Position numbers and translations under genes: made by a program. A DNA stretch of 64,000 nucleotides from Candidatus Hodarchaeota archaeon (lineage in GTDB: Archaea; Asgardarchaeota; Lokiarchaeia; Sigyniarchaeales; SOKP01). Below the pieces are notes generated by a model. That model had not been told where the DNA came from and made no database searches. It saw only the letters and a list, made by a program, of their open reading frames with translations. The stretch lies in assembly GCA_048886685.1 (NCBI GenBank), contig JBHLKM010000020.1, positions 11,301 to 75,300 on the forward strand, read 5' to 3'. Shown piece after piece: positions 1-64,000 of the stretch. How positions within the stretch are numbered: the stretch's first letter is position 1; each line of letters begins with the position of its first letter.

Positions 1-127
1 CTGTTATATGAGCATAAAAAATTCTCATCATATCATCCAAATCAATTTCAAGATTTTCTGGATAACTTAGTTTAACAATCAATCCTTGATCCTCTGTCCA
101 TTCAGTTATAATAAAACCGTGTGCCAT
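1..127 (-). CDS. Longin/uDENN-like domain protein (partial, runs off window start)
   Basis: Hand translation from ATG at 127: MAHGFIITEWTEDQGLIVKLSYPENLEIDLDDMMRIFYAHIT. Matches the cytoplasmic domain of the two giant proteins (GLVLMKWDERIGTEIKVKYPSEINISEKSLMQIYSTH). The ATG directly abuts the stop of 128..2365. Confidence 0.75.
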   Translation of the reverse strand, partial: MAHGFIITEWTEDQGLIVKLSYPENLEIDLDDMMRIFYAHIT

Positions 128-2365
128 TTAAATTTCCTCCTCATTTTTAATTTTAGCTTTCTCAATTTTTTCAGCATCCTTTAGCTGGATGTATTCTAAA
201 TCTAAATCTTTTATTTGGTTTTCTCTATTATCTTTAATTAACTGCTCTCGAGAGTTTACTAAGATCTGTTTAGTCTTTTTGGTTTTCCGAACTTTTTTCT
301 TTAATTTTCTTATTTTTCTAACCAATGGGGGGTATTTAAAGTGCGTTTGATATAGAGTAAATATAAGAACTAAACCTAAGATTGCACCAATTAACAGATA
401 TATTAACCAACCTAAATCAGGTTGAGTTCCAGGTACATAGGCTCCTACATTTAAAGTTATTTCAAAATCCTCAAATTCATAATCTTCACCTACAAATCCT
501 GATACCGTTATTGTATAGAGACCTTCTGGCGGATTTTCTATTATTCCTTCATATACTCCATTGGTTTCAGTTAAAACCCTAGGAATAGGATCTCTATCCC
601 AAGTGTATGTAACAATAGCTCCCTTTATTAATTCATCATTATCAGTATCATTTAATATAATCTCTAATTGAGCATTATCTCCCACATCAATATTAATGGT
701 GGATTCTCCAGAGACAGTAGTGATCTCTGTATTTATTTTTCTTACCGTAATAGTTGGATTGATAAGTTTAGTTTGATAATTTGTTTTTGTAGCTTCAATA
801 TTCAAATAATTATCTCCCATACTCAGTTGTTGAGTTACATTGATTGTAATTGAATAATTATCCTCAAATTCTTCCAAACTTTCTAGAATTCCCACTCCAG
901 TTAATTGAATCACTGCTCCGGGTATATGAAAACCTGTTTGATTTGTATATTTTGCAGTTATAGTTAGATTTTGGCCAATAGGAACAGTAATAGAAGTCCT
1001 GTTTTCACCATTTAAAAATAATTGTAAAGCAGTTTGATAATCAGCAAATTCTATGGTATAAGAGATATTAAGATAAACTTCATCTATTGAAATTTTAATA
1101 GTACGATTTAATTTGAAATCATCAGCTATATATAATTGAATTGAAAGATTAATATTTTTATCTTCTTCTATTAAATATGTAATATCAAAACCTCCAGATT
1201 TAGCCTCTTGATAGAATGTATTGGCTTTTTCTAATAAATTAATGGATTCTGAGTGTTTAATACCATTAATAAAAATTTGTATTTCAGAATTTGGACTTAA
1301 ATTTGTCCAAGTATCATTAGTTTTATATTTAAAATTGAGAATTGCTTCATCTACAATGGTAATATTGCTAATTTCATTAATATCATTAGGTTTTGCTGTA
1401 TCCTGATTCCAAGAAATTGAAGTAAGTTGATCAATCTTTTTCTCATAAGTAAATGTTAGATTTATATAGTTGATCACTAGAGATTCCCAAAAATCATCAT
1501 CACTGTTCCAGTTATCTTCACACCAAATTCTTATTCCTAGTGTTACTGTGAAATTATAATTGTCATTATTTAAAACTGAAGTAAGAAAAAAAATTAGGCT
1601 TTCTTTTGGAACTATGAGCATGTCGGTATCATATAAATAGTCCATATCACCAGCCGAATCGTTTCCTAAACTAGTGGTTTGATAATAACCAATTTCATAT
1701 ATTTTATTCTTCTCTAAATCAGAAATCATGACGTAATATCTTACATAATCATAAGTTGCATATTGGGTTCCACCTTCCACATCATCATCAACAGCTTCTA
1801 CTCCTTCGGAAGCTCCATCATCTGCTTTTACCGTTCCATTAACTACAGCCCTTAAAGAAGCGGAAGTTATAATATAATCTGACATATTAACTGGCATTGT
1901 AATATTTTGATCCCAGTGAACACTTGGAGATTGATCAGCACCTTCACTCCAATGGTGATAAACTTCGCATCCTTTTTCATTGATTCCATATGTATCAGGA
2001 AAGAATGGAAAAGCTGGATTTTCAACATCAGTCCAATTTGCATCCAAGGGAGGATCTGCTACTAATGAAAATGTTTGTTTGTCTCCAAACACTTCAAAAT
2101 TTGCCTCACCTCCACTAATTTCTGCATCTACATCATCTGGATCTCCTAATTCTCCTTTATGTGATGTCCAATTCTCTGTAGATGAAAAGGAAGGATTTGC
2201 CATCCATGGCTTAAGATAAGATTCTTGTGCTGAGGTTTTAATTTGTTTTGAATTAATCAGATCTTTAGAATTATTTTCTAGGTTTAAGGAATAGAAACTT
2301 AAAAATCCAGAAAAAATAATACATATTAATATCATATAACTAGTTATCTTCTTATTTTTAATCAT
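128..2365 (-). CDS. Membrane-anchored cell-surface protein (N-terminal signal/TM, acidic beta-rich ectodomain, C-terminal TM and basic tail)
   Basis: 745-aa ORF with hydrophobic N-terminus, many N-x-S/T sequons and Ig-like segments. TM LGWLIYLLIGAILGLVLIFTLY is followed by KYPPLVRKIRKLKKKV. Confidence 0.8.
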   Translation of the reverse strand: MIKNKKITSYMILICIIFSGFLSFYSLNLENNSKDLINSKQIKTSAQESYLKPWMANPSFSSTENWTSHKGELGDPDDVDAEISGGEANFEVFGDKQTFSLVADPPLDANWTDVENPAFPFFPDTYGINEKGCEVYHHWSEGADQSPSVHWDQNITMPVNMSDYIITSASLRAVVNGTVKADDGASEGVEAVDDDVEGGTQYATYDYVRYYVMISDLEKNKIYEIGYYQTTSLGNDSAGDMDYLYDTDMLIVPKESLIFFLTSVLNNDNYNFTVTLGIRIWCEDNWNSDDDFWESLVINYINLTFTYEKKIDQLTSISWNQDTAKPNDINEISNITIVDEAILNFKYKTNDTWTNLSPNSEIQIFINGIKHSESINLLEKANTFYQEAKSGGFDITYLIEEDKNINLSIQLYIADDFKLNRTIKISIDEVYLNISYTIEFADYQTALQLFLNGENRTSITVPIGQNLTITAKYTNQTGFHIPGAVIQLTGVGILESLEEFEDNYSITINVTQQLSMGDNYLNIEATKTNYQTKLINPTITVRKINTEITTVSGESTINIDVGDNAQLEIILNDTDNDELIKGAIVTYTWDRDPIPRVLTETNGVYEGIIENPPEGLYTITVSGFVGEDYEFEDFEITLNVGAYVPGTQPDLGWLIYLLIGAILGLVLIFTLYQTHFKYPPLVRKIRKLKKKVRKTKKTKQILVNSREQLIKDNRENQIKDLDLEYIQLKDAEKIEKAKIKNEEEI

Positions 2366-2574
2366 TTTTAATCATCGACAGGATAAATTTAATCTAATAG
2401 ATTTCTGTGTATTTCTTATCACTTCTAAATAATTCAAATAAGAAATAAAACAGAGTTAGGATTATAATGAAAATATAATGTATAAAAATCTTTTTTTGTT
2501 TTTTATTGAGTATTTAAATTTTAATTAAATTGAAATTTTAAATATTTAAGTGATATCCCATGCAGATAACTGTG

Positions 2575-3396
2575 CTAGATGGGACTTTTTACAAATCCAC
2601 CATCAACTTGTATTACTGTTCCGGTGATATAACTAGCCTTAGCAGAAGCTAGAAAGACTACTACATTTGCTAACTCCTCAGGTTTTCCTAACCGACCTAA
2701 GGGTATTGTGTCTATCCAAGTTTTTTCTGCTTCATTAAAAGATTTTCCTGTGTCTTGCGCTGTTTTATTGATTAATTCTTTCATCCTGTCTGTAAGTGTT
2801 GGTCCAGGGCAAACCACATTCACTAATATATTATCTTTAGCATACACATTTGCGAGAGTCTTAGCAAAACCCACTACACCTAAACGAGTAGTATTTGATA
2901 AAACTAAATTATCTAATGGTTGTTTCACTGAAACTGAAGTAATTGCGATTATTTTTCCATAATGTTGCTGTCTCATAATTGGAACAACTAAATCAGTTAT
3001 TTTAATGAAAGAAAGTAGGTTCAAATCTATTGAGTTTGCCCAATCTTCTTTTTTTATTTTTTCTAGGGGGGCAGATGGTGGACCTCCAGCATTATGAATT
3101 AAGATATCTATTCTACCAAATTCATTTAAAGTCTTTTCTACTAGACTTTTTATCTGGTCTTCATGCATCAAATCGGTTACGATAGGTACAACCCTCGCTT
3201 TTTTGTTGATTGAATTAATATCTTCTATATTTTCCTTAGCCTTCTTTAAATTTGCAACAGAGCGACTGCAAATAACAATATTTGCTCCTTCTTCATAAAG
3301 CCCTTTAGCGCAAGCTAATCCTAAACCTTTACTCGACGCTAAGACTAATGCAACCTTGCCCTTTAAGCCCATATCCATTTTTTTTTCCCACACCAT
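2575..3396 (-). CDS. Short-chain dehydrogenase/reductase (3-oxoacyl-ACP reductase-like)
   Basis: ASSKGLG nucleotide-binding motif, HNAGGP, VNVVCPG, YITG..IQVDGG. The catalytic YxxxK position reads SNTTR, as in an atypical SDR subgroup. Confidence 0.9.
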   Translation of the reverse strand: MVWEKKMDMGLKGKVALVLASSKGLGLACAKGLYEEGANIVICSRSVANLKKAKENIEDINSINKKARVVPIVTDLMHEDQIKSLVEKTLNEFGRIDILIHNAGGPPSAPLEKIKKEDWANSIDLNLLSFIKITDLVVPIMRQQHYGKIIAITSVSVKQPLDNLVLSNTTRLGVVGFAKTLANVYAKDNILVNVVCPGPTLTDRMKELINKTAQDTGKSFNEAEKTWIDTIPLGRLGKPEELANVVVFLASAKASYITGTVIQVDGGFVKSPI

Positions 3397-3405
3397 AAAT
3401 AATAA

Positions 3406-3573
3406 TTAAGAATGCGAATCAAAATCCATAAACCTGGAACATTTATGATAAAAAAGATTACATCTAGCACTAGTCTCGGAACTCTCACAATATTTTGAGT
3501 AAGGACACTTATTATCTTGGGGGTCCATTTTTATCATTAATCTATGTAATCTCTTTTCTATTTCCTTCCGCAT
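3406..3573 (-). CDS. Small Cys4 protein (55 aa), not in the ORF track
   Basis: Hand translation: MRKEIEKRLHRLMIKMDPQDNKCPYSKYCESSETSARCNLFYHKCSRFMDFDSHS*. C-x5-C-x8-C-x6-C; stop lies 9 nt before the SDR start on the same strand. Confidence 0.6.
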   Translation of the reverse strand: MRKEIEKRLHRLMIKMDPQDNKCPYSKYCESSETSARCNLFYHKCSRFMDFDSHS

Positions 3574-3773
3574 TTTTTTTTTTCCATAAAAAATGTTTAA
3601 AATTCAATACGTAAATTCTAAAAATTACGCTTAAAAATATTTTTTCCTAAATTTCCTATGAAAGATATTAAAAAGATAATTTTATAAATTCAAATGATTA
3701 TAATAGTTTTAAAGATTGAATATTATTATATTAAATATCAAATTTCTAAAATTAATTAAAAAGGTGTATCGCA

Positions 3774-4229
3774 ATTAGTATTGACACCAAAAGCTTCGAT
3801 AATATTCTAAGTAAGATTATAAAAAGTGAAAGTGGTATTAAAAAAGTTATTTTAGTTGATAGAACTGGACTTACTATCGCAAGTGTTTCAAAATTTTCCT
3901 ATTTCCCTGCTGATGTTGATGGGATAGGTGCTATCGCTTCGGCGGTGTTCTGTGCTTCAGAAGAACAAGGTAAGAATCTTGAACTTGGAAACCTCGAAAT
4001 TGTAACTTCAGAATTTAGCGGAGGTAAGATTTTTGCCTCATCCTGTGGCCCTAAGGGTGTACTTACATTAATCTCAGATCCTGACATCAATATCGGTCTA
4101 ATCAGACTTATTCTAAAAAGATCTGGAGATGAATTAAAAGAGATACTTGATGAGTTCCTATCTGAGACCATGGAAGTTATGGATAGTGGCTTAGATTTAT
4201 CGGATCTTGATCAGCTTACACCTGATTAA
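3774..4229 (+). CDS. Roadblock/LC7 (MglB/LAMTOR-like) domain protein, probable ATT start
   Basis: The frame of ORF 3945..4229 stays open upstream to TAA at 3753 and encodes ISIDTKSFDNILSKIIKSESGIKKVILVDRTGLTIAS...GIGAIASAVF, the roadblock N-terminal half. No in-frame ATG/GTG/TTG before 3945. AAGGTG at 3761-3766 lies 7 nt before ATT 3774. Confidence 0.85.
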   Translation: MSIDTKSFDNILSKIIKSESGIKKVILVDRTGLTIASVSKFSYFPADVDGIGAIASAVFCASEEQGKNLELGNLEIVTSEFSGGKIFASSCGPKGVLTLISDPDINIGLIRLILKRSGDELKEILDEFLSETMEVMDSGLDLSDLDQLTPD

Positions 4230-4369
4230 AAAAAGAAACCTTTATTATCCCTTTTTACTACCTTACACCCTTAATAATAGATAAAAGCAGATTTCTTAAG
4301 ATGTTTAGCCCTTTTATTATAATTAAAGCTAAAAAGAGAAAAAATTGAAAAAAAAGAAAATTATTTTAA

Positions 4370-6205
4370 TTAAGATTTTCGTTTTCTAACGAAGAAAGTT
4401 AAGGCTATTATTCCGATTAGTGCACTTTCTACAAGAACAATAATCAATAAAATAGTACTCAAATCCAATGCTAAACCACCTGGGGCAGAACATCTGTTAT
4501 TTACAAATAAATTACCAGCGCTTCCTGTTTCATTGTAGCAGTCGTCATTCCCTACGAATAAGTTATTCGTTATTATATTATTATTACTTGTATCTAAAAA
4601 TGTCCCGTTTTTATTATTATTCGCTGTATTAGATAAAATCGAATTAGCGTCGCTATTGAGTAAATGAATTCCATTCATTTCATTGTTGCTAGCAGTATTA
4701 TCCATTATTGTATTGCTATCACTCCCTTCAATTGCTATCCCATGTTCTAGATTAGACTTTGCGATATTATCCACTAATAAATTATAGTTACTTGACGAAA
4801 GTAAATGAATTCCGCTCAAATTATTAAATTGACCAATACTAGACCTTAGAATATTATTAGTGCTACTCGATAAAAACCTTATCCCATCTAATCCATTATG
4901 GTGAGCATTGTTGTCTTCAATAAGGCAATTAACTGAACTAAATAATCTAATTCCGTTTTCACGATTTTCATAAACAATATTATCGGTGCAGGAGATATTA
5001 TCTGCACTATTTATCCGTATACCATTCCCTGTGTTATTATAAGCCGTATTTTTGTGTACTATTGAATCTTGACATGATGTCAAAAAAATTCCCTCATCTC
5101 CATTATGATTCGCGCTGTTTTCAGAAACCTCGTTATTTGCAATACCTGTTAAATAGATGCCATCATCTTGATTATTATTAGCTGTATTTTTTGAAATTGT
5201 ATTAAATTCTGAGACTGACATGAGATGGATTCCAAAGTAGTTGTCATTTACCGTATTAGACCTAATTAGAGTATGAGTGCTTTGTTCTAATCTAATTCCA
5301 TCATTAATACTCTCAGTGATATCATTTCCAGAAATTTTACACCAATAACTCTGAGAAATCCGAATGCCATGATTATCAGAAGTAGAAATGGTATTACCTA
5401 ATATTTGTGTATTATTGGACATTTCATTGTTAATCCCTATATTAGTGCTATTGATGATCGTATTAGAACTGATTGTAACGGCATTACAATCATTAAGGTA
5501 TATCCCATCAGTAACGCTTACTATTACATCATTATCTTCAATAAGAACATCCTCAGAATTATCAAGGTTAATTCCATAAGCCAAATTGTCATTAATCATA
5601 TTTGAATCTACATGTATATTATCTGAATCAGCTAAATTTATACCAGTTACGCTTCCTGAACAATTATTGTCCCTTAGAGTTATATGACTACAGTTATCAA
5701 CAAGTATATTTATAAATATATTCCATGGCAATTGGTTCTCTTTAATTAAACCATTTGTAGTATTATAGAGTAAAATTCCAGCACTAAAACCTGTTATTAG
5801 GAAATCACAATTAAGAACTCGAAAATATTTTCTAGAGTTAGAAATATTCAAACAATATATACCACTGGTCGTATTGAATAAATGATTTCTTATAATATAA
5901 GGATCTCCAGAAGTCCCAGAACCTGTACAAATACCTGTAGCTTTCGCAGCAGCCCAATTTTTAGCAGGATTGGTCTCATCAATCTCTACCGTGCTGTTAT
6001 AAGTTGCTGATAGCTGTAAATCTTCTATACTCTTTGTTTGATTTGTCACTTTTGAAAATGGTAAATAAGAAAAAATTAATCCCGTATTTAATGTAAAAAG
6101 CACTATTATAACAGAAATTAATATTGCATTTCTCAAATTATTTGATTTCATTTTTTCACGATCTATTTTTTTGATAACAATTTTAAAAAATTGTATGTTA
6201 CTCAA
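4370..6205 (-). CDS. Parallel beta-helix (NosD/pectin-lyase-like) repeat surface protein
   Basis: Many ~22-aa repeats of type GIxL..S.NNxIxxNxxxxN; GSGTSGDPYII motif; N- and C-terminal TM helices with KRKS tail. Confidence 0.88.
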   Translation of the reverse strand: MSNIQFFKIVIKKIDREKMKSNNLRNAILISVIIVLFTLNTGLIFSYLPFSKVTNQTKSIEDLQLSATYNSTVEIDETNPAKNWAAAKATGICTGSGTSGDPYIIRNHLFNTTSGIYCLNISNSRKYFRVLNCDFLITGFSAGILLYNTTNGLIKENQLPWNIFINILVDNCSHITLRDNNCSGSVTGINLADSDNIHVDSNMINDNLAYGINLDNSEDVLIEDNDVIVSVTDGIYLNDCNAVTISSNTIINSTNIGINNEMSNNTQILGNTISTSDNHGIRISQSYWCKISGNDITESINDGIRLEQSTHTLIRSNTVNDNYFGIHLMSVSEFNTISKNTANNNQDDGIYLTGIANNEVSENSANHNGDEGIFLTSCQDSIVHKNTAYNNTGNGIRINSADNISCTDNIVYENRENGIRLFSSVNCLIEDNNAHHNGLDGIRFLSSSTNNILRSSIGQFNNLSGIHLLSSSNYNLLVDNIAKSNLEHGIAIEGSDSNTIMDNTASNNEMNGIHLLNSDANSILSNTANNNKNGTFLDTSNNNIITNNLFVGNDDCYNETGSAGNLFVNNRCSAPGGLALDLSTILLIIVLVESALIGIIALTFFVRKRKS

Positions 6206-6311
6206 GGCAATATGGTCATTTAAATATTATAGAGTGTTTGTTCCCAATTGTCAGAATTGAATGGTATGGTAATATGTTAAAAAATAAAATTAAATTCTTT
6301 ATTACCTGAGA

Positions 6312-7370
6312 TTAAAGGAGTTTATTCTTTTTCACAATTTCTTTATAATGGTCTCTTTCTCTTCTGAGTATTAATAATTCTTTCTTCATTTCAATAAATT
6401 CATCTTTCTTTGTTTCTTCGTCCATACTTTCATAGGAAATTTGTTGCCTAAGGTCGCTCATTTCTGATTTCAAATTAGTAATTGTATCTAAATGAGCCTC
6501 GTTTTCCCGATTTACTTTTAACACTTGAAATTTTAAATTTTTATTAGTCTCGTTTAACTTAGAGGTTTTTTGACTTAAATTTTGATTTTCAGATTTAATC
6601 TTTTTTATTTGTTCAAGTAATTTTTCAGCGCCCTCTTCAATTTCACTTTTATCATTTAAAATGGAGTTTAAGTCAGCAATTTGAGTATCTTTTTGTGTTA
6701 ATTGATTCTTCTGTTGAGTCGTTATTTTATTTAATTCTTTAATTTTTAAGGTTAAACTAGCATTATATTCATTTAATTCGGCCATTTGGGCAGACCAATT
6801 ATCCAATCTCGTGTATAGGCCATTAATTTCATCTTTCAGGGCTTCTACATTCCTTAGGTGATCAGATCTATCAGAAACCAATAAAGAAACTTTATGTGCT
6901 AAATCATCAATCCTTTCTTTTTTGGAAGTTAGATCTTGTGTTAATTCCAATATCTGTTGATAATATGGATCTAATTCCCCTTTTTTTAATAATTCAAAAT
7001 ATTTTACAAATTGTTCATAAAAATCTGGCTCTTGCCGTTTAGGTAATAATTCAAAAGCTATTCGCCTTACTTGGCCCTCAAAAGTATTAGGAAGAGTATC
7101 ATCATCAGAGAGGAAAATTGTTATAGAATGCTCCGGTTTCCCAAGGAAGCTTTTATTGCTATGACCTGTAAAAAAACTTGCCACACTAACATTTCTTTTG
7201 ATTTGCATTTCTAGATAATTAGGACCAGTTTTTACATTCTTATGTTGTTCAAATAGGCTTAGCAATCCTGATGTCGATATTTCCAGATCATCACATATAT
7301 TTTCTGGATACTGAATGTCAACAGTAGGTTCAGAACCTTCACTTAAATTAAGAATCACAATTCCTCTCAA
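6312..7370 (-). CDS. Longin/uDENN-like domain + long coiled coil protein
   Basis: N-terminus shares G-hydrophobic strand, YP, H, SFFTG and LSDDD..P..FEG motifs with the giant proteins' cytoplasmic domain. C-terminal ~200 aa are heptad coiled coil. Confidence 0.7.
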   Translation of the reverse strand: MRGIVILNLSEGSEPTVDIQYPENICDDLEISTSGLLSLFEQHKNVKTGPNYLEMQIKRNVSVASFFTGHSNKSFLGKPEHSITIFLSDDDTLPNTFEGQVRRIAFELLPKRQEPDFYEQFVKYFELLKKGELDPYYQQILELTQDLTSKKERIDDLAHKVSLLVSDRSDHLRNVEALKDEINGLYTRLDNWSAQMAELNEYNASLTLKIKELNKITTQQKNQLTQKDTQIADLNSILNDKSEIEEGAEKLLEQIKKIKSENQNLSQKTSKLNETNKNLKFQVLKVNRENEAHLDTITNLKSEMSDLRQQISYESMDEETKKDEFIEMKKELLILRRERDHYKEIVKKNKLL

Positions 7371-7477
7371 GTCATATCGCCTTAGGGAGAGAATTAATTG
7401 ACTATAATCTTTTTATATCTTTCTATATATTAAATATATTTTTATCAATTTAATAGTTCTGTTGGTAGAATAAGGAT

Positions 7478-9025
7478 TTAGGTATAAATATGTGCAAAAG
7501 TTTCTATTGATTTATTAATATCCATAGATAAGTAATTCTCTTTAAACACCGTAGCAAAAAATGCTCTATCGATAGGATCAAAATACTTATACCCAAACTT
7601 TTTCCATTCCATGTTTGATTGTAATGGTGCAAAAATAGAAATTTGGTCTTTTATTAGATCCATAAGCAAAATGTTTTTCTCTTGTTTTTTTGTATTTGAT
7701 AAAACGGTTAGTAGAACGTCATTTGTAAAAGTCGCCCAAGAATCCTTAAATTGTAAACACAACTTTTTTATATCAATTTTATTATCCACAATCGTTTTGG
7801 CAATAGTATCTATAGCGATTTTATATGTACTTTCTTTATTAGTTTTAAACATGGGATTAGAAATGGTTAAACTTGGTGGATTTTTTAAATCTTTTTGATT
7901 TTGAGGTATACTATATTCCGGTAAGACTTTTAACTGGTTTAATCCGAGGATATTTTTTACATCTTGTATGGTTCCACCAGTGTCGAAAAATTGTTTGTTT
8001 ATAATATACTTCATTAATTTCTGAGAATGAACATCACCAAAATAGGGGTAATCACTGGCATAAAGTAGATACTCGGACCATATTCGGTTATCCACTCTTT
8101 CCTTATTATTATTTTTAAACCATTTTCGGAAACTTTCGAAAAAATTACCCGCTCCAGCACCATGTAACATTGAGAGATCTCCATACGTATTTGGTTGAAC
8201 TATTGCATTGTAAACCTCGTAATCATCAATATTTCCTTGAGCAAAATGAGCTATAATTATTTTAAGATGAGGTAATAAATCAGGATATTGTGTTTTTAAC
8301 ACATTTCTTGTTTGTTCAATCAATTGCGCAATTTGTAATATTGAACCTCTACCTCGTGTGTCAAATATTACGGGCATAGAAAATGATGCTGCTTCTATTA
8401 AGACTTGAATTGCCTTTTGTGAATTAATTTTATCAATCCAACCTTCTGAACGTGGATGCAGTTTTAATCCTCGAAGTCCCAGTTCTTCCCTTGCATATCT
8501 CACTTCATTGACCGCCTTCTCTCCTTCCATAGGATCACAGCGACCATATCCAATCAATTTCATGGAAAAGGGGAATCTGGTAGTAAAACGCGAAACATTA
8601 ATATTGCTTGCTCGATATAGCGCTTCTGGACGCTTATCGCGAAACACATCTTGAAAAGGAAAGCAAACACCTTGGTCAATCATAGAATAAAATTTTGATT
8701 TCTCTTTTAAATCAGAGTGCTTCTTTCCAAGCTTTTCCAAGGCGCTATATAATTTATCTGTAAAGGGAAAAGGGGTAAAAGACCAGGAGATTTTAGTGTT
8801 TTTTCCATCCATGAAGGTGGAAAATGATTGTTCTCCAGTTTTTTCCCAATCTGCCTTAATCCGCCCTTGGAGATTCCCCCAGAAGTCAAAGGTACCTACT
8901 CCTGGAGCTAATGGGTTCATCATTGTTGCTCCGTCTACGTCTTGACCAAGATGTGAGTGAGCATCAATAATAAATATGTGTTCATCCCATTTTTTTCCAT
9001 TTTGCTCTATTGTAGCTGTTAACAT
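7478..9025 (-). CDS. Amidohydrolase family (TIM-barrel metal-dependent hydrolase)
   Basis: IDAHSH, GLKLHP, IIAHF and LLYASDYPY motifs. Confidence 0.88.
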   Translation of the reverse strand: MLTATIEQNGKKWDEHIFIIDAHSHLGQDVDGATMMNPLAPGVGTFDFWGNLQGRIKADWEKTGEQSFSTFMDGKNTKISWSFTPFPFTDKLYSALEKLGKKHSDLKEKSKFYSMIDQGVCFPFQDVFRDKRPEALYRASNINVSRFTTRFPFSMKLIGYGRCDPMEGEKAVNEVRYAREELGLRGLKLHPRSEGWIDKINSQKAIQVLIEAASFSMPVIFDTRGRGSILQIAQLIEQTRNVLKTQYPDLLPHLKIIIAHFAQGNIDDYEVYNAIVQPNTYGDLSMLHGAGAGNFFESFRKWFKNNNKERVDNRIWSEYLLYASDYPYFGDVHSQKLMKYIINKQFFDTGGTIQDVKNILGLNQLKVLPEYSIPQNQKDLKNPPSLTISNPMFKTNKESTYKIAIDTIAKTIVDNKIDIKKLCLQFKDSWATFTNDVLLTVLSNTKKQEKNILLMDLIKDQISIFAPLQSNMEWKKFGYKYFDPIDRAFFATVFKENYLSMDINKSIETFAHIYT

Positions 9026-9055
9026 AAATAATACCCATAATTTTATCTTGTCATT

Positions 9056-10729
9056 TTATTCTCTTATCTCTTTAGGAAGTGTTAAAACTCCTGTAAGAGG
9101 ATTATTTAGTGGGTCCTGACAATATTGAATTGTAAAATAAATTAGATCGTATAAAATACTTGGATCTTCCCCATTGTTTAATTTATATTGATAAAGACTT
9201 AATTGGTATTCTGCTTCTGTTATTGGCGGTTCGGCATAGCTTACACTCCCGAATACGGATTGGAGTATAGGCTTTAGAAAAGGGCTGTAGAGGAAGCCTA
9301 ATTCCTTCAACTCTTCTTTTAAATAAAAGAACATTCGCTGCACAGCTTGTGTCATATAACGCACAGGTTGACCCTTTGGTCCTAAGTATTGTTCAGCAAA
9401 TTCTGAATCGTATTGAGCTAGTTTATCATGAGTAAGATCTGCAGCAGGACGGAATAAAGAGATTAAACCACGTTCTATTGCTGCTTCACGATTTTGAGCA
9501 ATTGTCGTACTTCCTGCATCTGGAACCCATTTACCTTTTTGAAGTAATTTTTTTGCTTTGTAACAAAGAGTTTGAATCAGTAAAGCTATACCAATTCGAC
9601 GACAGATGGAAATTTGAGCGTCGCTTATCCTGACTTCGATAGTCCCCCAGTCAGTGAAAGGAAATACATCCTGAAAGCGTCCATCCTCTAAGCTTGCCTT
9701 TTGAACGACTTGAAGAAAATAGTTCTGTGAGTTTTGGTCTGTATTAGTAAGGTATGGGATAAAATGATTAGGATCATTATTACTCAGCATGGTAGTATTA
9801 CTCTTAAGCCGGAGAGAACGAGTGCAGTTAGGAGAGGTAATCCGTCCATTAATTACCTTTACCACATCGGTCGGTTTATTATTTAAAATTGGTGAATTAC
9901 AAGTTAGAGCAATAAGATGTGGAATAAAATTACGAATCATGCAGTAAGCCTGAACTTTTTCTAAATCTGATTCAAAAGTGCCTATATGAGAATGATCGGC
10001 CTGAGATACTCCTCGCATATACTCTCTAGATGCTGGATTTATGGCGGAAGCGATTATATGTAAATCTTTCGGCAAAGTTGCTTTTGCTAATAAAAATAAA
10101 GTACTTGCCCAATATGCTAATTCCTCAACATAAATGCATGGGGGCGTTACAAGCTCTAATATATAGGTGATCGCCGTAACATTTCCATCTCTAGCAAACG
10201 TATCAATATCCACATAAGATCCATTAGGCAATTGGTATCGTATATCCATAGCATAACCCTTTTCAAGGTCATCAACTCCCCAAGGTCTAGCAAGGACTTT
10301 TTGCCTAATATAATCTGGTATAGGGAGAAAATCGCTTCGACCTTCATAAAGAATCTCATCCATAATTTGAATAGCATCTTTGACTATTTCCTTCATCCGA
10401 AAAACCATTTCATCTCCAGGTGGATAATCTCCATTGTCATCTGCTATGATTAATTCCATTTCTATACCATGAGTGTAGGGTAGTGGAGTCCAATGCTCGA
10501 TGTCGTGTAACATTTCAGCCCAAGGTCTTTCTGGTATATGTACCTCTTTATATTCAGTTCCCAAAAACAGTTTATCTGCACTTCTATCAATAGATTGACC
10601 CAAAGTGACTCCTATGGATGCTGCTGCTTTTGATTTACTCTTCCCCTTTTGAGTCATTAATTGGGATAAAGTACTGTTTTCATGTTTTGTTTTCTTTTTC
10701 TTTTCTTTCTTTTTCTTATCCTTTGCCAT
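9056..10729 (-). CDS. Glutamate-cysteine ligase family 2 (YbdK/GCS2-like) carboxylate-amine ligase
   Basis: THGIEMEL, LELVTPPC, HSHIG, LIALTCNSP and GTIEVRISD motifs; Lys-rich N-terminal extension. Confidence 0.85.
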   Translation of the reverse strand: MAKDKKKKEKKKKTKHENSTLSQLMTQKGKSKSKAAASIGVTLGQSIDRSADKLFLGTEYKEVHIPERPWAEMLHDIEHWTPLPYTHGIEMELIIADDNGDYPPGDEMVFRMKEIVKDAIQIMDEILYEGRSDFLPIPDYIRQKVLARPWGVDDLEKGYAMDIRYQLPNGSYVDIDTFARDGNVTAITYILELVTPPCIYVEELAYWASTLFLLAKATLPKDLHIIASAINPASREYMRGVSQADHSHIGTFESDLEKVQAYCMIRNFIPHLIALTCNSPILNNKPTDVVKVINGRITSPNCTRSLRLKSNTTMLSNNDPNHFIPYLTNTDQNSQNYFLQVVQKASLEDGRFQDVFPFTDWGTIEVRISDAQISICRRIGIALLIQTLCYKAKKLLQKGKWVPDAGSTTIAQNREAAIERGLISLFRPAADLTHDKLAQYDSEFAEQYLGPKGQPVRYMTQAVQRMFFYLKEELKELGFLYSPFLKPILQSVFGSVSYAEPPITEAEYQLSLYQYKLNNGEDPSILYDLIYFTIQYCQDPLNNPLTGVLTLPKEIRE

Positions 10730-10810
10730 TAAGGTTTCCCCTGTTTTTCCACATTAATAATATCTAAATAATAAAATGTTATTATATAATTTTGCTTGGT
10801 TACTAATTTT

Positions 10811-12583
10811 TTAGAATAAAGATTGTATAAATGCCATAAACGTGTTATAATCGTTTATGAATTCATAAGATAAAATTAAGTTAAATATCTCACATTTATT
10901 TGGTGGAATTATACTCTTTAGATTGTCATAAATCTTGCCACCCTTAAACATGGAATCATCAATAATCAAATTAACAGTATCTCCAAGTTTTTCTATTTTA
11001 TATTTTAAATTATTGTTTAATTGGGAATCAGATGATAAAATAATAGTTGGTTTTCCTAAATAGGGAATGAAATCTAGGTTAAAGATAAGTAGCTGGCTCG
11101 TGATATTAGTAAAATTGTTAAAAAATTGGCTTAATGTCTTCTGGAGTACTGCTATCTCATCATTCTGAAAATTTTTTGCAGAAGGGAATATATAATATCC
11201 AATTGATTTCTTATGATTAAATTTTAGGTCATTATATACACGATCAATAAATGGAAAAATACTAAAATCAAAACTAAATAGAGAGAGGAAAGCTAATTTA
11301 AAATTATAATCTCCTGAAAGAATATTATTGCTTACATTTCCACCAATACTACTAAAGCTTTTAATTTCACTATTTATATTTGAAACATACGTATTAAGTA
11401 GAAAATATTGAGAAAATACTAAATCAGATTCTATTTTTGTTCTTACCTCTTCCACAAGTTCATAGATTATGTCAAATAGATCTTTTTTTATTCTTTCCTT
11501 AAGCGGTGGGTTGCTTATTCCTTCAATAACAATATTAGCTGCTCCCGGATTTTCAACCTCAGCTATTCCATCTATCGCATCCTTAAGAGAAGAATAGATA
11601 AATTTTTGGTCTTTTTTCTCTTCACTATTGATTTCTGGTGATTTTAGGAGAACTTCAATAATCTTTTTAAGAATTGTAAGTAATTCAGATGAATTGTTGT
11701 TATTATATAATTCTTTTGCAATGTTGAATAATAATTTAACTTTTTCAGATAAGTTAGTAATACTTTCAGTCATATTGAATACTTGAATTGGATTGGAAAC
11801 TATCTGATCATAAATTACAGCTTTTAAAAGAGTTTGTTGGAGATTTAAATCATTCAAGTTTTTAATGACCTGAAATGTTTCTGTAATATTTTTCGTTGCA
11901 TACGCTCTTATTAGATTACCATAGAATTTGACCTTTTCATTAGGATCTTTTAATTCTAAGGCTAATCCTAAAGACATCTTTATATTATTATTTGAGAGGT
12001 ATCCTTTAGCCAATTCTTTTATAGTTTTATCAATTGCGTCAATTGAGACCCTTGTAAATGTTTTAGTACTGGTTGAATTTGAGGATAAAGTTGATTCATA
12101 ATTCTTTGTCATTAACGCTAATTGTTCTTCGACTTTCTGCAACTCGGATAATGTCATAGTAATGAGAAAATCATTTGGGTTTATCGTATCAATTTTTTCT
12201 GCACCTTTAAAACCATAGCGATCGAAAATCTTATGAATTTTACTTTTTGGTGTTACCTCTCTAACTTTTTGCACTTTAACTGTATATTGTATAATTTTTA
12301 GCCAATAAACGTTTATGATTAATTTTCCAAAACCACCTGCGGTTGGATTTAACCTTATATCAATATTTTTGGTTTCCTTTGGTGCAATTTCAATTTGATC
12401 TTTTAAATCTGCAGAGTTTAAATTAATATCTAGATTTTCTCCTTCAAAGACAAACTTAAAATTCTCCTTTTTATCTGAGTTATTGATTACTTGAAGCGAG
12501 ACATCATTTTCCATATCAGGAATTAAAAGGTTCTGTGGAAATTTTGTGATGGTTAATGAAATGATGTTAGAAGAATTTGACAT
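10811..12583 (-). CDS. Hypothetical protein (N-terminal Ig-like beta domain, helical-repeat middle, alpha/beta C-terminus)
   Basis: 590-aa ORF co-directional with the ligase and hydrolase. Domain layout is judged from sequence pattern only. Confidence 0.65.
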   Translation of the reverse strand: MSNSSNIISLTITKFPQNLLIPDMENDVSLQVINNSDKKENFKFVFEGENLDINLNSADLKDQIEIAPKETKNIDIRLNPTAGGFGKLIINVYWLKIIQYTVKVQKVREVTPKSKIHKIFDRYGFKGAEKIDTINPNDFLITMTLSELQKVEEQLALMTKNYESTLSSNSTSTKTFTRVSIDAIDKTIKELAKGYLSNNNIKMSLGLALELKDPNEKVKFYGNLIRAYATKNITETFQVIKNLNDLNLQQTLLKAVIYDQIVSNPIQVFNMTESITNLSEKVKLLFNIAKELYNNNNSSELLTILKKIIEVLLKSPEINSEEKKDQKFIYSSLKDAIDGIAEVENPGAANIVIEGISNPPLKERIKKDLFDIIYELVEEVRTKIESDLVFSQYFLLNTYVSNINSEIKSFSSIGGNVSNNILSGDYNFKLAFLSLFSFDFSIFPFIDRVYNDLKFNHKKSIGYYIFPSAKNFQNDEIAVLQKTLSQFFNNFTNITSQLLIFNLDFIPYLGKPTIILSSDSQLNNNLKYKIEKLGDTVNLIIDDSMFKGGKIYDNLKSIIPPNKCEIFNLILSYEFINDYNTFMAFIQSLF

Positions 12584-12692
12584 ATTATAAAACTATATAA
12601 AGTCTCTTTTAATAATGAATGATCTTCATGATATTTATTTTTAGGTTTAAACTAAAATGAAAGGATTAAGATGAAAATGACCCCTTACTCAC

Positions 12693-13445
12693 TCATTTTC
12701 CCATACGTCTACTTCTTTTTGTATAATCAAATAAGTCCTGAATTACCATCTCTTTATTATAATCTGGCCATAATTCATTTCTAAATTTGAATTCAGCGTA
12801 AGAGGAATCCCAAAGTAAAAATCCTGAAATCCTAGCCCCATCATTCATTCCTGTTCTTATAACATAATCTAATGGAGGAAAATTCCTTGTATATAAATAA
12901 TTTTTTATTAATTTGGCATCGATTTTTTCAGGTTCAATTCCATCTTTGATTATTTTTTTTACAGCATCCACAATTTCTTCATGACCATCATACATAATAC
13001 AGAGATTTATAAAATTTTGGTCGTGATCCTTAGTAAAATCTATTAAATGCTGGATTTTCTCCTTCGCATTAGGAGGGAGCAAAGACAATCTCCCTACAAT
13101 ATCGAATCTCACCTTTTCATCTTTAACAATTGACTCATTTACTACAGTATCTACCGCCTTAATCATTAATTTATAGATGTAATCAAGCTCTTCAGGACTT
13201 CTCTTTCTCAAATTTTCATAAGATAAAATATATAGGCTTAAATAATGGATACCCGCCTCAAAGAAATCAAACAATCTTTTTTTAAGGTTTTCATATCCAA
13301 CTAAATGACCAAAATTGATATCAAGATTTCTATTTTTAGCCCATCGACGATTTCCATCGATTATTAAACCAACATGTTTAGGTAATTTATCTTTAACTGC
13401 TTCCTTTAACTCTTCTAGAGTAGAAACCATTTGACTAATTTGCAC
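12693..13445 (-). CDS. uppS: cis-prenyltransferase (polyprenyl diphosphate synthase)
   Basis: PKHVGLIIDGNRRWA, LSYENLRKRS, DYVIRTG...RISGFLLW..SYAE, LWPD. Confidence 0.95.
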   Translation of the reverse strand: MQISQMVSTLEELKEAVKDKLPKHVGLIIDGNRRWAKNRNLDINFGHLVGYENLKKRLFDFFEAGIHYLSLYILSYENLRKRSPEELDYIYKLMIKAVDTVVNESIVKDEKVRFDIVGRLSLLPPNAKEKIQHLIDFTKDHDQNFINLCIMYDGHEEIVDAVKKIIKDGIEPEKIDAKLIKNYLYTRNFPPLDYVIRTGMNDGARISGFLLWDSSYAEFKFRNELWPDYNKEMVIQDLFDYTKRSRRMGK

Positions 13446-13692
13446 AGTTTTTCAGTTTTAATATTAATATTAATCTTAAAAGTATTAAATCTATCGTAAT
13501 AGTTAAAATTTCACTTTTCACACTAATAAGAATTTGAATTGTTGAGAATATTGCTAATAGTCAAACGTTTAAATAGTCATTTTCCCTAAAACATTTAATT
13601 AAACAAAAAAAGATTTAATTGATCAAAAATTAGATAATAAATACCGACTGCTATTGTTAAATCTTATTCTAGATACTCGAGAGATACAAAAA

Positions 13693-15327
13693 ATGCTTTC
13701 TGACGATCATCTGTTTACTAATATTGGAATTGACTCGGTTGGCTTCTACGCACCGATACATTTCGTTAAACTAGAAGAACTTGCATTGGAAAGAGGTGTG
13801 GATCCTGCAAAATATTCTAAGGGTCTTTTATCTAAAGAAATGCGAATTGTTGATGTTGACGAAGATATAATCTCTTTAGGTCTCAAAGCAGGATATAATG
13901 CTCTACAAAGAGGAAACATCTCTCCTAAGAGTATAGATGCTTTATTCGTAGGAACAGAAACCGAGGTATATGCTGCTAAAAGCATTTCTAATATTTTTGC
14001 TGAAATGTTGAGAATATCACCCAATAGTCTGACAATGGATACATATAACGCCTGCGCTGGTGGTACGCTAGCAATTCTTAATGCAATCGCAATGATTGAA
14101 AAGGAAATTATAAATAAAGCTCTTATTATAAGTGCGGACATATCTCGATATCATTTAGGCTCCCCTGGTGAACCTACACAAGGTTCAGGTGCGATTGGAC
14201 TCATCATCTCGAAAAATCCTAGGATTGCAGCTTTTAGTCAGAAATTCGGAAAAATCTCTGGAAATGTAAATGATTTTTTTAGACCTGCGAATGAAATAAA
14301 TGCGAAAGCTTTTGGAACCTATTCTCAAGACGCTTATATTGACTTTCAGTTGAAAGCTTATGACGACTTAATTAACAATATTGGAGATTTTCATGCGGAT
14401 TTTTATGCTTTCCATGCCCCATTCTCCAAATTACCTATAAAAATTATGCAACAAATCATTCTAAAACGCTGGATCAAACATATTAGCGATTTACCTAAAT
14501 TTGAACGTAATCATTTTAGATCATCAATACTGAAAAAAATTGATTCTTTCTTACATGATGTTACTGTTTTACCAGAATATCTTTATTTAAAGCTTAATGA
14601 AAGAGGTTTTTCATCATCAACCTTAGAAAGACTTTCACAATGGGTGAATACCAATATAAAAGCAAGGGTGTTCCCTCAATTACGAGTACCTTCGCACTTT
14701 GGCAATATGTACAACGCTGCAGTTTGGGCGCAAATTATATATTTAATTGAGAATCATGCTCATGTTAATGATATAATTTATTTTGGATCATATGGTTCAG
14801 GAGCTACCTGTATTTCAGGATTGCTTAAAGTCCAAGAAAGATTCAAAGAAGTGGTTAAGCAAAGACCTCAAATTAATGATTTTATTCATTTAAAGAAAAA
14901 GAAAAGCGTTTTAGAATATGAATTAATCAAAAATGGTGATGTGAAGCCAATAATATTAGTGGGAAAAATTGTTGAACACCAATTAAATAATAAGAGGGGT
15001 TTTACTCTTCATTTTTGTGATGAAGGTTGTATAATTCCAAATATTAATGGTCTAAACCATTGTCCTAAGGGACATACAGGATTTCATAAACGTTTTTTTC
15101 CCTTATTTGCAAAATTAACATCTGAACCAGTTGCTCAAAATGAATTTGATGATCTAAGATACCTAAAAAAGGGATTAGTAAGGGTTGCAGGCAATGTAAG
15201 CAAAGGTAATGCTCTAGAATACGAGATAAGGAGAGTAGAAACTGAGAATGAACAAAATTTTAATGCTAGAGGCTTACTTAATTGGTCTCCTATTTATATA
15301 GCAATTCCTGAACATCACATTTATTGA
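13693..15327 (+). CDS. mvaS: Hydroxymethylglutaryl-CoA synthase with C-terminal DUF35-like (Zn-ribbon + OB) extension
   Basis: GTET, NACAGG (catalytic Cys), GEPTQGSGA, DFFRP, FHAPF, GNMYN, SYGSG. Start placed at ATG 13693; the track uses TTG 13654. Confidence 0.9.
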   Translation: MLSDDHLFTNIGIDSVGFYAPIHFVKLEELALERGVDPAKYSKGLLSKEMRIVDVDEDIISLGLKAGYNALQRGNISPKSIDALFVGTETEVYAAKSISNIFAEMLRISPNSLTMDTYNACAGGTLAILNAIAMIEKEIINKALIISADISRYHLGSPGEPTQGSGAIGLIISKNPRIAAFSQKFGKISGNVNDFFRPANEINAKAFGTYSQDAYIDFQLKAYDDLINNIGDFHADFYAFHAPFSKLPIKIMQQIILKRWIKHISDLPKFERNHFRSSILKKIDSFLHDVTVLPEYLYLKLNERGFSSSTLERLSQWVNTNIKARVFPQLRVPSHFGNMYNAAVWAQIIYLIENHAHVNDIIYFGSYGSGATCISGLLKVQERFKEVVKQRPQINDFIHLKKKKSVLEYELIKNGDVKPIILVGKIVEHQLNNKRGFTLHFCDEGCIIPNINGLNHCPKGHTGFHKRFFPLFAKLTSEPVAQNEFDDLRYLKKGLVRVAGNVSKGNALEYEIRRVETENEQNFNARGLLNWSPIYIAIPEHHIY

Positions 15328-15487
15328 TTTTATTTTTAATACATTTTTGAAGACTCCAACTATCATTTAAATTATAGAATAATTCGAGATCTCCCTCAAT
15401 CTCACAGGTATGCTCAATCTTAAAGGATAAGACAAGTTTGAAAGGATTTAGAAAAGTTTATTAATTTTTTGACGTGAGAATTATATT

Positions 15488-16768
15488 ATGAAAGAAATAC
15501 GTTCGGATATCTCTGGTTTTTATAAATTATCATTTGAAGAACGTCAACAAAAAATCTCAAAAATGATTAACCTTTCAGAAGACGAAGTTAATATTTTAAA
15601 AAATTTAGGATATTTAACTCCTAGTCAAATTGATACGTTAATCGAAAATGTCATTGGAAGTTATCAATTACCATTTGGTTTAGCTTTCAATTTTAAAATA
15701 AACAATAAGGATTATATTATACCGATGGTTATTGAAGAACCTTCAGTTGTGGCAGCAGCTTCGAATGCAGCTAGATTTGCTAGAAAACATGGAGGGTTTT
15801 TCTCAGAAAATGTAAAACCAGTTATGATTTCACAGATCCAGATAACGCAAATGAAAGATATTGAGTATGCGAAAAATCAAATTTTCGAAAATAAAGACCA
15901 GATTTTAAAAATCGCAAATGAACAAGATCCTTTATTAAATGAATTAGGTGGTGGTGCACTTGATCTTGAAATCCGGGAATTAGATACCAGAAGGGGTAAG
16001 ATGCTCATAATACATTTATTAGTTAATGTTTTAGATGCTATGGGTGCCAATGTAGTTAACACAATGGCAGAAGCGGTAAGTCCTTATATTGAAGAAATAA
16101 CTGAAGGAAAAATCTATCTACGTATTTTATCGAATCTTGCTACTCATCGAATTGCTAAAAGTAAAGCTACTTTTGATAAAGATTTGCTAGGTGGCTCAGA
16201 AGTGGTTGAGGGGATATTAAATGCTTATGAATTTGCATTAGCTGATCCATATCGTGCGACCACCCATAATAAAGGAATAATGAATGGTATTGTCGCCTTA
16301 ACACTAGCAACTGGAAACGACACTCGGGCTATAGAATCAGGTGCTCACGCATTTGCCTCTCTAAGTGGTAAATATTCTCCATTGACTAAATTTGAATTAG
16401 ATTCAAATGGAAATCTGGTTGGCGAAATTAAAGTTCCTCTTGCATTAGGAATTATTGGGGGAATGACAAAAATACATCCTATGGCACGATTAGCTTTGAA
16501 GATCTTAAATGTTAAAAGTGCTAACGAATTGTCACAGGTAGGTGCCGCACTTGGTTTAGCTCAAAACGTTGCAGCATTAAAAGCATTAGCCTCGGAGGGT
16601 ATTCAAAGAGGTCATATGGCACTACATTCTCGAAACATTGCAAAAATCGCTGGTGTGCCCGATGAGTTAATAGAAAGAGTTGCAAAAAAAATGATAGAGG
16701 ACAAGAAAATAAGGGTTGATTTTGCAAAAGAAATTTTAAAAAAAATAAATGAAGGTGAAAACCTTTAG
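15488..16768 (+). CDS. mvaA: HMG-CoA reductase, class II
   Basis: ENVIG, EEPSVVAAAS, DAMGAN, THNKGIMNG, GNDTRA, GIQRGHMALH. Confidence 0.96.
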   Translation: MKEIRSDISGFYKLSFEERQQKISKMINLSEDEVNILKNLGYLTPSQIDTLIENVIGSYQLPFGLAFNFKINNKDYIIPMVIEEPSVVAAASNAARFARKHGGFFSENVKPVMISQIQITQMKDIEYAKNQIFENKDQILKIANEQDPLLNELGGGALDLEIRELDTRRGKMLIIHLLVNVLDAMGANVVNTMAEAVSPYIEEITEGKIYLRILSNLATHRIAKSKATFDKDLLGGSEVVEGILNAYEFALADPYRATTHNKGIMNGIVALTLATGNDTRAIESGAHAFASLSGKYSPLTKFELDSNGNLVGEIKVPLALGIIGGMTKIHPMARLALKILNVKSANELSQVGAALGLAQNVAALKALASEGIQRGHMALHSRNIAKIAGVPDELIERVAKKMIEDKKIRVDFAKEILKKINEGENL

Positions 16769-16849
16769 TTTTATAAAAAGTGGTTCTGTAACTCCTCTAA
16801 GAAAAATCACTATTGTTATTCATATTATCAAGATAAATATCTATGGAAG

Positions 16850-18160
16850 ATGATTTTTATGGAATTTAGAGAATATATAGGTAAAATTGATAAGGAAGGA
16901 ATACTCATGAAGGTAGATGTGGAAGTTTCTAAAAAATTAGAAATTTCTGGAATTCTAAAGGAGATTGAACCGAATCCTGTAATATTTAATAATGTCAAAG
17001 AATCAGAATATCGTGTTGTTGGGAATGTTTTCTGTACTAAAAATGTAATTGCTTCATATTTTGGCGTGACTCCCGCAGACCTTATACCAATGCTTTCAAA
17101 AGCAATTGCAGAACGATCTGAACCAGAAATTGTGTCTAATGCTCCATGTCAAGAAGTAATCGAATCAAGTGTAGATTTAGATAAAATCCCTATTTTATTT
17201 CACTGTGAAAAAGATGGTGGAAACTATATTAGTTCTGCTGTTGTTGTAACAAGAGATCCTGATTATGGACAAAATCTTGATTTTCATAGAGCAATGCAAT
17301 ATTCTAAAGATAAATTCGCCACCCGAATAGTCAAAGGACGTCATTTCTATAAATTTTTAGAAAAAAATGGCGAGGTAGAAGTAGCTTTTTGTGTAGGTAA
17401 TACTCCTAACATTTTAATTGCTGGAGCTACTTCTGTTGATATTGGTGTTGATGAATTAACGATTGCTAATGCACTAGAACCAATCAAACTCGTAAAAGCA
17501 AACTCAGTAGATCTTATAATTCCAGCAGAAGCAGAATTTGTATTAGAGGGACGAGTATATTTTGAAGAAAGACACGTTGAGGGACCTTTCGTTGATCTAA
17601 CTGAGACATACGATGTAATTAGAGAGGAACCTATATTTGAAGTTAAAAAAATTACTCATAGAAAAGATGCGATTTGGCAAGCCTTATTGCCAGGGGCGCT
17701 TGAACATAAAATATTAATGGGTATGCCTAGGGAACCCACCATTTTCAATAAAGTAAACGAAGCAGGAGTTAAGTGTTTGGATGTTAACATTAGTCCCGGA
17801 GGTTCTTCTTGGTTACATGCTATAGTCCAAATTGATAAAAAATCAGAAGAAGATGGAAGAAAGGCAATAGAAGGAACTTTCGCGGGGCATACAAGTTGTA
17901 AACATGCTTTTATTGTTGATAAAGATATTAATATTTATGATCCCCTATCTGTAGAGTGGGCAATGGCAACTCGTTTTCAAGGAGATACTAAAATGATTAT
18001 CAAGGATAAAGAACCAGGAAGCAGTCTAGACCCAAGCGCTGAACCTGGAACAAAGATGACAACAAAGATTGGATTTGATTTAACCAAACCATTGGTTCCG
18101 AAAGGTAAAAGTTTTGATATAGCAGAATTTCCTAAAGTAGATGTGAATAAATACTTTTAA
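16850..18160 (+). CDS. UbiD-family prFMN decarboxylase, probable anhydromevalonate phosphate decarboxylase
   Basis: EFVLEG, EGPF, VDKDINIYD..VEWAMATR, SSLDPS, KIGFDLT. Sits inside the mevalonate operon beside the AcnX subunits. Confidence 0.9.
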   Translation: MIFMEFREYIGKIDKEGILMKVDVEVSKKLEISGILKEIEPNPVIFNNVKESEYRVVGNVFCTKNVIASYFGVTPADLIPMLSKAIAERSEPEIVSNAPCQEVIESSVDLDKIPILFHCEKDGGNYISSAVVVTRDPDYGQNLDFHRAMQYSKDKFATRIVKGRHFYKFLEKNGEVEVAFCVGNTPNILIAGATSVDIGVDELTIANALEPIKLVKANSVDLIIPAEAEFVLEGRVYFEERHVEGPFVDLTETYDVIREEPIFEVKKITHRKDAIWQALLPGALEHKILMGMPREPTIFNKVNEAGVKCLDVNISPGGSSWLHAIVQIDKKSEEDGRKAIEGTFAGHTSCKHAFIVDKDINIYDPLSVEWAMATRFQGDTKMIIKDKEPGSSLDPSAEPGTKMTTKIGFDLTKPLVPKGKSFDIAEFPKVDVNKYF

Positions 18161-18177
18161 TATGGTGATGGATTGAA

Positions 18178-19371
18178 ATGAAACTGACATCAGAAGAACA
18201 AGATATGCTAAATGGTAAATATGGAAAAGCAGTCAAAAAATCTATGGAAATTTTAACTACATTGGGAGAAATCTTTGATGCTGAAAGCATGGTAGATGTT
18301 GTTGGTGTTCAAATAGCGGGAGTTTCCTACGATAATCTTGGTGAAGCAGGATTGGAGTTTTTAAGCGAGATGGCAGAAGATGGTAAGGTCAGAGTGTTAA
18401 CAACATTAAATCCTGCAGGAATGGATCGCGAAAACTGGCAAACGCTAGGAATAGATAAAGAATTTGCTAAAAATCAGAATCGTGCGATAGATGCATTTGC
18501 CAAGATGGGAATTATAACAACTTGTTCTTGTACTCCTTACTTAATTGGAAATACTCCTCATTTTGGACAACATCTTGCTTGGGCAGAGAGTAGTGCTGTA
18601 TGTTATGCTAATTCAGTTATAGGTGCTCGAACTAATCGTGAAGGTGGTCCAAGTGCTTTAACATCAGCCATTACAGGAAAAACTCCTAAATATGGGTATC
18701 ATTTAGAAAAAAATCGTCACGGAGAAGTTTTATTGAATGTTGAAGCCAACGTTAACGGCACTGATGAATTTGGAGTTTTAGGAAAAATTATTGGGGAGAA
18801 ATTAGTTGAATTAGGAAAGAAAATTCCTTACATAAGAGGGATTTCCGAAGCAACTGTTGAAGAACTCAAGTCATTTTGTGCTTCCGTTGCTACTTATGGT
18901 GGGACTGCCTTATTTCATATGGAAGGAATAACTCCAGAGTATAATAAGTATCCTAGACCAAGTGATATTACTGTTGAAATTAACCAAAAATCGCTTAATA
19001 AAACACGCAGTGAGCTTATCGATGATGATCTTGAAATAGATTTTGTAAGTATTGGCTGTCCTCATGCTTCAATTCACGAAATCGAAAGAATAGCGAATTT
19101 ATTGAAAGGAAAAAAAGTAAAAAAAGAATTTTGGATAACGACTGCTCGACCAACAAAAAGGATTGCTGATGAAGCAGGATATTCAAAAATAATTGAAGAA
19201 GCAGGAGCAAAATTTGCGGCAGATACTTGTTGTGTTGTAGCCCCTATTAAAGGACGTTTTAAGGGAATCATGGTAGATTCAGCAAAAGCATGCTATTATG
19301 GGCGTGCTAAGAATAAATTTAAAGTGAAAATAGGTACAATTGAAGATTGCATTGTGGAGGCAACAGGATGA
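18178..19371 (+). CDS. Aconitase X catalytic subunit, probable phosphomevalonate dehydratase large subunit
   Basis: TCSCTPY, AWAESSAV.YANSVIGARTNREGG, IGCPH, DTCCVV, DSAKA; operon context. Confidence 0.92.
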   Translation: MKLTSEEQDMLNGKYGKAVKKSMEILTTLGEIFDAESMVDVVGVQIAGVSYDNLGEAGLEFLSEMAEDGKVRVLTTLNPAGMDRENWQTLGIDKEFAKNQNRAIDAFAKMGIITTCSCTPYLIGNTPHFGQHLAWAESSAVCYANSVIGARTNREGGPSALTSAITGKTPKYGYHLEKNRHGEVLLNVEANVNGTDEFGVLGKIIGEKLVELGKKIPYIRGISEATVEELKSFCASVATYGGTALFHMEGITPEYNKYPRPSDITVEINQKSLNKTRSELIDDDLEIDFVSIGCPHASIHEIERIANLLKGKKVKKEFWITTARPTKRIADEAGYSKIIEEAGAKFAADTCCVVAPIKGRFKGIMVDSAKACYYGRAKNKFKVKIGTIEDCIVEATG

Positions 19372-19757
19372 AGTTATCGGGGAGAAAAATTTATAAAGGT
19401 ATTGCTGAAGCGGAAGCAATTGTTACCAAAGATGGAATCTCATTTTATGGAGGAGTAGATCCTGATACTGGCAAGGTGGTTGAGGTTGGGCATGAACTTG
19501 AAGGTCAATCTATAACAGGGAAAGTATTAGTTTTTCCAACTGGTAAAGGATCCACAGTAGGATCATATACAATGTATAGAATGAAGAAAAATAATACTGC
19601 TCCGGCTGCAATCGTTAATACACAAATTGATACGATCATAGCTGTTGGTTGCATTATTAGTGAGATTCCATGCGTTGATAGAATTGACATTAATACCATA
19701 AGTACTGGACAAATTGTCATAGTCAATGGTTCAGAAGGAACTGTGGAGGTAAAATAA
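19368..19757 (+). CDS. Aconitase X swivel subunit (DUF126), probable phosphomevalonate dehydratase small subunit
   Basis: ISFYGGVDPDTG, GKGSTVGSY. ATG 19368 overlaps the upstream stop (ATGA) and follows GGAGG. Confidence 0.92.
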   Translation: MKLSGRKIYKGIAEAEAIVTKDGISFYGGVDPDTGKVVEVGHELEGQSITGKVLVFPTGKGSTVGSYTMYRMKKNNTAPAAIVNTQIDTIIAVGCIISEIPCVDRIDINTISTGQIVIVNGSEGTVEVK

Positions 19758-20693
19758 ATGGGTATTGGGAAGGGATATGGAAAGACAATCTTATTCGGTG
19801 AACATTTCGTAGTATATGGACTACCAGCAATCGCTTCAGCATTAGGGTCATATACCACAGCAGACGTTAACGTTATTGAGGGGTCTGGATGGATGGTGGA
19901 TGATCAAAGGCTTGCTACTCCGGGTTATAAAAAACAAAAACATAGTGAAGCAATGAAATCAGTACAAAACGTTATTGATTATTTAAAAATAGATACGAAA
20001 AATCAAAAACTTGAGATAACATTTGGAGGTAATCTAATTGCTGCAAGTGGAGTTGGGGCTTCCGCTGCTCAATGCACATCTTTAGCTCGTGCACTTAATG
20101 ATACATTTAACCTTGCTTTAGACGATGAAAAAATAAACGAAGCAGCATATGAAGGAGAAAAAGCTTATCACGGAACCCCTTCTGGAATCGATAATACAGC
20201 TTCCACTTATGGAGGGTTAATATGGTTTAAAAAAAACATGAGTGGAGGTAAGAACACAATGGATCTTTTACAAACTCAAAAAAAAATGTTTTTAGTAATC
20301 GCAAATTCTGGAATTACAGCATCAACAGCAGAAGTAGTTGCTGATGTTCGACTTTTAAAAGAAAAAAATCCGGTAAAATTCGAAAAAATTTTTAATCAAT
20401 ATGAAAATTTAGCAAAAGATGCTAAAAATGCTTTGATTAATGGAGATACTACTACAATTGGAGATCTAATGAATAAAAATCACAAACTTCTACAAGAAAT
20501 TACGGTTTCAGGAGAAGTGAACGATAAATTAGTTGAAATAGCGTTACAGAATGGAGCTATTGGTGCTAAAATGACAGGGACTGGTCGAGGGGGGTTGGTT
20601 ATTGCTTTGGTAAAAAATCAAGAAATACAAGGAAAAATTGCTAATGTTATTGAAAGTGAAGGTTATGATGCCTGGAAAACTATGATTGGTTAA
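19758..20693 (+). CDS. mvk: Mevalonate kinase
   Basis: GKTILFGEHFVVYG, SGVGASAA, HGTPSGID, GAKMTGTGRGG (GHMP kinase). Confidence 0.95.
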   Translation: MGIGKGYGKTILFGEHFVVYGLPAIASALGSYTTADVNVIEGSGWMVDDQRLATPGYKKQKHSEAMKSVQNVIDYLKIDTKNQKLEITFGGNLIAASGVGASAAQCTSLARALNDTFNLALDDEKINEAAYEGEKAYHGTPSGIDNTASTYGGLIWFKKNMSGGKNTMDLLQTQKKMFLVIANSGITASTAEVVADVRLLKEKNPVKFEKIFNQYENLAKDAKNALINGDTTTIGDLMNKNHKLLQEITVSGEVNDKLVEIALQNGAIGAKMTGTGRGGLVIALVKNQEIQGKIANVIESEGYDAWKTMIG

Positions 20694-21522
20694 GAGAGAA
20701 TTAAAATTGAAAAGAAAGAAAGAAATCTTAATATTGAAGTTAGGTGGAAGTTTACTAACTGATAAAAATAAACCTTTTTTTATCAGAGAGGAGGTTGCTA
20801 AAAGCACAATTCAACAAATTATTAATGCTAATGAAAAAGTGATATTAATTCATGGAGGTGGCTCGTTTGGGCACCCTCTAGCAAAAAAATATAATATTTC
20901 GCGAGGTCTAGATAAATCTATACCAAATCAAATTTTTGGCTTAACTGAAACACATCAGGCGATGATTAAATTTAATTCTTATTTAATTAACCTATTTTTA
21001 GAACAAAACTATCCAGTTTTATCCATTCAACCCTCAAGTATTTTTATGACAGATGCTGAAAATATTACAACTAAGTCCATTGACATTATTGAAACAGCCT
21101 TAGATCTTAATATCTTACCAGTTTTGTATGGAGATATAATTCTTGATAAATTAGGGTCATTTTCGATAATTTCAGGTGATCAGATCATTTTTGAATTATG
21201 TAGGAACCTACAGAAATATTCTGTATCTAAAGTTATCTTTGCAATTGAAGCTGATGGGATTTTCATTAAAGATAGAAATTCCAAGGATAAAGATGTAAGA
21301 CTAGCATCTAAAATATATTCAAGTGAATTAAATGACTTAGACTTAGCAGACTTGGGAAAAAAAATAGATGTTACCGGCGGCATCGAGGGAAAAATCGATT
21401 TTATTAAGCAGATATGTAAATTCAATGTTCCTGTCCAATTGATAAATGGATTGAAAGAAAATTATATATATAATTCTTTAAAAAATGAAAAAATAATTAG
21501 TACAAATATATTAACTAATTAA
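20686..21522 (+). CDS. ipk: Isopentenyl phosphate kinase
   Basis: LKLGGSLLTDK, HGGGSFGH, PVLYGD, ISGD, DVTGG..GK. Confidence 0.95.
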   Translation: MVKRELKLKRKKEILILKLGGSLLTDKNKPFFIREEVAKSTIQQIINANEKVILIHGGGSFGHPLAKKYNISRGLDKSIPNQIFGLTETHQAMIKFNSYLINLFLEQNYPVLSIQPSSIFMTDAENITTKSIDIIETALDLNILPVLYGDIILDKLGSFSIISGDQIIFELCRNLQKYSVSKVIFAIEADGIFIKDRNSKDKDVRLASKIYSSELNDLDLADLGKKIDVTGGIEGKIDFIKQICKFNVPVQLINGLKENYIYNSLKNEKIISTNILTN

Positions 21523-21540
21523 AAATAATGTAAATGAGAA

Positions 21541-22659
21541 ATGACTCAAATAGAGAGGAAAAATATGCCAAAGGAGAATGACTCTAAAGAGATAATGGAT
21601 AGAAAAATAGAACATCTCAAAATACCTTTAGATCATGACGTACAACATTCTAAAAACTATTTTAATGATATAAAATTGATACATCATCCAATTCCAGATG
21701 TTGATGTTGACGAAGTTGATCTTTCAGTGAAGTTTTTTAATAAAAAAATATCCGCACCAATTTGTATTTCAGCAATTACTGGGGGTCATCCTATCTCAAA
21801 AGAAATAAATGAAATTTTAGCTAAAGCAGCAGAAGAAGAAAATATTATAATGAGCGTAGGAAGTCAAAGAGCAGGGCTAGAAAATCATACCTTATTAGAT
21901 TCATTTAAAATTACCCGTGACGTTGCCCCTACTATTCCTATTATCGGAAATATTGGTATTGGGCAGGTTAGTAATCTTAATTTTGAATTAGAGGATTTTA
22001 ATAAATGTATAGAGATGATAAATGCTGACGTGATGGCAATTCATTTAAATATTTTACATGAATTAGTTCAAGATAAAGGAGATCTTTCATATAAACTTTT
22101 CAGTAAAAATTTTCAGAAAATTCGGGAAAAATACAACATTCCAATAATTGCAAAAGAAGTTGGAACAGGCTTTAACCAATCATTAGCTATGATTCTCGAC
22201 AAGCTTGGTTTTGACGGATTTGATGTCGGAGGTGCTGGAGGCACTAGTTTTGCAGCAATTGAATCAAAACGTGAAAACCTTAATAATTTAAGGTACACGC
22301 GAGATCCTTCTGTAGTATTTAGGGAATGGGGGATTCCCACACCTGTAAGCATAACTTATGTTAGAAAGGTGTCTCAAAAACTGATTATTGCAACCGGAGG
22401 TTTAAGAACAGGAATTGATATAGCAAAGTCTCTTGCATTAGGTGCTGACATAGGAGGTTTTGCTTATAACTTTCTCCAATCTGCATGGAAAGATAGAAAA
22501 GATAATTCTATTTCTCATACTATTAAAGAAATAAAAACCTTAAAAAATGAATTACGTTCATGTCTATGGTTAATGAATATAGATGAAATATCTAAATTAA
22601 AAGGAAAAAAAGATAAATATGTTATTCTTGGTGAATTATATAGATGGTTACACCAATAA
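21541..22659 (+). CDS. fni: Type 2 isopentenyl-diphosphate delta-isomerase
   Basis: RKIEHL, ITGG, GSQR, HLN..HE..Q..GD, KEVGTG, GAGGTS, WGIPT, TGGLRTG. Confidence 0.95.
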   Translation: MTQIERKNMPKENDSKEIMDRKIEHLKIPLDHDVQHSKNYFNDIKLIHHPIPDVDVDEVDLSVKFFNKKISAPICISAITGGHPISKEINEILAKAAEEENIIMSVGSQRAGLENHTLLDSFKITRDVAPTIPIIGNIGIGQVSNLNFELEDFNKCIEMINADVMAIHLNILHELVQDKGDLSYKLFSKNFQKIREKYNIPIIAKEVGTGFNQSLAMILDKLGFDGFDVGGAGGTSFAAIESKRENLNNLRYTRDPSVVFREWGIPTPVSITYVRKVSQKLIIATGGLRTGIDIAKSLALGADIGGFAYNFLQSAWKDRKDNSISHTIKEIKTLKNELRSCLWLMNIDEISKLKGKKDKYVILGELYRWLHQ

Positions 22660-22666
22660 TATCCTT

Positions 22667-22903
22667 TTAATTTAGTGCATCAAAAACCTTGTTGACTAGA
22701 TGACAACCCCTATTATTTTCATCAGAAAAAATACATCTATGCCTAATATCATTCTTTTTAATTGAATATTTCATACATCCCCAGCATTGTGCTTTCGCAA
22801 AACTAATTTTTTTTTCACGATTTTGTTCTCTTATCTCTTCACATATCTGTAATGCAATTTCTTCTGGAATAGATTTCTTATTTTCCTTCATTTCACATTT
22901 CAA
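22667..22903 (-). CDS. Small Cys-rich hypothetical protein
   Basis: 78 aa with ICEEI, CWGC, RCIF and GCHLV; possible metal binding. Confidence 0.65.
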   Translation of the reverse strand: MKCEMKENKKSIPEEIALQICEEIREQNREKKISFAKAQCWGCMKYSIKKNDIRHRCIFSDENNRGCHLVNKVFDALN

Positions 22904-23014
22904 TTTTAAAATCTGATTAATCTTATTAAGATAACAACATTTTTATTTGTATTAAAAAGTTCAGTAGACCAATCCTTATTCTTGAACTCACTTAAAATTA
23001 ATATTTAGAAGATT

Positions 23015-23422
23015 TTAGAGAAGTTCATCTTCTAATTGTTGGGGAATATCTTCCAAAGAATCCTCAATAATCTCTTCAAACTCAGTAAACGCTCCAATCT
23101 GACCTTTATAATCCTTCAATTTTTCAGAATAAAGTTTTAAGAATTTGTTTGATATTTTTTCTAATTCACGATTAATCTTTTTCTGATTGAATCTTTTTGA
23201 CGAATTAGCAATGAATGTAATGTCACGTTTCTTAATTATCGTAAATCTTTTATTATCTAACTCAAAATTGGATAACCCACCATCCACTAATTGCTCGGCA
23301 AAAGTGTTTAACGCACTCATCATTGCACCAAATGCTTGAGGAGATACAAATTCATTGAACACCCTATGAAACATTACTATTCCAGATTCATTCAAAATCC
23401 AAATATCTTGGAGACTTTTCAA
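23015..23422 (-). CDS. Stand-alone longin-fold protein
   Basis: IWILNESGIVMFHR, FGAMMSALNTFA, F.K.Y...L..Y.G....F..F pattern typical of longin/adaptor-sigma-like domains. Confidence 0.75.
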   Translation of the reverse strand: MKSLQDIWILNESGIVMFHRVFNEFVSPQAFGAMMSALNTFAEQLVDGGLSNFELDNKRFTIIKKRDITFIANSSKRFNQKKINRELEKISNKFLKLYSEKLKDYKGQIGAFTEFEEIIEDSLEDIPQQLEDELL

Positions 23423-23480
23423 TTTAATTCCCCTCTATTTTAGCTATTTAAGTCTTAAACTCTACAAAATTTAATTCTTT

Positions 23481-24029
23481 TTAAATTGTTCCCCATCTTT
23501 TTATATTACTTTCTATCCCAATTTGGTCTAATATTCTTCCAATGGTGTATTCAATAAGTTCTTCTACGCTTTTTGGTTTTATGTAGTATGAAGGGATTGG
23601 GGGGCAAATAATTACACCCAATCTTGCTAATTTAAGCATATTTTCAAGGTGTATTGCACTGAATGGTGTTTCTCTTACGACTAATAATAATTTCCTTTTT
23701 TCTTTTATCATTACATCCGCTGCTCTTGAAATTAAATTATTTGCATAACCATTTGCTATTGCTGATAAGGTTTTCATTGAACAAGGAATTATTACCATAC
23801 AATCTATCTTGTAGGACCCGCTTGATGGTGGAGATAATAGATTATCTACGTCATAGTTTTTATCTGCTAATTTGCGAATATCAGAAACCTTATGTTCTGT
23901 TTCAATATTTATTATTTTTTCAGCAATTTTAGAGATGATAAGTTCAATTTCAATCTTTTTCTCTCTCAAAGTTTTTAGAAATTTAACTGCTAAATCAACT
24001 CCTGTGGCTCCAGTAATAGCTACTAACAT
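23481..24029 (-). CDS. ubiX: Flavin prenyltransferase
   Basis: AITGATG, SSGS, PCSMKTL, RAADV..KE.R, RETP, PPIPSYY. Confidence 0.95.
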   Translation of the reverse strand: MLVAITGATGVDLAVKFLKTLREKKIEIELIISKIAEKIINIETEHKVSDIRKLADKNYDVDNLLSPPSSGSYKIDCMVIIPCSMKTLSAIANGYANNLISRAADVMIKEKRKLLLVVRETPFSAIHLENMLKLARLGVIICPPIPSYYIKPKSVEELIEYTIGRILDQIGIESNIKRWGTI

Positions 24030-24141
24030 CTAACTTTATCTCACTAATTTTGATAAATAAAAATTTATAATATTGAACTTAATAATTCTTCTTTGAATTT
24101 TAGTTCTTATCTTTTTCTATATTAGAATAAGATTATATTTT

Positions 24142-25209
24142 TTAGAATTTTCTCTCTATTACAAAATTTAATAGACTTTCAAAAAATTCAACTTCGGATT
24201 TATTAATGAAAGGTTTTAATTTATCTAAAGATGACTTTGCCTTTTGAAAGTATATGTATGCTAATTCTTTGCATAAATTAACTACATCTGCTTTAATAAA
24301 CAAATCTTTAACTTCCTGAACATCACTTTGAGTCATAGAAGGATTTTCAAGTAATTCAACGAGCCTTTTTTTATTCAAGCCATCTAAATTGTCTAAAGCA
24401 GTTAATTTTAAAGCAGTCAATTTATTTTCTCGGATATCACCATCAGTTGGTTTTCCCGTTACTTTTTCATCACCAAATGTTCCTAAAATATCGTCAATTA
24501 TCTGAAAAACAATACCAAGATTTATACCATATATGGAAAGATCAGTAAAACAATTATTAGGGGCCTGAGCATAATTTGCACCTATTAAAATTGACTTCTC
24601 AATCAAAGCTCCAGTTTTGAGTGAAATCATTTCAATATAATCAGAAAGGGTGAGATCTGTTTGGTTAACCATATTAGTTTCAATTAGAACACCATTAGCA
24701 ATTTCTATAAAAGCTTGCTGATAATATTTTACCGCCTGTAAGTTCAAATCCCTATCAAAATCATTAAAAAAATATGCTTCTAAACCTAAAAAGAAAGCTG
24801 AGTCTCCACCAATGATTCCTATAGAATTCCCGAAATCTGACGCAATCATCCGTTTTAATTCATATTTTTCATGGTAATTACGGAATCTAAAGTGAAATGC
24901 GGGTTTTCCTCGTCTAAAATCATCCTTATCAATTATATCATCATGTATCAAAGACGCATTATGGAGAAATTCAATACCAACACTTGGAAAAACAATTGTT
25001 TCATCCTTTTTTTTATTAAAAGCATTATACGTAGCGATACACAGCAATGGACGGAGTCTTTTTCCTCCAGCTAGAAAATAATCTTTTAGTTCTGAATAGT
25101 AATCTACTAAAAATCTATTTTTTATATTTTTTAATTTCATGTCATAAATAGATTTAATTGCATCATTGATCTTGGCTTTATACTCTTTTAAATACTCATC
25201 AAGTTTCAT
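24142..25209 (-). CDS. idsA: trans-polyprenyl diphosphate synthase (GGPP synthase)
   Basis: GGKRLRP, HDDIIDKDDFRRG, KTG, FQIIDD, GK...GDIRE.K. Confidence 0.92.
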   Translation of the reverse strand: MKLDEYLKEYKAKINDAIKSIYDMKLKNIKNRFLVDYYSELKDYFLAGGKRLRPLLCIATYNAFNKKKDETIVFPSVGIEFLHNASLIHDDIIDKDDFRRGKPAFHFRFRNYHEKYELKRMIASDFGNSIGIIGGDSAFFLGLEAYFFNDFDRDLNLQAVKYYQQAFIEIANGVLIETNMVNQTDLTLSDYIEMISLKTGALIEKSILIGANYAQAPNNCFTDLSIYGINLGIVFQIIDDILGTFGDEKVTGKPTDGDIRENKLTALKLTALDNLDGLNKKRLVELLENPSMTQSDVQEVKDLFIKADVVNLCKELAYIYFQKAKSSLDKLKPFINKSEVEFFESLLNFVIERKF

Positions 25210-25392
25210 TAGGTATTACCATTGGTCTTGATTAATAATGATGTTCCTTCTAAATTATAAAACAAAAATTTTACTAGAATATAAGTAATTTCAAATTATC
25301 AATATTCTTAATTACTAGAAAAGATCAAACTTTTTAGTAATAAAATAAGTTTTAAAAATTTTTCATAATTAATTATAACCTTAAAAAAAAGA

Positions 25393-27093
25393 TTGAAGAG
25401 AGATTTGGTAACCTTAAAAAATTTAAGATCTGATAAGAGAAAACTAAGCTTATTAATCAGTATTTCAATAGTATTTATAGGCGTAATCCCCTTACTTATT
25501 TTAACCTTTATTCCCGAATTGAAGAATCCATACACGATTGAACCATTAGCACTCGAGTCAGAGGATGGTGTATATATTAGTGCTTTTAAATACACACCAA
25601 AAGGAGCAAAAAGTCATGGTGGAATAGTGGTTGGACATGGCTTTTTTGGTAGTAAACTCAATATGCAACCTTTAAGCATAGAACTTGCCAAACGAGGATT
25701 TACCGTCATAAACATTGATTTTCGCGGACATGGGGCTTCTGGAGGATACTTTCGTCGCGGTAAATTAATATTAGATCTAATGGCAGCAATTGATTACCTG
25801 GAGTATAATTTACCTTATATTACAGAAATTGGGCTTGTTGGGCATTCATTAGGCGCTTATGAGGTACTAGATTTGTCAGAATCTTATCCTGATAGAATTA
25901 ATGCAACTGTAGCAATTGGAGCAGTATCTGACAACATTATGAATGTATCTAATTTTCTTTTAGCGGCTGGTGTATACGATTCTGGGTTAACTGAAGATAA
26001 GATCCTTAAAGTTTTAAAGTTGTATACAGGAACGGAAGATGTAAAAGTTGGAGAATTGTATTATGGAGACTTTAATAACGGAAATAACACTAAAGCTTAT
26101 ATTAGCCCATTTTCAGGACATTTAACTGAAGTAGTAGATTCTGCTATTATCTATCAAACAATTCAATGGTTTGAACAAGCTTTTCACGGAGAAAAAGGGA
26201 GAAATATTTTCATAACTGCTACAGCCTTATTAATTTTTTCTTATGTCTCCTTTGCAGGGATTATTGTCCTTAATTCAATATTGGTTGTTTATATTAGCGA
26301 TTATTTTTTTAAAAAAAAAGTAATTTTAACTGAGAAACATATAATAGAAAATTTGGAGAAAGCTTCGATAAAAAAATTAATATTATACTACACTGTTCCC
26401 GTAGAACTAATTCAAATTTCATTTTTTTTATTTCTTTCACGTATTTCCACTGAAGCTGTCGCCTTTTCTACAACAAGCATAACTTTGTTACTTATTATTG
26501 GAGCCACAATTGGATCATTCATCATATATACTTTTCTTCTATTGAACTGGGAGGAAAGGTTCCACTTCAGAGATCCGTTTATTATGATTAAAAGAATGTG
26601 CTCCGTAAAACCTGCTCGTTCCTTATTGTTTGGATTTATAATTGCTTTATTATCATTATTATCAATGGCAGCAATTTGGCATTGGTCTGTGCAAAATACC
26701 TTACCAACTATAAGAGGTGTTGGTAGAATGGTATTATTAACTCTCCTATCATTCCCCTTTTTTCTAATTAGAGAATTCTATTTTAGGAGTGTTCAAGGAC
26801 AATTGAAAAATTTAAATCCATATGAAGAATACACTGTGATGTTAGGTATTGGAATTTTCATGGATAATTTACTTATTGTTTTAATCTTTATTATTGGGAA
26901 AATTAATTTGGCATATTTCCCACCATATGCACTTTATTTATTAGCATGGGTTATTTTTTCGATTATACAAAACAGCACAGTTACCTGGGTTTATATAAAC
27001 TCCGGGCGGAATATACTAGGATCGACGATCTTCATAAGTATTCTCTATTCATGGATGATTGTTGTCTTTTTCCCTTCTTATGGATTTCTATAA
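25393..27093 (+). CDS. Alpha/beta hydrolase fused to multi-pass membrane domain
   Basis: HGF, DFRGHGAS, GHSLG nucleophile elbow; N-terminal TM and about 8 C-terminal TM segments. Confidence 0.85.
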   Translation: MKRDLVTLKNLRSDKRKLSLLISISIVFIGVIPLLILTFIPELKNPYTIEPLALESEDGVYISAFKYTPKGAKSHGGIVVGHGFFGSKLNMQPLSIELAKRGFTVINIDFRGHGASGGYFRRGKLILDLMAAIDYLEYNLPYITEIGLVGHSLGAYEVLDLSESYPDRINATVAIGAVSDNIMNVSNFLLAAGVYDSGLTEDKILKVLKLYTGTEDVKVGELYYGDFNNGNNTKAYISPFSGHLTEVVDSAIIYQTIQWFEQAFHGEKGRNIFITATALLIFSYVSFAGIIVLNSILVVYISDYFFKKKVILTEKHIIENLEKASIKKLILYYTVPVELIQISFFLFLSRISTEAVAFSTTSITLLLIIGATIGSFIIYTFLLLNWEERFHFRDPFIMIKRMCSVKPARSLLFGFIIALLSLLSMAAIWHWSVQNTLPTIRGVGRMVLLTLLSFPFFLIREFYFRSVQGQLKNLNPYEEYTVMLGIGIFMDNLLIVLIFIIGKINLAYFPPYALYLLAWVIFSIIQNSTVTWVYINSGRNILGSTIFISILYSWMIVVFFPSYGFL

Positions 27094-27135
27094 AATAGAC
27101 TTTTACGGTATTAATAGTTTTAAATCGGTCTAGAA

Positions 27136-29958
27136 TCACTCCATAAATTCATATTTAATCTTTAAAGTAACTATGACATGAGGTTTTAATTCTATTTCAA
27201 GATTGTTCCGAGTTAAATTAGTTATTTCTGCTTTAATATTATTCTTAGGTTTCTCTTCAAGAAAATTAACTATTTCGGCATTTTCAATCAAGATTTTCTC
27301 ATAAAAAGCTAATCTTGCATTTTGAGATTTAGATGAAATATTATAAATTCTAATAATAATAAAATTTCCTTCCTCTGCTTTTTTCAGGGCACTTAATAAA
27401 ATACATTTATTATCTATTTCAAGAAACCGTAAGAAGGGAGGAAGATAAGACTCAATTTGGCTTGTTTTAGATCTACCAAAGTAGGAAACCATACCTGTTG
27501 GGTTTAACATAACTTTATTAGAAGTTCTAATAGCGCTTTGAGCCATTGCGGGAAACATTGGTTTTAATGTATTTATAAATTCTTTTGCTCTTAGATGAAT
27601 ATTTGAATCTAACCAGCTTGATTTAGATTCTGTAGTAACCGATATTTCAAAAGTATGGGTACCCAAACATTGTGCTCCTGGAGTTTTATAACCAGGACCT
27701 GCATGAGACTTTCTTGTACTGAAATCATCACGAGACAACCATTCAATACAGCGCAGAAGAGTTATAGCAAAAGTTATTGTTTTATCCTCATTAACGATTG
27801 CTTCATATTCTGGCAATCCAATATTTAATATAGCAAATGTTCTTAAATTGTCGCTGATTGACACAAAATCTTTTTGATGATTAGTAGGTAAAGGATTTTG
27901 AACCCAATTATCTGCTTTAGGTAATTCAACATTTCTGGGTACAACATAAAAATGACCATCAGCATGAACTACATCAGCTTTTATCTTAGTTGGGAATAAT
28001 ACACGAATTCTGTGATCTCGACTGTTATTTTCAATTATAATTTTAAAATCTATTCTCTTGATAGTTTTATATAGTGATATATAAACAGTTATTCTATTGT
28101 CAACCAACCAATCTTCTCTATTATATCGATCCTCTGTAAGAGAATGAGGAAGCTTTAGGTTTAACCTCAATTTGAAGGTTTTTTGAGATGGACCATCTAT
28201 ATACACAGATTTCTCAAAGAGAGCAGCGTCTTCAGTTGAGAATCTTAAATCTGTCTGATTCTCTTTTGGACCAGAAAAATCGTATTCATCCCCCCAATCT
28301 CCCACATCTTCGAATTCACATATTTTTTCATATATAATTCCCGTTTCCTTATCTTTAACGTTAATTAGACCATCTGATTTAATTTCAACAAGATAAAATT
28401 CATTTTCTAAGAATTCTTTACTAATTCTAAATTCTTCAGTCTTGGGATTAAAAGAGCTCTCAGACACTGTAGGAACCAGATAATAAACCCTATAACCTAA
28501 TGCGGGAACATCAGCTAGAAATGAGATTTTATGGCTAACTCCTAGCTTTCGTGTAAATCTTGGTTGTTCTTCAACAAGCCAATATTGAAATTCAATTTCT
28601 TCTTCATTAAAGTCAATTAATTTAATATTAAAGGGTAATTTTTCACCTTTTGTTCTTTTGGAGATGAAAGTAAACTCTACTCTATCTTGTCTTTTCCATG
28701 GAAGTGGATTAAAAACAATTAAAACATTACGATCTTCATAATTGGAATTAAGATTAACAAGTTCAGTTAAGTATAAAAATGAGTTTTTAAATACTTCTTC
28801 ACCTATTTGTTCTGCCCAATCAAAACGAGTTTTCATCTCATCATGAACCTCATCTATACTACAACCGCAAATACTATCATGTGGTGAATTTTTTTGCAAC
28901 CATTTTAGACCAGTTAAAATATAATTCTTTGGATATCTGAAATTTCCATATTTATCGAGTACCAAACTCATAGTTGATATTGGTTCAGTATATTTCTCAT
29001 ATAAATACTCTATTGCGGTATTTCTTTGTTTTATCCACATCCGTGCTGAAAGTACGCCAGACAAGAGAGGTGAGTATCTTCCTCCTCTCAATTCGCCTTG
29101 ATATTCTTTCAACTCGGCATTTGATTCCAGTACTTTATTAATATAATATTCAAAGTCTGCTTGCTCTAAATGAGTGTCAGGATATAATTTATTCCATTGA
29201 TCGATTATCATTGGAATTTCTGGGGTAACTTCTTCATGATCTACTCCATTATTTAATAGAACGTTAGGTGTTGCGACGTATTTCTCAAAATTTAATACAA
29301 GATTTTTTATTCTTCTCATTGCTGGTTTGAATTCTCCTTTTACAGTTTTTGTATTCAAATATGCTAGATTATGATAAGTTAAAATTAGATGTATTCCTAA
29401 TACAGATGCCGCATTACCAGGAGCATTCCATATAAATTCCATGTTTAAATTATTTTCTTCAAATTCATTACCAAATCCTCGCATAAATAATATTGAGGGA
29501 ATTTCACATCCACTTATTATCTGAGGTAATTGTGCAATGTGTCCAAAAGGATCCGGTATATATCCTGCTTTCATAACCTTACCGAATTTCCTGCTAATTT
29601 GATGTCCAATCATAATATTCCTAATTAAAGATTCACCACTAACAAGAAATTCATCAGGTAGTACATACATAGGACCAATTGAAAGCCTTCCTTCTTTAAC
29701 ATATTTTTTAATTTCCTCTTCTCGCTCTGGTCTTACTTCTAAATAGTCTTCGAGTATAATAGTTTGTCCATCGAATGTGAAGCTTTTATAATCCGGATTG
29801 GTTTTTAGGATCTTTAATAATTTATCCATCATAATCACAAGCCTAGCTCTAAATTCTTGAAATGGGAGGTACCAATCATGCTTTACATGTCAATCGTATA
29901 AAGTTTCACGGTCCCAATGTGTTTCTGGCACAATTATGATGTTCTTAGACGTAACCAT
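27136..29958 (-). CDS. GH38 alpha-mannosidase, two exons: join(29958..29905, 29874..27136), 930 aa
   Basis: DGQ, PDEFLVSGESLIRN, PDPFGH, NGVDH, HDSICGCSID. The missing N-terminal metal-binding motif THWDREWY is rebuilt by removing 29875..29904. Confidence 0.9.
29875..29904 (-). other. 30-nt bulge-helix-bulge intron candidate in mRNA
   Basis: ACUUUAUACGAUUGACAUGUAAAGCAUGAU. Central helix CGUG/CAUG, 3-nt bulges AAA and AUU, inner stem CUUUAUA/UGUAAAG. Contains in-frame UGA at 29892-29890. Confidence 0.85.
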
Positions 29959-30136
29959 AATATTATCAAAACTATTTATTATCTAAAATTGTTTAATTAT
30001 TCAATTGTAATTCTTGTTAGTTTAAATTATTTCTTCTCAGTGCTTATTATTGACAAGATTTAAATCTCTTAATCGGTAATCTAATAATTCTTCTCTCTAT
30101 TATGATTTATTTAAGTATATATTCTAATGATAAATA

Positions 30137-31315
30137 ATGGGCACAAAATACACTACTTTACAACTAATAAACGATCTTGAGAAAGGATTAGGTGGATTAT
30201 CTCAAGCCAGTACGTTATTGGGATTTGGTTCAACTTATTTATCTGATTTAAAGCAAAGAATAACAAATTCAAATGTTAAAGGTTATAATCCAAAATATAA
30301 GTTCTCACTAAGTAATTTAAATGTTTTTAAAGAAAACTTAGAAAGAAATATTGGAGAAAAAGGTGATTTTTGCTTATTTATGATAAATAAATATAGTAAA
30401 TGTAATAATGACTTAAAGCATTATTCAAGACAACAATATAGATCTACTCTCAATCCTAATTATTTTAAGAGAATTGATACTCTCGAAAAGGCTTATTGGT
30501 TAGGATTTTTATATGCAGATGGTGAAATAAGAAATAAGTATAAAGAAAAATACTGGTATAGAATTTCTGTAGAACTCTCAGTCAAAGATAGAGATCATCT
30601 TGAAAATTTTTGTAGAGCCATTGGTCTAATCCCTGCTGAATTAATAAAGGAAAGAGAAAGATATAAAAAATATAATAATAAAATAAAGAAATATCGAATG
30701 GCATATGTACGATTCAGATGTAAACCAATGGTTAAGGATTTATTGAATATTGGCTTTTCAAGTTCAAAAACATTAAAGAAATCAATCCCCAAAATATTTA
30801 AAAAAAGTAATGATTCAACTTTTGGTAGGAAATTATCATTAGCATGGCTCCTTGGCTATTATGATGGTGATGGGAATTCGAATAGTACAAGAATTACTTC
30901 ATCTAGTAAAAATCTTCTAAATGAAATTAAGTCTGAATTTAATATTAAATTCGATGTTAAACAACAGTATGATAAAGGTGAAAAATCTCGTCTTGATGGT
31001 GTAATATCCACAAAACCTCATTGGAGATTAACATTGGGAGCATCTTTATTTAATGAGATGATTCAAAATTATCAAGATAGTATGAAAAGAAAGAGAAGAA
31101 TATTTAAAGAGAAAGATATGGTATCATATAACCGCTTGAAAAAGAAAGTGTTAAATAAAGAAAATTTACAATATTTAGTTGGTACATATAAGATTATTTC
31201 ATTAATAAAGAGATTTGATGTCTCTACAACTACTTTTTATCGCTTATGCAAAGAATGGAATATAAATACACCAAAAATGCGGAATCTAACTAAAAAAAAA
31301 ATAGAACTTTGCTAG
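30137..31315 (+). CDS. Free-standing double-motif LAGLIDADG homing-endonuclease-like protein
   Basis: Two motifs, AYWLGFLYADG and AWLLGYYDGDG; very basic; possible HTH segments at both termini. No intein termini. Confidence 0.88.
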   Translation: MGTKYTTLQLINDLEKGLGGLSQASTLLGFGSTYLSDLKQRITNSNVKGYNPKYKFSLSNLNVFKENLERNIGEKGDFCLFMINKYSKCNNDLKHYSRQQYRSTLNPNYFKRIDTLEKAYWLGFLYADGEIRNKYKEKYWYRISVELSVKDRDHLENFCRAIGLIPAELIKERERYKKYNNKIKKYRMAYVRFRCKPMVKDLLNIGFSSSKTLKKSIPKIFKKSNDSTFGRKLSLAWLLGYYDGDGNSNSTRITSSSKNLLNEIKSEFNIKFDVKQQYDKGEKSRLDGVISTKPHWRLTLGASLFNEMIQNYQDSMKRKRRIFKEKDMVSYNRLKKKVLNKENLQYLVGTYKIISLIKRFDVSTTTFYRLCKEWNINTPKMRNLTKKKIELC

Positions 31316-31480
31316 TTCCTTCTCGATCTCAATGAGTTTCAGGAACAAGGATAATGTTATTCGCTTTCATAATATAGAGTTTTTAATTGAAAATCCTAAT
31401 TGAGATTATAAAAGAATACTTTAATAAAAATCAATTGGATCCTCTGCAAAACTGAAAAGAATAAAGTAATTATTTTTATT

Positions 31481-33001
31481 TTAAGAATTCAATATAGATT
31501 TTCCTATTACACTTGAATGCGGTTTCTTTCCTAATAAGCCTAATAAGGTGGGAACAATATCTGTAGTTTTACAATAATCTAATTCCAATTTAGGAATGTC
31601 TAGAGATCCTCCTATAATCAGTGGCACAAGCATTGAATTTCTGCTGGCAATATCATGCGAATAAGGAGAAACACCTTTTGTTTTTCCATGTTCATAATTA
31701 AAGTTAAATTCGCCCTCAGTAGAGACCATTATATCACATGAACGGGGATTTTTAAAATGACGGGGGAGTTGATCAATAATATTTATAAAATTCGTTTGAA
31801 AAGTTGTTCTTACCCACTCATCAATAGAATGAAATTTATTGTCCAGAAGAGCAGAAGATTTTTCATTTTTTACATAACCAAATAAATCTTCATCATCAAA
31901 CACATATTTGGTCATTTGATCTTTTCCTATCCCATAATATTCAATTCTCCCTTTCAGAATTTTATTATTTTTAATATATCTTCGTCCTAAATGTATAAGC
32001 CCTTTTTCAGCGGTACTAGCATCATCCTTATAATACATCAATTTCACTCCTGGAATGTCCCACAATATTTTAAATAAATCCAATTTAGATGTTCCTTCTC
32101 CACTTGTTTTGTAGTTCTTCATTTGATTAAGTGTGGGATGATGATACCATGTATCTCCCTTAAAGTTGAAAAATCCTATACCCCCAAGATTTGCATCAAA
32201 ATCACCCTCTCCTTTGATAGGATTATAGGGTTTTAGTCCCTTTTGATGAAAGAATGGTTCAAGATCAAAAATATTTGGAGCTTTATAATTACCGTGATCA
32301 GAAGTAATAGCAATTGCGGTATCTTCATAGCATCCTACGTTCTTAAGTGTTTTAATTAAAGATCCTATAAATTTATCACATCTTAATACTAAATTAATGT
32401 AGTCAGGATGATCAAATCCTTTTTCATGCATAAATTCATCAGTATGTGGAATATAACCTACAGAAACTTTTGGAAGTTCCATATTTGGGAAAACTTCTTT
32501 AGGATTTTTGTAAATATCTTCTATTCTTTTTAAGATCAATTCCGGTTTAAATTCTTTTGAAACAGTGAAAGTAGAACCTCTATATAAGAAGCTTGTTACG
32601 CTTAAAAAATTCCCCTCACCTGCTTGTTCAAATATTGTTTTAACATGTTTGCCAATGTCTTTATTTATTTTTAATACGTCTCGTCGCTCACTGTAATTAC
32701 GAATGAAAGGTGGCTTCTTTTTTTCTGAGGGAGGAACTGTACGATCAATCCAATGATAATTGGGGACCCCACTTCCCTCTCTGGGAAAAAATCCAGAATT
32801 TGAACCCGTTATTATATCTGCATAACAAGGTAAAGTAACACTGGGAAATGACGTAACGGTATTTTGACATGAAACACCATTAATAGCGAGTTGAGAAACG
32901 TTTGGAAGATTTCCCTTGTCCATCCATTTGAATAAATGTTCTGCTCGCACATCGTCAAGAATAATCAATATAACTTGGTTAACTTTCGCACTTCGGCTCA
33001 T
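31481..33001 (-). CDS. Alkaline phosphatase superfamily (nucleotide pyrophosphatase/phosphodiesterase)
   Basis: IILDD, FPSVT, DEFMH, TSDHG, SHD, DIVPT. Confidence 0.9.
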   Translation of the reverse strand: MSRSAKVNQVILIILDDVRAEHLFKWMDKGNLPNVSQLAINGVSCQNTVTSFPSVTLPCYADIITGSNSGFFPREGSGVPNYHWIDRTVPPSEKKKPPFIRNYSERRDVLKINKDIGKHVKTIFEQAGEGNFLSVTSFLYRGSTFTVSKEFKPELILKRIEDIYKNPKEVFPNMELPKVSVGYIPHTDEFMHEKGFDHPDYINLVLRCDKFIGSLIKTLKNVGCYEDTAIAITSDHGNYKAPNIFDLEPFFHQKGLKPYNPIKGEGDFDANLGGIGFFNFKGDTWYHHPTLNQMKNYKTSGEGTSKLDLFKILWDIPGVKLMYYKDDASTAEKGLIHLGRRYIKNNKILKGRIEYYGIGKDQMTKYVFDDEDLFGYVKNEKSSALLDNKFHSIDEWVRTTFQTNFINIIDQLPRHFKNPRSCDIMVSTEGEFNFNYEHGKTKGVSPYSHDIASRNSMLVPLIIGGSLDIPKLELDYCKTTDIVPTLLGLLGKKPHSSVIGKSILNS

Positions 33002-33123
33002 TATTATCTAATATTTGATAAATATTTATATAAATTTTTAATAACATATTGATGTAAAGTATTTGAATTTTAATTAAAAAAACTCTAACATTAAATTAGG
33101 ATTTTGAAATTTGGAAACTGACC

Positions 33124-34218
33124 ATGGAAACTATTCACAAGGTACACTTCAAAAATTCATCTGATATGCATGAACTTAAGTCCAATTCGATTGATTTAAT
33201 GATTACTTCACCACCTTATCCCATGATTGAGATGTGGGATTTATTATTTTCTTCCTTAAATGACAAAATTAAAGAGGCTCTCGAAGAAGGGAGTAGTAAA
33301 AGAGCATTCAATTTGATGCATAAGGAACTCGATAAAGTATGGAGAGAAGTAGCACGGGTACTAAAACCTGGGGGAATAGCTTGTATAAACATAGGAGATG
33401 CAACTAGAACTATTGGAAAAAATTTCCAATTATTCCCAAATCACGTCAAAATAACTAATTCTTTTCTTAATTTTGAATTTATTGAATTACCTTCAATTTT
33501 ATGGAGAAAACCAACAAATAGTCCAAATAAATTCATGGGTTCAGGGATGTTACCCCCAAATGCTTATGCTACCCTTGAGCACGAATATATTTTGATATTT
33601 AGAAAAGGTAAAAGGAGGAGGACAATACCCCCAAAATCAGAAAATCGCTATAATAGTGCTTTTTTTTGGGAAGAGAGGAATACATGGTTTTCTGATGTAT
33701 GGGATGATATAAGAGGGATTAGCCAACAAATAAATCAAAATAATAATAATCAAAATTATTTAAGAAATCGTTCAGCAGCTTTTCCCTTTGAAATTCCATA
33801 TCGTTTAATTAATATGTTTTCAATCTATGAAGATATAGTGTTAGATCCGTTCTGGGGTACAGGTACTACTTCATTAGCTGCAATTGTGTCAACCAGAAAT
33901 TCAATAGGTTATGAATTAAAACCTAATTTCATGGATGTGTTTAAAAAAAGTATCTCTAAAATTAAACAATTAAATTCTGAAATTAACAATTACAGGTTAA
34001 ACCACCATGTTGAATTTATTGATAGATACAAAAAACAAAACAAAGAGATTAAATATAAATCAAAATATTATGAATTTCCTGTTATTACAAAACAAGAAAC
34101 AAATATCTTATTTTATTCAGTAAAAAAATATGCCGAAATCCAAAATAAATTTATAATTAATCATGAAAAGTATCTATTAAAGAGTAATATAGATACTTTT
34201 CAATATCCAAATAATTAA
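33124..34218 (+). CDS. Site-specific DNA methyltransferase, beta class (probably N4-cytosine), orphan
   Basis: TSPPY (motif IV) precedes VLDPFWGTGTT (motif I). Confidence 0.9.
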   Translation: METIHKVHFKNSSDMHELKSNSIDLMITSPPYPMIEMWDLLFSSLNDKIKEALEEGSSKRAFNLMHKELDKVWREVARVLKPGGIACINIGDATRTIGKNFQLFPNHVKITNSFLNFEFIELPSILWRKPTNSPNKFMGSGMLPPNAYATLEHEYILIFRKGKRRRTIPPKSENRYNSAFFWEERNTWFSDVWDDIRGISQQINQNNNNQNYLRNRSAAFPFEIPYRLINMFSIYEDIVLDPFWGTGTTSLAAIVSTRNSIGYELKPNFMDVFKKSISKIKQLNSEINNYRLNHHVEFIDRYKKQNKEIKYKSKYYEFPVITKQETNILFYSVKKYAEIQNKFIINHEKYLLKSNIDTFQYPNN

Positions 34219-34310
34219 AAAAAAGTGCTAATATATTTTTTTTATTTAATATTTACTAATAATTTTAAACATATAGAATAAGTTTAAATTAGATAAGCAC
34301 TCTTGAAAAA

Positions 34311-35051
34311 TTACTTTTTTTTCCGTGTTTTACCTAATTTTTCATATAATTCTTTAATTCTCTGATCTTTCATATTTAATTGTACTTCTAACACTTCAAC
34401 TTTGTTTTTCATATTTTCTAAATTACTTTTTAAATCATCTATTTCTTTATTTTTAGACTCAATTATTTTCCCCTGATCATCAATTTGAGTCTGTAATAAA
34501 TAAGCCATTCTCCGTTCTATTGCTTCCTCTTTCTCTTTTATTTTTGTGTCAAATTCAGCTACATCAATATGTTGTCGTTTTAAATTTTCTATCATAGTTT
34601 TCTGTTTGTTTACCTTGTCTTGTAAATCTTTTACTAAAGTTTCTAATGGTGGCTTAGATCTAATATCCTCCGTTCGAATTACATTAGATTCCACGCGTTC
34701 TCTTTTCAACCTTTCAAGTTCCTGCTGGAGTTGAACTTTCTCTTTCCTTAAGAAACCCATTCTATTTTTTAAATCTCGTATTTCTATATCTCTATCTTTT
34801 AAATCTAATGCTAATTTGGAATCTAATACTTTTTGGTCTTTACTTTTTGTATCGCTATCCTCCTCTGGGATTAATGATTCTAATTTCATTATAACATCCT
34901 CTAAGTGTTCTATAGTCTCTAAGTGAGTGTAATTTTCATGTTCTTTTTTATCCAACTCTATTTCTAACATGCTGATTCGATTCTTTAAAGTATTAATTTC
35001 ATCATTTAATTCTTCGATTTTATCCGTTAAATTATCTTCTAACATTTTCAA
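34311..35051 (-). CDS. Coiled-coil protein
   Basis: 246 aa, E/K/L-rich heptads throughout, basic C-terminus. Confidence 0.75.
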   Translation of the reverse strand: MKMLEDNLTDKIEELNDEINTLKNRISMLEIELDKKEHENYTHLETIEHLEDVIMKLESLIPEEDSDTKSKDQKVLDSKLALDLKDRDIEIRDLKNRMGFLRKEKVQLQQELERLKRERVESNVIRTEDIRSKPPLETLVKDLQDKVNKQKTMIENLKRQHIDVAEFDTKIKEKEEAIERRMAYLLQTQIDDQGKIIESKNKEIDDLKSNLENMKNKVEVLEVQLNMKDQRIKELYEKLGKTRKKK

Positions 35052-35143
35052 GAGAAAGTTAATGAAATTATGACTTAAAATAATAATGTAAACTCATTTA
35101 TTAAAATTTAATTACAGCATTATTAAATTAAAACGTGTTCTTT

Positions 35144-37198
35144 TTAAGCAGCAGATTCTAGAAATCTGTAAGCTATATATAAAAACGAATCGTTAACATT
35201 CTCCCCTGTTTTTGCAGAGGTGAGTATGTAAAAAAAATTATTCATGTTTGCAACATTTTTAATTTCATTTTCAGTAATAACTATTTCATCGACTAAATCT
35301 GATTTGTTTCCGACTAATATAATATTAAGATCTTTATCTACAAATTTCGTTAATTCATTATGCCATTTTTCAACAGATTTAAGGCTCTCTTTCCTGGTCC
35401 TATCTATCACAATAAATGCAGAATTAGCTCCTCCATAAAATCTCTTTCTATATGGTGTCATTTGGGTTATTTGACCTCCGATATCCCATATTGCAAAATT
35501 TATTTTCGTGTTTTTAGCTAATTCTATAGTTTTCTTTGATATTTCTAATCCAACTGTACTATGATAACCCTCTTTGAAAAGATTTTGTACAAAGCGTCTT
35601 ATTAATGAAGTCTTACCTACCTCGTAATCTCCTGTTAATACTAATTTTAATGAATAATCACCTGTAGGGATTTTCCCATCTTTAGTTTTAGATAAAATTT
35701 TTATTATTTGAGGTATTTGAAGTGAAACATTTTCATTGCCTTCTAATATCATTTCAATTTTACTTGCTACATGTTCGGAATAGACTCTTAATTCAGTATC
35801 TGAAATTGATAGATCTGAAATAGTTAATAATATTGATTTTAATCCCATCGAACAATATGCAAATTTTTTATTACTAATTGTTGTGATATTAAAGAAGGTC
35901 GTTTCGTCCTTAAATTCCTTCTTAATTCTCTCAATATAACTGTCAACTGATGCTGCTATCGCTCCAATCACATATTCATCTTCAAGATCTCCCTTACTCT
36001 CTGAAGTTATAATTAACCCCTCACGATCGCAGATGGTTATAGCAAATATATTCTCTACATCATCCATAAAATTCTTCAATAAAATTTTTAAACGCCTTTC
36101 TAAGAATGAAAGTCTTTTAATTGATGTTTCCTTCTCCAAGGGTTTTATTTCAGAATCTATTTGAGGAACCTCTTTACCCAACTCATCTTTAATTTTTAAT
36201 TGCATTCTATAAAAGGGCTCTACACTATCTCCCAGTTGTGAAGAGATTTTAATGATTTTCTCAAAAAGGTCATCAATATTTTCAAACTTGTCATTTTTTA
36301 ATGATTCTTCAAGTTCATGGATTAGGTTTTCTCGTTCAAAAAGAAGGTCTATAATTGGTAAAATATGGCGCTTCATTTCAAGCATTTCTGCAATGATTTG
36401 AATAAATCTTTCTCTATTATTGGGATCAATTGCACTCGTCGGAAACGTGTTCAATCCTAAAATTTCCCTTATTCTCGACTCGTTCAAGGCATTTTCCAAA
36501 TCTTGTTTATTTCCAATTCCTGCAGTATAAGCATAAGGAACTTCTTCTTCAATTTTGCTTAAAAAAAATTTTGAATTTATTACATTCTCTTCAGTTGAAT
36601 CCGTGATTAAGAGGATAGCATCGCTCCCTCTAATGAAATTATTCCACAGAAATCCAACATTTTCATCACCAGTAAAATCCCGTAGAAGGAAGGAAATTTT
36701 CCCAACTTTTAAAGTCGCAACATCCCCCGAGATACTAGGTTGATTTTCTACAGAGAACTCCTTTGTTCTTAGGAGGTTTACAATAGTGGACTTTCCCACT
36801 CCAGAATACCCTACTAATGAGATTATTGGAGGCATTCTGTTTTGAATTGGATAAATATATTGATCGATTTTCTCAAGATCCTTTTCATCATCTAAATCCA
36901 GAGTGGTATTTTCAACTAAGTTGAGAAATCCTTCTCTACACCTGTTTAACTCCTTCTTAATTTTGTTAAAAGGATCATTTACACTATTAATAAATAAGAA
37001 CAAGTAGTTTTTTTCTTTATAGTATGAGATTTTAAATTTGTAATAATCTTTATAATTAATAATATCTGTAGTTTTTGAAAAAGATTCCTCCAGAATGGGG
37101 GTAATTAATCTCTCAAATACAGTATCTTCTAACACTACACCGAATTGTTTAGTGTAAATATGTTTCATATCCTTATAAATTGAGATTTGTCGTAAAAT
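35144..37198 (-). CDS. Multidomain protein: longin-like + small GTPase + roadblock + Rab-like small GTPase
   Basis: GTPase 1: GYSGVGKST, DFTG, NKQD, TSA. Roadblock: ICDREGLII, GAIAAS. GTPase 2: GDYEVGKTS, WDIGGQ, NKSD, TSAKTG. Start is ATG 37168 or, more likely, ATT 37198. Confidence 0.88.
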   Translation of the reverse strand: MLRQISIYKDMKHIYTKQFGVVLEDTVFERLITPILEESFSKTTDIINYKDYYKFKISYYKEKNYLFLFINSVNDPFNKIKKELNRCREGFLNLVENTTLDLDDEKDLEKIDQYIYPIQNRMPPIISLVGYSGVGKSTIVNLLRTKEFSVENQPSISGDVATLKVGKISFLLRDFTGDENVGFLWNNFIRGSDAILLITDSTEENVINSKFFLSKIEEEVPYAYTAGIGNKQDLENALNESRIREILGLNTFPTSAIDPNNRERFIQIIAEMLEMKRHILPIIDLLFERENLIHELEESLKNDKFENIDDLFEKIIKISSQLGDSVEPFYRMQLKIKDELGKEVPQIDSEIKPLEKETSIKRLSFLERRLKILLKNFMDDVENIFAITICDREGLIITSESKGDLEDEYVIGAIAASVDSYIERIKKEFKDETTFFNITTISNKKFAYCSMGLKSILLTISDLSISDTELRVYSEHVASKIEMILEGNENVSLQIPQIIKILSKTKDGKIPTGDYSLKLVLTGDYEVGKTSLIRRFVQNLFKEGYHSTVGLEISKKTIELAKNTKINFAIWDIGGQITQMTPYRKRFYGGANSAFIVIDRTRKESLKSVEKWHNELTKFVDKDLNIILVGNKSDLVDEIVITENEIKNVANMNNFFYILTSAKTGENVNDSFLYIAYRFLESAA

Positions 37199-37450
37199 TA
37201 CGCAACACCGGAAAATTTCTTTTTCATTTTATGATTATTATTTCTATATAATTAATTGATTATGAATAATTTATCTTTTAGTATTTTCCTTTATGAAATA
37301 TTTAGTTTTATTTACATAAATTGAATATTTAAAACTAAACTCCTTTAATTCCAATTTTTACCTCTAAATATATATATATGATATATCTATGTTTTTATTA
37401 AATTTAATTAACAAAACTATATCGTTTTTACAATAGAGTAAATTTTAACA

Positions 37451-40400
37451 ATGAAAATCTATAGAAAAAACTTAAAATCTAAAATTGACATTCTTGGAAT
37501 TCTTTTATTCTGTTTAATTATTCCTCTTTTTCTAAATATTCCATTGCTAGGACTTAAAACAAATTACATTAATCAAGAATCTGATGAAAAAAATGTTAAT
37601 TATGATAAAATAAAAACAAATGCCCCTCCTAATGCCATTAGTTTTCAATATTACAAGACTATTACGATCGATCATAATAAAGTAGCCGGATCTGGTTCTT
37701 ATAGCAATTTTCCTGTATTAATTAATATTACAGACTCCGATTTAAGATTGGATGTTCAATCAGATGGAGATGATATTGCGTTTTCATTTGAGAATAATTG
37801 GTTAGATCATGAAATAGAATTATTTGATCAAACATTCAGTTCAACCCATGCTCACTTGGTTGCATGGGTTCGAGTACCCGATTTATCTGGGGTTATTGAT
37901 ACAGTTATCAGAATGTATTACGGCAATTCTAGCATGAGCTCTCGAGAAAATCCAACGGGGGTATGGGAAAGTGGTTATCGAGGTGTATGGCATTTAAATG
38001 AAGAGAGTCTTGCGAATCCAGCCATAGATTCAACCTCAAATTCTAATGACGGTACATACACTAATAGTCCAGTTTTGGGTCAAAATGGCCAAATTCACAA
38101 CTCTGTTGGATTTACCGATTCATTAGGTCAAAGGATTGAAGTTTCTGATGATGCCAGTTTGGATATATCTAATGAACTTACCGTAGAAGCTTGGATTAAT
38201 CCAAACCTTTTACCCGTTGGCATTGGTTCTAAATGGATGACCATAGTAAGTAAAATGGATGGATCTTGGGATGGGGGCAGCGTCTCTGATTTTGATATTT
38301 ACGTGGCAATTAATGATTATAATAATTATGACATTGGGCTTTCAAATCCTTCTAACTCTTATGACGAATGGAGTTCATCGGTATCTGTTTTAAATGCAAC
38401 TTGGCAGCATTTTGTCTTTACTTATCAAAGCTCAACTTCAATAGGAAGAATATTTTTAAACGGCCTGTATATGGCAGAACATAATTTTGGGATTGGTACG
38501 TTAGGCACGAATAGTAATCCCTTTTTTATAGGATTTAATATAGCCTGGACAGGAGAGGTATTTGATGGATTAATAGATGAAGTTCGTATCTCCAGCAGAC
38601 CTCGCTCATCAGGATGGATCTATACAGAATATCAAAATCAAAATGATCCAGATTCATTTTATTTAATTGGATCTGAACAGATCGTAACAACGGAACCTCC
38701 TGATGTAGGTTACTTCACATATTATAAAATTATTACTATTGATGCAGCTAAAATCGCTGGAACAGGGAGTCATTTCAATTTTCCAGTATTAATTTCAATT
38801 GTTGATGAGGATTTAAAATATCATTGTCAACCTGATGGTGATGATATTGCTTTTTCTACGGGAGGGGATTGGATAAATCATGAATTTGAATTATTCAATC
38901 AATCATATAGTACTACTGAAGCTCAATTAATAGTTTGGGTTAGAATTCCCATTTTGTCTACGAGTTTAAACACAACCCTCATTATGTATTATGGTAATGC
39001 AACAATGACTTCTCAAGAGAATCCAAGTGGTGTGTGGAATAATTATGTTGGTGTTTGGCATTTAAACGAAAGTCCAGCTGGAATTGTATATGATAGTACA
39101 GCTTACAGTAATGATGGTACAACTCTGGGCTCTATGAGCTCATCTGACTTAGTTTCTTGTCAAATAAGCACAGGTTTTGAATTAGATGGATTTGATGATA
39201 TGATTAGTATACCTGAAAGTACGAGCTTAGATTCGGTATCTGATGAAGCAACTTTATCATTATGGATAAATTGGGTTAATTCTTCTGATGGAGGATATCA
39301 AAGAGTGATGACCACTAGTAATCGTTTCACAGCAAATCCGACCCCGCCCCCAACACTCTTCCAAACTGATGGTTTTGAATGGGCGGTTCAACCTGATGGT
39401 GACCACTTCTTTTATCCGTATGGTGGCGTCAGTACTAATTATAATCTTGTTACCGATCCTTTTACAAATAATATTTGGCATTATCTCGTATTAACCTTAA
39501 ATTATGCTACAAAAAGTGTAAAAATATATTTAGATGGAACATCATTAAGTTTTACCATAGAAAATGTACCCTCGCAATGGATTCAATTAGCTAATCTCGA
39601 TGATTGGTTATGGGGAGGAAATTTGGTCGCAAGTGCGAGTCAAATTCTTGGTAAATTTGATGAAATACGAGTTTCTAATGTAGAACGATCTTCGGGTTGG
39701 ATCCTAACAGAGTATAATAACCAATATAATCCAAATTCATTTTATTCCGTAGGTAATGAACAACTAGTAAATGTTCAGCCAGTAAATGCGGATTACTTTA
39801 ATTATTATAAAGTTTTAACTATTGATCACACAAAGGTTAATGGAACAGGAAGTCATGTTAATTTTCCTCTTCTTATTTCAATATTTGATAAGGATTTACG
39901 ATATGATGTTCAAAATGATGGTGATGATATTGCATTTTCTATAGATGGTCAATGGTTAGACCATCAAATAGAACTCTTTAATCAAACTTACAGTGGAACC
40001 CACGCTCGTTTAGCTGCATGGATCCGTATTCCATTTTTATCAACTGCTTTTGATACTAACGTTTCGATGTATTACGGTAATTCTACGATGACCTCACGAC
40101 AGAATCCATCTCAAGTATGGAATTCGGGTTATGTGGCTGTTTGGCATTTGAATGAAGACCCCTCTGGCACACCTCCTCAGATAAAGGATAGTACTATTCC
40201 TGGGAGTGATGGTATCTCTTATGGTACAATGAGTTCTTCAGACCAAGTCTCCGGAATGATCGGAGGTGCGTTAGATTTTGATGGGATTAATGATTATATT
40301 GATCTTGGAAATCCTGGAGAATTGCATATTACAGGTGAATTTACTGTTCAAGCTTGGTTTAAGGTTAATTTTGTTGGTAATGATTATTTAGTCGTTAAGA

Positions 40401-43400
40401 GTGGGGGCACCGGCTTTAGAGGTTGGGATATCAGTTTTGATGATGATCCAGTGATCGCTCCTGACGGTTGGATTATGTTTCGTTACTCACCAGATGGAAC
40501 TAATACGATTTACACTGGTTGGGAACGAGTAAGGGTAAATCAATGGTATCATGTTGTCGGAGTATTCAAACCAAGTGAATATTCTAAGTTATTTTTCAAT
40601 GGAACTGAAGTAGGAATAAGAACGATTGGTGTTCCGCCATCTATGAATGATCCTTCTCTCCCTGTACGTATAGCTAGAAGATCTGATGCTGGTACGTCAT
40701 ATGTTAATGGTACTATTGATGAAGTTCGTATTTCTAACGTGGCTCGTTCAAATGATTGGATTGCCACCGAATACAATAATCAATATGATCCTTCCTCCTT
40801 CTATTCAATTGGTACGGAAATTCCACTGAAAGCTAAAATAGATTTAGAGGCTCAAATTGTAGCAATTGATCTCTATGGAAATCAATTACCAAATATAACT
40901 ATTTCAATGTATCAAAATACTCAATTAATAGATCGCGACATTACTGATGATGTTGGTTCTGTTTTATTTACTGAAATCATCGAAGGAGAATATAATTTTA
41001 CGGCAACGATAAGCTCAACTATCGCTAATGTAACTGAGCTTGTGAACATTACGTCTCAAGCAATTTTGCTTGATAAAGCATTTCAAACTATTACTTTAAT
41101 TTGCAACATAACTTCTCATTTCTTCGAAATTATTGATCTAGATAGCAGTCCTGTTGAATCTGGATGGATCATGGTTGGAAATGACACCCATATACTTCAA
41201 AAGTGCGTAATAGATCTTACAGGGCATACCACCTTTCGATGGGTGGAGGCCCCTCCTTCGGAGTATAATTATACGATCTATTATCGTGATATTATATATA
41301 ATCCCTCTACTCTTGAACTTGCCTCAGGAGATATTACTACAGAGAATGCTACTATACAAGTTCAAGTGGATCTCACAACCATAGAGTTTACAGTGCTAAC
41401 CCTTGATTCTCCGATAACTCCTGTGAGTGGGGCTAAGCTCAAGTTAACTGTGGGTGATCCTTTCGGAGCGAGTATAGTAAATTTAACAACGAATCTTGAC
41501 GGGAAAGCCACCTTGCGGTGGCTGGATTCCTCAGGAATAGGTGATGATTATTGTTTACAGATTGAATTTTTTGGAGAAAATCGATTATTCAATGATACTC
41601 TATTTTTAGATCACTTTGTAAATAACATAAGTTTTCCAGTTGTAAATAAGGATTCTATGGAATTAAGAATTTCAATTAATCTGAATTTGTTCCAAACAGA
41701 ATTAATCTCCTTAAATCCCACAGATTATATAGATGTTGAATGGGGCTCATTATTGAAGTTGCGAGCCTTATTTAATGTAAGTAGAGTTGAAACGGGCTAT
41801 GAACACCTTTTAGGACCTACTTATGCGGATTCCATGGTATATGAAATGTTCTTAGGAGGAAATACTATTCTTTCTGGTTCATTTTTAGAAGAGGCGGGGA
41901 ATGAGGGTAAGCATTATATAGAAATAGATACAAAAAATATTGAAAAGGACGAAAGCTATTTACTAATTATCTCAGCTCAAAAATCGGGATATACAATTCC
42001 ATCAGATTTAATTCTTCAATTAAATATTCTAGAGATTGATGTGGAATTAAATCAGTCGGATAATAATGATTCTAGCTCATTCGCATATTGGTTAGATGGC
42101 GTTAATATGACATTGAAATCCTACGGTCAAAATTCTGAAACTCTTACAATAGAGAATGCTCTTTTTCAAAGTGTTGACCATGAGTTTAATTTTGTGATTT
42201 CTGATGTTCACCAACAATGGAATTTATCCAAAATTGAGTTTAATATTTATGGTATTTCATGGAACACCGATATCCCAAATATTAATATTACCATCGAAGA
42301 TCCTTATGGCACTTTTTCCTATACATTTTATAATTATACTCATAGTGGATGGGATTACACTCAAGGCACATGGACAGGAATCACCCTTGAATTAAACCAA
42401 GCGAGTAGAACAAATGATAATAATTTCGAGTTTAAAATTAGTGGTACTTTTGATGGTGTTGTTGATATTATCGCTGATGCTTATTTTATAAGAGATGCTC
42501 TCAATGTGCAATACTCCAAATTTAATGTTAGTAGCGAACTCTCTCTTTTAACTGAAACAGAAGGATGGGCAATTAATAACGTGACCTTCGAGATCTCGAA
42601 CTGTTATTATACCTCTAACTGGAGTAAGGTAGACTTATCAACCCTCACAAATTTAAATATTACAACAAACGAAGGTTTTAAATACTCATTAGATTACGGC
42701 TATTCAGACGGCACGGGTATTCTAACTATAGATGATAAAGTCATTTATCCTTTTGGAAATCAATTCCTTTTTATAATCGAAAGCTTTCCTGATGTAATTT
42801 TTGATGCGCTTATAAAAGTTAACTATATTCAGGAATTTTACAAAACCCAAATTCTGGAAACCTATAATCTTACAAAAACAGAGCAAGGAGTTAACAACGG
42901 AGGAATTTTTCAAGTAAGTGCAGTAGAGTCAAGTTGGGCTGAGCATGAAGCATTTTTATGGGTCAAGGCTATTAGAAGTGGTTTAAATTACTTCTTTCCA
43001 TCAGATGTAAATATGAATATTACAATTGGAAGCCAAACATACAGTATTGAAGATCATGGAACAGGAACTGGACGTTTTTCATTGACAGGTTTTACTAAAA
43101 ATCAAATATTTCAAGCAGTCATTGACACATCTTCCACTGTAAATTTTAGTTTGGTGCTTTCAGTCAAATATTTACGAACTATATCTTATGAAATTGTAGG
43201 TGCGTTATCTTACACTGTTATTGGAGCTCCTTCCGTATATGGAACAGTTCAATACGATTCAAACTTAGGATATTATTTAAAAACAATCGATACTTCTTCA
43301 CTTGATGCTGATGATTATACAGTAAGATTCACTATGAATAAAGATCATTATCAACTCGCTAAAAAGGATCTTAAATTAACGGTTTTAAATCGTCCTACAT

Positions 43401-45484
43401 TGCTCAATGGTTCTTCTGAATTCTTTAGAAAAATTGCAAAAATTTATGTAAAGGATGCAGTGAATTTTAGTTTAATATTTACTGATGAGATAAGTGGTAC
43501 TAAAATAACTAATCTTGATAACCAATATTTTATCTGGGAAAGCTATGATCAGAGTGGTAATGTTAATGAAACTGGTCTTGGTAATGTATTTAGTGCTATC
43601 GATAACACTTATATATTAGATTTTAACACAAGAGCAAGAGCTGTTGGAGAATATCTACTCATCATTGTTCTAGAGAAGGATAATTATGATTACAAAAATG
43701 GGATGATCCTTCTTACAATCATAAAAAGAGATATTGATTATGTTTTAAGTAAAAATCTTCAAGATGGGCAAACTAATGTAGTTCAAGGCAAGAAAGTAAT
43801 AATAGGAATAAGTCTTACAGATCCTACAAAAAGAGATTCTTGGTTAATTAATGCGACTATAAAACTAACAGTTGGAAGTAAAACCTATGAATTCGTACAA
43901 CTTGCCAACGGTACTTACTCTCTTGAGTTTTCTACAAATAATATAAATGCATTCTTCACCTCAAAAACACTTCGAGGTACTATTACAATTTCTAAAGTTG
44001 ATTATAATCCCGTTGAAATAAAAATTACGATTGTTGTAGAGATGGAAGAAATATTACCAGGGATACCCACTTTTTATTTTCTGTTAATTGTATCAGCTAT
44101 AATTGCACTTGTTGGTAGTTTAGTTGGATATCGAGTCATTCAAAATGCAAGAATACCCTCCTTTGTAAAAAAAGTAAGAGAAATGAAGAAATCTATAAAA
44201 GGAGATAAATCAATTGCAGAATCACTTATATATCGTGAAAAAGAAGTATTCGTTGGAGAAATATTAAATAGCGATTGGAATGAAATTGGATTATCTTTAG
44301 AAGAAATATTTGGGATAACTATTGAAAAGGATAAGAAGAAAAAAACTTCACAAAGAAAGACTTTTGAAACTCCTATTGAACATGAAAATAAACCAATTGG
44401 ATTGGTTTTAATGAAATGGGATGAGAGAATTGGCACTGAAATCAAGGTAAAATATCCCTCAGAGATTAATATTTCAGAAAAATCTTTAATGCAAATATAT
44501 AGCACTCATGAATATAGTGGAGAAAAAGGGATCATAACTTTAACCGCAGAAGCTACTAATATCCTATCCTATTATTCAGGGCCAGAGGAAGGGTATTATT
44601 TGCTTTTACTCTTAAATTTGGATGATGATCCTGATCTTTATGAAGGGGGAATTGCTGATGTATTAACTATTCTTTTAGAATATATTGAAGATGATACTTA
44701 TCTACAAATGCTACCTACCCTATTCCAGCGTTTAGCGTTATATCCATCGCTCAGTTATGAACAAATTCTAGCACTCACTTACCAAAACAAGATAAAACGT
44801 TCAATTCTGAATCTGTTAATAGACGAAGGTTTAGCAGTTAAATCAGAATTAATAATTTGGCTTAAAGATAAACAAACAAAAGGTTTCTTTGATTTAGACG
44901 CGATCTTTAGCGAAATGATTAAATCAGAGATTTTAAAAGTTAGTTCTATTAAAGATATACCCTCCGAACTTATTTTTCTTACTAAAGATATCTTCATGGC
45001 AAGAATTCCTCCTCTTAAATTACTTGAAAAACCCACTAGTTTTGGTTTACCATCTCAATTTGCGAAAGAATATCCTAACGATGTAAAAAAATTCTTCCAG
45101 ACATATCATCCTACAGAAGAAGATAATATAAAGATTGCTGAGATATTAGTTAATCCTCAAGTTTATGAGACGTTAAGACTCTTAAGAAATGCAATTGTTA
45201 CTAGAGACGACCTTCAGAAACTCAGTAGTAGGGGAGTTGATGATATTTATAGTGTTCTAAAAATACTCTGGGATAATAAGATCATAAAAGTTTTTCACGA
45301 TAATCAAAACATTGAATATTATGCTCTTATTTCTGATTTTTATATCGATTATATTTTTCCAAAGTATTTATTGAAATCTATTAAAGATGCTTATGAGCAA
45401 AAATCAAAAGTTAAAAAAGCCTTGATTGAATACCTTAATATCCTTGAAGATACTTATTACAAACTAAAATCAGAAGAAAAATAA
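37451..45484 (+). CDS. Giant single-pass surface protein A: 3x(DUF2341 + LamG/ConA-like), Ig-like stalk, TM, cytoplasmic longin/DENN-like + helical domains
   Basis: Three YYK.ITID...NFP...DGDDIAF...WVR.P...MYYGN / VWHLNE...DEVRIS...EY.NQ modules; TM near 44070-44130; about 450-aa cytoplasmic tail. Confidence 0.88.
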   Translation: MKIYRKNLKSKIDILGILLFCLIIPLFLNIPLLGLKTNYINQESDEKNVNYDKIKTNAPPNAISFQYYKTITIDHNKVAGSGSYSNFPVLINITDSDLRLDVQSDGDDIAFSFENNWLDHEIELFDQTFSSTHAHLVAWVRVPDLSGVIDTVIRMYYGNSSMSSRENPTGVWESGYRGVWHLNEESLANPAIDSTSNSNDGTYTNSPVLGQNGQIHNSVGFTDSLGQRIEVSDDASLDISNELTVEAWINPNLLPVGIGSKWMTIVSKMDGSWDGGSVSDFDIYVAINDYNNYDIGLSNPSNSYDEWSSSVSVLNATWQHFVFTYQSSTSIGRIFLNGLYMAEHNFGIGTLGTNSNPFFIGFNIAWTGEVFDGLIDEVRISSRPRSSGWIYTEYQNQNDPDSFYLIGSEQIVTTEPPDVGYFTYYKIITIDAAKIAGTGSHFNFPVLISIVDEDLKYHCQPDGDDIAFSTGGDWINHEFELFNQSYSTTEAQLIVWVRIPILSTSLNTTLIMYYGNATMTSQENPSGVWNNYVGVWHLNESPAGIVYDSTAYSNDGTTLGSMSSSDLVSCQISTGFELDGFDDMISIPESTSLDSVSDEATLSLWINWVNSSDGGYQRVMTTSNRFTANPTPPPTLFQTDGFEWAVQPDGDHFFYPYGGVSTNYNLVTDPFTNNIWHYLVLTLNYATKSVKIYLDGTSLSFTIENVPSQWIQLANLDDWLWGGNLVASASQILGKFDEIRVSNVERSSGWILTEYNNQYNPNSFYSVGNEQLVNVQPVNADYFNYYKVLTIDHTKVNGTGSHVNFPLLISIFDKDLRYDVQNDGDDIAFSIDGQWLDHQIELFNQTYSGTHARLAAWIRIPFLSTAFDTNVSMYYGNSTMTSRQNPSQVWNSGYVAVWHLNEDPSGTPPQIKDSTIPGSDGISYGTMSSSDQVSGMIGGALDFDGINDYIDLGNPGELHITGEFTVQAWFKVNFVGNDYLVVKSGGTGFRGWDISFDDDPVIAPDGWIMFRYSPDGTNTIYTGWERVRVNQWYHVVGVFKPSEYSKLFFNGTEVGIRTIGVPPSMNDPSLPVRIARRSDAGTSYVNGTIDEVRISNVARSNDWIATEYNNQYDPSSFYSIGTEIPLKAKIDLEAQIVAIDLYGNQLPNITISMYQNTQLIDRDITDDVGSVLFTEIIEGEYNFTATISSTIANVTELVNITSQAILLDKAFQTITLICNITSHFFEIIDLDSSPVESGWIMVGNDTHILQKCVIDLTGHTTFRWVEAPPSEYNYTIYYRDIIYNPSTLELASGDITTENATIQVQVDLTTIEFTVLTLDSPITPVSGAKLKLTVGDPFGASIVNLTTNLDGKATLRWLDSSGIGDDYCLQIEFFGENRLFNDTLFLDHFVNNISFPVVNKDSMELRISINLNLFQTELISLNPTDYIDVEWGSLLKLRALFNVSRVETGYEHLLGPTYADSMVYEMFLGGNTILSGSFLEEAGNEGKHYIEIDTKNIEKDESYLLIISAQKSGYTIPSDLILQLNILEIDVELNQSDNNDSSSFAYWLDGVNMTLKSYGQNSETLTIENALFQSVDHEFNFVISDVHQQWNLSKIEFNIYGISWNTDIPNINITIEDPYGTFSYTFYNYTHSGWDYTQGTWTGITLELNQASRTNDNNFEFKISGTFDGVVDIIADAYFIRDALNVQYSKFNVSSELSLLTETEGWAINNVTFEISNCYYTSNWSKVDLSTLTNLNITTNEGFKYSLDYGYSDGTGILTIDDKVIYPFGNQFLFIIESFPDVIFDALIKVNYIQEFYKTQILETYNLTKTEQGVNNGGIFQVSAVESSWAEHEAFLWVKAIRSGLNYFFPSDVNMNITIGSQTYSIEDHGTGTGRFSLTGFTKNQIFQAVIDTSSTVNFSLVLSVKYLRTISYEIVGALSYTVIGAPSVYGTVQYDSNLGYYLKTIDTSSLDADDYTVRFTMNKDHYQLAKKDLKLTVLNRPTLLNGSSEFFRKIAKIYVKDAVNFSLIFTDEISGTKITNLDNQYFIWESYDQSGNVNETGLGNVFSAIDNTYILDFNTRARAVGEYLLIIVLEKDNYDYKNGMILLTIIKRDIDYVLSKNLQDGQTNVVQGKKVIIGISLTDPTKRDSWLINATIKLTVGSKTYEFVQLANGTYSLEFSTNNINAFFTSKTLRGTITISKVDYNPVEIKITIVVEMEEILPGIPTFYFLLIVSAIIALVGSLVGYRVIQNARIPSFVKKVREMKKSIKGDKSIAESLIYREKEVFVGEILNSDWNEIGLSLEEIFGITIEKDKKKKTSQRKTFETPIEHENKPIGLVLMKWDERIGTEIKVKYPSEINISEKSLMQIYSTHEYSGEKGIITLTAEATNILSYYSGPEEGYYLLLLLNLDDDPDLYEGGIADVLTILLEYIEDDTYLQMLPTLFQRLALYPSLSYEQILALTYQNKIKRSILNLLIDEGLAVKSELIIWLKDKQTKGFFDLDAIFSEMIKSEILKVSSIKDIPSELIFLTKDIFMARIPPLKLLEKPTSFGLPSQFAKEYPNDVKKFFQTYHPTEEDNIKIAEILVNPQVYETLRLLRNAIVTRDDLQKLSSRGVDDIYSVLKILWDNKIIKVFHDNQNIEYYALISDFYIDYIFPKYLLKSIKDAYEQKSKVKKALIEYLNILEDTYYKLKSEEK
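41108..41599 (+). repeat. 492-bp identical direct repeat, copy 1 (copy 2 at 49249..49740)
   Basis: Base-by-base reading shows no mismatch; offset 8141 bp; flanks are similar but diverged. Confidence 0.9.
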
Positions 45485-45645
45485 TAAAATAAAAGCTTTT
45501 ATTTTTTTTACAATTTTATCCTAAAGAAACTAAATTAAGATACTCTATAAATACTCTAAATATAAATATCTGAATTTACTCTTATCTTGTAAATACATGT
45601 TTTACATTTTACATGAACTTATTTTAAACAAGAATTTGATCAGAA

Positions 45646-48600
45646 ATGAAAACAAGTAGAAATCAACTTATAACTATTAAAAAGAGAATTACAGTTTTAA
45701 GTCTTTTATTGTTCGTATTAATAATTCCTCTGATTCTAAGTTCACCATTATTTTCAAATTTATACAGGACTAATTTTGCAGAGGATAATGATGACAAGGT
45801 TAATGATAAAACTGAGTTGACACCAAAATTAAGTGCTCCTTTTAATGCACATTATTTTAAATACTATAAACTTATAACAATAGATCATAATCAAGTATCG
45901 GGAACATCTGGTCTTACTAATTTTCCTTTTCTGTTATCAATTTATGATGCAGATCTACGTTCTGATGTTCAATCTGATGGAGATGATATTGCATTCTCAT
46001 TAACTAATGTCTGGTTAGATCACGAAATTGAGGTGTTTAATCAAACGTACAATGGAACACATGCTAAACTAGTTGTTTGGGTGAGAATTCCCGTATTATC
46101 TGTTATTATCGATAGTATTATCCGAATGTACTATGGTAATAATACAATGAGCTCACGGCAAAATCCAAAAGGAGTATGGGATAATAATTATAAAGCTGTT
46201 TATCATATGAATCAAAATCCTAGTTCTTCATCTGTTCTAGATAGTACTTCTAATAACTATGATTTTACACCCGGATCTGGTTTTGTTTCCGGAGATCTTG
46301 TCGATGGTATTATCGGGAAGGCAATAGAATTCGGTGGAGTGAATACTCAATACCTTGAATTAACATCAGGTTTTTCAAATCCAACCACCTCTCTTTCCCT
46401 TGAAATGTGGTTTCGACCTCAATTATTTAATACGTATCAACGATATTTTACAGCCAGGTGGAGTTATCCTGATTTACGATTATTAGCTGATAACAGCATT
46501 TCAACCAGAATTCGCAATAATTTAGGTAATATCAGTTCTACACAAAGTACAATTCTCTGGCTTGACCAATATTACCATTTTGTCATGACCTGGCAAGGTG
46601 GATCAGTTGGACGTCAAAAACATTATCTTAATGGCACTCTAATTACGGATGATTACGATGCAGAAGCCTTAGGGACTTCTTCTAGTTGGACAGGATATAA
46701 TCTTGGTTCAGATACTGATCATACAGATCCTATAGGAGCATTCATAGAGGAATTCAGGATATCTTCAAATGTTCGTTCAGCTGATTGGTATGAAACCGAA
46801 TTCAATAATCAATATAATCCTAATAGTTTTTACACAATTGGTGCAGAACAAGAAGTAGTTTGGGAACCTCCAAATGCTCATTATTTCACATATTATAAAT
46901 TAATCACCATAGATCAAAATGAAGTAAGTGGAACTGGCATCCATACTAATTTCCCATATTTATTTTCATTTATTGACTATGATTTAAGATATCATGCTCA
47001 ACCAGATGGGGATGATATAGCTTTTGCTGTCGATGGAGATTGGCTGGATCACGATATAATACTCTTCAACCAAACATATAATAAAACTCATGCAGAACTA
47101 AGGGTGTGGGTCCAAATTCCCTCCCTATATACCACAAAAGATACTATAATTACTATGTTTTATGGAAATTCAACAATGAGCTCTCGAGAAAACCCCGAGG
47201 GTGTTTGGGACAGTGGGTATGCAGCAGTATATCACTTAGATGATGATTTTTTAGATTCTACCACTAACAATAGGGATGGAACAAATTCCGGTTCAGTAGA
47301 TGTTATTGGTAAGATAGGTGATGGTCAAGATTTTGAACATGATGATGGAAGTGATAACATCGATATCGGAACATGGAGCATCTCTGGGTACCAAATAACG
47401 ATTCAAGCATGGGTAAAATATGAATCCTTTGATTCAATTTGGTCGGGATATAGTGATGCCCGTATTTTATCTAAAAATTCAGGTTCAAGTGATGGTTCAG
47501 AATATCATGTGTGGATGTTGGGAACATATAATGAATCAGTAAACGAAAATGGGCCATATAATTTAAGAGGAAGAATAAAAACAGGAATGGATGATGCTAC
47601 TGGTACTAGTACAGTGGAAGCTACAGATCCATCCGGGCGTCTTTCAATTGATGAGTGGTATTTAATTTCAATAAAATATGATGGTACTAATATATATCTT
47701 GTTTTAGATGGAAATACAGTTCTTACACAAAGTAAAACAGGACCATTGCGTGAAAATAGTTGGCCGATATTTATTGGAAATAGTCCTACAGGAAATAGAC
47801 CTATAGATGCGATCATTGATGAGGTAAGAATTTCATCAGTGATTAGATCTGATGATTGGTTAAAAACGGAATATGATAATCAAAATGATCCTACCTCATT
47901 CGGTACGGTAGGAGAAGAAAATGTATTAAATGAAGATCCCCCAAATGCGCTTTACTTTGATTATCATAAAGTTATAACAATTGATCACACTAAAGTTAAT
48001 GGCACTGGTAGTCATGTGAATTTTCCTTTTCTAATATCCATTCTTGATGAAGATTTAAGGTATGATGTACAGAGTGATGGTGATGATATTGCTTTTTCCT
48101 TAGATGGTCAATGGTTAGATCACCAAATTGAACTCTTTAATCAAAGTTATAGTAGTTCTCAAGCAAAATTAATCACATGGGTTCGTATTCCATTTTTATC
48201 AACAGTTCTTAATACAAGCATTATAATGCACTATGGGAATGATAGTATGAGCTCTCTTCAGAATCCAGAAGGTGTATGGGTGGCATATAAGGCAGTATGG
48301 CATCTTAATGAACAATCTGGATCTGGTTATTATATCAAAGATTCAACTTCTAATAGTTACGACGGATCACCGTTTGGTACTCAATTTATAGATTCAGGGC
48401 AAATAGACGGATCTAGGTCTTTCTCAGGTATAGGAGACAACAGGATAATTATTGATAGAGGTTCGGAATTCTTTGATGGGGATAATATGTTTACATTTTC
48501 TTTTTGGATTTATCCGAATTATGAAGATGATTTAGAATGGCAATCAATGACAGATCGTTGGGTTTTTTCTAAAACATCTTCTGTTAGAATGTCCCGACTT

Positions 48601-51600
48601 TGGCGTCAAAGTTTTTTACCTGCAGGACAGGGAAGATTTCAAGCTGATATTCAATTTGAGACTTTTGGCACAACATATCTAAATGTATTGGTTTATCGGC
48701 AACAGTGGGCATATATTACATATTCATATGATGGTACTTATTTAAGGGCATATACGGATGGTGAGTTAGGAAGTAGTCAATATATTGGAGGTTTTCCTTT
48801 AATCACAGATACAAGCTCCTTTTATTTAGGTAGGTTTGATAGCTTCAAGGGATTTTTAGATGAATTTCGCGTTTCAAGTGTGTCGAGATCTGATGGATGG
48901 ATTGCCGCGGAATACAATAATCAATATAGCCCTAATACTTTTTACAATGTAGGCGATGAGGAGTATTCAAAACCAATAGCATTTGTTGATGCTCAAATTA
49001 ACGCTGTGGATTTATATGGTAATTTTCTACCAAATGTAACCATTTCTATGTACCAAAATATCGATTTAATAGAGTCAGATATTACTAATGGCAATGGTGC
49101 TGTTAGTTTTACAAACATTATTAAAGGAGAATATAATTTTACGGCAACGATAAGCTCAATTATCGCTAATGTAACTGAGCCTGTGAACGTCACACCCCAA
49201 GCAATTTTACTTGATGAAGCATTTCAAACTATTACTTTAATTTGCAATATAACTTCTCATTTCTTCGAAATTATTGATCTAGATAGCAGTCCTGTTGAAT
49301 CTGGATGGATCATGGTTGGAAATGACACCCATATACTTCAAAAGTGCGTAATAGATCTTACAGGGCATACCACCTTTCGATGGGTGGAGGCCCCTCCTTC
49401 GGAGTATAATTATACGATCTATTATCGTGATATTATATATAATCCCTCTACTCTTGAACTTGCCTCAGGAGATATTACTACAGAGAATGCTACTATACAA
49501 GTTCAAGTGGATCTCACAACCATAGAGTTTACAGTGCTAACCCTTGATTCTCCGATAACTCCTGTGAGTGGGGCTAAGCTCAAGTTAACTGTGGGTGATC
49601 CTTTCGGAGCGAGTATAGTAAATTTAACAACGAATCTTGACGGGAAAGCCACCTTGCGGTGGCTGGATTCCTCAGGAATAGGTGATGATTATTGTTTACA
49701 GATTGAATTTTTTGGAGAAAATCGATTATTCAATGATACTATAACTTTAACCAGTTTTGCAAATAACCTAAGTTTTACAGTCGTAAACAAGGATTCTATG
49801 GAGTTAAGAATTTCAATTAATCTGAATTTGTTCCAAACAGAATTAATATCCCTAAATCCCACAGATTATATAGACGTTGAATGGGGCTCATTATTGAAGT
49901 TACGAGCCTTATTTAATGTAAGTAGAGTTGAAACGGGCTATAAACACCTTTTAGGCCCTTCTTATGCAGATTCCATGATATATGAAGTGTTGTTAGGAGG
50001 AGATAATGTTCTTTCTGGATCATTTTTAAAAGAGGTTGAGAATGATGGAAGATATTTTGTGAATTTAGATACAAGCCAAATATCTAGCAATGAAAAATAT
50101 ATAATCATTGTTTCAGCATATAAATCTGGATATTCACTTCCTTCAGATTTAATATTCCAACTAGAAATTTCAGAAAAGCAAATTCAATTGAATCAGTCGG
50201 ATAATGATGATTCCGGTTCATCAGCATATTGGTTAGAGAGCGTCAATATGACACTGAACTCTTACGGTCAAAACTCTGAAACACTTACCATAGAAAATGC
50301 TCTTTTTCAAAGTGTTGACCACGAATTTAATTTTATGATTTCTGATGTTCACCAACAATGGAATTTATCCAAAATTGTGTTTAATATTTATGATATTTCA
50401 TGGAACACTGATATCTCAAATATTAATATTACTATTGAAGATGCTTATGGCTCTTTTTCCTATACATTTGATAACTCTACTCATAGTGGGTGGGATTACA
50501 CTCAAGGTACATGGACAGGAATCACTCTTACTTTAAACCAAGCGAGTGGAACAAATGATAATACTTTTGAGTTTATAATCAGTGGTACGTTTGATGGGAC
50601 TGTTGATATTATCGCTGATGCTTATTTTATAAGAGATGCGCTCAACGTGCAATATTCCAAATTTAATGTCAGTAATGAGCTTTTTCTCTTAACTGAAATA
50701 GAAGGGTGGGCAATTAAAAATATGACTTTCGAGATCTCGAACTGTTATTATACCTCTAACTGGAGTAAGGTGGATTTATCAACCCTTACTAATTTAAATA
50801 TCACTACAAACGAAAATTTTAAATATTCATTGGATTACGGCTATTTAGATGGAACAGGAATTTTAACCATAGATGACAGAATTATTTATCCTTTAGGAAA
50901 TCAATTCCTATTTACAGTTGAAAGCTTCCCAGATGTAATATTTGATGCGATTATAAAAGTTGATTATATTCAGGAATTTTATAAAACTCATACGTTGGAA
51001 ACCTATAATCTTACCAAGACAGAGCAAGGAGTTAGTAATGGTGGATTATTTCAAATAGATTTAAGTCAAAATAGTTGGACTAACCAAGAAGCAATATTAT
51101 GGATCACAAATATTAAAGATGGTTCAAATTATTACTTTCCATCAGAGGTAGGTATGAATATCACAATTGGAAGCCAGACTTATAGCATTTCAGATTTCGC
51201 AAGAGGAACCGGAAAGATTTCATTAAAGGGTTTTAATATTAATCAAATATTTCAAGCAGTCATTGACACATCTCCCTATGTTAATTTTAGCTTGGTGCTT
51301 TCAGTTAAATATGTACGATCTGTATCGTATGAAGTCGTCGGTTCTTTGTCTTACACTATATTGGAAGCACCTTCCGCGTTTGGAACAGTTCAATATGATT
51401 CAAACTTAGGATATTATCTAAAAACAATCGAAACTTCTCTACTTGATGCCGATGATTATACTGTAAGATTCACCATCAATAAAGATCATTATCAGCTCAA
51501 AATAAAAGATCTCAAATTAAAAATTTCAAATCGTCCTACTTTGCTAAATAGTTCTTCCGAATTCTTCAGAAAAATAGAATCAATTTATGTGAACGATTTG

Positions 51601-53622
51601 GTAAATTTTACTTTTGTATATATTGATGATCTAAAGGGTACAAAAATTACTGATTTAAGTTCTCAATTCTATATTTGGGAAAGCTATGATCAAGCGGGAA
51701 ATGTAATTGACACAGGACAGGGAAATCTTATCTCTACTTTAGATAATACATATATTTTGGATTTTGATACTCAAAATCGAGCAGTTGGAGAGTATCTATT
51801 AGTTCTTACAGTTGACAAAAATAATTATGATCGAAAGAATGGGATGCTCCTTCTTACTATTAATAAACGGATACTTAATTATTCTCTAAGTGAGAACTTT
51901 AAGGATTTTAAATCTAGTGTCGTCCAAGGTAAAACAGTCCCTATAGAATTAACTTTGACAGATCCTACACAAGGAGATATATGGGTAAATAATGCGACAG
52001 TGGAGTTGATAATTGGGAGTACTACGTTTGAGTTAGTACCAATTGGAAATGGAACTTATACTTATGAATTTTCCACTAAGGATATAAACGCTTTTTTCAC
52101 ATCCAAAACTATTACAGGAAAGATAAACATTACAAGAGAGAATTATGTTTCTGAAGAATTTTCTGTTATAATTGTTGTTAAAATGGAGGAAATATTCCCT
52201 GGAATACCAACTTTTTATTTCTTATTGGTATCTTCTGCGGTTCTAGTCTTGGTAGGCAGCATTGTTGGATATAAAGTTTATCAGAATGCAAAAATCCCAT
52301 CATTCGTGAAGAAAGTAAGGACAATGAAAAAATCAATAAAAGGGAATAAAGATATACCTGAATCTGTTTTATACCGGAATAAAGAAGTTTTTATTGCAGA
52401 AAGAGTAAGTAATAAATGGGAAAAACTTGGATTCTCTTTAGGTGAAATATTAGAAATAGAGGGCAAAATTGAAAAAGCTACAAAGGAAAAGAGATTAAGC
52501 GAAATTGTAAAAGTGCATGAGATAAAACCGATTGGATTAATCTTCATGAGATGGGATGAAAGGATTGGAACAGAAATTATGGCTAAATATCCACAAGAAA
52601 TTGTAATTTCTGAAAAAACCCTTATGCAAGTATACAGTACACATGAATATAGCGGTGAAAAAGGAGTTATAACTCTCACTGCAGGCTCGATGAATATCAT
52701 ATCTTATTATTCTGGACCTGAACATGGTTATTACATTCTTCTGATTTTAAATTTAGATGATGATCCCGATCTTTATGAAAGTGGTATGGCAGATGTTTTG
52801 AGAATTCTCTTAGAAAACATCAAGGATGAGGCATATATAGAACTTTTACCCTCTATTTTCCAGCGTTTAACATTATACCCTTCTCTAAGTGAGGAGGAGA
52901 TTCTTACTCTTTATTATCAAGATGAGATAAAACAAGTGATCATAGAAAATTTGAGAGAAATCGGTTTGATAACTAAATCAGAATTGACAGTATGGCTTAG
53001 AGACAAATTTGCTGAAGAGTTTGTCGATTTAGATTCTACCCTCTCTGAAATGTTAAAAAAAGAAATTATAAAACAAGTTTCTGTTAAAGGTTTACCCTCG
53101 GAATTGATTTTCTTAATTAACGATTTCTTTATGCTTAGAGTACCTCCTGTACAATTACTTGAAGATCCCTCTAATCGTGGTTTACCTCTTCGGTTTGTTG
53201 AAGAATATTTGACCGATGTTAAGGAATTTTTTCAGAACTACAAACCTACCATGGAAGATAATGTAGCTATTGTAAATATTTTTACCAATCCTGAAGTCTA
53301 TCAGATTTTAAGACTTTTAAGAACGAGGTTTGCCACAAGACAAGATCTTGAAAAATTGCGGATGAAAGGTGTGAAAGACATCTATGGTGCATTGAAATTA
53401 CTATGGGATACTAAAATGATTAAAATTTTCAGAGATGAGAAAAATAACGAGTATTATACTCTACTTTCTGATTTTTACGTTGATCTCCTTTTTCCAAAGT
53501 ACATCTTGCAGATCATTAAAAAATCATATGAGCAAAAGTCAATCCCAAATAAAGCGCTAATTGAATATCTCGAAATTCTTGAAGATACCTATTATGACTT
53601 AAAATCAAAGAAAAAAAAATAA
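45646..53622 (+). CDS. Giant single-pass surface protein B, tandem paralog of 37451..45484
   Basis: Same architecture with three DUF2341/LamG modules; TM near 52210-52272; PIGLIFMRWDERIGTE cytoplasmic domain. Confidence 0.88.
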   Translation: MKTSRNQLITIKKRITVLSLLLFVLIIPLILSSPLFSNLYRTNFAEDNDDKVNDKTELTPKLSAPFNAHYFKYYKLITIDHNQVSGTSGLTNFPFLLSIYDADLRSDVQSDGDDIAFSLTNVWLDHEIEVFNQTYNGTHAKLVVWVRIPVLSVIIDSIIRMYYGNNTMSSRQNPKGVWDNNYKAVYHMNQNPSSSSVLDSTSNNYDFTPGSGFVSGDLVDGIIGKAIEFGGVNTQYLELTSGFSNPTTSLSLEMWFRPQLFNTYQRYFTARWSYPDLRLLADNSISTRIRNNLGNISSTQSTILWLDQYYHFVMTWQGGSVGRQKHYLNGTLITDDYDAEALGTSSSWTGYNLGSDTDHTDPIGAFIEEFRISSNVRSADWYETEFNNQYNPNSFYTIGAEQEVVWEPPNAHYFTYYKLITIDQNEVSGTGIHTNFPYLFSFIDYDLRYHAQPDGDDIAFAVDGDWLDHDIILFNQTYNKTHAELRVWVQIPSLYTTKDTIITMFYGNSTMSSRENPEGVWDSGYAAVYHLDDDFLDSTTNNRDGTNSGSVDVIGKIGDGQDFEHDDGSDNIDIGTWSISGYQITIQAWVKYESFDSIWSGYSDARILSKNSGSSDGSEYHVWMLGTYNESVNENGPYNLRGRIKTGMDDATGTSTVEATDPSGRLSIDEWYLISIKYDGTNIYLVLDGNTVLTQSKTGPLRENSWPIFIGNSPTGNRPIDAIIDEVRISSVIRSDDWLKTEYDNQNDPTSFGTVGEENVLNEDPPNALYFDYHKVITIDHTKVNGTGSHVNFPFLISILDEDLRYDVQSDGDDIAFSLDGQWLDHQIELFNQSYSSSQAKLITWVRIPFLSTVLNTSIIMHYGNDSMSSLQNPEGVWVAYKAVWHLNEQSGSGYYIKDSTSNSYDGSPFGTQFIDSGQIDGSRSFSGIGDNRIIIDRGSEFFDGDNMFTFSFWIYPNYEDDLEWQSMTDRWVFSKTSSVRMSRLWRQSFLPAGQGRFQADIQFETFGTTYLNVLVYRQQWAYITYSYDGTYLRAYTDGELGSSQYIGGFPLITDTSSFYLGRFDSFKGFLDEFRVSSVSRSDGWIAAEYNNQYSPNTFYNVGDEEYSKPIAFVDAQINAVDLYGNFLPNVTISMYQNIDLIESDITNGNGAVSFTNIIKGEYNFTATISSIIANVTEPVNVTPQAILLDEAFQTITLICNITSHFFEIIDLDSSPVESGWIMVGNDTHILQKCVIDLTGHTTFRWVEAPPSEYNYTIYYRDIIYNPSTLELASGDITTENATIQVQVDLTTIEFTVLTLDSPITPVSGAKLKLTVGDPFGASIVNLTTNLDGKATLRWLDSSGIGDDYCLQIEFFGENRLFNDTITLTSFANNLSFTVVNKDSMELRISINLNLFQTELISLNPTDYIDVEWGSLLKLRALFNVSRVETGYKHLLGPSYADSMIYEVLLGGDNVLSGSFLKEVENDGRYFVNLDTSQISSNEKYIIIVSAYKSGYSLPSDLIFQLEISEKQIQLNQSDNDDSGSSAYWLESVNMTLNSYGQNSETLTIENALFQSVDHEFNFMISDVHQQWNLSKIVFNIYDISWNTDISNINITIEDAYGSFSYTFDNSTHSGWDYTQGTWTGITLTLNQASGTNDNTFEFIISGTFDGTVDIIADAYFIRDALNVQYSKFNVSNELFLLTEIEGWAIKNMTFEISNCYYTSNWSKVDLSTLTNLNITTNENFKYSLDYGYLDGTGILTIDDRIIYPLGNQFLFTVESFPDVIFDAIIKVDYIQEFYKTHTLETYNLTKTEQGVSNGGLFQIDLSQNSWTNQEAILWITNIKDGSNYYFPSEVGMNITIGSQTYSISDFARGTGKISLKGFNINQIFQAVIDTSPYVNFSLVLSVKYVRSVSYEVVGSLSYTILEAPSAFGTVQYDSNLGYYLKTIETSLLDADDYTVRFTINKDHYQLKIKDLKLKISNRPTLLNSSSEFFRKIESIYVNDLVNFTFVYIDDLKGTKITDLSSQFYIWESYDQAGNVIDTGQGNLISTLDNTYILDFDTQNRAVGEYLLVLTVDKNNYDRKNGMLLLTINKRILNYSLSENFKDFKSSVVQGKTVPIELTLTDPTQGDIWVNNATVELIIGSTTFELVPIGNGTYTYEFSTKDINAFFTSKTITGKINITRENYVSEEFSVIIVVKMEEIFPGIPTFYFLLVSSAVLVLVGSIVGYKVYQNAKIPSFVKKVRTMKKSIKGNKDIPESVLYRNKEVFIAERVSNKWEKLGFSLGEILEIEGKIEKATKEKRLSEIVKVHEIKPIGLIFMRWDERIGTEIMAKYPQEIVISEKTLMQVYSTHEYSGEKGVITLTAGSMNIISYYSGPEHGYYILLILNLDDDPDLYESGMADVLRILLENIKDEAYIELLPSIFQRLTLYPSLSEEEILTLYYQDEIKQVIIENLREIGLITKSELTVWLRDKFAEEFVDLDSTLSEMLKKEIIKQVSVKGLPSELIFLINDFFMLRVPPVQLLEDPSNRGLPLRFVEEYLTDVKEFFQNYKPTMEDNVAIVNIFTNPEVYQILRLLRTRFATRQDLEKLRMKGVKDIYGALKLLWDTKMIKIFRDEKNNEYYTLLSDFYVDLLFPKYILQIIKKSYEQKSIPNKALIEYLEILEDTYYDLKSKKKK
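49249..49740 (+). repeat. 492-bp identical direct repeat, copy 2
   Basis: Identical to 41108..41599 by eye. Confidence 0.9.
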
Positions 53623-53657
53623 AATTCTAAATCTCTTTTTTTTATTTTTATTATTTA

Positions 53658-53736
53658 ATAAATCCGATCCCGAGCAGAGATTTCATCAAATAACTTTCAT
53701 TATGATTTTTTATTTGAATCATTATATTGGATTTAT
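53658..53736 (-). promoter_or_regulatory. Eukaryote-like SECIS element in the 3' UTR of 53738..54655
   Basis: Helix I AUAAAUCC/GGAUUUAU; core AUGAU (53722-53718) / UGAA (53685-53682); helix II UCAAAUAA/UUAUUUGA; unpaired AAAA then mini-stem UCA-UAA-UGA. Confidence 0.85.
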
Positions 53737-53737
53737 A

Positions 53738-54655
53738 TTAATCACAATCTTTCGCTTGTTGCTGGTTAATCTTAATAAATGCTTCTTCTTGAAGATTTCG
53801 TTGTTTTGACTTTATAGATCTATTTACTTGATGTAAGTGTTTCATTGCATCATTTTTTCCTTCTTTAATATTATCAAATAACTCTTCTTTACTAAAACCT
53901 CCAGAAATTACAAGTGCTGTTTGAAAAGATTGATTAGGTTCCAATGTCATAAATTCAATTTGTATCACAGATAAAATTTCTCCTTCCCCCTGAAATAATG
54001 TATTTGAAAGATTTAAATTTTCTTGATCTATTTTGAAATCTTTAGTTAAGCATGTCTCGTAATTTGTTGATTTTGAAATCGGAGAAAATCCACCATATAA
54101 TCCGGTTTTATCGTATTGGTAAATGATGTCATTTTCCTTGTCATAACCTGATAGATCATTATCATAACCTTCCAGTCCATTAATATCAAAATCAAAGACA
54201 AAATACATAGAAAAATCTTTCAGGGCAAAATCTGAGATGTTTTTCACTGTAAAAAAAGTGCTGATATACGGAACTTGAGGAGGATTAAAGATATCTTTAT
54301 ACACCCTTACAAATTCTTTTTTCTTTAAATGAACTGATTGCAACCTATTTTCTTCAGCCAATTTCTTAAGATACTCAGTTATATTAAAATCTAAGGTAAT
54401 TCTACTTATAGCTGTCCCTTTTCGAGTATTTACCATATTATAAACAGGGGTAGGTTCGATATTTCTTAGAATCACTGGAATTGAACCAATTCTTTCACCC
54501 TCTAATTTAAAACTAAACCAAGGACCTGTTAATTCTTGTTCACTAAGATATACAAGGTATTTTCCCTTGTATGTAAGCTCTTTTATCGAAAATCCCATAA
54601 CATATCCACCAGCGTTTCAAGTTGTGAGCACATCGTGCCAATCTACCTTGATCAC
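53738..54655 (-). CDS. Putative selenoprotein of unknown function (305 aa, Sec13 at TGA 54619..54617)
   Basis: AGGAGG (54674-54669) then GTG 54655: MIKVDWHDVLTT-U-NAGGYV continues in frame into the track ORF 53738..54598. A SECIS follows the true TAA stop. Confidence 0.8.
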
Positions 54656-54765
54656 TATCTTTTTTTAACCTCCTTTTAATAATTCTGAATTCTTAATTTT
54701 ATATTGTTCACGATATCAAATATTTAAAATAATGAGGACTCATAAAAAAGTTTGTTTCTTTAAGA

Positions 54766-55743
54766 TCATAGAATCTCAATTACTCTGTAAGCAATATATA
54801 AAAATGCATCGTTAACATGTAAGCCTGTCTTAGCAGACGTAAGAATATAGTGAAAATCGAACTGTTTAGCAACATCTTTGATATCATCTTCACTCATTAA
54901 TGACTGATCAATCAAATCTGATTTATTTCCAACGATAACTATTGGAATACTTTTAGATACTGAGCTTTTAATGTCATTATACCATTTTTCTACACTTTTC
55001 AGATTGTCTTGACGGGATCTATCAATTACAATGAATGCAGCATCAGCACCATTATAGAACTTTGTTCTGTAAGGTGCCATCTGAAAACTCTGACCTCCGA
55101 TGTCCCAAATAATGAAGTTCATTTTTATTTTGTCTGATAAATCAATTGATTTTTTTGATACTTGAACCCCAATTGTAGATATATAATCCTCTTTAAATGT
55201 ATTCTCAACAAACCTTCTAATAAGAGAAGTTTTCCCTACTTGATAACTTCCAGTTAAAATTAGTTTGTGTGAATATTCTCCTGCCATTCTTGGGAGTTCT
55301 CCCTTCTTAGTTTTTGCCAATGCTTTTATAATTTCAGGGATCTCCAGAGAAACTTCTTCATTACCCTCTAGAATTAATTCTATTTTTCCAGCTATATGTG
55401 CTGAATAAACCTTTAATGCATTATCATTTGTAGATTGGTCTGCAACTGTTGTCAAAATGGATTGTGGACCTTCTGAGCAAAAGACAAATTTTTTATCTCC
55501 TGTGGTAGTCATATTAAAAAAACTCCCTTTGGTTCCAAACTCACTTTTAATTCGGTCTATATAATTATCAAGCATAGCTGAAATTGCTCCAATAATTGAA
55601 TCTGACTCTTCTTCATCTCCTTCTTTGAATTCTGAAGCAATAATAAATCCATTTCGATCACAAATAGCTACACCTAAAATACCCTCAACTTCATTGGAAT
55701 AACTTTTGAGAATTTGCCTTAAGCGACTTGGGAGGTTTTCCAT
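54766..55743 (-). CDS. Roadblock + Rab-like small GTPase fusion
   Basis: ICDRNGFII, GAISA; GSYQVGKTS, YISTIG, WDIGGQ, NKSD, TSAKTG. Paralog of the C-terminal half of 35144..37198. Confidence 0.92.
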   Translation of the reverse strand: MENLPSRLRQILKSYSNEVEGILGVAICDRNGFIIASEFKEGDEEESDSIIGAISAMLDNYIDRIKSEFGTKGSFFNMTTTGDKKFVFCSEGPQSILTTVADQSTNDNALKVYSAHIAGKIELILEGNEEVSLEIPEIIKALAKTKKGELPRMAGEYSHKLILTGSYQVGKTSLIRRFVENTFKEDYISTIGVQVSKKSIDLSDKIKMNFIIWDIGGQSFQMAPYRTKFYNGADAAFIVIDRSRQDNLKSVEKWYNDIKSSVSKSIPIVIVGNKSDLIDQSLMSEDDIKDVAKQFDFHYILTSAKTGLHVNDAFLYIAYRVIEIL

Positions 55744-55866
55744 ACATAATCACACTTACTATAAGGTACTTTAAGATTATAATATCCTTAGATAATATAA
55801 ATATAGGTATTAGGATAATATTATAGTCATATTTCTGAAGACATCAGCATACCATATTATTTTTAA

Positions 55867-56055
55867 TTGATTTTCCGCAATTATTCATTTATGATTAGTG
55901 ATTCCTCCATAAAAGATGATATTGCAAAATGTGAAGAAAATATAGCCAAAATTTTAGATCGAGCAGTAAGACTCTTTAGACGAACAAATCTTCCTGAGCT
56001 TGCTGATAAATGGGACAGGATATTAAAAACATATAGTACGAAAAAAGGAAGATAG
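55867..56055 (+). CDS. Small helical hypothetical protein or gene fragment
   Basis: 62-aa ORF with protein-like composition that fills an intergenic gap; no motif recognised. Confidence 0.4.
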   Translation: MIFRNYSFMISDSSIKDDIAKCEENIAKILDRAVRLFRRTNLPELADKWDRILKTYSTKKGR

Positions 56056-56148
56056 TTGGTACATGTTTGAACCCTAAATGCAATTTTGTTTATTAAATTT
56101 AAAAATTGTCACATAAAATAGAGATGTATAGAATAAGAAATCATTAGA

Positions 56149-56721
56149 TCACAAAATTCCTTTAGTGGAAGGAATATCATCTGATATGATTCTTTTTGCT
56201 TCTTTAATAGCTCGTGCTAAAGCTTTAAATACAGCTTCAATTTTATGATGCTGATCTTCACCATAAAGTACATGAATGTGAAGGTTCATTTTCGCATTTT
56301 CCGCAAAAGAATTAAAGAAGTGTTTTACATCCTCCACAGCAATATCTTCTATATCACATTCTTTTAATCCCAAATCTAAAATTAGTGTTTTTCGATTACT
56401 AAAATCTAGCACACATCGTGCAAGGGTTTCATCCATAGGAATTAGCGCAGACCCATACCTATTTATTCCTTTTTTATCACCTAAAGCTTCATTAAATGCT
56501 TCACCTAGTGAAATACCAATATCTTCAATAATGTGATGGGTTAGATCTCCTGTAGCTTTTAGTTTAATGTCACTAATAGAATGGTTTGCAAGTAATCTTA
56601 ACATATGATCCATAAATTTAAAACCAGTATCAATCTCATTTTTACCAGTACCATCTAAATTCAATTCAACAGTAATTTCAGTTTCGCTTGTTTTTCTTAT
56701 GATTCTGGAAGTTCGTACCAT
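56149..56721 (-). CDS. hisB: Imidazoleglycerol-phosphate dehydratase
   Basis: RKTSET, MDHML, HHIIED, PMDETL, HHKIEAVFKA, PSTKG. Confidence 0.97.
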   Translation of the reverse strand: MVRTSRIIRKTSETEITVELNLDGTGKNEIDTGFKFMDHMLRLLANHSISDIKLKATGDLTHHIIEDIGISLGEAFNEALGDKKGINRYGSALIPMDETLARCVLDFSNRKTLILDLGLKECDIEDIAVEDVKHFFNSFAENAKMNLHIHVLYGEDQHHKIEAVFKALARAIKEAKRIISDDIPSTKGIL

Positions 56722-56788
56722 ATACTTAACACCAATGAATAATATTAAAACAAAGATTATAATTTTTGGGAATTTTTATTTAGTTATT

Positions 56789-58171
56789 ATGTTAAAAATT
56801 TCAATGATCGGTGCTGGCTCTTTTGTTTTTGGTGAAACTGTGACTACTGATATCTTTACTTTCCCAGCACTCAGAAAAGATGCACTTATTTGTCTTGAAG
56901 ATATTGATCCTAGTCGTTTAGATGTCATGTTCAGATACATTAAGAAAATAATAGAAGATAATCCTCAGGCACTTAAAAATATACAAATTGAAAAAACTAC
57001 AAATCAAAAAAAAGCAATTGAGGATGCTAAATATATACTAAATGCTATCCAGGTTGGATGGTTAGATGTGATGAAATATGATTTTGAAATCCCATTAAAA
57101 TATGGGGTAACTCAATGTGTAGGAGATACTTTAGGGCCTGGAGGTGTATTTCGATTTCTCAGAACAGTACCCGCCTTAAAATCAATTATAGAAGACATTC
57201 AAGATGTTGGATATAATACTGGAAAAAATAGAGATAAACCACTTTTTCTGAATTATACAAATCCAATGGCAATGAATACTTGGTACTGTAATACTCTTTT
57301 ACCAGATTCTACAATTGGTCTCTGCCATGGAGTTCAAGACACATCTAATCTGTTAAGACGCTCAACTAGAGTAAAATGGGAGGATTTTAGTTTTTTTTGT
57401 GCAGGTATTAACCATATGGCTTGGTTTTTAGAAATTTGGTATCGAAAAGATAAAAATTCATCATGGGAAGATGCGTATCCAAGAATAAAAAAAGAACTTA
57501 CTGAAAATCCTGAATTCAATAAATTTGTTAAATTGCGTTTGGATATGATGAATGCGTGCGGTTATTTTATGACTGAAAGTTCCGGTCATCTCTCCGAATA
57601 TTTACCTTATTACCGGAAAAGAAAAGATCTTGTAGAGAAATATAAGGGGATTAATCAGTTTTATTCGGATTTAAAGCATGGATCTTACTATGATTTATGT
57701 GTCCTACTTGAAGGCCAAACAGAAAAAAGATATAAAAAGAGATTAAATAAACCTAAGTTAGATATTAAAAAAGGAGAAAATAAACCATCAACTGAATACG
57801 CATCTCATATAATAAATGCAATTGAGACAAATAAACCCTTTAGATTTAATGGAAATGTAATTAATAAACAAAGAAGTTTAATAACTAATCTACCAAAAGA
57901 TTGTTGTGTAGAAGTTCCAGTCTTTGCAGATGCTCATGGTTTATACCCTCAAGGAGGGATAGAATTGCCCACTATTTGTCAAGCACTATGTTTATCAAAT
58001 ATCATGGTCCAAAAGGCTGCAGTAGAAGGAGCACTTGAATTAAATAAAGAGAAGATCTTTCACGCTGTTATGTTAGATCCTAATACTGCAAGTGTTTGTT
58101 CTCCTCAAGAAATTCGAGACATGGTAGACGAAATGTTCGAAAAGGAAGCCAAGTGGATTCCACAATTCTAA
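56789..58171 (+). CDS. melA: GH4 NAD-dependent glycosidase, alpha-galactosidase-like
   Basis: KISMIGAGS, GDTLGPGG, NYTNPM, GLCHG, AGINH, TESSGH.SEY. Start moved to ATG 56789 to avoid overlap with hisB. Confidence 0.9.
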   Translation: MLKISMIGAGSFVFGETVTTDIFTFPALRKDALICLEDIDPSRLDVMFRYIKKIIEDNPQALKNIQIEKTTNQKKAIEDAKYILNAIQVGWLDVMKYDFEIPLKYGVTQCVGDTLGPGGVFRFLRTVPALKSIIEDIQDVGYNTGKNRDKPLFLNYTNPMAMNTWYCNTLLPDSTIGLCHGVQDTSNLLRRSTRVKWEDFSFFCAGINHMAWFLEIWYRKDKNSSWEDAYPRIKKELTENPEFNKFVKLRLDMMNACGYFMTESSGHLSEYLPYYRKRKDLVEKYKGINQFYSDLKHGSYYDLCVLLEGQTEKRYKKRLNKPKLDIKKGENKPSTEYASHIINAIETNKPFRFNGNVINKQRSLITNLPKDCCVEVPVFADAHGLYPQGGIELPTICQALCLSNIMVQKAAVEGALELNKEKIFHAVMLDPNTASVCSPQEIRDMVDEMFEKEAKWIPQF

Positions 58172-60079
58172 TTATATCTTATTCATAAACTCTAAAATAT
58201 GTGCCTGATATGAATCAGAGATACCATAAAGCTCAAAAATTAGGTTATCAATCTCTTTTTGGATGATGTCAGATTTCTGATCTTCATGATCATTTAAATC
58301 CAACAAAATTTCAACTTTTTTGATTATTTTCGATGCTAATTTTATTTCTTCAGTATTCTCAGGAAACTTAATAGGAAATTCTTTTATTTTCTCAATTAGG
58401 ATCCTAGGAAAAAGTTTTTTATATGACCCAAATAATTTTATAAAATAATAAGATAATAGTTTAGAATTAATAATTCCAAGTAAATAGAGATTATTAAATT
58501 CTCTTATTGGAGAGTGACAAACTTTTAAATTATAAAAAGATTGAGACGTTAAAGATAAATTTTTATCGTAAGTTGCACAGATTAAATTATTTTGGCTTAA
58601 TTGTCTAATTATTATTCTGTTTTTATAGATTTCAAAATCTTTATAATTAATTCCCCCTTTATCAGTTCTGATAAAACGATAATCTTTTACTTGATAACGG
58701 CTGATGGAATTTATAAACAGTTTAAATTTCACGTTGTCTTCATTTTGAATGGAGTCGAAAATAATTTTTTCCATTTGCCCTTCTTCAAGAAGATTTTCAC
58801 ATTCTGGACAAATTAATACCTTTTTAGGAATTGGAAAATATTTTTGGCATTTTTTACAAAAAATAACCTCTCCTTTTTTAGTTAATTCTATGCCTCTACT
58901 CAGTATAAATTGAAAATCCTCTTTTATCATCAGATCTTTTAATTTGGGAAAATTTTTGTTAAGATGGTTTATTATATTTATATCTTTATCATCAAGATGA
59001 ATTAGCAACCTATAATCCCATTCTTCCAAAGTCTTCTGAGAGATCTCTTTTGTTGCTTTATTTGAAAATTTAATTTTGATAGAGTTACATTCTCTTTCTT
59101 TAATGTCAGACTCTTTTTCTAAGACAAGAATAATATTAGACACAATAGGATCCTCAAATTGTGGACCAAGGCTGTTTATCTCTCTAATTTTTGTAGTTTT
59201 ATGTATATATTTTCTTAAGATAGAACGGTTTGATAACACTAATAAAGAATCTGGAACAATATAGCCAAGTGTACCTTTATTTCTTAAGAGTCGTATACCA
59301 ATCTCGATAAATATTTGATAATAATCATATTGACCATCGTTTGTTTCAAGATTAGCTTTCTCAATGATTTGTTTTTGTTCATTAGGAATATCTCTAATAA
59401 ATAAGTAAGGAGGATTGCCAACAACGTACTCGTACTTCTCCATTTCGTTTAAACCTAGACTATTGGAATTCAATATGTTAAAAATTGGTAGCTGATAATC
59501 CTTATCTTTATCTTTGATGATTTTCATTAACTCAAATAATTCAAAATGCGTATTGATTTGACATAAAATACAAGCAATTGGATTTATATCTATGCCATAA
59601 ATATTCTCTTTTACTTTCATTATGATATATTCTGCTTCTTCAGGTAATATTTCAGAGTAATCCCGCCTATTAAAACTTTTAAAACAACTTCTAATTAAAA
59701 TTCTAACAGCCAGAATAATAAAACTCCCTGATCCACAACTTATATCTATGAGTTTTTTTGTCTGAATATTACTGCTTTCATCATATCCCACAGCATTCAA
59801 GATATAACTCACTATAGGTTTTGGTGTATAAAATTCACCTAAACTTTTCCGTTCTTTTTGAGGTAAGGCTTTTTCATAAAACTTTCCTAATGGATTATAA
59901 TTTGAATTCAAAGAATTAACTATTTCTCTTGGAGTAAATTTATCCTCTTTCCCTTCGAATTTTTCAATAAAATTATTAAAATATTCCTTTATACCTTGAT
60001 TTAGTTGAGCGACCTTATAATATTCAAGGATTTTTTGAATTACATCGTTTCTTTTCAAATACCTTATAAATTCATTCAT
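58172..60079 (-). CDS. N6-adenine DNA methyltransferase, gamma class (TaqI/Eco57I-like), orphan
   Basis: GEFYTP, DISCGSGSF, GIDIN, VGNPPY; TaqI-C-like end (LLGIINSKL...LYG); internal CKKC...CPEC. Confidence 0.9.
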   Translation of the reverse strand: MNEFIRYLKRNDVIQKILEYYKVAQLNQGIKEYFNNFIEKFEGKEDKFTPREIVNSLNSNYNPLGKFYEKALPQKERKSLGEFYTPKPIVSYILNAVGYDESSNIQTKKLIDISCGSGSFIILAVRILIRSCFKSFNRRDYSEILPEEAEYIIMKVKENIYGIDINPIACILCQINTHFELFELMKIIKDKDKDYQLPIFNILNSNSLGLNEMEKYEYVVGNPPYLFIRDIPNEQKQIIEKANLETNDGQYDYYQIFIEIGIRLLRNKGTLGYIVPDSLLVLSNRSILRKYIHKTTKIREINSLGPQFEDPIVSNIILVLEKESDIKERECNSIKIKFSNKATKEISQKTLEEWDYRLLIHLDDKDINIINHLNKNFPKLKDLMIKEDFQFILSRGIELTKKGEVIFCKKCQKYFPIPKKVLICPECENLLEEGQMEKIIFDSIQNEDNVKFKLFINSISRYQVKDYRFIRTDKGGINYKDFEIYKNRIIIRQLSQNNLICATYDKNLSLTSQSFYNLKVCHSPIREFNNLYLLGIINSKLLSYYFIKLFGSYKKLFPRILIEKIKEFPIKFPENTEEIKLASKIIKKVEILLDLNDHEDQKSDIIQKEIDNLIFELYGISDSYQAHILEFMNKI

Positions 60080-60293
60080 AGGGGAAATAGATAGAATTTA
60101 CTTTTTCATAAAGTAAAGTTTGTGTTTATTTCTTTTTTTTTATTTACTATTTAATAGATTAAATATTTACTTTTCAAAGATTAAATATGAATAGTAATGA
60201 AAAACAAATACCACATAAAACATAGTTATATAATATTGGACTATTATCTTTTATTTAATTAAAGAAATTCATTATTCTGGATGAAAAACAACT

Positions 60294-61397
60294 GTGATTT
60301 TTAGTATAATTCTCATAATAGTATCTATTTGTATTTCTATTATTGGGATCATTTATGTTTATCTAAATAGGGAAAACTACGGAACCACTATAAACACAAT
60401 TTTTAATATTTTATTATATCTATTCTTAGGGATATTGTTTTTTTCTCTATACACTCTATCGACAGAGACAGATCTAGATGAGATGATGGCACTCCTACTC
60501 TGGAAATCATCCATAATTATTTGGGTCCTATCTATTAGTTTGTTAAGTATTATTCAAATTTTCATTATAAAGTTTAAGAAAATTACGAGTATACCCTCAA
60601 TAATTTATGCCTTTGTAGGTTGTGTTATTATCAGTTTAACAATTCTTTCAAATTCTATTGATATTATTCAAGCAAGTGATGATTATTATTATTATGAATT
60701 TAACAATCCGATATTATTAATAATTCTTTTAATTTATAATACTGCTATATTTTCTTTTATGTGGTTTAATTTAATTAACAATCTACCTAACTTCCGAGAA
60801 AAAAAATCCGGTCAAAATCTAGGCTTATTAACCTTTCATTTTTCTTTAATAATATTGTTATATACGCTACATCTTACTACTCGTATTATTGTTTTTCAAT
60901 ATATATATTACATCATTTATCTAATGGGAGCAATTTTTGCTTCCTATATTATATTCAAAAAACCAACTTTATTCATTGAACTCACAAATAAAATTTTTGA
61001 TTTCATTATATTCCATAAGAGTGGTATTCTCTTATATTCATATAATTTTGAAACAGGAAAGGAAACTGACGATTCCTTATTAAAAGGATCAATACTTATT
61101 GGCATTAATCACATTTTAGCAAACTTTATTGATAGAAAAGACCAGTTAAATCTTATTAAAATGAAGGACAGGGATCTAGTTTTTGAATTTGACAATATCC
61201 ATGATTATGCTATTCTTTTGACAATGAATCATAAAAATACCTTCATAGAAAAAGGAGTAAGAAATTTTATGCTGAAATTTTCAAATTTGAATGGAGAAAA
61301 ATTGAAAAATATGAAAGGATTAATAGATGTTTCAGAGTTTAGGAACGCTAAAGAATTAATTACAGAATTATTTGCTCCTTATGTGATAGAACAATAA
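60294..61397 (+). CDS. 7-TM membrane protein with C-terminal longin-like domain
   Basis: About 7 hydrophobic helices, then IIFHKSGILLYSY...ILIGINHIL...LIDVSEF. Confidence 0.78.
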   Translation: MIFSIILIIVSICISIIGIIYVYLNRENYGTTINTIFNILLYLFLGILFFSLYTLSTETDLDEMMALLLWKSSIIIWVLSISLLSIIQIFIIKFKKITSIPSIIYAFVGCVIISLTILSNSIDIIQASDDYYYYEFNNPILLIILLIYNTAIFSFMWFNLINNLPNFREKKSGQNLGLLTFHFSLIILLYTLHLTTRIIVFQYIYYIIYLMGAIFASYIIFKKPTLFIELTNKIFDFIIFHKSGILLYSYNFETGKETDDSLLKGSILIGINHILANFIDRKDQLNLIKMKDRDLVFEFDNIHDYAILLTMNHKNTFIEKGVRNFMLKFSNLNGEKLKNMKGLIDVSEFRNAKELITELFAPYVIEQ

Positions 61398-61588
61398 TAT
61401 TTAACAATATTTTTAAGAACTAATTTTAGATTTTTCTTTTTAGTTAAATATATATTTAACTAGAATGTATATTAAATAGGAAAAAATCTTAATTATATCC
61501 TAAGATCTATTATATTCATAAGAATATTAGTTTGAAATTTCAATTTAGAAAAAATAAATCGATTTATGTTCCCTTGTTAGATTAAATT

Positions 61589-62731
61589 ATGTATATTATT
61601 TTTTTTATTATATTAGGAATAGGATATTTTTTTATCTTTTGCGTGTCCGTTTTTACTCTAATTAATATAATACGTTATCATGAAAACTACGGAATAAAAT
61701 TTATGGCATTTTTGAATTTTTTAACAATATTTAATATAATAATAGTATACTCATCTCTTTATATAAGCTCGATTACCGTATTTTTTTCAGAGAATGTTAA
61801 CATTATTTTATGGAAACTTTCTATTATTTCTGGGATTGTCAGCCTACTATTTAATACAATAATTTATACTTTTTTAAGGCACTATAAAATTTTGCCTGAT
61901 TTTCCTTTTTTATATTTTATAGCGTTATTCGGATTATTAATTGGTGCTTTAATTCTTCCCAATTCTATACAGATGAGTATAAACGTCTCAGATTCTCCTC
62001 CTTTCTTTATATTAGATCCATCTCAGATAAATTATAATTATGATCTCATTACAGGATTATTGATTACAATTTTTCAATGTTCAAATGTAATATATTATTT
62101 CATTCTCTCCTTTATAATTCATAATAATGCTAGGAATAAAAAAACGACAAAAGATTTGATAAGAAATACGATATTTTTCCCAATTCCTGTTTTAATGTAC
62201 ATTTTTTATATCTTCTTTAAATTTCCAGTTTTTAGAGAATTACATATCATATCTCTATGGATTATAATTTTAGGTTTCTGTGTAATGCTTCTGAAAAAAC
62301 CTGAAATGTTCATGGAACTGACAAACAAGATACATTCTATTAATATATATCATAAATCGGGGATATTACTCTATTCTTATAAATTTAGTACATCTACAAA
62401 TGAATTAGATTCAGCAATTTGGGGTAATATTCTTATTGGTATTAATCACATTCTCTCCGAATTTGTAGATAAGCGAAACCAGATTGATGTCCTTCAAACG
62501 AAAAATACTGACATTATAGTAAACTACGACGATTTCGGATTTGCGGTAGTTCTAATTACTAATAGAAAAAATGCAATACTTCAGAACTTAATGGAGAAAT
62601 TTACTGTTGAGTTTAGAAATAAATATAGAGATGAATTACTTGAAATACAAGATCTCAACAGATTGATAAATGTCTCTGAGTTTAAAGAAACTGGTGAACT
62701 CATAGAAAAAGGATTTCGATTATACATATGA
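61589..62731 (+). CDS. 7-TM membrane protein with C-terminal longin-like domain (tandem paralog)
   Basis: Same layout: IYHKSGILLYSY, ILIGINHIL, LINVSEF. Confidence 0.78.
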   Translation: MYIIFFIILGIGYFFIFCVSVFTLINIIRYHENYGIKFMAFLNFLTIFNIIIVYSSLYISSITVFFSENVNIILWKLSIISGIVSLLFNTIIYTFLRHYKILPDFPFLYFIALFGLLIGALILPNSIQMSINVSDSPPFFILDPSQINYNYDLITGLLITIFQCSNVIYYFILSFIIHNNARNKKTTKDLIRNTIFFPIPVLMYIFYIFFKFPVFRELHIISLWIIILGFCVMLLKKPEMFMELTNKIHSINIYHKSGILLYSYKFSTSTNELDSAIWGNILIGINHILSEFVDKRNQIDVLQTKNTDIIVNYDDFGFAVVLITNRKNAILQNLMEKFTVEFRNKYRDELLEIQDLNRLINVSEFKETGELIEKGFRLYI

Positions 62732-62845
62732 TGTAAGTTAAATAATTTGATGTATAATTGGACTATAAAACACTTTAATAATTTATAAATTTAAAATTCT
62801 TAACAGATAAATTATATTTAATCATAAAAATTAAGTGTACTAAAA

Positions 62846-63418
62846 ATGGCGTTAAAGTTTTGCCCTAAATGTGGAAATGAATTAGAATCAGATGCGTCAT
62901 TTTGCGACGCCTGTGGTGCAGACTTAAGAGAAAAAAGAAAGGCTGTTGAAGCATCCCAACCTGTCATATCTGAACCGACTCAAAAACCTATAGTTAGCTC
63001 GGAGACTGTTATATACGCTGATTTTCTCCCTAGATTTTTCGCTGTAATTATTGATGGAATTATCATTGCAATTATTTCAGGTATAATTTTTCTACCTTTT
63101 GAATTTCATTTACTGCGAATGTTCTGGCAATCTTTTCTTACTAACTATGTAATTGCATTCTTATATTATTTTCTTTTAGAGGCATTTAATGATGGTCAGA
63201 CTTTAGGAAAAGCTGCCCTAAAATTAAGAACTGTAGATGAAAAGACTCTTAAACCCTCAACCACCGACAAATATGCTCTAAATAATCTACTCAAAGCAGG
63301 GAGTTTTCTTTTTTTGATAGACTTCATAATAGGAATTCTAATGAACTCTGGAGACCCTCAGAAGAGATTACGCCTAATGCAAAATGTATCTGAGACAGTT
63401 GTAATATCAACAAAATGA
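62846..63418 (+). CDS. Zinc-ribbon + RDD family membrane protein
   Basis: FCPKCG...FCDACG; RFFAVIID; GQTLGK; final RDD motif altered (RLMQNVSET). Confidence 0.88.
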   Translation: MALKFCPKCGNELESDASFCDACGADLREKRKAVEASQPVISEPTQKPIVSSETVIYADFLPRFFAVIIDGIIIAIISGIIFLPFEFHLLRMFWQSFLTNYVIAFLYYFLLEAFNDGQTLGKAALKLRTVDEKTLKPSTTDKYALNNLLKAGSFLFLIDFIIGILMNSGDPQKRLRLMQNVSETVVISTK

Positions 63419-63558
63419 TTCTTTAGAATTTGAATATCTGAAATAATTATATTATTCTTTTTATTCTTTATTTCATTAGAAAACTATGACTATCTAAACA
63501 TTTAAAAAGCTATGTTTTTTTGAGTACCCACAGGGAATATTTTATCTAAATATAATAT

Positions 63559-63786
63559 TTGGTTATTGAAATGGAATTAATAGAAGAATTGCAAGATTAT
63601 GAATGGGAAAATGATTGGAAGATCATTGTAGAAATTTTTGATACTATAGATAATTTAAAATCATTATTTAAACAACTAGACGTGTCTTACTTACGAGAAG
63701 TTCAACAAAAAATTATGATTTTAAATCTTAAGAAATATGCTTGGTCGTTACAAAATTATATAATTGAAAAATATTCGAAAGTTTAA
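63559..63786 (+). CDS. Small hypothetical protein
   Basis: 75-aa helical ORF, co-directional with its neighbours. Confidence 0.6.
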   Translation: MVIEMELIEELQDYEWENDWKIIVEIFDTIDNLKSLFKQLDVSYLREVQQKIMILNLKKYAWSLQNYIIEKYSKV

Positions 63787-63926
63787 GACAACTCCTGACT
63801 ATTGATAAACTAACAATAATCTAATTCCTCCTTTATGGATTCATCTTTACATTTTAGTCTACGTCTCTTATTTTAGAAATATATTTTAGGGAATCTTTCA
63901 AATATAATAAGAAAGATATAACTTTT

Positions 63927-64000
63927 ATGAGCAAAACTATGAGTGATTCAAAACTACAACAAGAAATGAAGATTGAAGGATATGATAAATTCCAGAAGTG
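63927..64000 (+). CDS. Partial ORF running off window end
   Basis: ATG 63927 (or 63939): MSKTMSDSKLQQEMKIEGYDKFQK..., open to the end. Confidence 0.45.
   Translation, partial: MSKTMSDSKLQQEMKIEGYDKFQK

What the first reader, a model, noticed from the sequence alone, without database searches (positions are those of the whole stretch)
1..2365. Split version of the giant receptor architecture: surface protein and longin/DENN-like module as abutting genes
Seen: the 745-aa surface protein ends in TM + YPPLVRKIRKLKKKV, the same juxtamembrane signature as the giants (IPSFVKKVREMKKSIK). The next gene starts at the base after its stop and begins with the domain that is fused after this signature in the giants. 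Inference: a fusion/fission pair, implying the basic tail is a docking site for a separate cytoplasmic signalling subunit.
Basis: partly seen in the sequence, partly recalled or inferred. Interest (0 to 1): 0.7.

Follow-up and report, generated by a model that had tools for sequence, protein, structure and literature searches.

The report
Asgard surface-protein tail and longin adaptor
In many Asgard archaea, very different cell-surface proteins share one short inner tail that is predicted to grip a cytoplasmic protein built like a eukaryotic GTPase-regulator subunit; this gene pair is the ancestral two-piece form, and the giant proteins nearby are a later fusion of a related pair.

Summary
Confirmed. 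The 745-aa surface gene's stop abuts the ATG of a 375-aa gene that aligns end to end with the giants' cytoplasmic region (29%, E 3e-31 and 6e-39). The pair is adjacent in 29/29 informative Lokiarchaeial loci. The 375-aa protein folds as longin plus two winged helices (NPRL2-like layout, no DENN lobe, no conserved arginine finger). Co-folding docks the tail on its C-terminal half (ipSAE 0.78, best control 0.00), mainly by hydrophobic faces plus R706-D217, leaving the longin free. Across 250 Asgard genomes the tail (166) occurs only where the module occurs (181); Thor, Freya and Jord encode several tailed surface proteins far from one or two modules. Corrections: the giants form one nested clade next to two other split pairs in this genome (contig C6) and keep their spacing, so this is fusion by stop loss; this pair is a distant paralogue, not a fission product. 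Output is inferred: a longin-fused Arf-like GTPase neighbours the module in several lineages, a TrmB-like gene in this subfamily. No paper describing the system was found; this scan noted it before on other genomes. Nothing is shown experimentally.

The parts
128..2365 (-). 745-aa single-pass surface protein (signal/anchor, ectodomain, TM, docking tail)
   Evidence: no Pfam hit over cut-off; 661 homologues, named ones almost all Asgard MAG hypothetical proteins
1058..2218 (-). N-terminal beta jelly-roll region (residues about 50-436); outer part matches CBM4/MAM-type folds, with a large beta-rich insertion
443..1039 (-). two Ig-like stalk domains (residues about 443-641)
347..415 (-). transmembrane helix (residues about 651-673)
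   Evidence: hydropathy scan
161..358 (-). conserved cytoplasmic docking tail (residues 670-735): P679, amphipathic basic helix (V682, I685, L688, V692), linker, second helix with R706, L709, I710
   Evidence: alignment A3; predicted interface
136..142 (-). GAGGAGG ribosome-binding site for the module gene, inside the last codons of the surface gene
   Evidence: sequence; similar sites at the C6 pairs and orthologues
1..127 (-). first 42 codons of the 375-aa longin + two winged-helix module gene (continues to C20:10300); a 650-aa TrmB-like gene follows 18 nt later, outside the window
37451..45484 (+). giant A, fused form (DUF2341/LamG ectodomain, TM, tail at 44129-44326, module from about 44390)
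45646..53622 (+). giant B, fused form (tail at 52270-52467, module from about 52525)
35144..37168 (-). 674-aa protein with longin-like start, Arf-like GTPase and a second, Rab-like GTPase, head to head with giant A; candidate partner

Best explanation
A two-part receptor/adhesin-adaptor system of Asgard archaea. Single-pass surface proteins with freely swapped ectodomains share one two-helix cytoplasmic tail. A soluble module (longin, winged helix, winged helix, C-terminal helices) grips that tail with its C-terminal half and so sits under the membrane with its longin domain free. The longin most likely acts as a non-catalytic platform that pairs with another longin, such as the one fused to the neighbouring Arf-like GTPases, and so places or tunes small-GTPase switches where the surface protein sits. 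Shown by sequence: homology, adjacency, co-occurrence, one late fusion. Predicted: fold and tail-module interface. Inferred: ligand, GTPase partner, any signalling. Odds by step: tail binds module about 0.9; the module acts through longin/GTPase partners about 0.55.
Against: No experiment. This pair has no GTPase neighbour; a TrmB-like gene follows it in 26 of 29 loci. No conserved arginine finger or GP motif, and this subfamily has W-T where most relatives have W-D. Some relatives replace or alter the longin (C7 module; P0129, P0131, P0133), so the longin is not always needed. Genomes are kin, the tail profile was built partly from the same lineages, and the predictor was given the alignments from which conservation was counted.
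Confidence: 0.6

Rival explanations
1. Receptor-to-transcription relay: the tail holds the module at the membrane, and the module or the co-encoded TrmB-like protein carries the signal to DNA.
Against: The module is acidic (pI 5.0, family median 5.1) and its recognition helices have few conserved basic positions. Fused giants tether the module permanently to the membrane. TrmB-like neighbours are limited to part of the family.
Confidence: 0.2
2. Structural anchor or sorting adaptor without signalling: the module links adhesins to a membrane coat or cytoskeleton, or sorts them to protrusions and vesicles, as adaptor complexes do for cargo tails.
For: One conserved tail on many unrelated ectodomains is what a sorting or anchoring signal looks like; longins also occur in AP sigma/mu subunits, COPI and TRAPP. 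Lokiarchaeia have unordered surface proteins and protrusions (PMC9834061).
Against: In AP complexes the sigma longin itself reads the cargo motif (own knowledge); here the predicted site is the winged-helix half. Permanent fusion suits an anchor or receptor better than a recycling sorter. This rival overlaps the best explanation if a GTPase controls the anchoring.
Confidence: 0.17
3. One gene broken by a nonsense change or assembly error, or read through as a single protein; or a chance neighbour with a generic basic stop-transfer tail.
For: Stop and ATG are in frame with no gap in 18 of 29 loci, so read-through is possible in principle.
Against: Gaps of -8 to 45 nt including out-of-frame ones, reversed gene order in other lineages, own ribosome site, junction confirmed in contigs; the standalone 375-aa family is highly conserved; 34 other type-I proteins lack the tail.
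Confidence: 0.03

Closest known systems
NPRL2/NPRL3 (yeast Npr2/Npr3) of GATOR1/SEACIT
   Different: Whole-chain TM only 0.25-0.37; structural alignment covers the longin alone; about 11% identity; no Pfam NPR2 hit; no conserved arginine finger or GP motif; partner is a surface-protein tail, not NPRL3/DEPDC5.
C9orf72-SMCR8 and FLCN-FNIP longin GAP complexes
   Different: No DENN lobe; P after G mostly absent; this window's module has W-T; residue-level superposition not done.
NPRL2-like and DENN proteins reported in Asgard archaea (Liu et al., bioRxiv 10.1101/2020.10.19.343400)
   Same: That paper reports an NPRL2-organised family in most Thor and a few Loki genomes and many NPRL2-like longin fusions; the module may lie among those clusters.
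   Different: The passages read name two-component fusions and a roadblock-GTPase-DENN operon, not surface proteins, a docking tail or receptor fusions; this family is in 100/100 Lokiarchaeia. Its tables were not held.
Cadherin-catenin, integrin-talin and cargo-AP adaptor logic (own knowledge)
   Same: Variable ectodomains share a short cytoplasmic tail bound by a common adaptor.
   Different: Analogy only; no sequence or fold relation was found for tail or binding site.

Membership tests
Longin domain | five-stranded sheet between helix 1 and helices 2-3 (beta-beta-alpha-beta-beta-beta-alpha-alpha) | tested here: met
DENN domain proteins | uDENN (longin) lobe | tested here: met
DENN domain proteins | cDENN/dDENN alpha-beta lobe after the longin | tested here: not met
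   residues 140-375 are two winged helices and helical linkers in a confident model; they match ArsR-type winged helices
NPRL2/NPRL3 | longin followed by C-terminal winged-helix-like domains at about 380 aa | tested here: inconclusive
   order and length fit and Foldseek ranks GATOR1 chains high, but TM 0.25-0.37 and only the longin superposes
NPRL2/NPRL3 | Pfam NPR2/NPR3 sequence match | tested here: inconclusive
   no such family among the 25 listed for 95 members; divergence could hide it
Catalytic longin GAP subunits (NPRL2, FLCN, SMCR8) | conserved arginine finger in the longin loop | tested here: not met
   any Arg in the loop between strands 4 and 5 in only 19 of 95 sequences, no conserved column; loop chosen by topology, not by superposition
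Catalytic longin GAP subunits (NPRL2, FLCN, SMCR8) | GP motif before strand 2 | tested here: not met
   G15 in 84 of 95, next residue L/V/A/T/G, P rare
Longin GAP/GEF complexes | longin heterodimer with GAP or GEF activity on a small GTPase | not testable with these tools
ArsR-type winged-helix transcription factors | winged-helix fold | tested here: met
ArsR-type winged-helix transcription factors | basic DNA-binding surface and operator binding | tested here: inconclusive
   acidic protein, few conserved basic residues in recognition helices; binding not assayed
Fusion/fission (Rosetta-stone) pair | both halves homologous to one fused protein, split form conserved | tested here: met

The most novel reading that the evidence does not exclude
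An ancient, kinase-free archaeal transmembrane signalling system: exchangeable adhesin/lectin-like receptors recruit a GATOR1/C9orf72-like longin subunit through a shared tail, which pairs with a longin-fused Arf-like GTPase and so turns surface contact into local GTPase activity (protrusion growth, partner attachment, vesicle budding). It would be a prokaryotic forerunner of membrane-recruited longin GAP/GEF complexes.
Probability: 0.4. Interest if true: 0.9.

Novelty: new variant of a known kind. Interest (0 to 1): 0.74.

Why it matters
Asgard archaea have elaborate surface proteins and dozens of small GTPases and longins, but no link from the surface to that machinery is described in the papers searched. 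This gives named parts, a residue-level interface and a candidate GTPase, in lineages that include cultured Lokiarchaeia, so the question of how these cells couple surface contact to eukaryote-like switches becomes testable. It also shows a clean case of a giant receptor arising by loss of one stop codon. Caveat: the system was not found in the Heimdallarchaeaceae genomes searched (0/26), which weakens a direct line to eukaryotes.

Tried and rejected
Atlas feature hits for the surface protein were under 0.9 and not used; Foldseek hits for the ectodomain were generic beta-sandwich chains with TM under 0.25. Alignment A4 misplaced the tail-only rows and was used only for identities; the fused form was not folded. 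The careful tree did not finish; both trees are quick trees with SH-aLRT only, midpoint-drawn; long branches (C2, C7, Thor_2) were left out of the second; one search failed on a script error. No RNA holder listed, so co-transcription and read-through were not examined. The sigma-70 promoter scan is at chance level and not suited to archaea. No sequence overlap joins C11 to C21; their linkage rests on synteny in relatives. The count of 8 printed undercounts through a script slip; 12 is. Single Loki-like hits in G272 and G282 may be bin contamination. Nine paper searches found no description of the system; subscription papers are not covered. Rejected: DENN membership, catalytic GAP subunit, fission from the giants, broken gene.

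Full report
Setting. The window is G000:C20:11301-75300, a 4.4-Mb, roughly 31% GC genome whose proteins match Promethearchaeota/Lokiarchaeia records. Contamination is put at 8.4%, so paralogue counts may be slightly high.

Observation. The 745-aa ORF (2365..128, minus) ends in TAA directly before the ATG of the next gene, in frame. The whole next gene is 375 aa and aligns end to end with the cytoplasmic regions of giant A (residues 2317-2671, 29%, E 3e-31) and giant B (E 6e-39). The surface protein shares only its TM and tail with giant A (E 5e-4). A ribosome site sits in the last codons of the surface gene, and public contigs bridge the junction without differences. A 650-aa TrmB-like protein (HTH, long coiled coil) follows 18 nt downstream.

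Conservation. The module is found in 100 of 100 genomes of the class. Of the 30 best loci, all 29 with upstream sequence have a tail-bearing gene just upstream, with gaps of -8 to 45 nt (0 in 18), and 26 of 29 have the TrmB-like gene downstream. In this genome 12 proteins carry the tail: six are fused to the module, four sit directly upstream of a module gene (C20, C6 twice, C7), one is cut by a contig end, and one (C21) lies, by synteny in 6 of 6 relatives, head to head with the 417-aa module of C11. The other 34 type-I-like proteins do not match the tail. Across 250 Asgard genomes the module is in 181 and the tail in 166, and none of the 69 module-negative genomes has the tail. Positive lineages include Odinarchaeum, Freyarchaeum, Jordarchaeales, Atabeyarchaeia, Thor- and Helarchaeota; the family of Ca. 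Heimdallarchaeum (0/26) and a Borrarchaeum-like family (0/2) had no match in those searched. These genomes are kin, so the match is not a statistical proof. In Odin, Atabeya and Hel genomes the two genes are neighbours in either order. In Thor, Freya and Jord genomes three or four tailed proteins, mostly large single-pass ones, lie away from one or two module genes, and in G092 three tailed genes precede one module. That many-to-one pattern is what a shared subunit acting in trans predicts.

Docking. Co-folding tail (670-735) with module gave ipSAE 0.78 against a best control of 0.00; the mark was reached by 58 of 80 solved and 2 of 110 mismatched pairs; the runs agree in at least 87% of contacts and partner pLDDT is at least 71. 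No solved relative of the whole module was found by sequence, so recall of a known complex is unlikely, but this is a prediction. The first tail helix (I685, L688, K689, V692) packs on the end helices (I363, L366, E370); the second (R706, L709, I710) on D217, F339, P341 and Y343. No longin residue is listed. These module residues are the family's most conserved (interface entropy 1.52 against 1.77, p 0.017), and the tail keeps P679 (52/53), I/V685, R/K706 (49/53). The basic residues probably also face the membrane (inference).

Direction. All 13 fused modules form one clade (SH-aLRT 95-96) nested among unfused ones, next to the two C6 split modules, which are 54-58% identical to giant A's module against 28% for this one. 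Forcing this module into the fused clade is rejected (p-AU 4e-40). The distance from the tail proline to the module's first glycine is 79-81 residues in 12 fused proteins and 81 and 79 in the C6 pairs when the stop is counted as a residue. So the giants arose once, within Lokiarchaeia, by loss of the stop codon in a C6-type pair; the pair in this finding is an older sister subfamily.

Output. A related longin-fused Arf-like GTPase gene flanks the module in Freya, Jord, Thor (twice) and Hel (twice), lies between the two C6 pairs, and a longer relative faces giant A in this window; a Rab-like gene abuts the C7 module. About 2% of ORFs here are small GTPases. By analogy with longin heterodimers that dock GTPases in GATOR1, FLCN and CSW, the free longin most likely pairs with such a protein (inference, about 0.55). 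The TrmB-like neighbour of this subfamily offers a transcriptional route instead; the module itself is acidic and a poor DNA-binding candidate.

Prior knowledge. Liu et al. (10.1101/2020.10.19.343400) report NPRL2-like longins in Asgard archaea; PMC12290439 reports GP/arginine-finger longins in Heimdallarchaeia; adhesin-like surface proteins are reported in Lokiarchaeia (10.1101/2025.07.22.663070; PMC9834061). None of the passages read describes the tail, the pairing or the fusion. Earlier unverified notes of this scan reached a similar reading on other genomes; my reading was recorded before I saw them, and they are not independent evidence.

Verdict. Real and well supported as a receptor-tail/adaptor pair; signalling output unproven. 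New variant of longin-platform systems, interest 0.74.

Noticed in passing
window 35144-37168 (-): 674-aa protein with longin-like start, Arf-like GTPase, a roadblock-like middle part (by eye) and a Rab-like GTPase in one chain, head to head with giant A.
   Followed up: partly
window 37451-45484 and 45646-53622: Giants A and B share a nearly identical stretch of about 150 residues in the stalk (A about 1215-1375) while their heads differ; by eye, suggests gene conversion or recent domain exchange.
   Followed up: no
window 54766-55743 (-), 53738-54598 (-), 23015-23422 (-): Rab-like GTPase with a 160-aa N-terminal extension and an unannotated 286-aa gene right after giant B; a 135-aa stand-alone longin-like protein.
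   Followed up: no
L070:7964-11278 and L071:1798-7509 (Hel-type genome G009): Surface proteins with two TM-plus-tail units in one chain, that is two receptors joined through an extra TM.
   Followed up: no
L069:1605-2159 and L097:1468-1893 (Thor-type genomes): Small proteins that are almost only the docking tail, with little or no ectodomain; possible membrane anchors or decoys for the module.
   Followed up: partly
P0190, P0237, P0254, P0129, P0131, P0133: Module relatives with extra domains, judged by eye: SIR2-like and TIR-like C-terminal extensions, and helix-hairpin-helix-like N-termini replacing the longin.
   Followed up: no
G000:C5:101125-101502 and C12:100572-101213: Short relatives: longin alone with a full W-D-x-x-x-G-P motif, and longin plus one winged helix near two Rab-like genes.
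   Followed up: no
G000:C17:15909-18053: Same jelly-roll head as the 745-aa protein, but fused to a different cytoplasmic region without the tail; several other type-I proteins carry about 240-aa cytoplasmic parts of that kind.
   Followed up: no
G000:C11:164382-167869 and C21:1-2104: Paralogous cassette (417-aa module, 734-aa TrmB-like protein with a CxxC start, divergent tailed surface gene) split over two contigs.
   Followed up: yes

Follow-up and report, generated by a model that had tools for sequence, protein, structure and literature searches.

The window, that is, the whole 64,000-nucleotide (nt) stretch of DNA analysed here, comes from a Promethearchaeota (Loki) genome, in agreement with the Asgard source that a preliminary description of the sequence had considered probable. 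On its minus strand lies a GH38 alpha-mannosidase gene which, by direct reading of the sequence, starts with an ATG at 29958 and stops at 27136. The elements in and around its 5′ end are as follows:

27136..29874, minus strand: GH38 exon 2, 912 codons, opening with TGG at 29874 and beginning WYLP
29863..29916, minus strand: whole bulge-helix-bulge (BHB)-like motif with an imperfect exon helix (C29911-G29873; 29916-12 with 29867-63)
29875..29904, minus strand: BHB-type mini-intron, 30 nt, in-frame TGA at 29892-29890
29877-29880, minus strand: 3′ strand of the central helix, CAUG, pairing with CGUG with one G•U among 4 bp
29903-29895 with 29889-29881, minus strand: inner stem of the intron, placed by comparison and sequence reading
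29905..29958, minus strand: working, cassette-borne GH38 exon 1, 18 codons ending in HWDRE and carrying the HWD metal-binding motif
29907..29910, minus strand: 5′ (exonic) strand of the central helix, CGUG, within codons GAC CGT GAA
29959..30136, no strand: AT-rich spacer of 178 nt between divergent starts, with presumed cassette-borne promoters
30137..31315, plus strand: free-standing two-motif LAGLIDADG gene, 392 aa, intact, antisense to GH38, PF14528
31320..31370, minus strand: orphan original GH38 exon 1, 17 codons, its Trp codon now TGA
31481..33001, minus strand: phosphodiesterase/sulfatase-family gene, the usual GH38 neighbour in intron-less relatives, forming the outer flank of the cassette

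Elsewhere in the window, positions 37451-45484 hold a 2677-aa open reading frame (ORF) whose repeated domains look extracellular and whose C-terminal region follows a transmembrane stretch, while 21541-25209 hold what is by inspection an isoprenoid cluster (type 2 IPP isomerase, UbiX-like flavin prenyltransferase, polyprenyl synthase).

Exon 2 bears the Pfam domains PF01074, PF09261, PF07748, and PF17677, which correspond to the GH38 N, middle, C, and C2 domains. The N, middle, and C domains expected of the family are all present, and the HWDREWY motif becomes whole only once the insert is spliced out. The His and Asp of its HWD portion bind metal in GH38 enzymes, and the motif is conserved and uninterrupted in the solved structures 3lvt and 5kbp. 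Direct reading confirms what had been claimed for this site, namely that a stop-bearing 30-nt insert splits HWDREWY on the minus strand, and all the pairings attributed to it are present. A 4-bp central helix of CGUG with CAUG is flanked by two 3-nt bulges, AAA and AUU, on opposite strands, and leads inward to an intron stem of 7 bp followed by a C•A mismatch and one further pair. The exon-side helix comprises one C-G pair, a 5-nt bulge, and UGGGA paired with UCCCA; four of these exon-side pairs are fixed by coding sequence, and the motif would be of the relaxed kind. Applying the known rule that each bulge is cut after its second base (AA^A and AU^U) restores the frame and yields exactly CGU GAA UGG UAC, or R-E-W-Y. 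The predicted junction thus reads GACCGTGAA joined to TGGTAC (GAA to UGG), and the spliced product would be a 930-aa protein (18 + 912 codons) with an unbroken HWDREWY. Translation of the unspliced mRNA would end after 22 codons. The ORF call for this gene begins at the internal start 29838 and so gives a product without the metal-binding HWD, an example of how intron-bearing genes in Asgard genomes get truncated by gene callers. Rfam returned no match for the insert.

Comparison of orthologs, suggested earlier as a check on both the presence of the insert and compensatory base changes, was informative on both counts. Among 133 genomes of the family (GTDB genomes), the ortholog N-terminus is present in 95; the insert occupies the same GH38 site in 16 of these, spread over four genera, and is absent from the other 79. 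A pattern scan of metagenomes yielded 19 further GH38 insert loci, partly redundant and selected by the intron pattern itself. Named relatives are mostly Promethearchaeota/Lokiarchaeota; non-Asgard GTDB pattern matches and a single viral match were not GH38 and are ascribed to chance. Distinct inserts number 28, of which 27 are 30 nt and one is 29 nt long. Each is interrupted in frame by TGA, TAA, or TAG, the position of which varies and which is sometimes doubled, and the eight that lack the usual stop at offset 12 still keep one (rough shuffle product 0.004, with kin not independent). The 29-nt insert (L141:3515-3575) shifts the frame with its ends unchanged, and the exon 2 behind it is intact at 907 codons; the cut rule restores HWDREWY in all alleles, this one included. 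The central helix is 100% paired in the 16 GTDB alleles through G-C/G-U and U-A/U-G swaps, and forms 4/4 pairs in 27 of the 28 distinct inserts and 3/4 in one. The intron stem is 91% paired, and six of its nine pairs have changed on both sides, values that 0/500 shuffles reached, as counted on 16 alleles whose kin are not independent. In the same alleles, slid registers are 33–59% paired versus 95% for the BHB register. The codons GAC CGT GAA are found in 16/16 intron alleles versus 1/46 intron-less alleles, and exon 2 is full length (907–915 codons) in the 17 intron alleles checked, with a dN/dS of 0.13–0.22. Since it recurs at one site in 16 genomes and 19 metagenome loci, with covariation in its stem, the insert is more than chance. 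Two individual loci stand apart: L160 is an intron allele with CACT, which makes only 3/4 central-helix pairs and has a nuclease gene adjoining, and L025 (G002:C3:208601-209509) is a GH38 ortholog with a large deletion inside.

Thermodynamic folding of this particular allele in ViennaRNA gives a minimum free energy of −11.1 kcal/mol in an alternative register versus −6.3 kcal/mol for the BHB, a gap of 4.8 kcal/mol. The probability of the central helix is ~0.03 here, 0.05–0.08 in two other CAUG alleles, and 0.5–0.96 in most CACG alleles. Single-sequence folding of the GH38 insert produced no signal (z of about −0.3 to +1.5), and RNAalifold applied to the insert alleles favours a different register for the outer helix. 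As the folding of the lone sequence is unremarkable, the case for an intron rests on comparison.

The host genome encodes two EndA paralogs, one of 198 aa with Tyr/His/Lys-type catalytic residues and a His-less one of 200 aa, a combination that by its residues corresponds to that of (alpha-beta)2 enzymes. Such hetero-oligomeric EndA is the type tied to relaxed motifs and to cbf5 mRNA splicing (PMC2738675). An RtcB gene, a tRNA-Sec, and many intron-bearing tRNA calls are present as well. Conservation, covariation, the 29-nt variant with the same ends, the intact exon 2, and the EndA and RtcB genes together lend strong support to an intron of the EndA/RtcB type, and it is highly probable that the GH38 insert is a relaxed BHB mRNA intron that is spliced. 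In the GH38 pre-mRNA, the (alpha-beta)2 EndA would cleave both bulges behind their second base; ligation of the exons by RtcB, in the geometry and frame observed, would then produce the 930-aa enzyme with HWDREWY intact.

The intron forms the end of a ~1.45-kb cassette that opens with the dead old exon 1, continues with the LAGLIDADG gene in antisense, and then has a replacement exon 1 of foreign origin directly before the intron. The orphan exon 1 ends exactly at the GAA of the intron site, 4 nt from the nuclease stop. It is 94% identical to the 5′ end of GH38 in the intron-less sister G059, and the 100 nt upstream of it are 92% identical. The working exon 1, by comparison, shares 69% identity with that of G059 but 96% with that of G004, a genome whose GH38 outside exon 1 is ~60% identical in protein. 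Exon 2 is 60–87% identical to G059 in its first five 30-nt bins and 90–100% identical after them, which marks its initial ~150 nt as foreign sequence acquired by co-conversion. The spacer between the divergent starts shows 27–38% ungapped identity to the upstream DNA of intron-less sisters in most HEG-bearing pairs, and a sigma-70 promoter scan of it, a model that does not apply to archaea, scored at chance level. The nuclease carries its LAGLIDADG motifs at residues ~123–129 and ~240–246, with D128 and D245 invariant in 41 homologs. A PDB sequence search with it gave no match; its AF2 model (pLDDT 90.5) matches I-AniI, I-SceI, and I-DmoI in Foldseek, and a dN/dS of 0.23–0.35 indicates purifying selection.

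The same breakpoint recurs in relatives. Orphans end at the same codon in G004 and G111, the latter being identical to intron-less G122 over 51 nt, and one orphan exon extends two codons more, to HWDREWY. A nuclease gene, intact or decayed, adjoins 6/16 intron alleles and 0/46 intron-less loci; the other ten intron alleles have none adjacent. Conversely, all seven close nuclease homologs with available DNA adjoin an intron-bearing GH38, and six of the seven retain an orphan exon 1. Intron status changes 19 times on a quick, unrooted exon-2 tree (residues 60–480, 68 rows) that cannot tell gains from losses; at least 12 of these changes are forced by well-supported branches. Nuclease status on this tree changes 12 times for 13 rows, and intron status is no more clustered than in shuffles (51/500). 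Two intron-less GH38 loci, L149:3363-3394 and L159:6994-7025, possess a cassette-like exon 1 and GAC CGT GAA. They may be precise intron losses or the donor lineage; matching the spliced-junction pattern, they sit on 8–33 kb contigs and are DNA alleles, not transcripts.

If the intron is spliced, it very likely spreads within a selfish homing cassette, and the explanation as a whole, a spliced relaxed BHB intron spread by a selfish LAGLIDADG cassette, is a probable one. To the anatomy, breakpoints, mosaic identity, co-occurrence, and patchiness observed, it adds a mechanism in which, most likely, alleles lacking the intron are cut by the nuclease and the gene, once repaired, is shielded by its intron. 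The LAGLIDADG enzyme would cut the intron-less allele at or near the codons between HWDRE and WY; cutting of the empty but not the occupied allele is suggested by the orphan breakpoints and by the absence of the nuclease beside intron-less alleles. Homologous repair would then bring in the nuclease gene, new promoters, the replacement exon 1, and the intron, leaving the old exon 1 stranded upstream, as is seen, and converting up to ~150 nt of exon 2, as is seen at this locus. In the restored gene, the intron would break the nuclease target with the protein unchanged. The nuclease would later decay or be deleted, presumably the route by which intron-only alleles arise, both states being found among relatives. 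Deletion would probably proceed via recombination between the two exon-1 copies. Intron-only alleles with a host-type exon 1 (e.g., L150, G017, and G110) fit such a deletion, or homing in trans.

The intron could instead be a regulated splicing switch that the host keeps for its mannosidase, akin to Ire1 and HAC1/XBP1, with the nuclease incidental. In its favour, the stop is retained in 28/28 inserts, including the eight without the offset-12 stop, an alternative fold vies with the BHB in this allele, and the intron outlasts the nuclease in 10/16 genomes. Yet selection against a defective full-length protein would account for the kept stops just as well, and a switch sits poorly with an insert that most orthologs lack, that differs between close sisters, and whose status clusters no better than in shuffles. 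The orphan exon, the foreign exon 1, and the nuclease linkage suggest invasion, leaving a host-kept switch unlikely. What survives of the EndA/RtcB-dependent gating put forward in the preliminary description is therefore the type of intron, upheld by comparison; the Ire1/HAC1-like regulation finds no support in an insert that is missing from 79/95 orthologs, scattered, and cassette-borne. Similarly improbable is a history like that of cbf5, in which the intron was gained once in the family ancestor and often lost, and a later cassette picked up an intron-bearing exon 1. The inserts are homologous and their sequence has one origin, L149 and L159 look as a precise loss would leave them, and change counts on the tree carry no direction. 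However, GAC CGT GAA occurs in just 1/46 intron-less alleles, so these are unlike loss products, and the orphan exons have the codons typical of intron-less alleles and match those of intron-less sisters, so the allele that preceded the cassette had no intron.

Other readings dispense with splicing altogether. Ribosomal bypass as in T4 gene 60, selenocysteine (Sec) insertion, or stop read-through could draw on the bypassed gap of T4 mobA, which has the same protective job (10.1101/2022.08.31.505936), on the tRNA-Sec of the genome, and on the 27/28 inserts that are in frame. Against them, the stop may be TGA, TAA, or TAG, is sometimes doubled, and shifts in position, and one insert measures 29 nt; the signals of T4-type bypass are lacking, as only 1/28 inserts has a GAA at the landing site to match that at take-off and the stop comes 2–5 codons in. 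Moreover, the conserved pairings are those of a BHB, and the canonical cut rule also repairs the 32-nt insert of tuf and the 31-nt insert of pfk, both of which shift the frame. A pseudogene lesion or assembly artefact might be suspected from a lone in-frame stop in a metagenome-assembled genome with 8.4% contamination, and an error at the DNA level had been entertained at the outset; but the insert recurs in 16 genomes from many independent assemblies, with exon 2 intact and under purifying selection. In light of this comparative evidence on the insert, exon 2, and EndA/RtcB, bypass or read-through is very unlikely, and a lesion or artefact can be practically dismissed. Two further candidates were rejected: a single large 1.45-kb intron running from the old exon 1, which has a premature TGA and no CGUG helix strand, and a self-splicing group I intron, given the 30-nt size, the BHB geometry, and no Rfam match. 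The preferred reading, then, is a spliced BHB intron carried by a homing cassette.

Such inserts are not confined to a glycosidase, as the same genome (G000) has them in purA, cobO, and pfk. Distant nuclease homologs (30–40% identity) also adjoin tuf, cobO, and rpoA1, in each of which a BHB-like insert interrupts a 5′ motif that canonical cuts would repair. The inserts found are the following:

L105:~3900-4030 (G004:C31, minus strand) and L106:~5430-5530 (G044:C52): tuf insert, LAGLIDADG homolog directly upstream
L112:5680-5710, L119, and L114 (G043, G052, G003): cobO insert, repaired by the cut rule
C17 near 95400 (G000): cobO insert in Walker A, 33 nt
L107:~5510-5545 (G048:C4): rpoA1 insert, 30 nt, 9-bp stem, 3/4 central helix, downstream of a LAGLIDADG homolog
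C2 near 178200 (G000, L138): purA insert, 30 nt, repaired by the canonical cut rule
C16 51251-51850 (G000, L139): two pfk inserts, 31 nt and 30 nt, repaired by the cut rule

In G004 and G044, a 32-nt frameshifting BHB insert divides the P-loop of tuf (EF-1alpha) between GHIDHG and KST, and canonical cuts restore GHIDHGKST. The Walker A motif of cobO in G043, G052, and G003 is split by a 30-nt BHB insert accompanied by an orphan 5′ end and an antisense nuclease, the same layout as in GH38. Both pfk inserts are flawed in stem or helix. The genome-wide search recommended earlier for further BHB inserts in coding sequences was uninformative: two ab initio scans found no excess over decoy geometries, and the second missed the GH38 intron itself. 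The purA, cobO, and pfk inserts were verified individually. Other nuclease homologs had no insert in the flanks inspected, which cover a minority of the 38 loci, such as infB in G022, and no intron was seen at the sites inspected in the tuf, infB, and rpoA1 genes of G000. This genome has another LAGLIDADG homolog, degraded (L104:4250-5620, C16), whose tRNA-like neighbours contain hairpin inserts, among them a BHB of 30 nt. An in-frame stop in an hdrA-like gene (C11:122113-122142), matched as an intron in a scan, was set aside as probably a Sec codon, tRNA-Sec being present.

The balance tips slightly toward Promethearchaeota carrying a family of selfish cassettes, each with a free-standing LAGLIDADG gene, a replacement 5′ exon, and a BHB intron of ~30 nt. 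Every such cassette would target a conserved motif close to the 5′ end of its gene (GH38, cobO, tuf, rpoA1), and together they would be a main source of Asgard protein-gene introns. If so, several mRNAs per genome, essential ones included, would need EndA/RtcB splicing, and the sister lineage of eukaryotes would have undergone an invasion by non-spliceosomal introns.

The literature searched, whose coverage largely leaves out subscription journals, describes no such arrangement in archaea. A 2026 preprint on Asgard tRNA introns names their arrival route as the central open problem, with no mention of homing or mRNA (10.64898/2026.10.13.758758). The one archaeal coding-sequence BHB intron named in PMC7714728 and PMC2738675 is that of cbf5, the origin of which is called unclear. 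In Crenarchaeota, the cbf5 introns measure 16–44 nt and often have a relaxed motif (Watanabe 2002; Yokobori 2009, PMC2738675), and a single gain followed by a few losses has been inferred for them (PMC2738675). The GH38 insert is likewise a short BHB-like intron in coding sequence, in a host with hetero-oligomeric EndA. Unlike cbf5, which has no nuclease, GH38 is a metabolic gene of Promethearchaeota with a free-standing LAGLIDADG gene beside it and exon 1 in duplicate, and its intron, predicted from sequence, has a patchy distribution even among close species. Archaeal rRNA BHB introns encode LAGLIDADG enzymes of the I-DmoI type (PMC2738675). They share with the GH38 cassette the union of BHB splicing with LAGLIDADG mobility, as well as a nuclease fold that matches I-DmoI; the GH38 nuclease, by contrast, lies outside the intron, in antisense, and its target is a protein gene. 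The introns that Ire1 and RtcB splice from HAC1/XBP1 are non-spliceosomal mRNA introns, as the GH38 intron would be, with RtcB-type ligation the probable common step. The GH38 intron differs in being absent from most orthologs, a patchiness that argues against a conserved switch.

Closer parallels come from homing systems outside archaea. The mobA/gene 60 bypass cassette of phage T4 was reportedly described by Bonocora in 2011. In it, a gap removed during expression blocks re-cutting (10.1101/2022.08.31.505936). On the proposed reading of GH38, both systems place a homing nuclease at a conserved metal-binding site and supply replacement coding sequence with a short protective gap that leaves the protein unchanged and stays when the nuclease is later lost. 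In T4 the ribosome hops over the gap and the two halves of the gene remain functional, whereas the GH38 gap would be an intron of the tRNA type. The GH38 cassette also differs in its dead original 5′ piece, in the LAGLIDADG class of its nuclease, and in residing on the chromosome of a cellular archaeon. Collaborative homing joins a free-standing endonuclease to a group I intron in T3/T7-like phages and cyanophage S-PM2 (PMC10448857); the nuclease lies outside an ORF-less intron, and its presumed cutting where the intron inserts would spread the two together. GH38 shows the same free-standing nuclease beside an ORF-less intron, co-inherited with flanking co-conversion. Its intron, however, is predicted to be a protein-spliced BHB and not a ribozyme, and its nuclease gene, lodged within the span of the original gene, comes with a new exon 1 and a presumed new promoter. 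In Allomyces macrogynus atp6 (Paquin 1994, as relayed in PMC4019555), a homing endonuclease gene arrived with a foreign gene end. The insertion gave the rebuilt host gene a foreign terminus and left the old fragment stranded, as at GH38, but at the 3′ end and in fungal mitochondria, whereas GH38 is rebuilt at its 5′ end with a protective mini-intron.

As an intron, the GH38 insert would work like that of cbf5; as a mobile element, the cassette resembles the mobA, collaborative-homing, and atp6 systems but belongs to none of them, its gap being neither bypassed nor group I. At this locus, the stages of arrival stand side by side: the empty allele, the full cassette with its orphan exon, the decayed nuclease, and the intron alone. 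Read as a cassette, it offers a testable route by which introns may enter the protein genes of eukaryotes' closest prokaryotic relatives.

Follow-up and report, generated by a model that had tools for sequence, protein, structure and literature searches.

A LAGLIDADG endonuclease gene, a surrogate first exon and a candidate mini-intron within one insertion in an archaeal GH38 mannosidase gene

Organisation of the locus

The window, that is, the whole stretch of 64,000 nucleotides analysed, comes from Candidatus Hodarchaeota archaeon (genome G000; other G numbers denote the relatives with which it was compared). It contains a GH38 mannosidase gene and, divergently oriented, a LAGLIDADG homing endonuclease gene (HEG). 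The following features were identified.

27136..29874, minus strand: exon 2 of the host gene, the GH38 mannosidase (912 codons and stop); right flank of the insertion
29875..29904, minus strand: candidate BHB mini-intron of 30 nt with an in-frame TGA, parting HWDRE from WY
29905..29958, minus strand: E1b, surrogate exon 1, 18 codons with HWDRE at the end; the exon joined to the rest of the gene
29959..30136, no strand assigned: AT-rich spacer of 178 nt, part of the cassette, with cassette-like identity
30137..31315, plus strand: LAGLIDADG HEG, intact, 392 aa, ATG start, TAG stop
31316..31319, no strand assigned: four bases from the E1a remnant to the HEG stop codon; left edge of the insertion
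31320..31370, minus strand: E1a, the displaced ancestral exon 1 of the mannosidase, now a pseudo-exon, with its ATG at 31370

The HEG, the spacer, the surrogate exon 1 and the mini-intron constitute a single insertion of 1,445 bp (31319..29875) at the intron site, since the displaced, decayed copy of exon 1 adjoins the HEG stop codon and extends precisely up to the HWDRE|WY junction, its final base completing the Glu codon. With the HEG-less relatives G003, G017, G011 and G005 the E1a region shares about 80% identity in a collinear alignment that spans the upstream gene, the intergenic region and exon 1. The alignment breaks off at 31320 and picks up again at 29874. Remnants of E1a abut the 3' end of the HEG in four loci. 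They are complete in G000, G004 and G121; in LAZR just the last ~18 nt are left, and these are decayed. In G000 the expected Trp codon (TGG) of E1a is replaced by TGA. The Arg codons of all remnants are of the intron-less type, and 17/17 intron-bearing exons read GACCGTGAA.

The mannosidase ATG is at 29958, and thus the intergenic spacer has exactly the 178 nt reported in the first-pass annotation; the distance from the HEG start to the intron, given there as about 230 nt, is 233 nt. The start coordinate in that annotation, 29875, is the final base of the intron. Divergent promoters serving the HEG and the surrogate exon are presumably located in the spacer; this is an inference. The endonuclease had been described as free-standing, which holds in that no intein or intron frames the ORF itself, with the qualification that the ORF lies inside the 1,445-bp insertion, bounded by an exon 1 remnant.

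The HEG product passes the curated cut-off of Pfam LAGLIDADG_3 (E 1.5e-6). Its two LAGLIDADG motifs fall near residues 122-129 and 238-246, and each ends in an acidic residue, D128 and D245, neither of which varies across 34 homologues. A sequence search against solved structures (PDB) gave no match. In the AlphaFold model (mean pLDDT 88) a double-motif core with the pseudo-symmetric alpha-beta-beta-alpha-beta-beta-alpha fold is preceded by a helical domain at the N-terminus and followed by a helix-turn-helix-like domain at the C-terminus. In Foldseek searches it matches I-AniI, I-SceI, I-DmoI and PI-PfuI with probability 1.00, the TM-score reaching 0.63 when normalised to I-DmoI. Judged by its motifs and predicted fold, the product is a single-chain two-motif LAGLIDADG homing endonuclease; cleavage is only inferred. 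The gene is under purifying selection (omega 0.15-0.28), and it is intact, with omega about 0.2, in G000, LAZR, Ga0209986 and G121. The G004 copy is a pseudogene with two premature stops, and three copies from genus g22 lack both the C-terminal domain and the E1a remnant, which counts against the cassette model set out below.

One could suppose that this protein has been domesticated and, its mobility lost, serves as a DNA-binding regulator of the divergent mannosidase gene or as a splicing helper. The head-to-head arrangement of the genes, the extra helix-turn-helix-like domains and the purifying selection are compatible with such a role. However, the HEG is present in just 6/133 genomes of the family, at the same site every time, one of its copies is a pseudogene, both catalytic Asp residues are retained, and the cassette is young within old flanks (see below). 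Moreover, BHB splicing requires no maturase. We consider domestication very unlikely.

Structure of the mini-intron

The mini-intron occurs at an identical site and with an identical length of 30 nt in 15 genomes and two contigs (17 sequences). Its BHB structure is supported by covariation rather than by single-sequence folding: 94.5% of the cells are paired, with six compensatory pairs, which was matched by 0/500 shuffles, and slid controls are 29-57% paired, whereas the folding energy of the intron region taken as a single sequence is no better than that of shuffles (z = 0.19). The predicted central helix CGUG/CAUG (4 bp) is 98.5% paired. The 5' bulge has 3 nt; for the 3' bulge either 3 or 4 nt are possible. 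The six compensatory pairs fall in the 9-bp intron stem. The exon-exon helix is short and weak, that is, the structure is of the relaxed form. Cuts after the second bulge base on each strand would excise exactly 29904..29875, and the predicted excision regenerates HWDRE-WY, matching the intron-less orthologues. The genome encodes two EndA-family proteins and RtcB. Splicing of the mini-intron from the message by these host enzymes is inferred, as there are no RNA data.

An alternative is that no splicing occurs: the insert would be disabling, and the mannosidase would be either a pseudogene or translated from the downstream GTG at 29838. Indeed, the insert contains an in-frame stop, and a 900-aa ORF begins after it. 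This does not explain why the insert has exactly 30 nt in all 17 sequences with compensatory changes in the stem, nor why the Arg codon, which the central helix requires to be CGT, is fixed as such in every intron-bearing allele. In addition, exon 1 is still open and conserved, exon 2 is intact, and initiation at 29838 would leave the product without the HWDRE metal-binding motif. This alternative is thus highly improbable.

It is also conceivable that the entire 1,445 nt form one long HEG-containing BHB intron in the style of crenarchaeal rRNA introns, spliced out from E1a to exon 2. The insertion does lie at the exact intron position, and LAGLIDADG genes are known from archaeal rRNA BHB introns, e.g. 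I-DmoI and I-Tsp061I, whose fold matches. However, the state of E1a makes this possibility hardly worth retaining, and we reject it: this exon copy contains an in-frame stop in G000, has degenerated in LAZR and is deleted in the three g22 genomes, and it lacks the CGUG required by the central helix. The HEG is, moreover, antisense to the host transcript.

Distribution, age and mobility of the cassette

All HEG orthologues found (8/8, from six genomes and two metagenome contigs) adjoin an intron-bearing mannosidase allele, and the HEG is absent from all of the at least 68 intron-less alleles in the family. Accordingly, the eight HEG loci include no allele that has the HEG and lacks the intron. 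On the other hand, nine of the 15 intron-bearing genomes carry the intron alone. G107 has two copies of the gene, one with the intron and one without. The co-occurrence test proposed in the first-pass annotation thus yields a nested pattern. Both contigs came from one metagenome scan, and the genomic contexts of the metagenomic orthologues P0002-P0008 are outside this count. Given the nine intron-only genomes, the intron could be older than, and independent of, the HEG.

Between G000 and G004 the cassette is far younger than its surroundings: dS is 0.36 in the HEG and 0.10 in E1b, versus 1.6-1.9 in exon 2 and 1.28 in the upstream phosphodiesterase gene; identity is 83-91% within the cassette and 55-72% outside. 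E1b is identical in 52/54 nt, E1a in 38/51. The spacer follows the cassette, with 79-91% identity among G000, G004 and LAZR against 55-72% in the flanks. In the host gene tree, G000 is the sister of the intron-less G003 (support 100/99), and G004 belongs to the other deep clade (100/100), where the five other members have no intron.

This age contrast, together with the placement of G000 and G004 in different deep clades, indicates that the HEG and the intron moved together. At the level of sequence, joint transfer of the HEG and the insert into insert-less alleles is borne out by G004, with its G000-like cassette within an otherwise intron-less clade, and by the intron-less-type codons of the stranded exon copies. 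The two-part selfish element proposed in the first-pass annotation is upheld in this respect, but the element has three parts rather than two, because the surrogate exon 1 and its upstream region are also carried, and the intron can persist after the HEG is gone. In genus g22 it is not clear that the cassette is younger than the flanks, and there vertical descent with loss fits the data as well as homing does.

A co-conversion tract of ~300 nt from a G000-like donor into exon 2 of G004 was considered and dropped: dS between G000 and G004 in codons 19-118 is 1.6. These codons of G004 are closer to G006/G007-type alleles, and hence the locus is a more intricate mosaic with no identified donor.

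Taken together, the LAGLIDADG gene probably drives a composite mobile cassette (1,445 bp) that resides exactly between the HWDRE and WY codons of the GH38 mannosidase gene. The enzyme would cut alleles without the intron, at the HWDRE|WY junction or close to it. This target is inferred from the insertion boundary only, in the absence of cleavage or RNA data. Repair off a cassette-bearing allele would copy the entire insertion, and the original exon 1 of the recipient would be stranded by the HEG stop codon and then decay. The surrogate exon would repair the coding sequence and therefore would restore the target site too. The mini-intron may split this regenerated site at the DNA level, protection being an inference, and the host EndA (splicing endonuclease) and RtcB (RNA ligase) would rejoin the message. 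Afterwards the HEG may decay or be deleted, e.g. by recombination between the two exon-1 copies. This route of loss is likewise inferred; the intron-only alleles left by it would be immune to the enzyme.

Another possibility is that the HEG targets some other sequence, such as the start codon or upstream region, and that an older, unrelated BHB intron ~230 nt away was merely co-converted. The nine intron-only genomes agree with this, and so do free-standing phage HEGs, which often cut tens to hundreds of bases away from where they are inserted (PMC2790892, PMC2988022). However, the edge of the insertion coincides with the intron site to the base, the stranded exon remnants have intron-less-type codons, HEG-plus, intron-minus alleles are missing from the HEG loci, and paralogous HEGs again accompany mini-introns in two other genes. 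We regard such hitch-hiking as unlikely, although it is the likeliest of the alternatives.

Adjacency, which the first-pass annotation named as the sole direct evidence for collaborative homing, is thus no longer that: the boundary at the junction, the young cassette in old flanks and the paralogous pairs have been added. That reading now has comparative support from the boundary, the age contrast and the recurrence, with cleavage and splicing not demonstrated.

Known systems and other host genes

As far as analogy allows, the closest published system is MobA of T4-like phages together with gene 60 and its translational-bypass insert of 50 nt (Bonocora et al. 2011 PNAS, as presented in bioRxiv 10.1101/2022.08.31.505936). 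As described there, one unit composed of a free-standing HEG, a piece of host coding sequence acting as surrogate and a short non-coding insert moves into a highly conserved enzyme gene, as the cassette appears to do here. The insert is protein-neutral and shields its carrier from its own nuclease; we liken it to the mini-intron, for which protection is inferred. The HEG is often a pseudogene in that system, as it is in G004. The differences are that the gene 60 insert is skipped by the ribosome, whereas the present one would be removed from RNA by the host tRNA-splicing machinery; that MobA is an HNH enzyme of a phage, whereas the cassette has a LAGLIDADG enzyme and a cellular Asgard host; and that cleavage and protection, inferred here, were established experimentally for MobA.

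The likeness to collaborative homing is that the endonuclease gene is located outside the intron, that the enzyme is inferred to target the site where the intron is inserted, and that the intron would confer immunity and be mobilised in trans. However, the intron here is a 30-nt BHB element, spliced by proteins and not a self-splicing ribozyme, and the cassette adds a duplicate exon and occupies the intron site itself. With the LAGLIDADG enzymes of rRNA BHB introns (I-DmoI, I-Tsp061I) it shares the enzyme fold, the kind of intron and homing to a conserved site, but their HEG is within the intron and in sense, whereas ours is antisense and outside the 30-nt intron, with the surrogate exon between.

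The cbf5 pre-mRNA of Crenarchaeota (PMC2738675) also has a BHB intron in the coding sequence of an archaeal protein, and its gain and loss are lineage-specific. The abstract of that source describes no endonuclease partner, exon duplication or horizontal movement, and both the phylum (Asgard for the cassette) and the host genes differ. In the literature searched, cbf5 was the sole archaeal protein gene described with a tRNA-type intron. In mitochondria of Tremella fuciformis, intron/HEG insertions create N-terminal duplications and partial foreign gene replacement (cited in PMC8393795). There, too, a foreign copy of the end of the host gene comes in with the element and the original piece persists as a remnant, but the introns are organellar group I introns and no BHB intron is involved.

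The locus offers a concrete, testable route for tRNA-type introns into archaeal coding sequences. The logic is known from one phage case, T4 gene 60, and the Asgard cassette would use a different fix, at the RNA level. The cassette model would also account for annotation pipelines truncating such genes, and its enzymes would be a new set of nucleases that have long targets and defined natural sites.

We lean slightly towards a general class of mobile cassettes in Lokiarchaeia, each made of a LAGLIDADG HEG, a surrogate 5' exon and a BHB mini-intron, that would invade conserved catalytic motifs and, once the endonuclease has decayed, leave behind introns spliced by the host. Their targets would lie in the first ~20 codons: GH38 HWDRE|WY and the P-loops of EF-1alpha and aIF2gamma. 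Recurrence in Asgard archaea at three or more host genes would make the strategy general and, if this reading is true, would provide a working mechanism of protein-gene intron gain in the closest archaeal relatives of eukaryotes. The HEG family is represented by more than 30 loci in Lokiarchaeia. Upstream of the EF-1alpha HEG of G004 a search revealed no displaced exon remnant, which counts against the model, and no interrupted neighbour was seen beside the HEG paralogue C16:73828-74616 of the same genome as the window. Apparently, paralogous HEGs also pair with a BHB mini-intron in the P-loop codons of aIF2gamma. For EF-1alpha, eight of the ten intron-bearing genomes have a paralogous HEG, or what is left of one, immediately upstream of the P-loop BHB mini-intron.

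The endonuclease cassette and the displaced exon

The LAGLIDADG homing endonuclease gene (HEG) lies in an AT-rich window (G+C about 30%) of a 4.4 Mb genome (G000; 47 contigs), whose proteins have relatives named Lokiarchaeota or Promethearchaeota. The HEG protein matches Pfam LAGLIDADG_3 with a score over the curated cut-off and has two LAGLIDADG motifs, whose acidic residues, D128 and D245, do not vary across 34 homologues. In the structural model (pLDDT 88) a double alpha-beta-beta-alpha-beta-beta-alpha core lies between helical N- and C-terminal domains, and Foldseek matches its fold to I-AniI, I-SceI, I-DmoI and PI-PfuI. The ORF, Pfam, motif and fold evidence thus confirms the first-pass annotation, which had placed a LAGLIDADG gene beside an intron-bearing mannosidase gene. 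Its distances, 178 nt to the mannosidase start and about 230 nt to the intron, are right by the coordinates.

30137..31315, plus strand: HEG open reading frame, 392 aa
29958, minus strand: ATG start of the GH38 mannosidase gene, 18 codons to HWDRE
29904..29875, minus strand: mini-intron, 30 nt, with an in-frame TGA
29874, minus strand: mannosidase reading resumes with WYLPF
31370..31320: original exon 1 (E1a), with TGA replacing a Trp codon

Four relatives without the HEG (G003, G017, G011, G005) align to the window without a break over the upstream phosphodiesterase gene and the intergenic region, as far as the final base of their exon 1. This alignment ends at 31320, four bases off the HEG stop codon, and homology restarts at 29874 in exon 2; therefore, 31370..31320 is the original exon 1. 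Compared to G003, G000 contains a 1,445-bp insertion (31319..29875) that holds the HEG in antisense, a spacer of 178 nt, another exon 1 (E1b) and the intron. The displaced exon is a new piece of evidence that fixes the insertion to the junction. E1a remnants adjoin the HEG 3' end also in G004, in G121 from a different genus and, decayed, in the metagenome contig LAZR01011029, whereas three genomes of genus g22 have lost the left edge and the HEG C-terminus. None of the four E1a remnants contains GACCGTGAA. Since the Arg codons of all four are of the intron-less-allele type, the sequences indicate that the recipient alleles were intron-less.

Purifying selection acts on the HEG (omega 0.15-0.28), and the G004 copy has two premature stops. 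Intact, selected genes together with this pseudogene fit the usual cycle of invasion and decay.

The mini-intron

When 159 genomes of the class were scanned for the pattern, 15 genomes from three genera of one family proved to have an insert between the same two mannosidase codons. All are 30 nt long and preceded by the exon sequence GACCGTGAA. Two metagenome contigs provide two further intron-bearing cases. A hand-drawn bulge-helix-bulge (BHB) model of the 17 aligned sequences was compared with 500 shuffles and slid controls. In this model a central helix of 4 bp (CGUG/CAUG) lies between bulges of 3 nt, one at either splice site, and the intron stem is 9 bp long; 94.5% of cells are paired, and compensatory changes occur at six stem pairs. 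No shuffle matched any observed value, save for further pair types (1/500), and the slid controls were 29-57% paired. Cutting each bulge behind its second base excises exactly 30 nt and regains the motif of 68 intron-less alleles. By its structure the insert is a genuine BHB intron, its splicing being inferred.

The G000 genome contains two EndA-family genes and RtcB. The former are separate (G000:C18:52942-53166 and G000:C5:74654-74902), which suggests a heteromeric splicing endonuclease; this type is reported to accept relaxed BHB substrates (PMC5829648). The cbf5 mRNA intron demonstrates that BHB introns can occur in coding sequence (PMC2738675). Nothing relevant to BHB introns in Asgard protein genes was found in the literature searched.

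Distribution and movement of the cassette

HEG orthologues (identity at least 55%) are present in six of the 133 family genomes (G000, G004, G110, G121, G122, G142) and on two metagenome contigs, always adjoining an intron-bearing mannosidase gene. They are absent from all genomes with the intron-less allele, at least 68, where weaker family members occur on other contigs. Co-occurrence with the intron, which the first-pass annotation proposed to test, holds in one direction only: the HEG is never seen without the intron, but nine intron-bearing genomes lack both a HEG within 1.5 kb and an orthologue anywhere else (the G131 contig is too short to judge). Thus the HEG is nested inside the intron-bearing set. 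No probability was attached to this distribution, because the genomes are related.

G000 and G004 are 83-91% identical over approximately 29774-31160 and only 55-72% identical in the mannosidase body and past the HEG stop. The dS values are 0.36 for the HEG and 0.10 for E1b, against 1.6-1.9 for exon 2 and 1.28 for the phosphodiesterase gene; E1b is identical at 52/54 positions and E1a at 38/51. In the maximum-likelihood tree of the mannosidase body, intron-less G003 is the sister of G000 (support 100/99), whereas G004 falls into the second deep clade (100/100), where the remaining five members all lack the intron. Hence the cassette, intron included, has moved between diverged backgrounds. The dS contrast is a new addition that shows this movement, and it bears out, together with the tree, the earlier claim that intron and endonuclease spread together. 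The same contrast of young cassette and old flanks is seen in LAZR01011029. No such contrast was seen in g22, and thus descent with loss suffices there.

The anatomy, insertion boundary, intron structure, distribution and age contrast are observed, and the proposed mechanism adds several inferred steps. Firstly, the enzyme would cut HWDRE|WY in alleles without the intron, and the cassette would be copied during repair. Secondly, E1b and its upstream region would maintain gene expression. Thirdly, the mini-intron would split the regenerated target in DNA, the message being restored by EndA and RtcB. Finally, HEG loss would leave immune intron-only alleles; recombination between E1a and E1b is one possible clean route, and would yield exactly the G017-type allele. 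The comparative evidence supports the original interpretation of a selfish element in which the mini-intron would protect the host allele, with cleavage, protection and splicing still inferred. The closest analogue is T4 MobA with the gene 60 bypass insert (bioRxiv 10.1101/2022.08.31.505936), followed by collaborative homing of free-standing HEGs and ORF-less group I introns.

Several loci have individual features. The G004 mannosidase locus is a mosaic with several parents: at the 5' end of the gene, 350 nt resemble G006/G007-type alleles, and the remainder belongs to another clade. An extra 720-aa DUF3604 gene, absent in G000, lies between its E1a remnant and the phosphodiesterase gene (G004:C9, L022 9679-11841). 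One bin, G107, contains both intron-bearing and intron-less junctions (G107:C76:8884-8942, G107:C261:21-61), for which polymorphism in the population, a paralogue or contamination of the bin are possible reasons. In the HEG-bearing metagenome contig Ga0209986_10000706 (L054 2200-2260, minus strand) the surrogate exon 1 has no in-frame ATG, GTG or TTG once the stop codon ahead of it is passed; the gene either uses a non-canonical start or is inactive. Beyond the HEG this contig also has different neighbours, namely an uncharacterised 243-aa ORF and a Ras-like GTPase.

Related arrangements at other genes

The arrangement of HEG and mini-intron recurs within the same family at EF-1alpha, which is a new addition. 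In 10 of the 133 genomes an insert of 31-33 nt interrupts the P-loop codons (GH-I/V-DHG|K-ST), and HEG paralogues with 34-45% identity occupy the same strand 100-250 nt upstream of the gene. A paralogue or its decayed remnant is directly upstream in eight of the ten, with full-length matches in G004, G086, G117, G143 and G141 (in two pieces) and fragments only in G001, G114 and G145. Unaided, RNAalifold predicts that the insert forms a canonical helix-bulge-helix-bulge-helix, and compensatory pairs are present in it. At the G004 EF-1alpha HEG, a search for remnants of a displaced exon was negative. The EF-1alpha gene of G000 is intron-less.

EF-1alpha insert loci: L075 2750-2860 (G117:C57); L074; L017/L080 (G004:C31); L078; L079; L082; L084; L086

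An apparent third instance of the pairing, judged from the gene arrangement alone, was noticed in G112:C32 (L076 ~700-2690, minus strand). Here an aIF2gamma-like gene that has an HhH extension at its N-terminus carries an insert of about 28 nt right after GHVDHG, the same P-loop position as in EF-1alpha, and a 490-aa paralogous LAGLIDADG gene is immediately upstream.

The sole HEG paralogue in G000 (G000:C16:73828-74616; L002 1324-2310; 39% identity, ~328 aa) is flanked by a JAB/MPN-like gene and a response-regulator gene, with no interrupted neighbour seen. In G022:C7 (L006 ~1500-2700) an aIF5B-like gene with an uninterrupted P-loop is closely preceded by another family member; an intein, some other arrangement or an intron-free cassette are possible readings.
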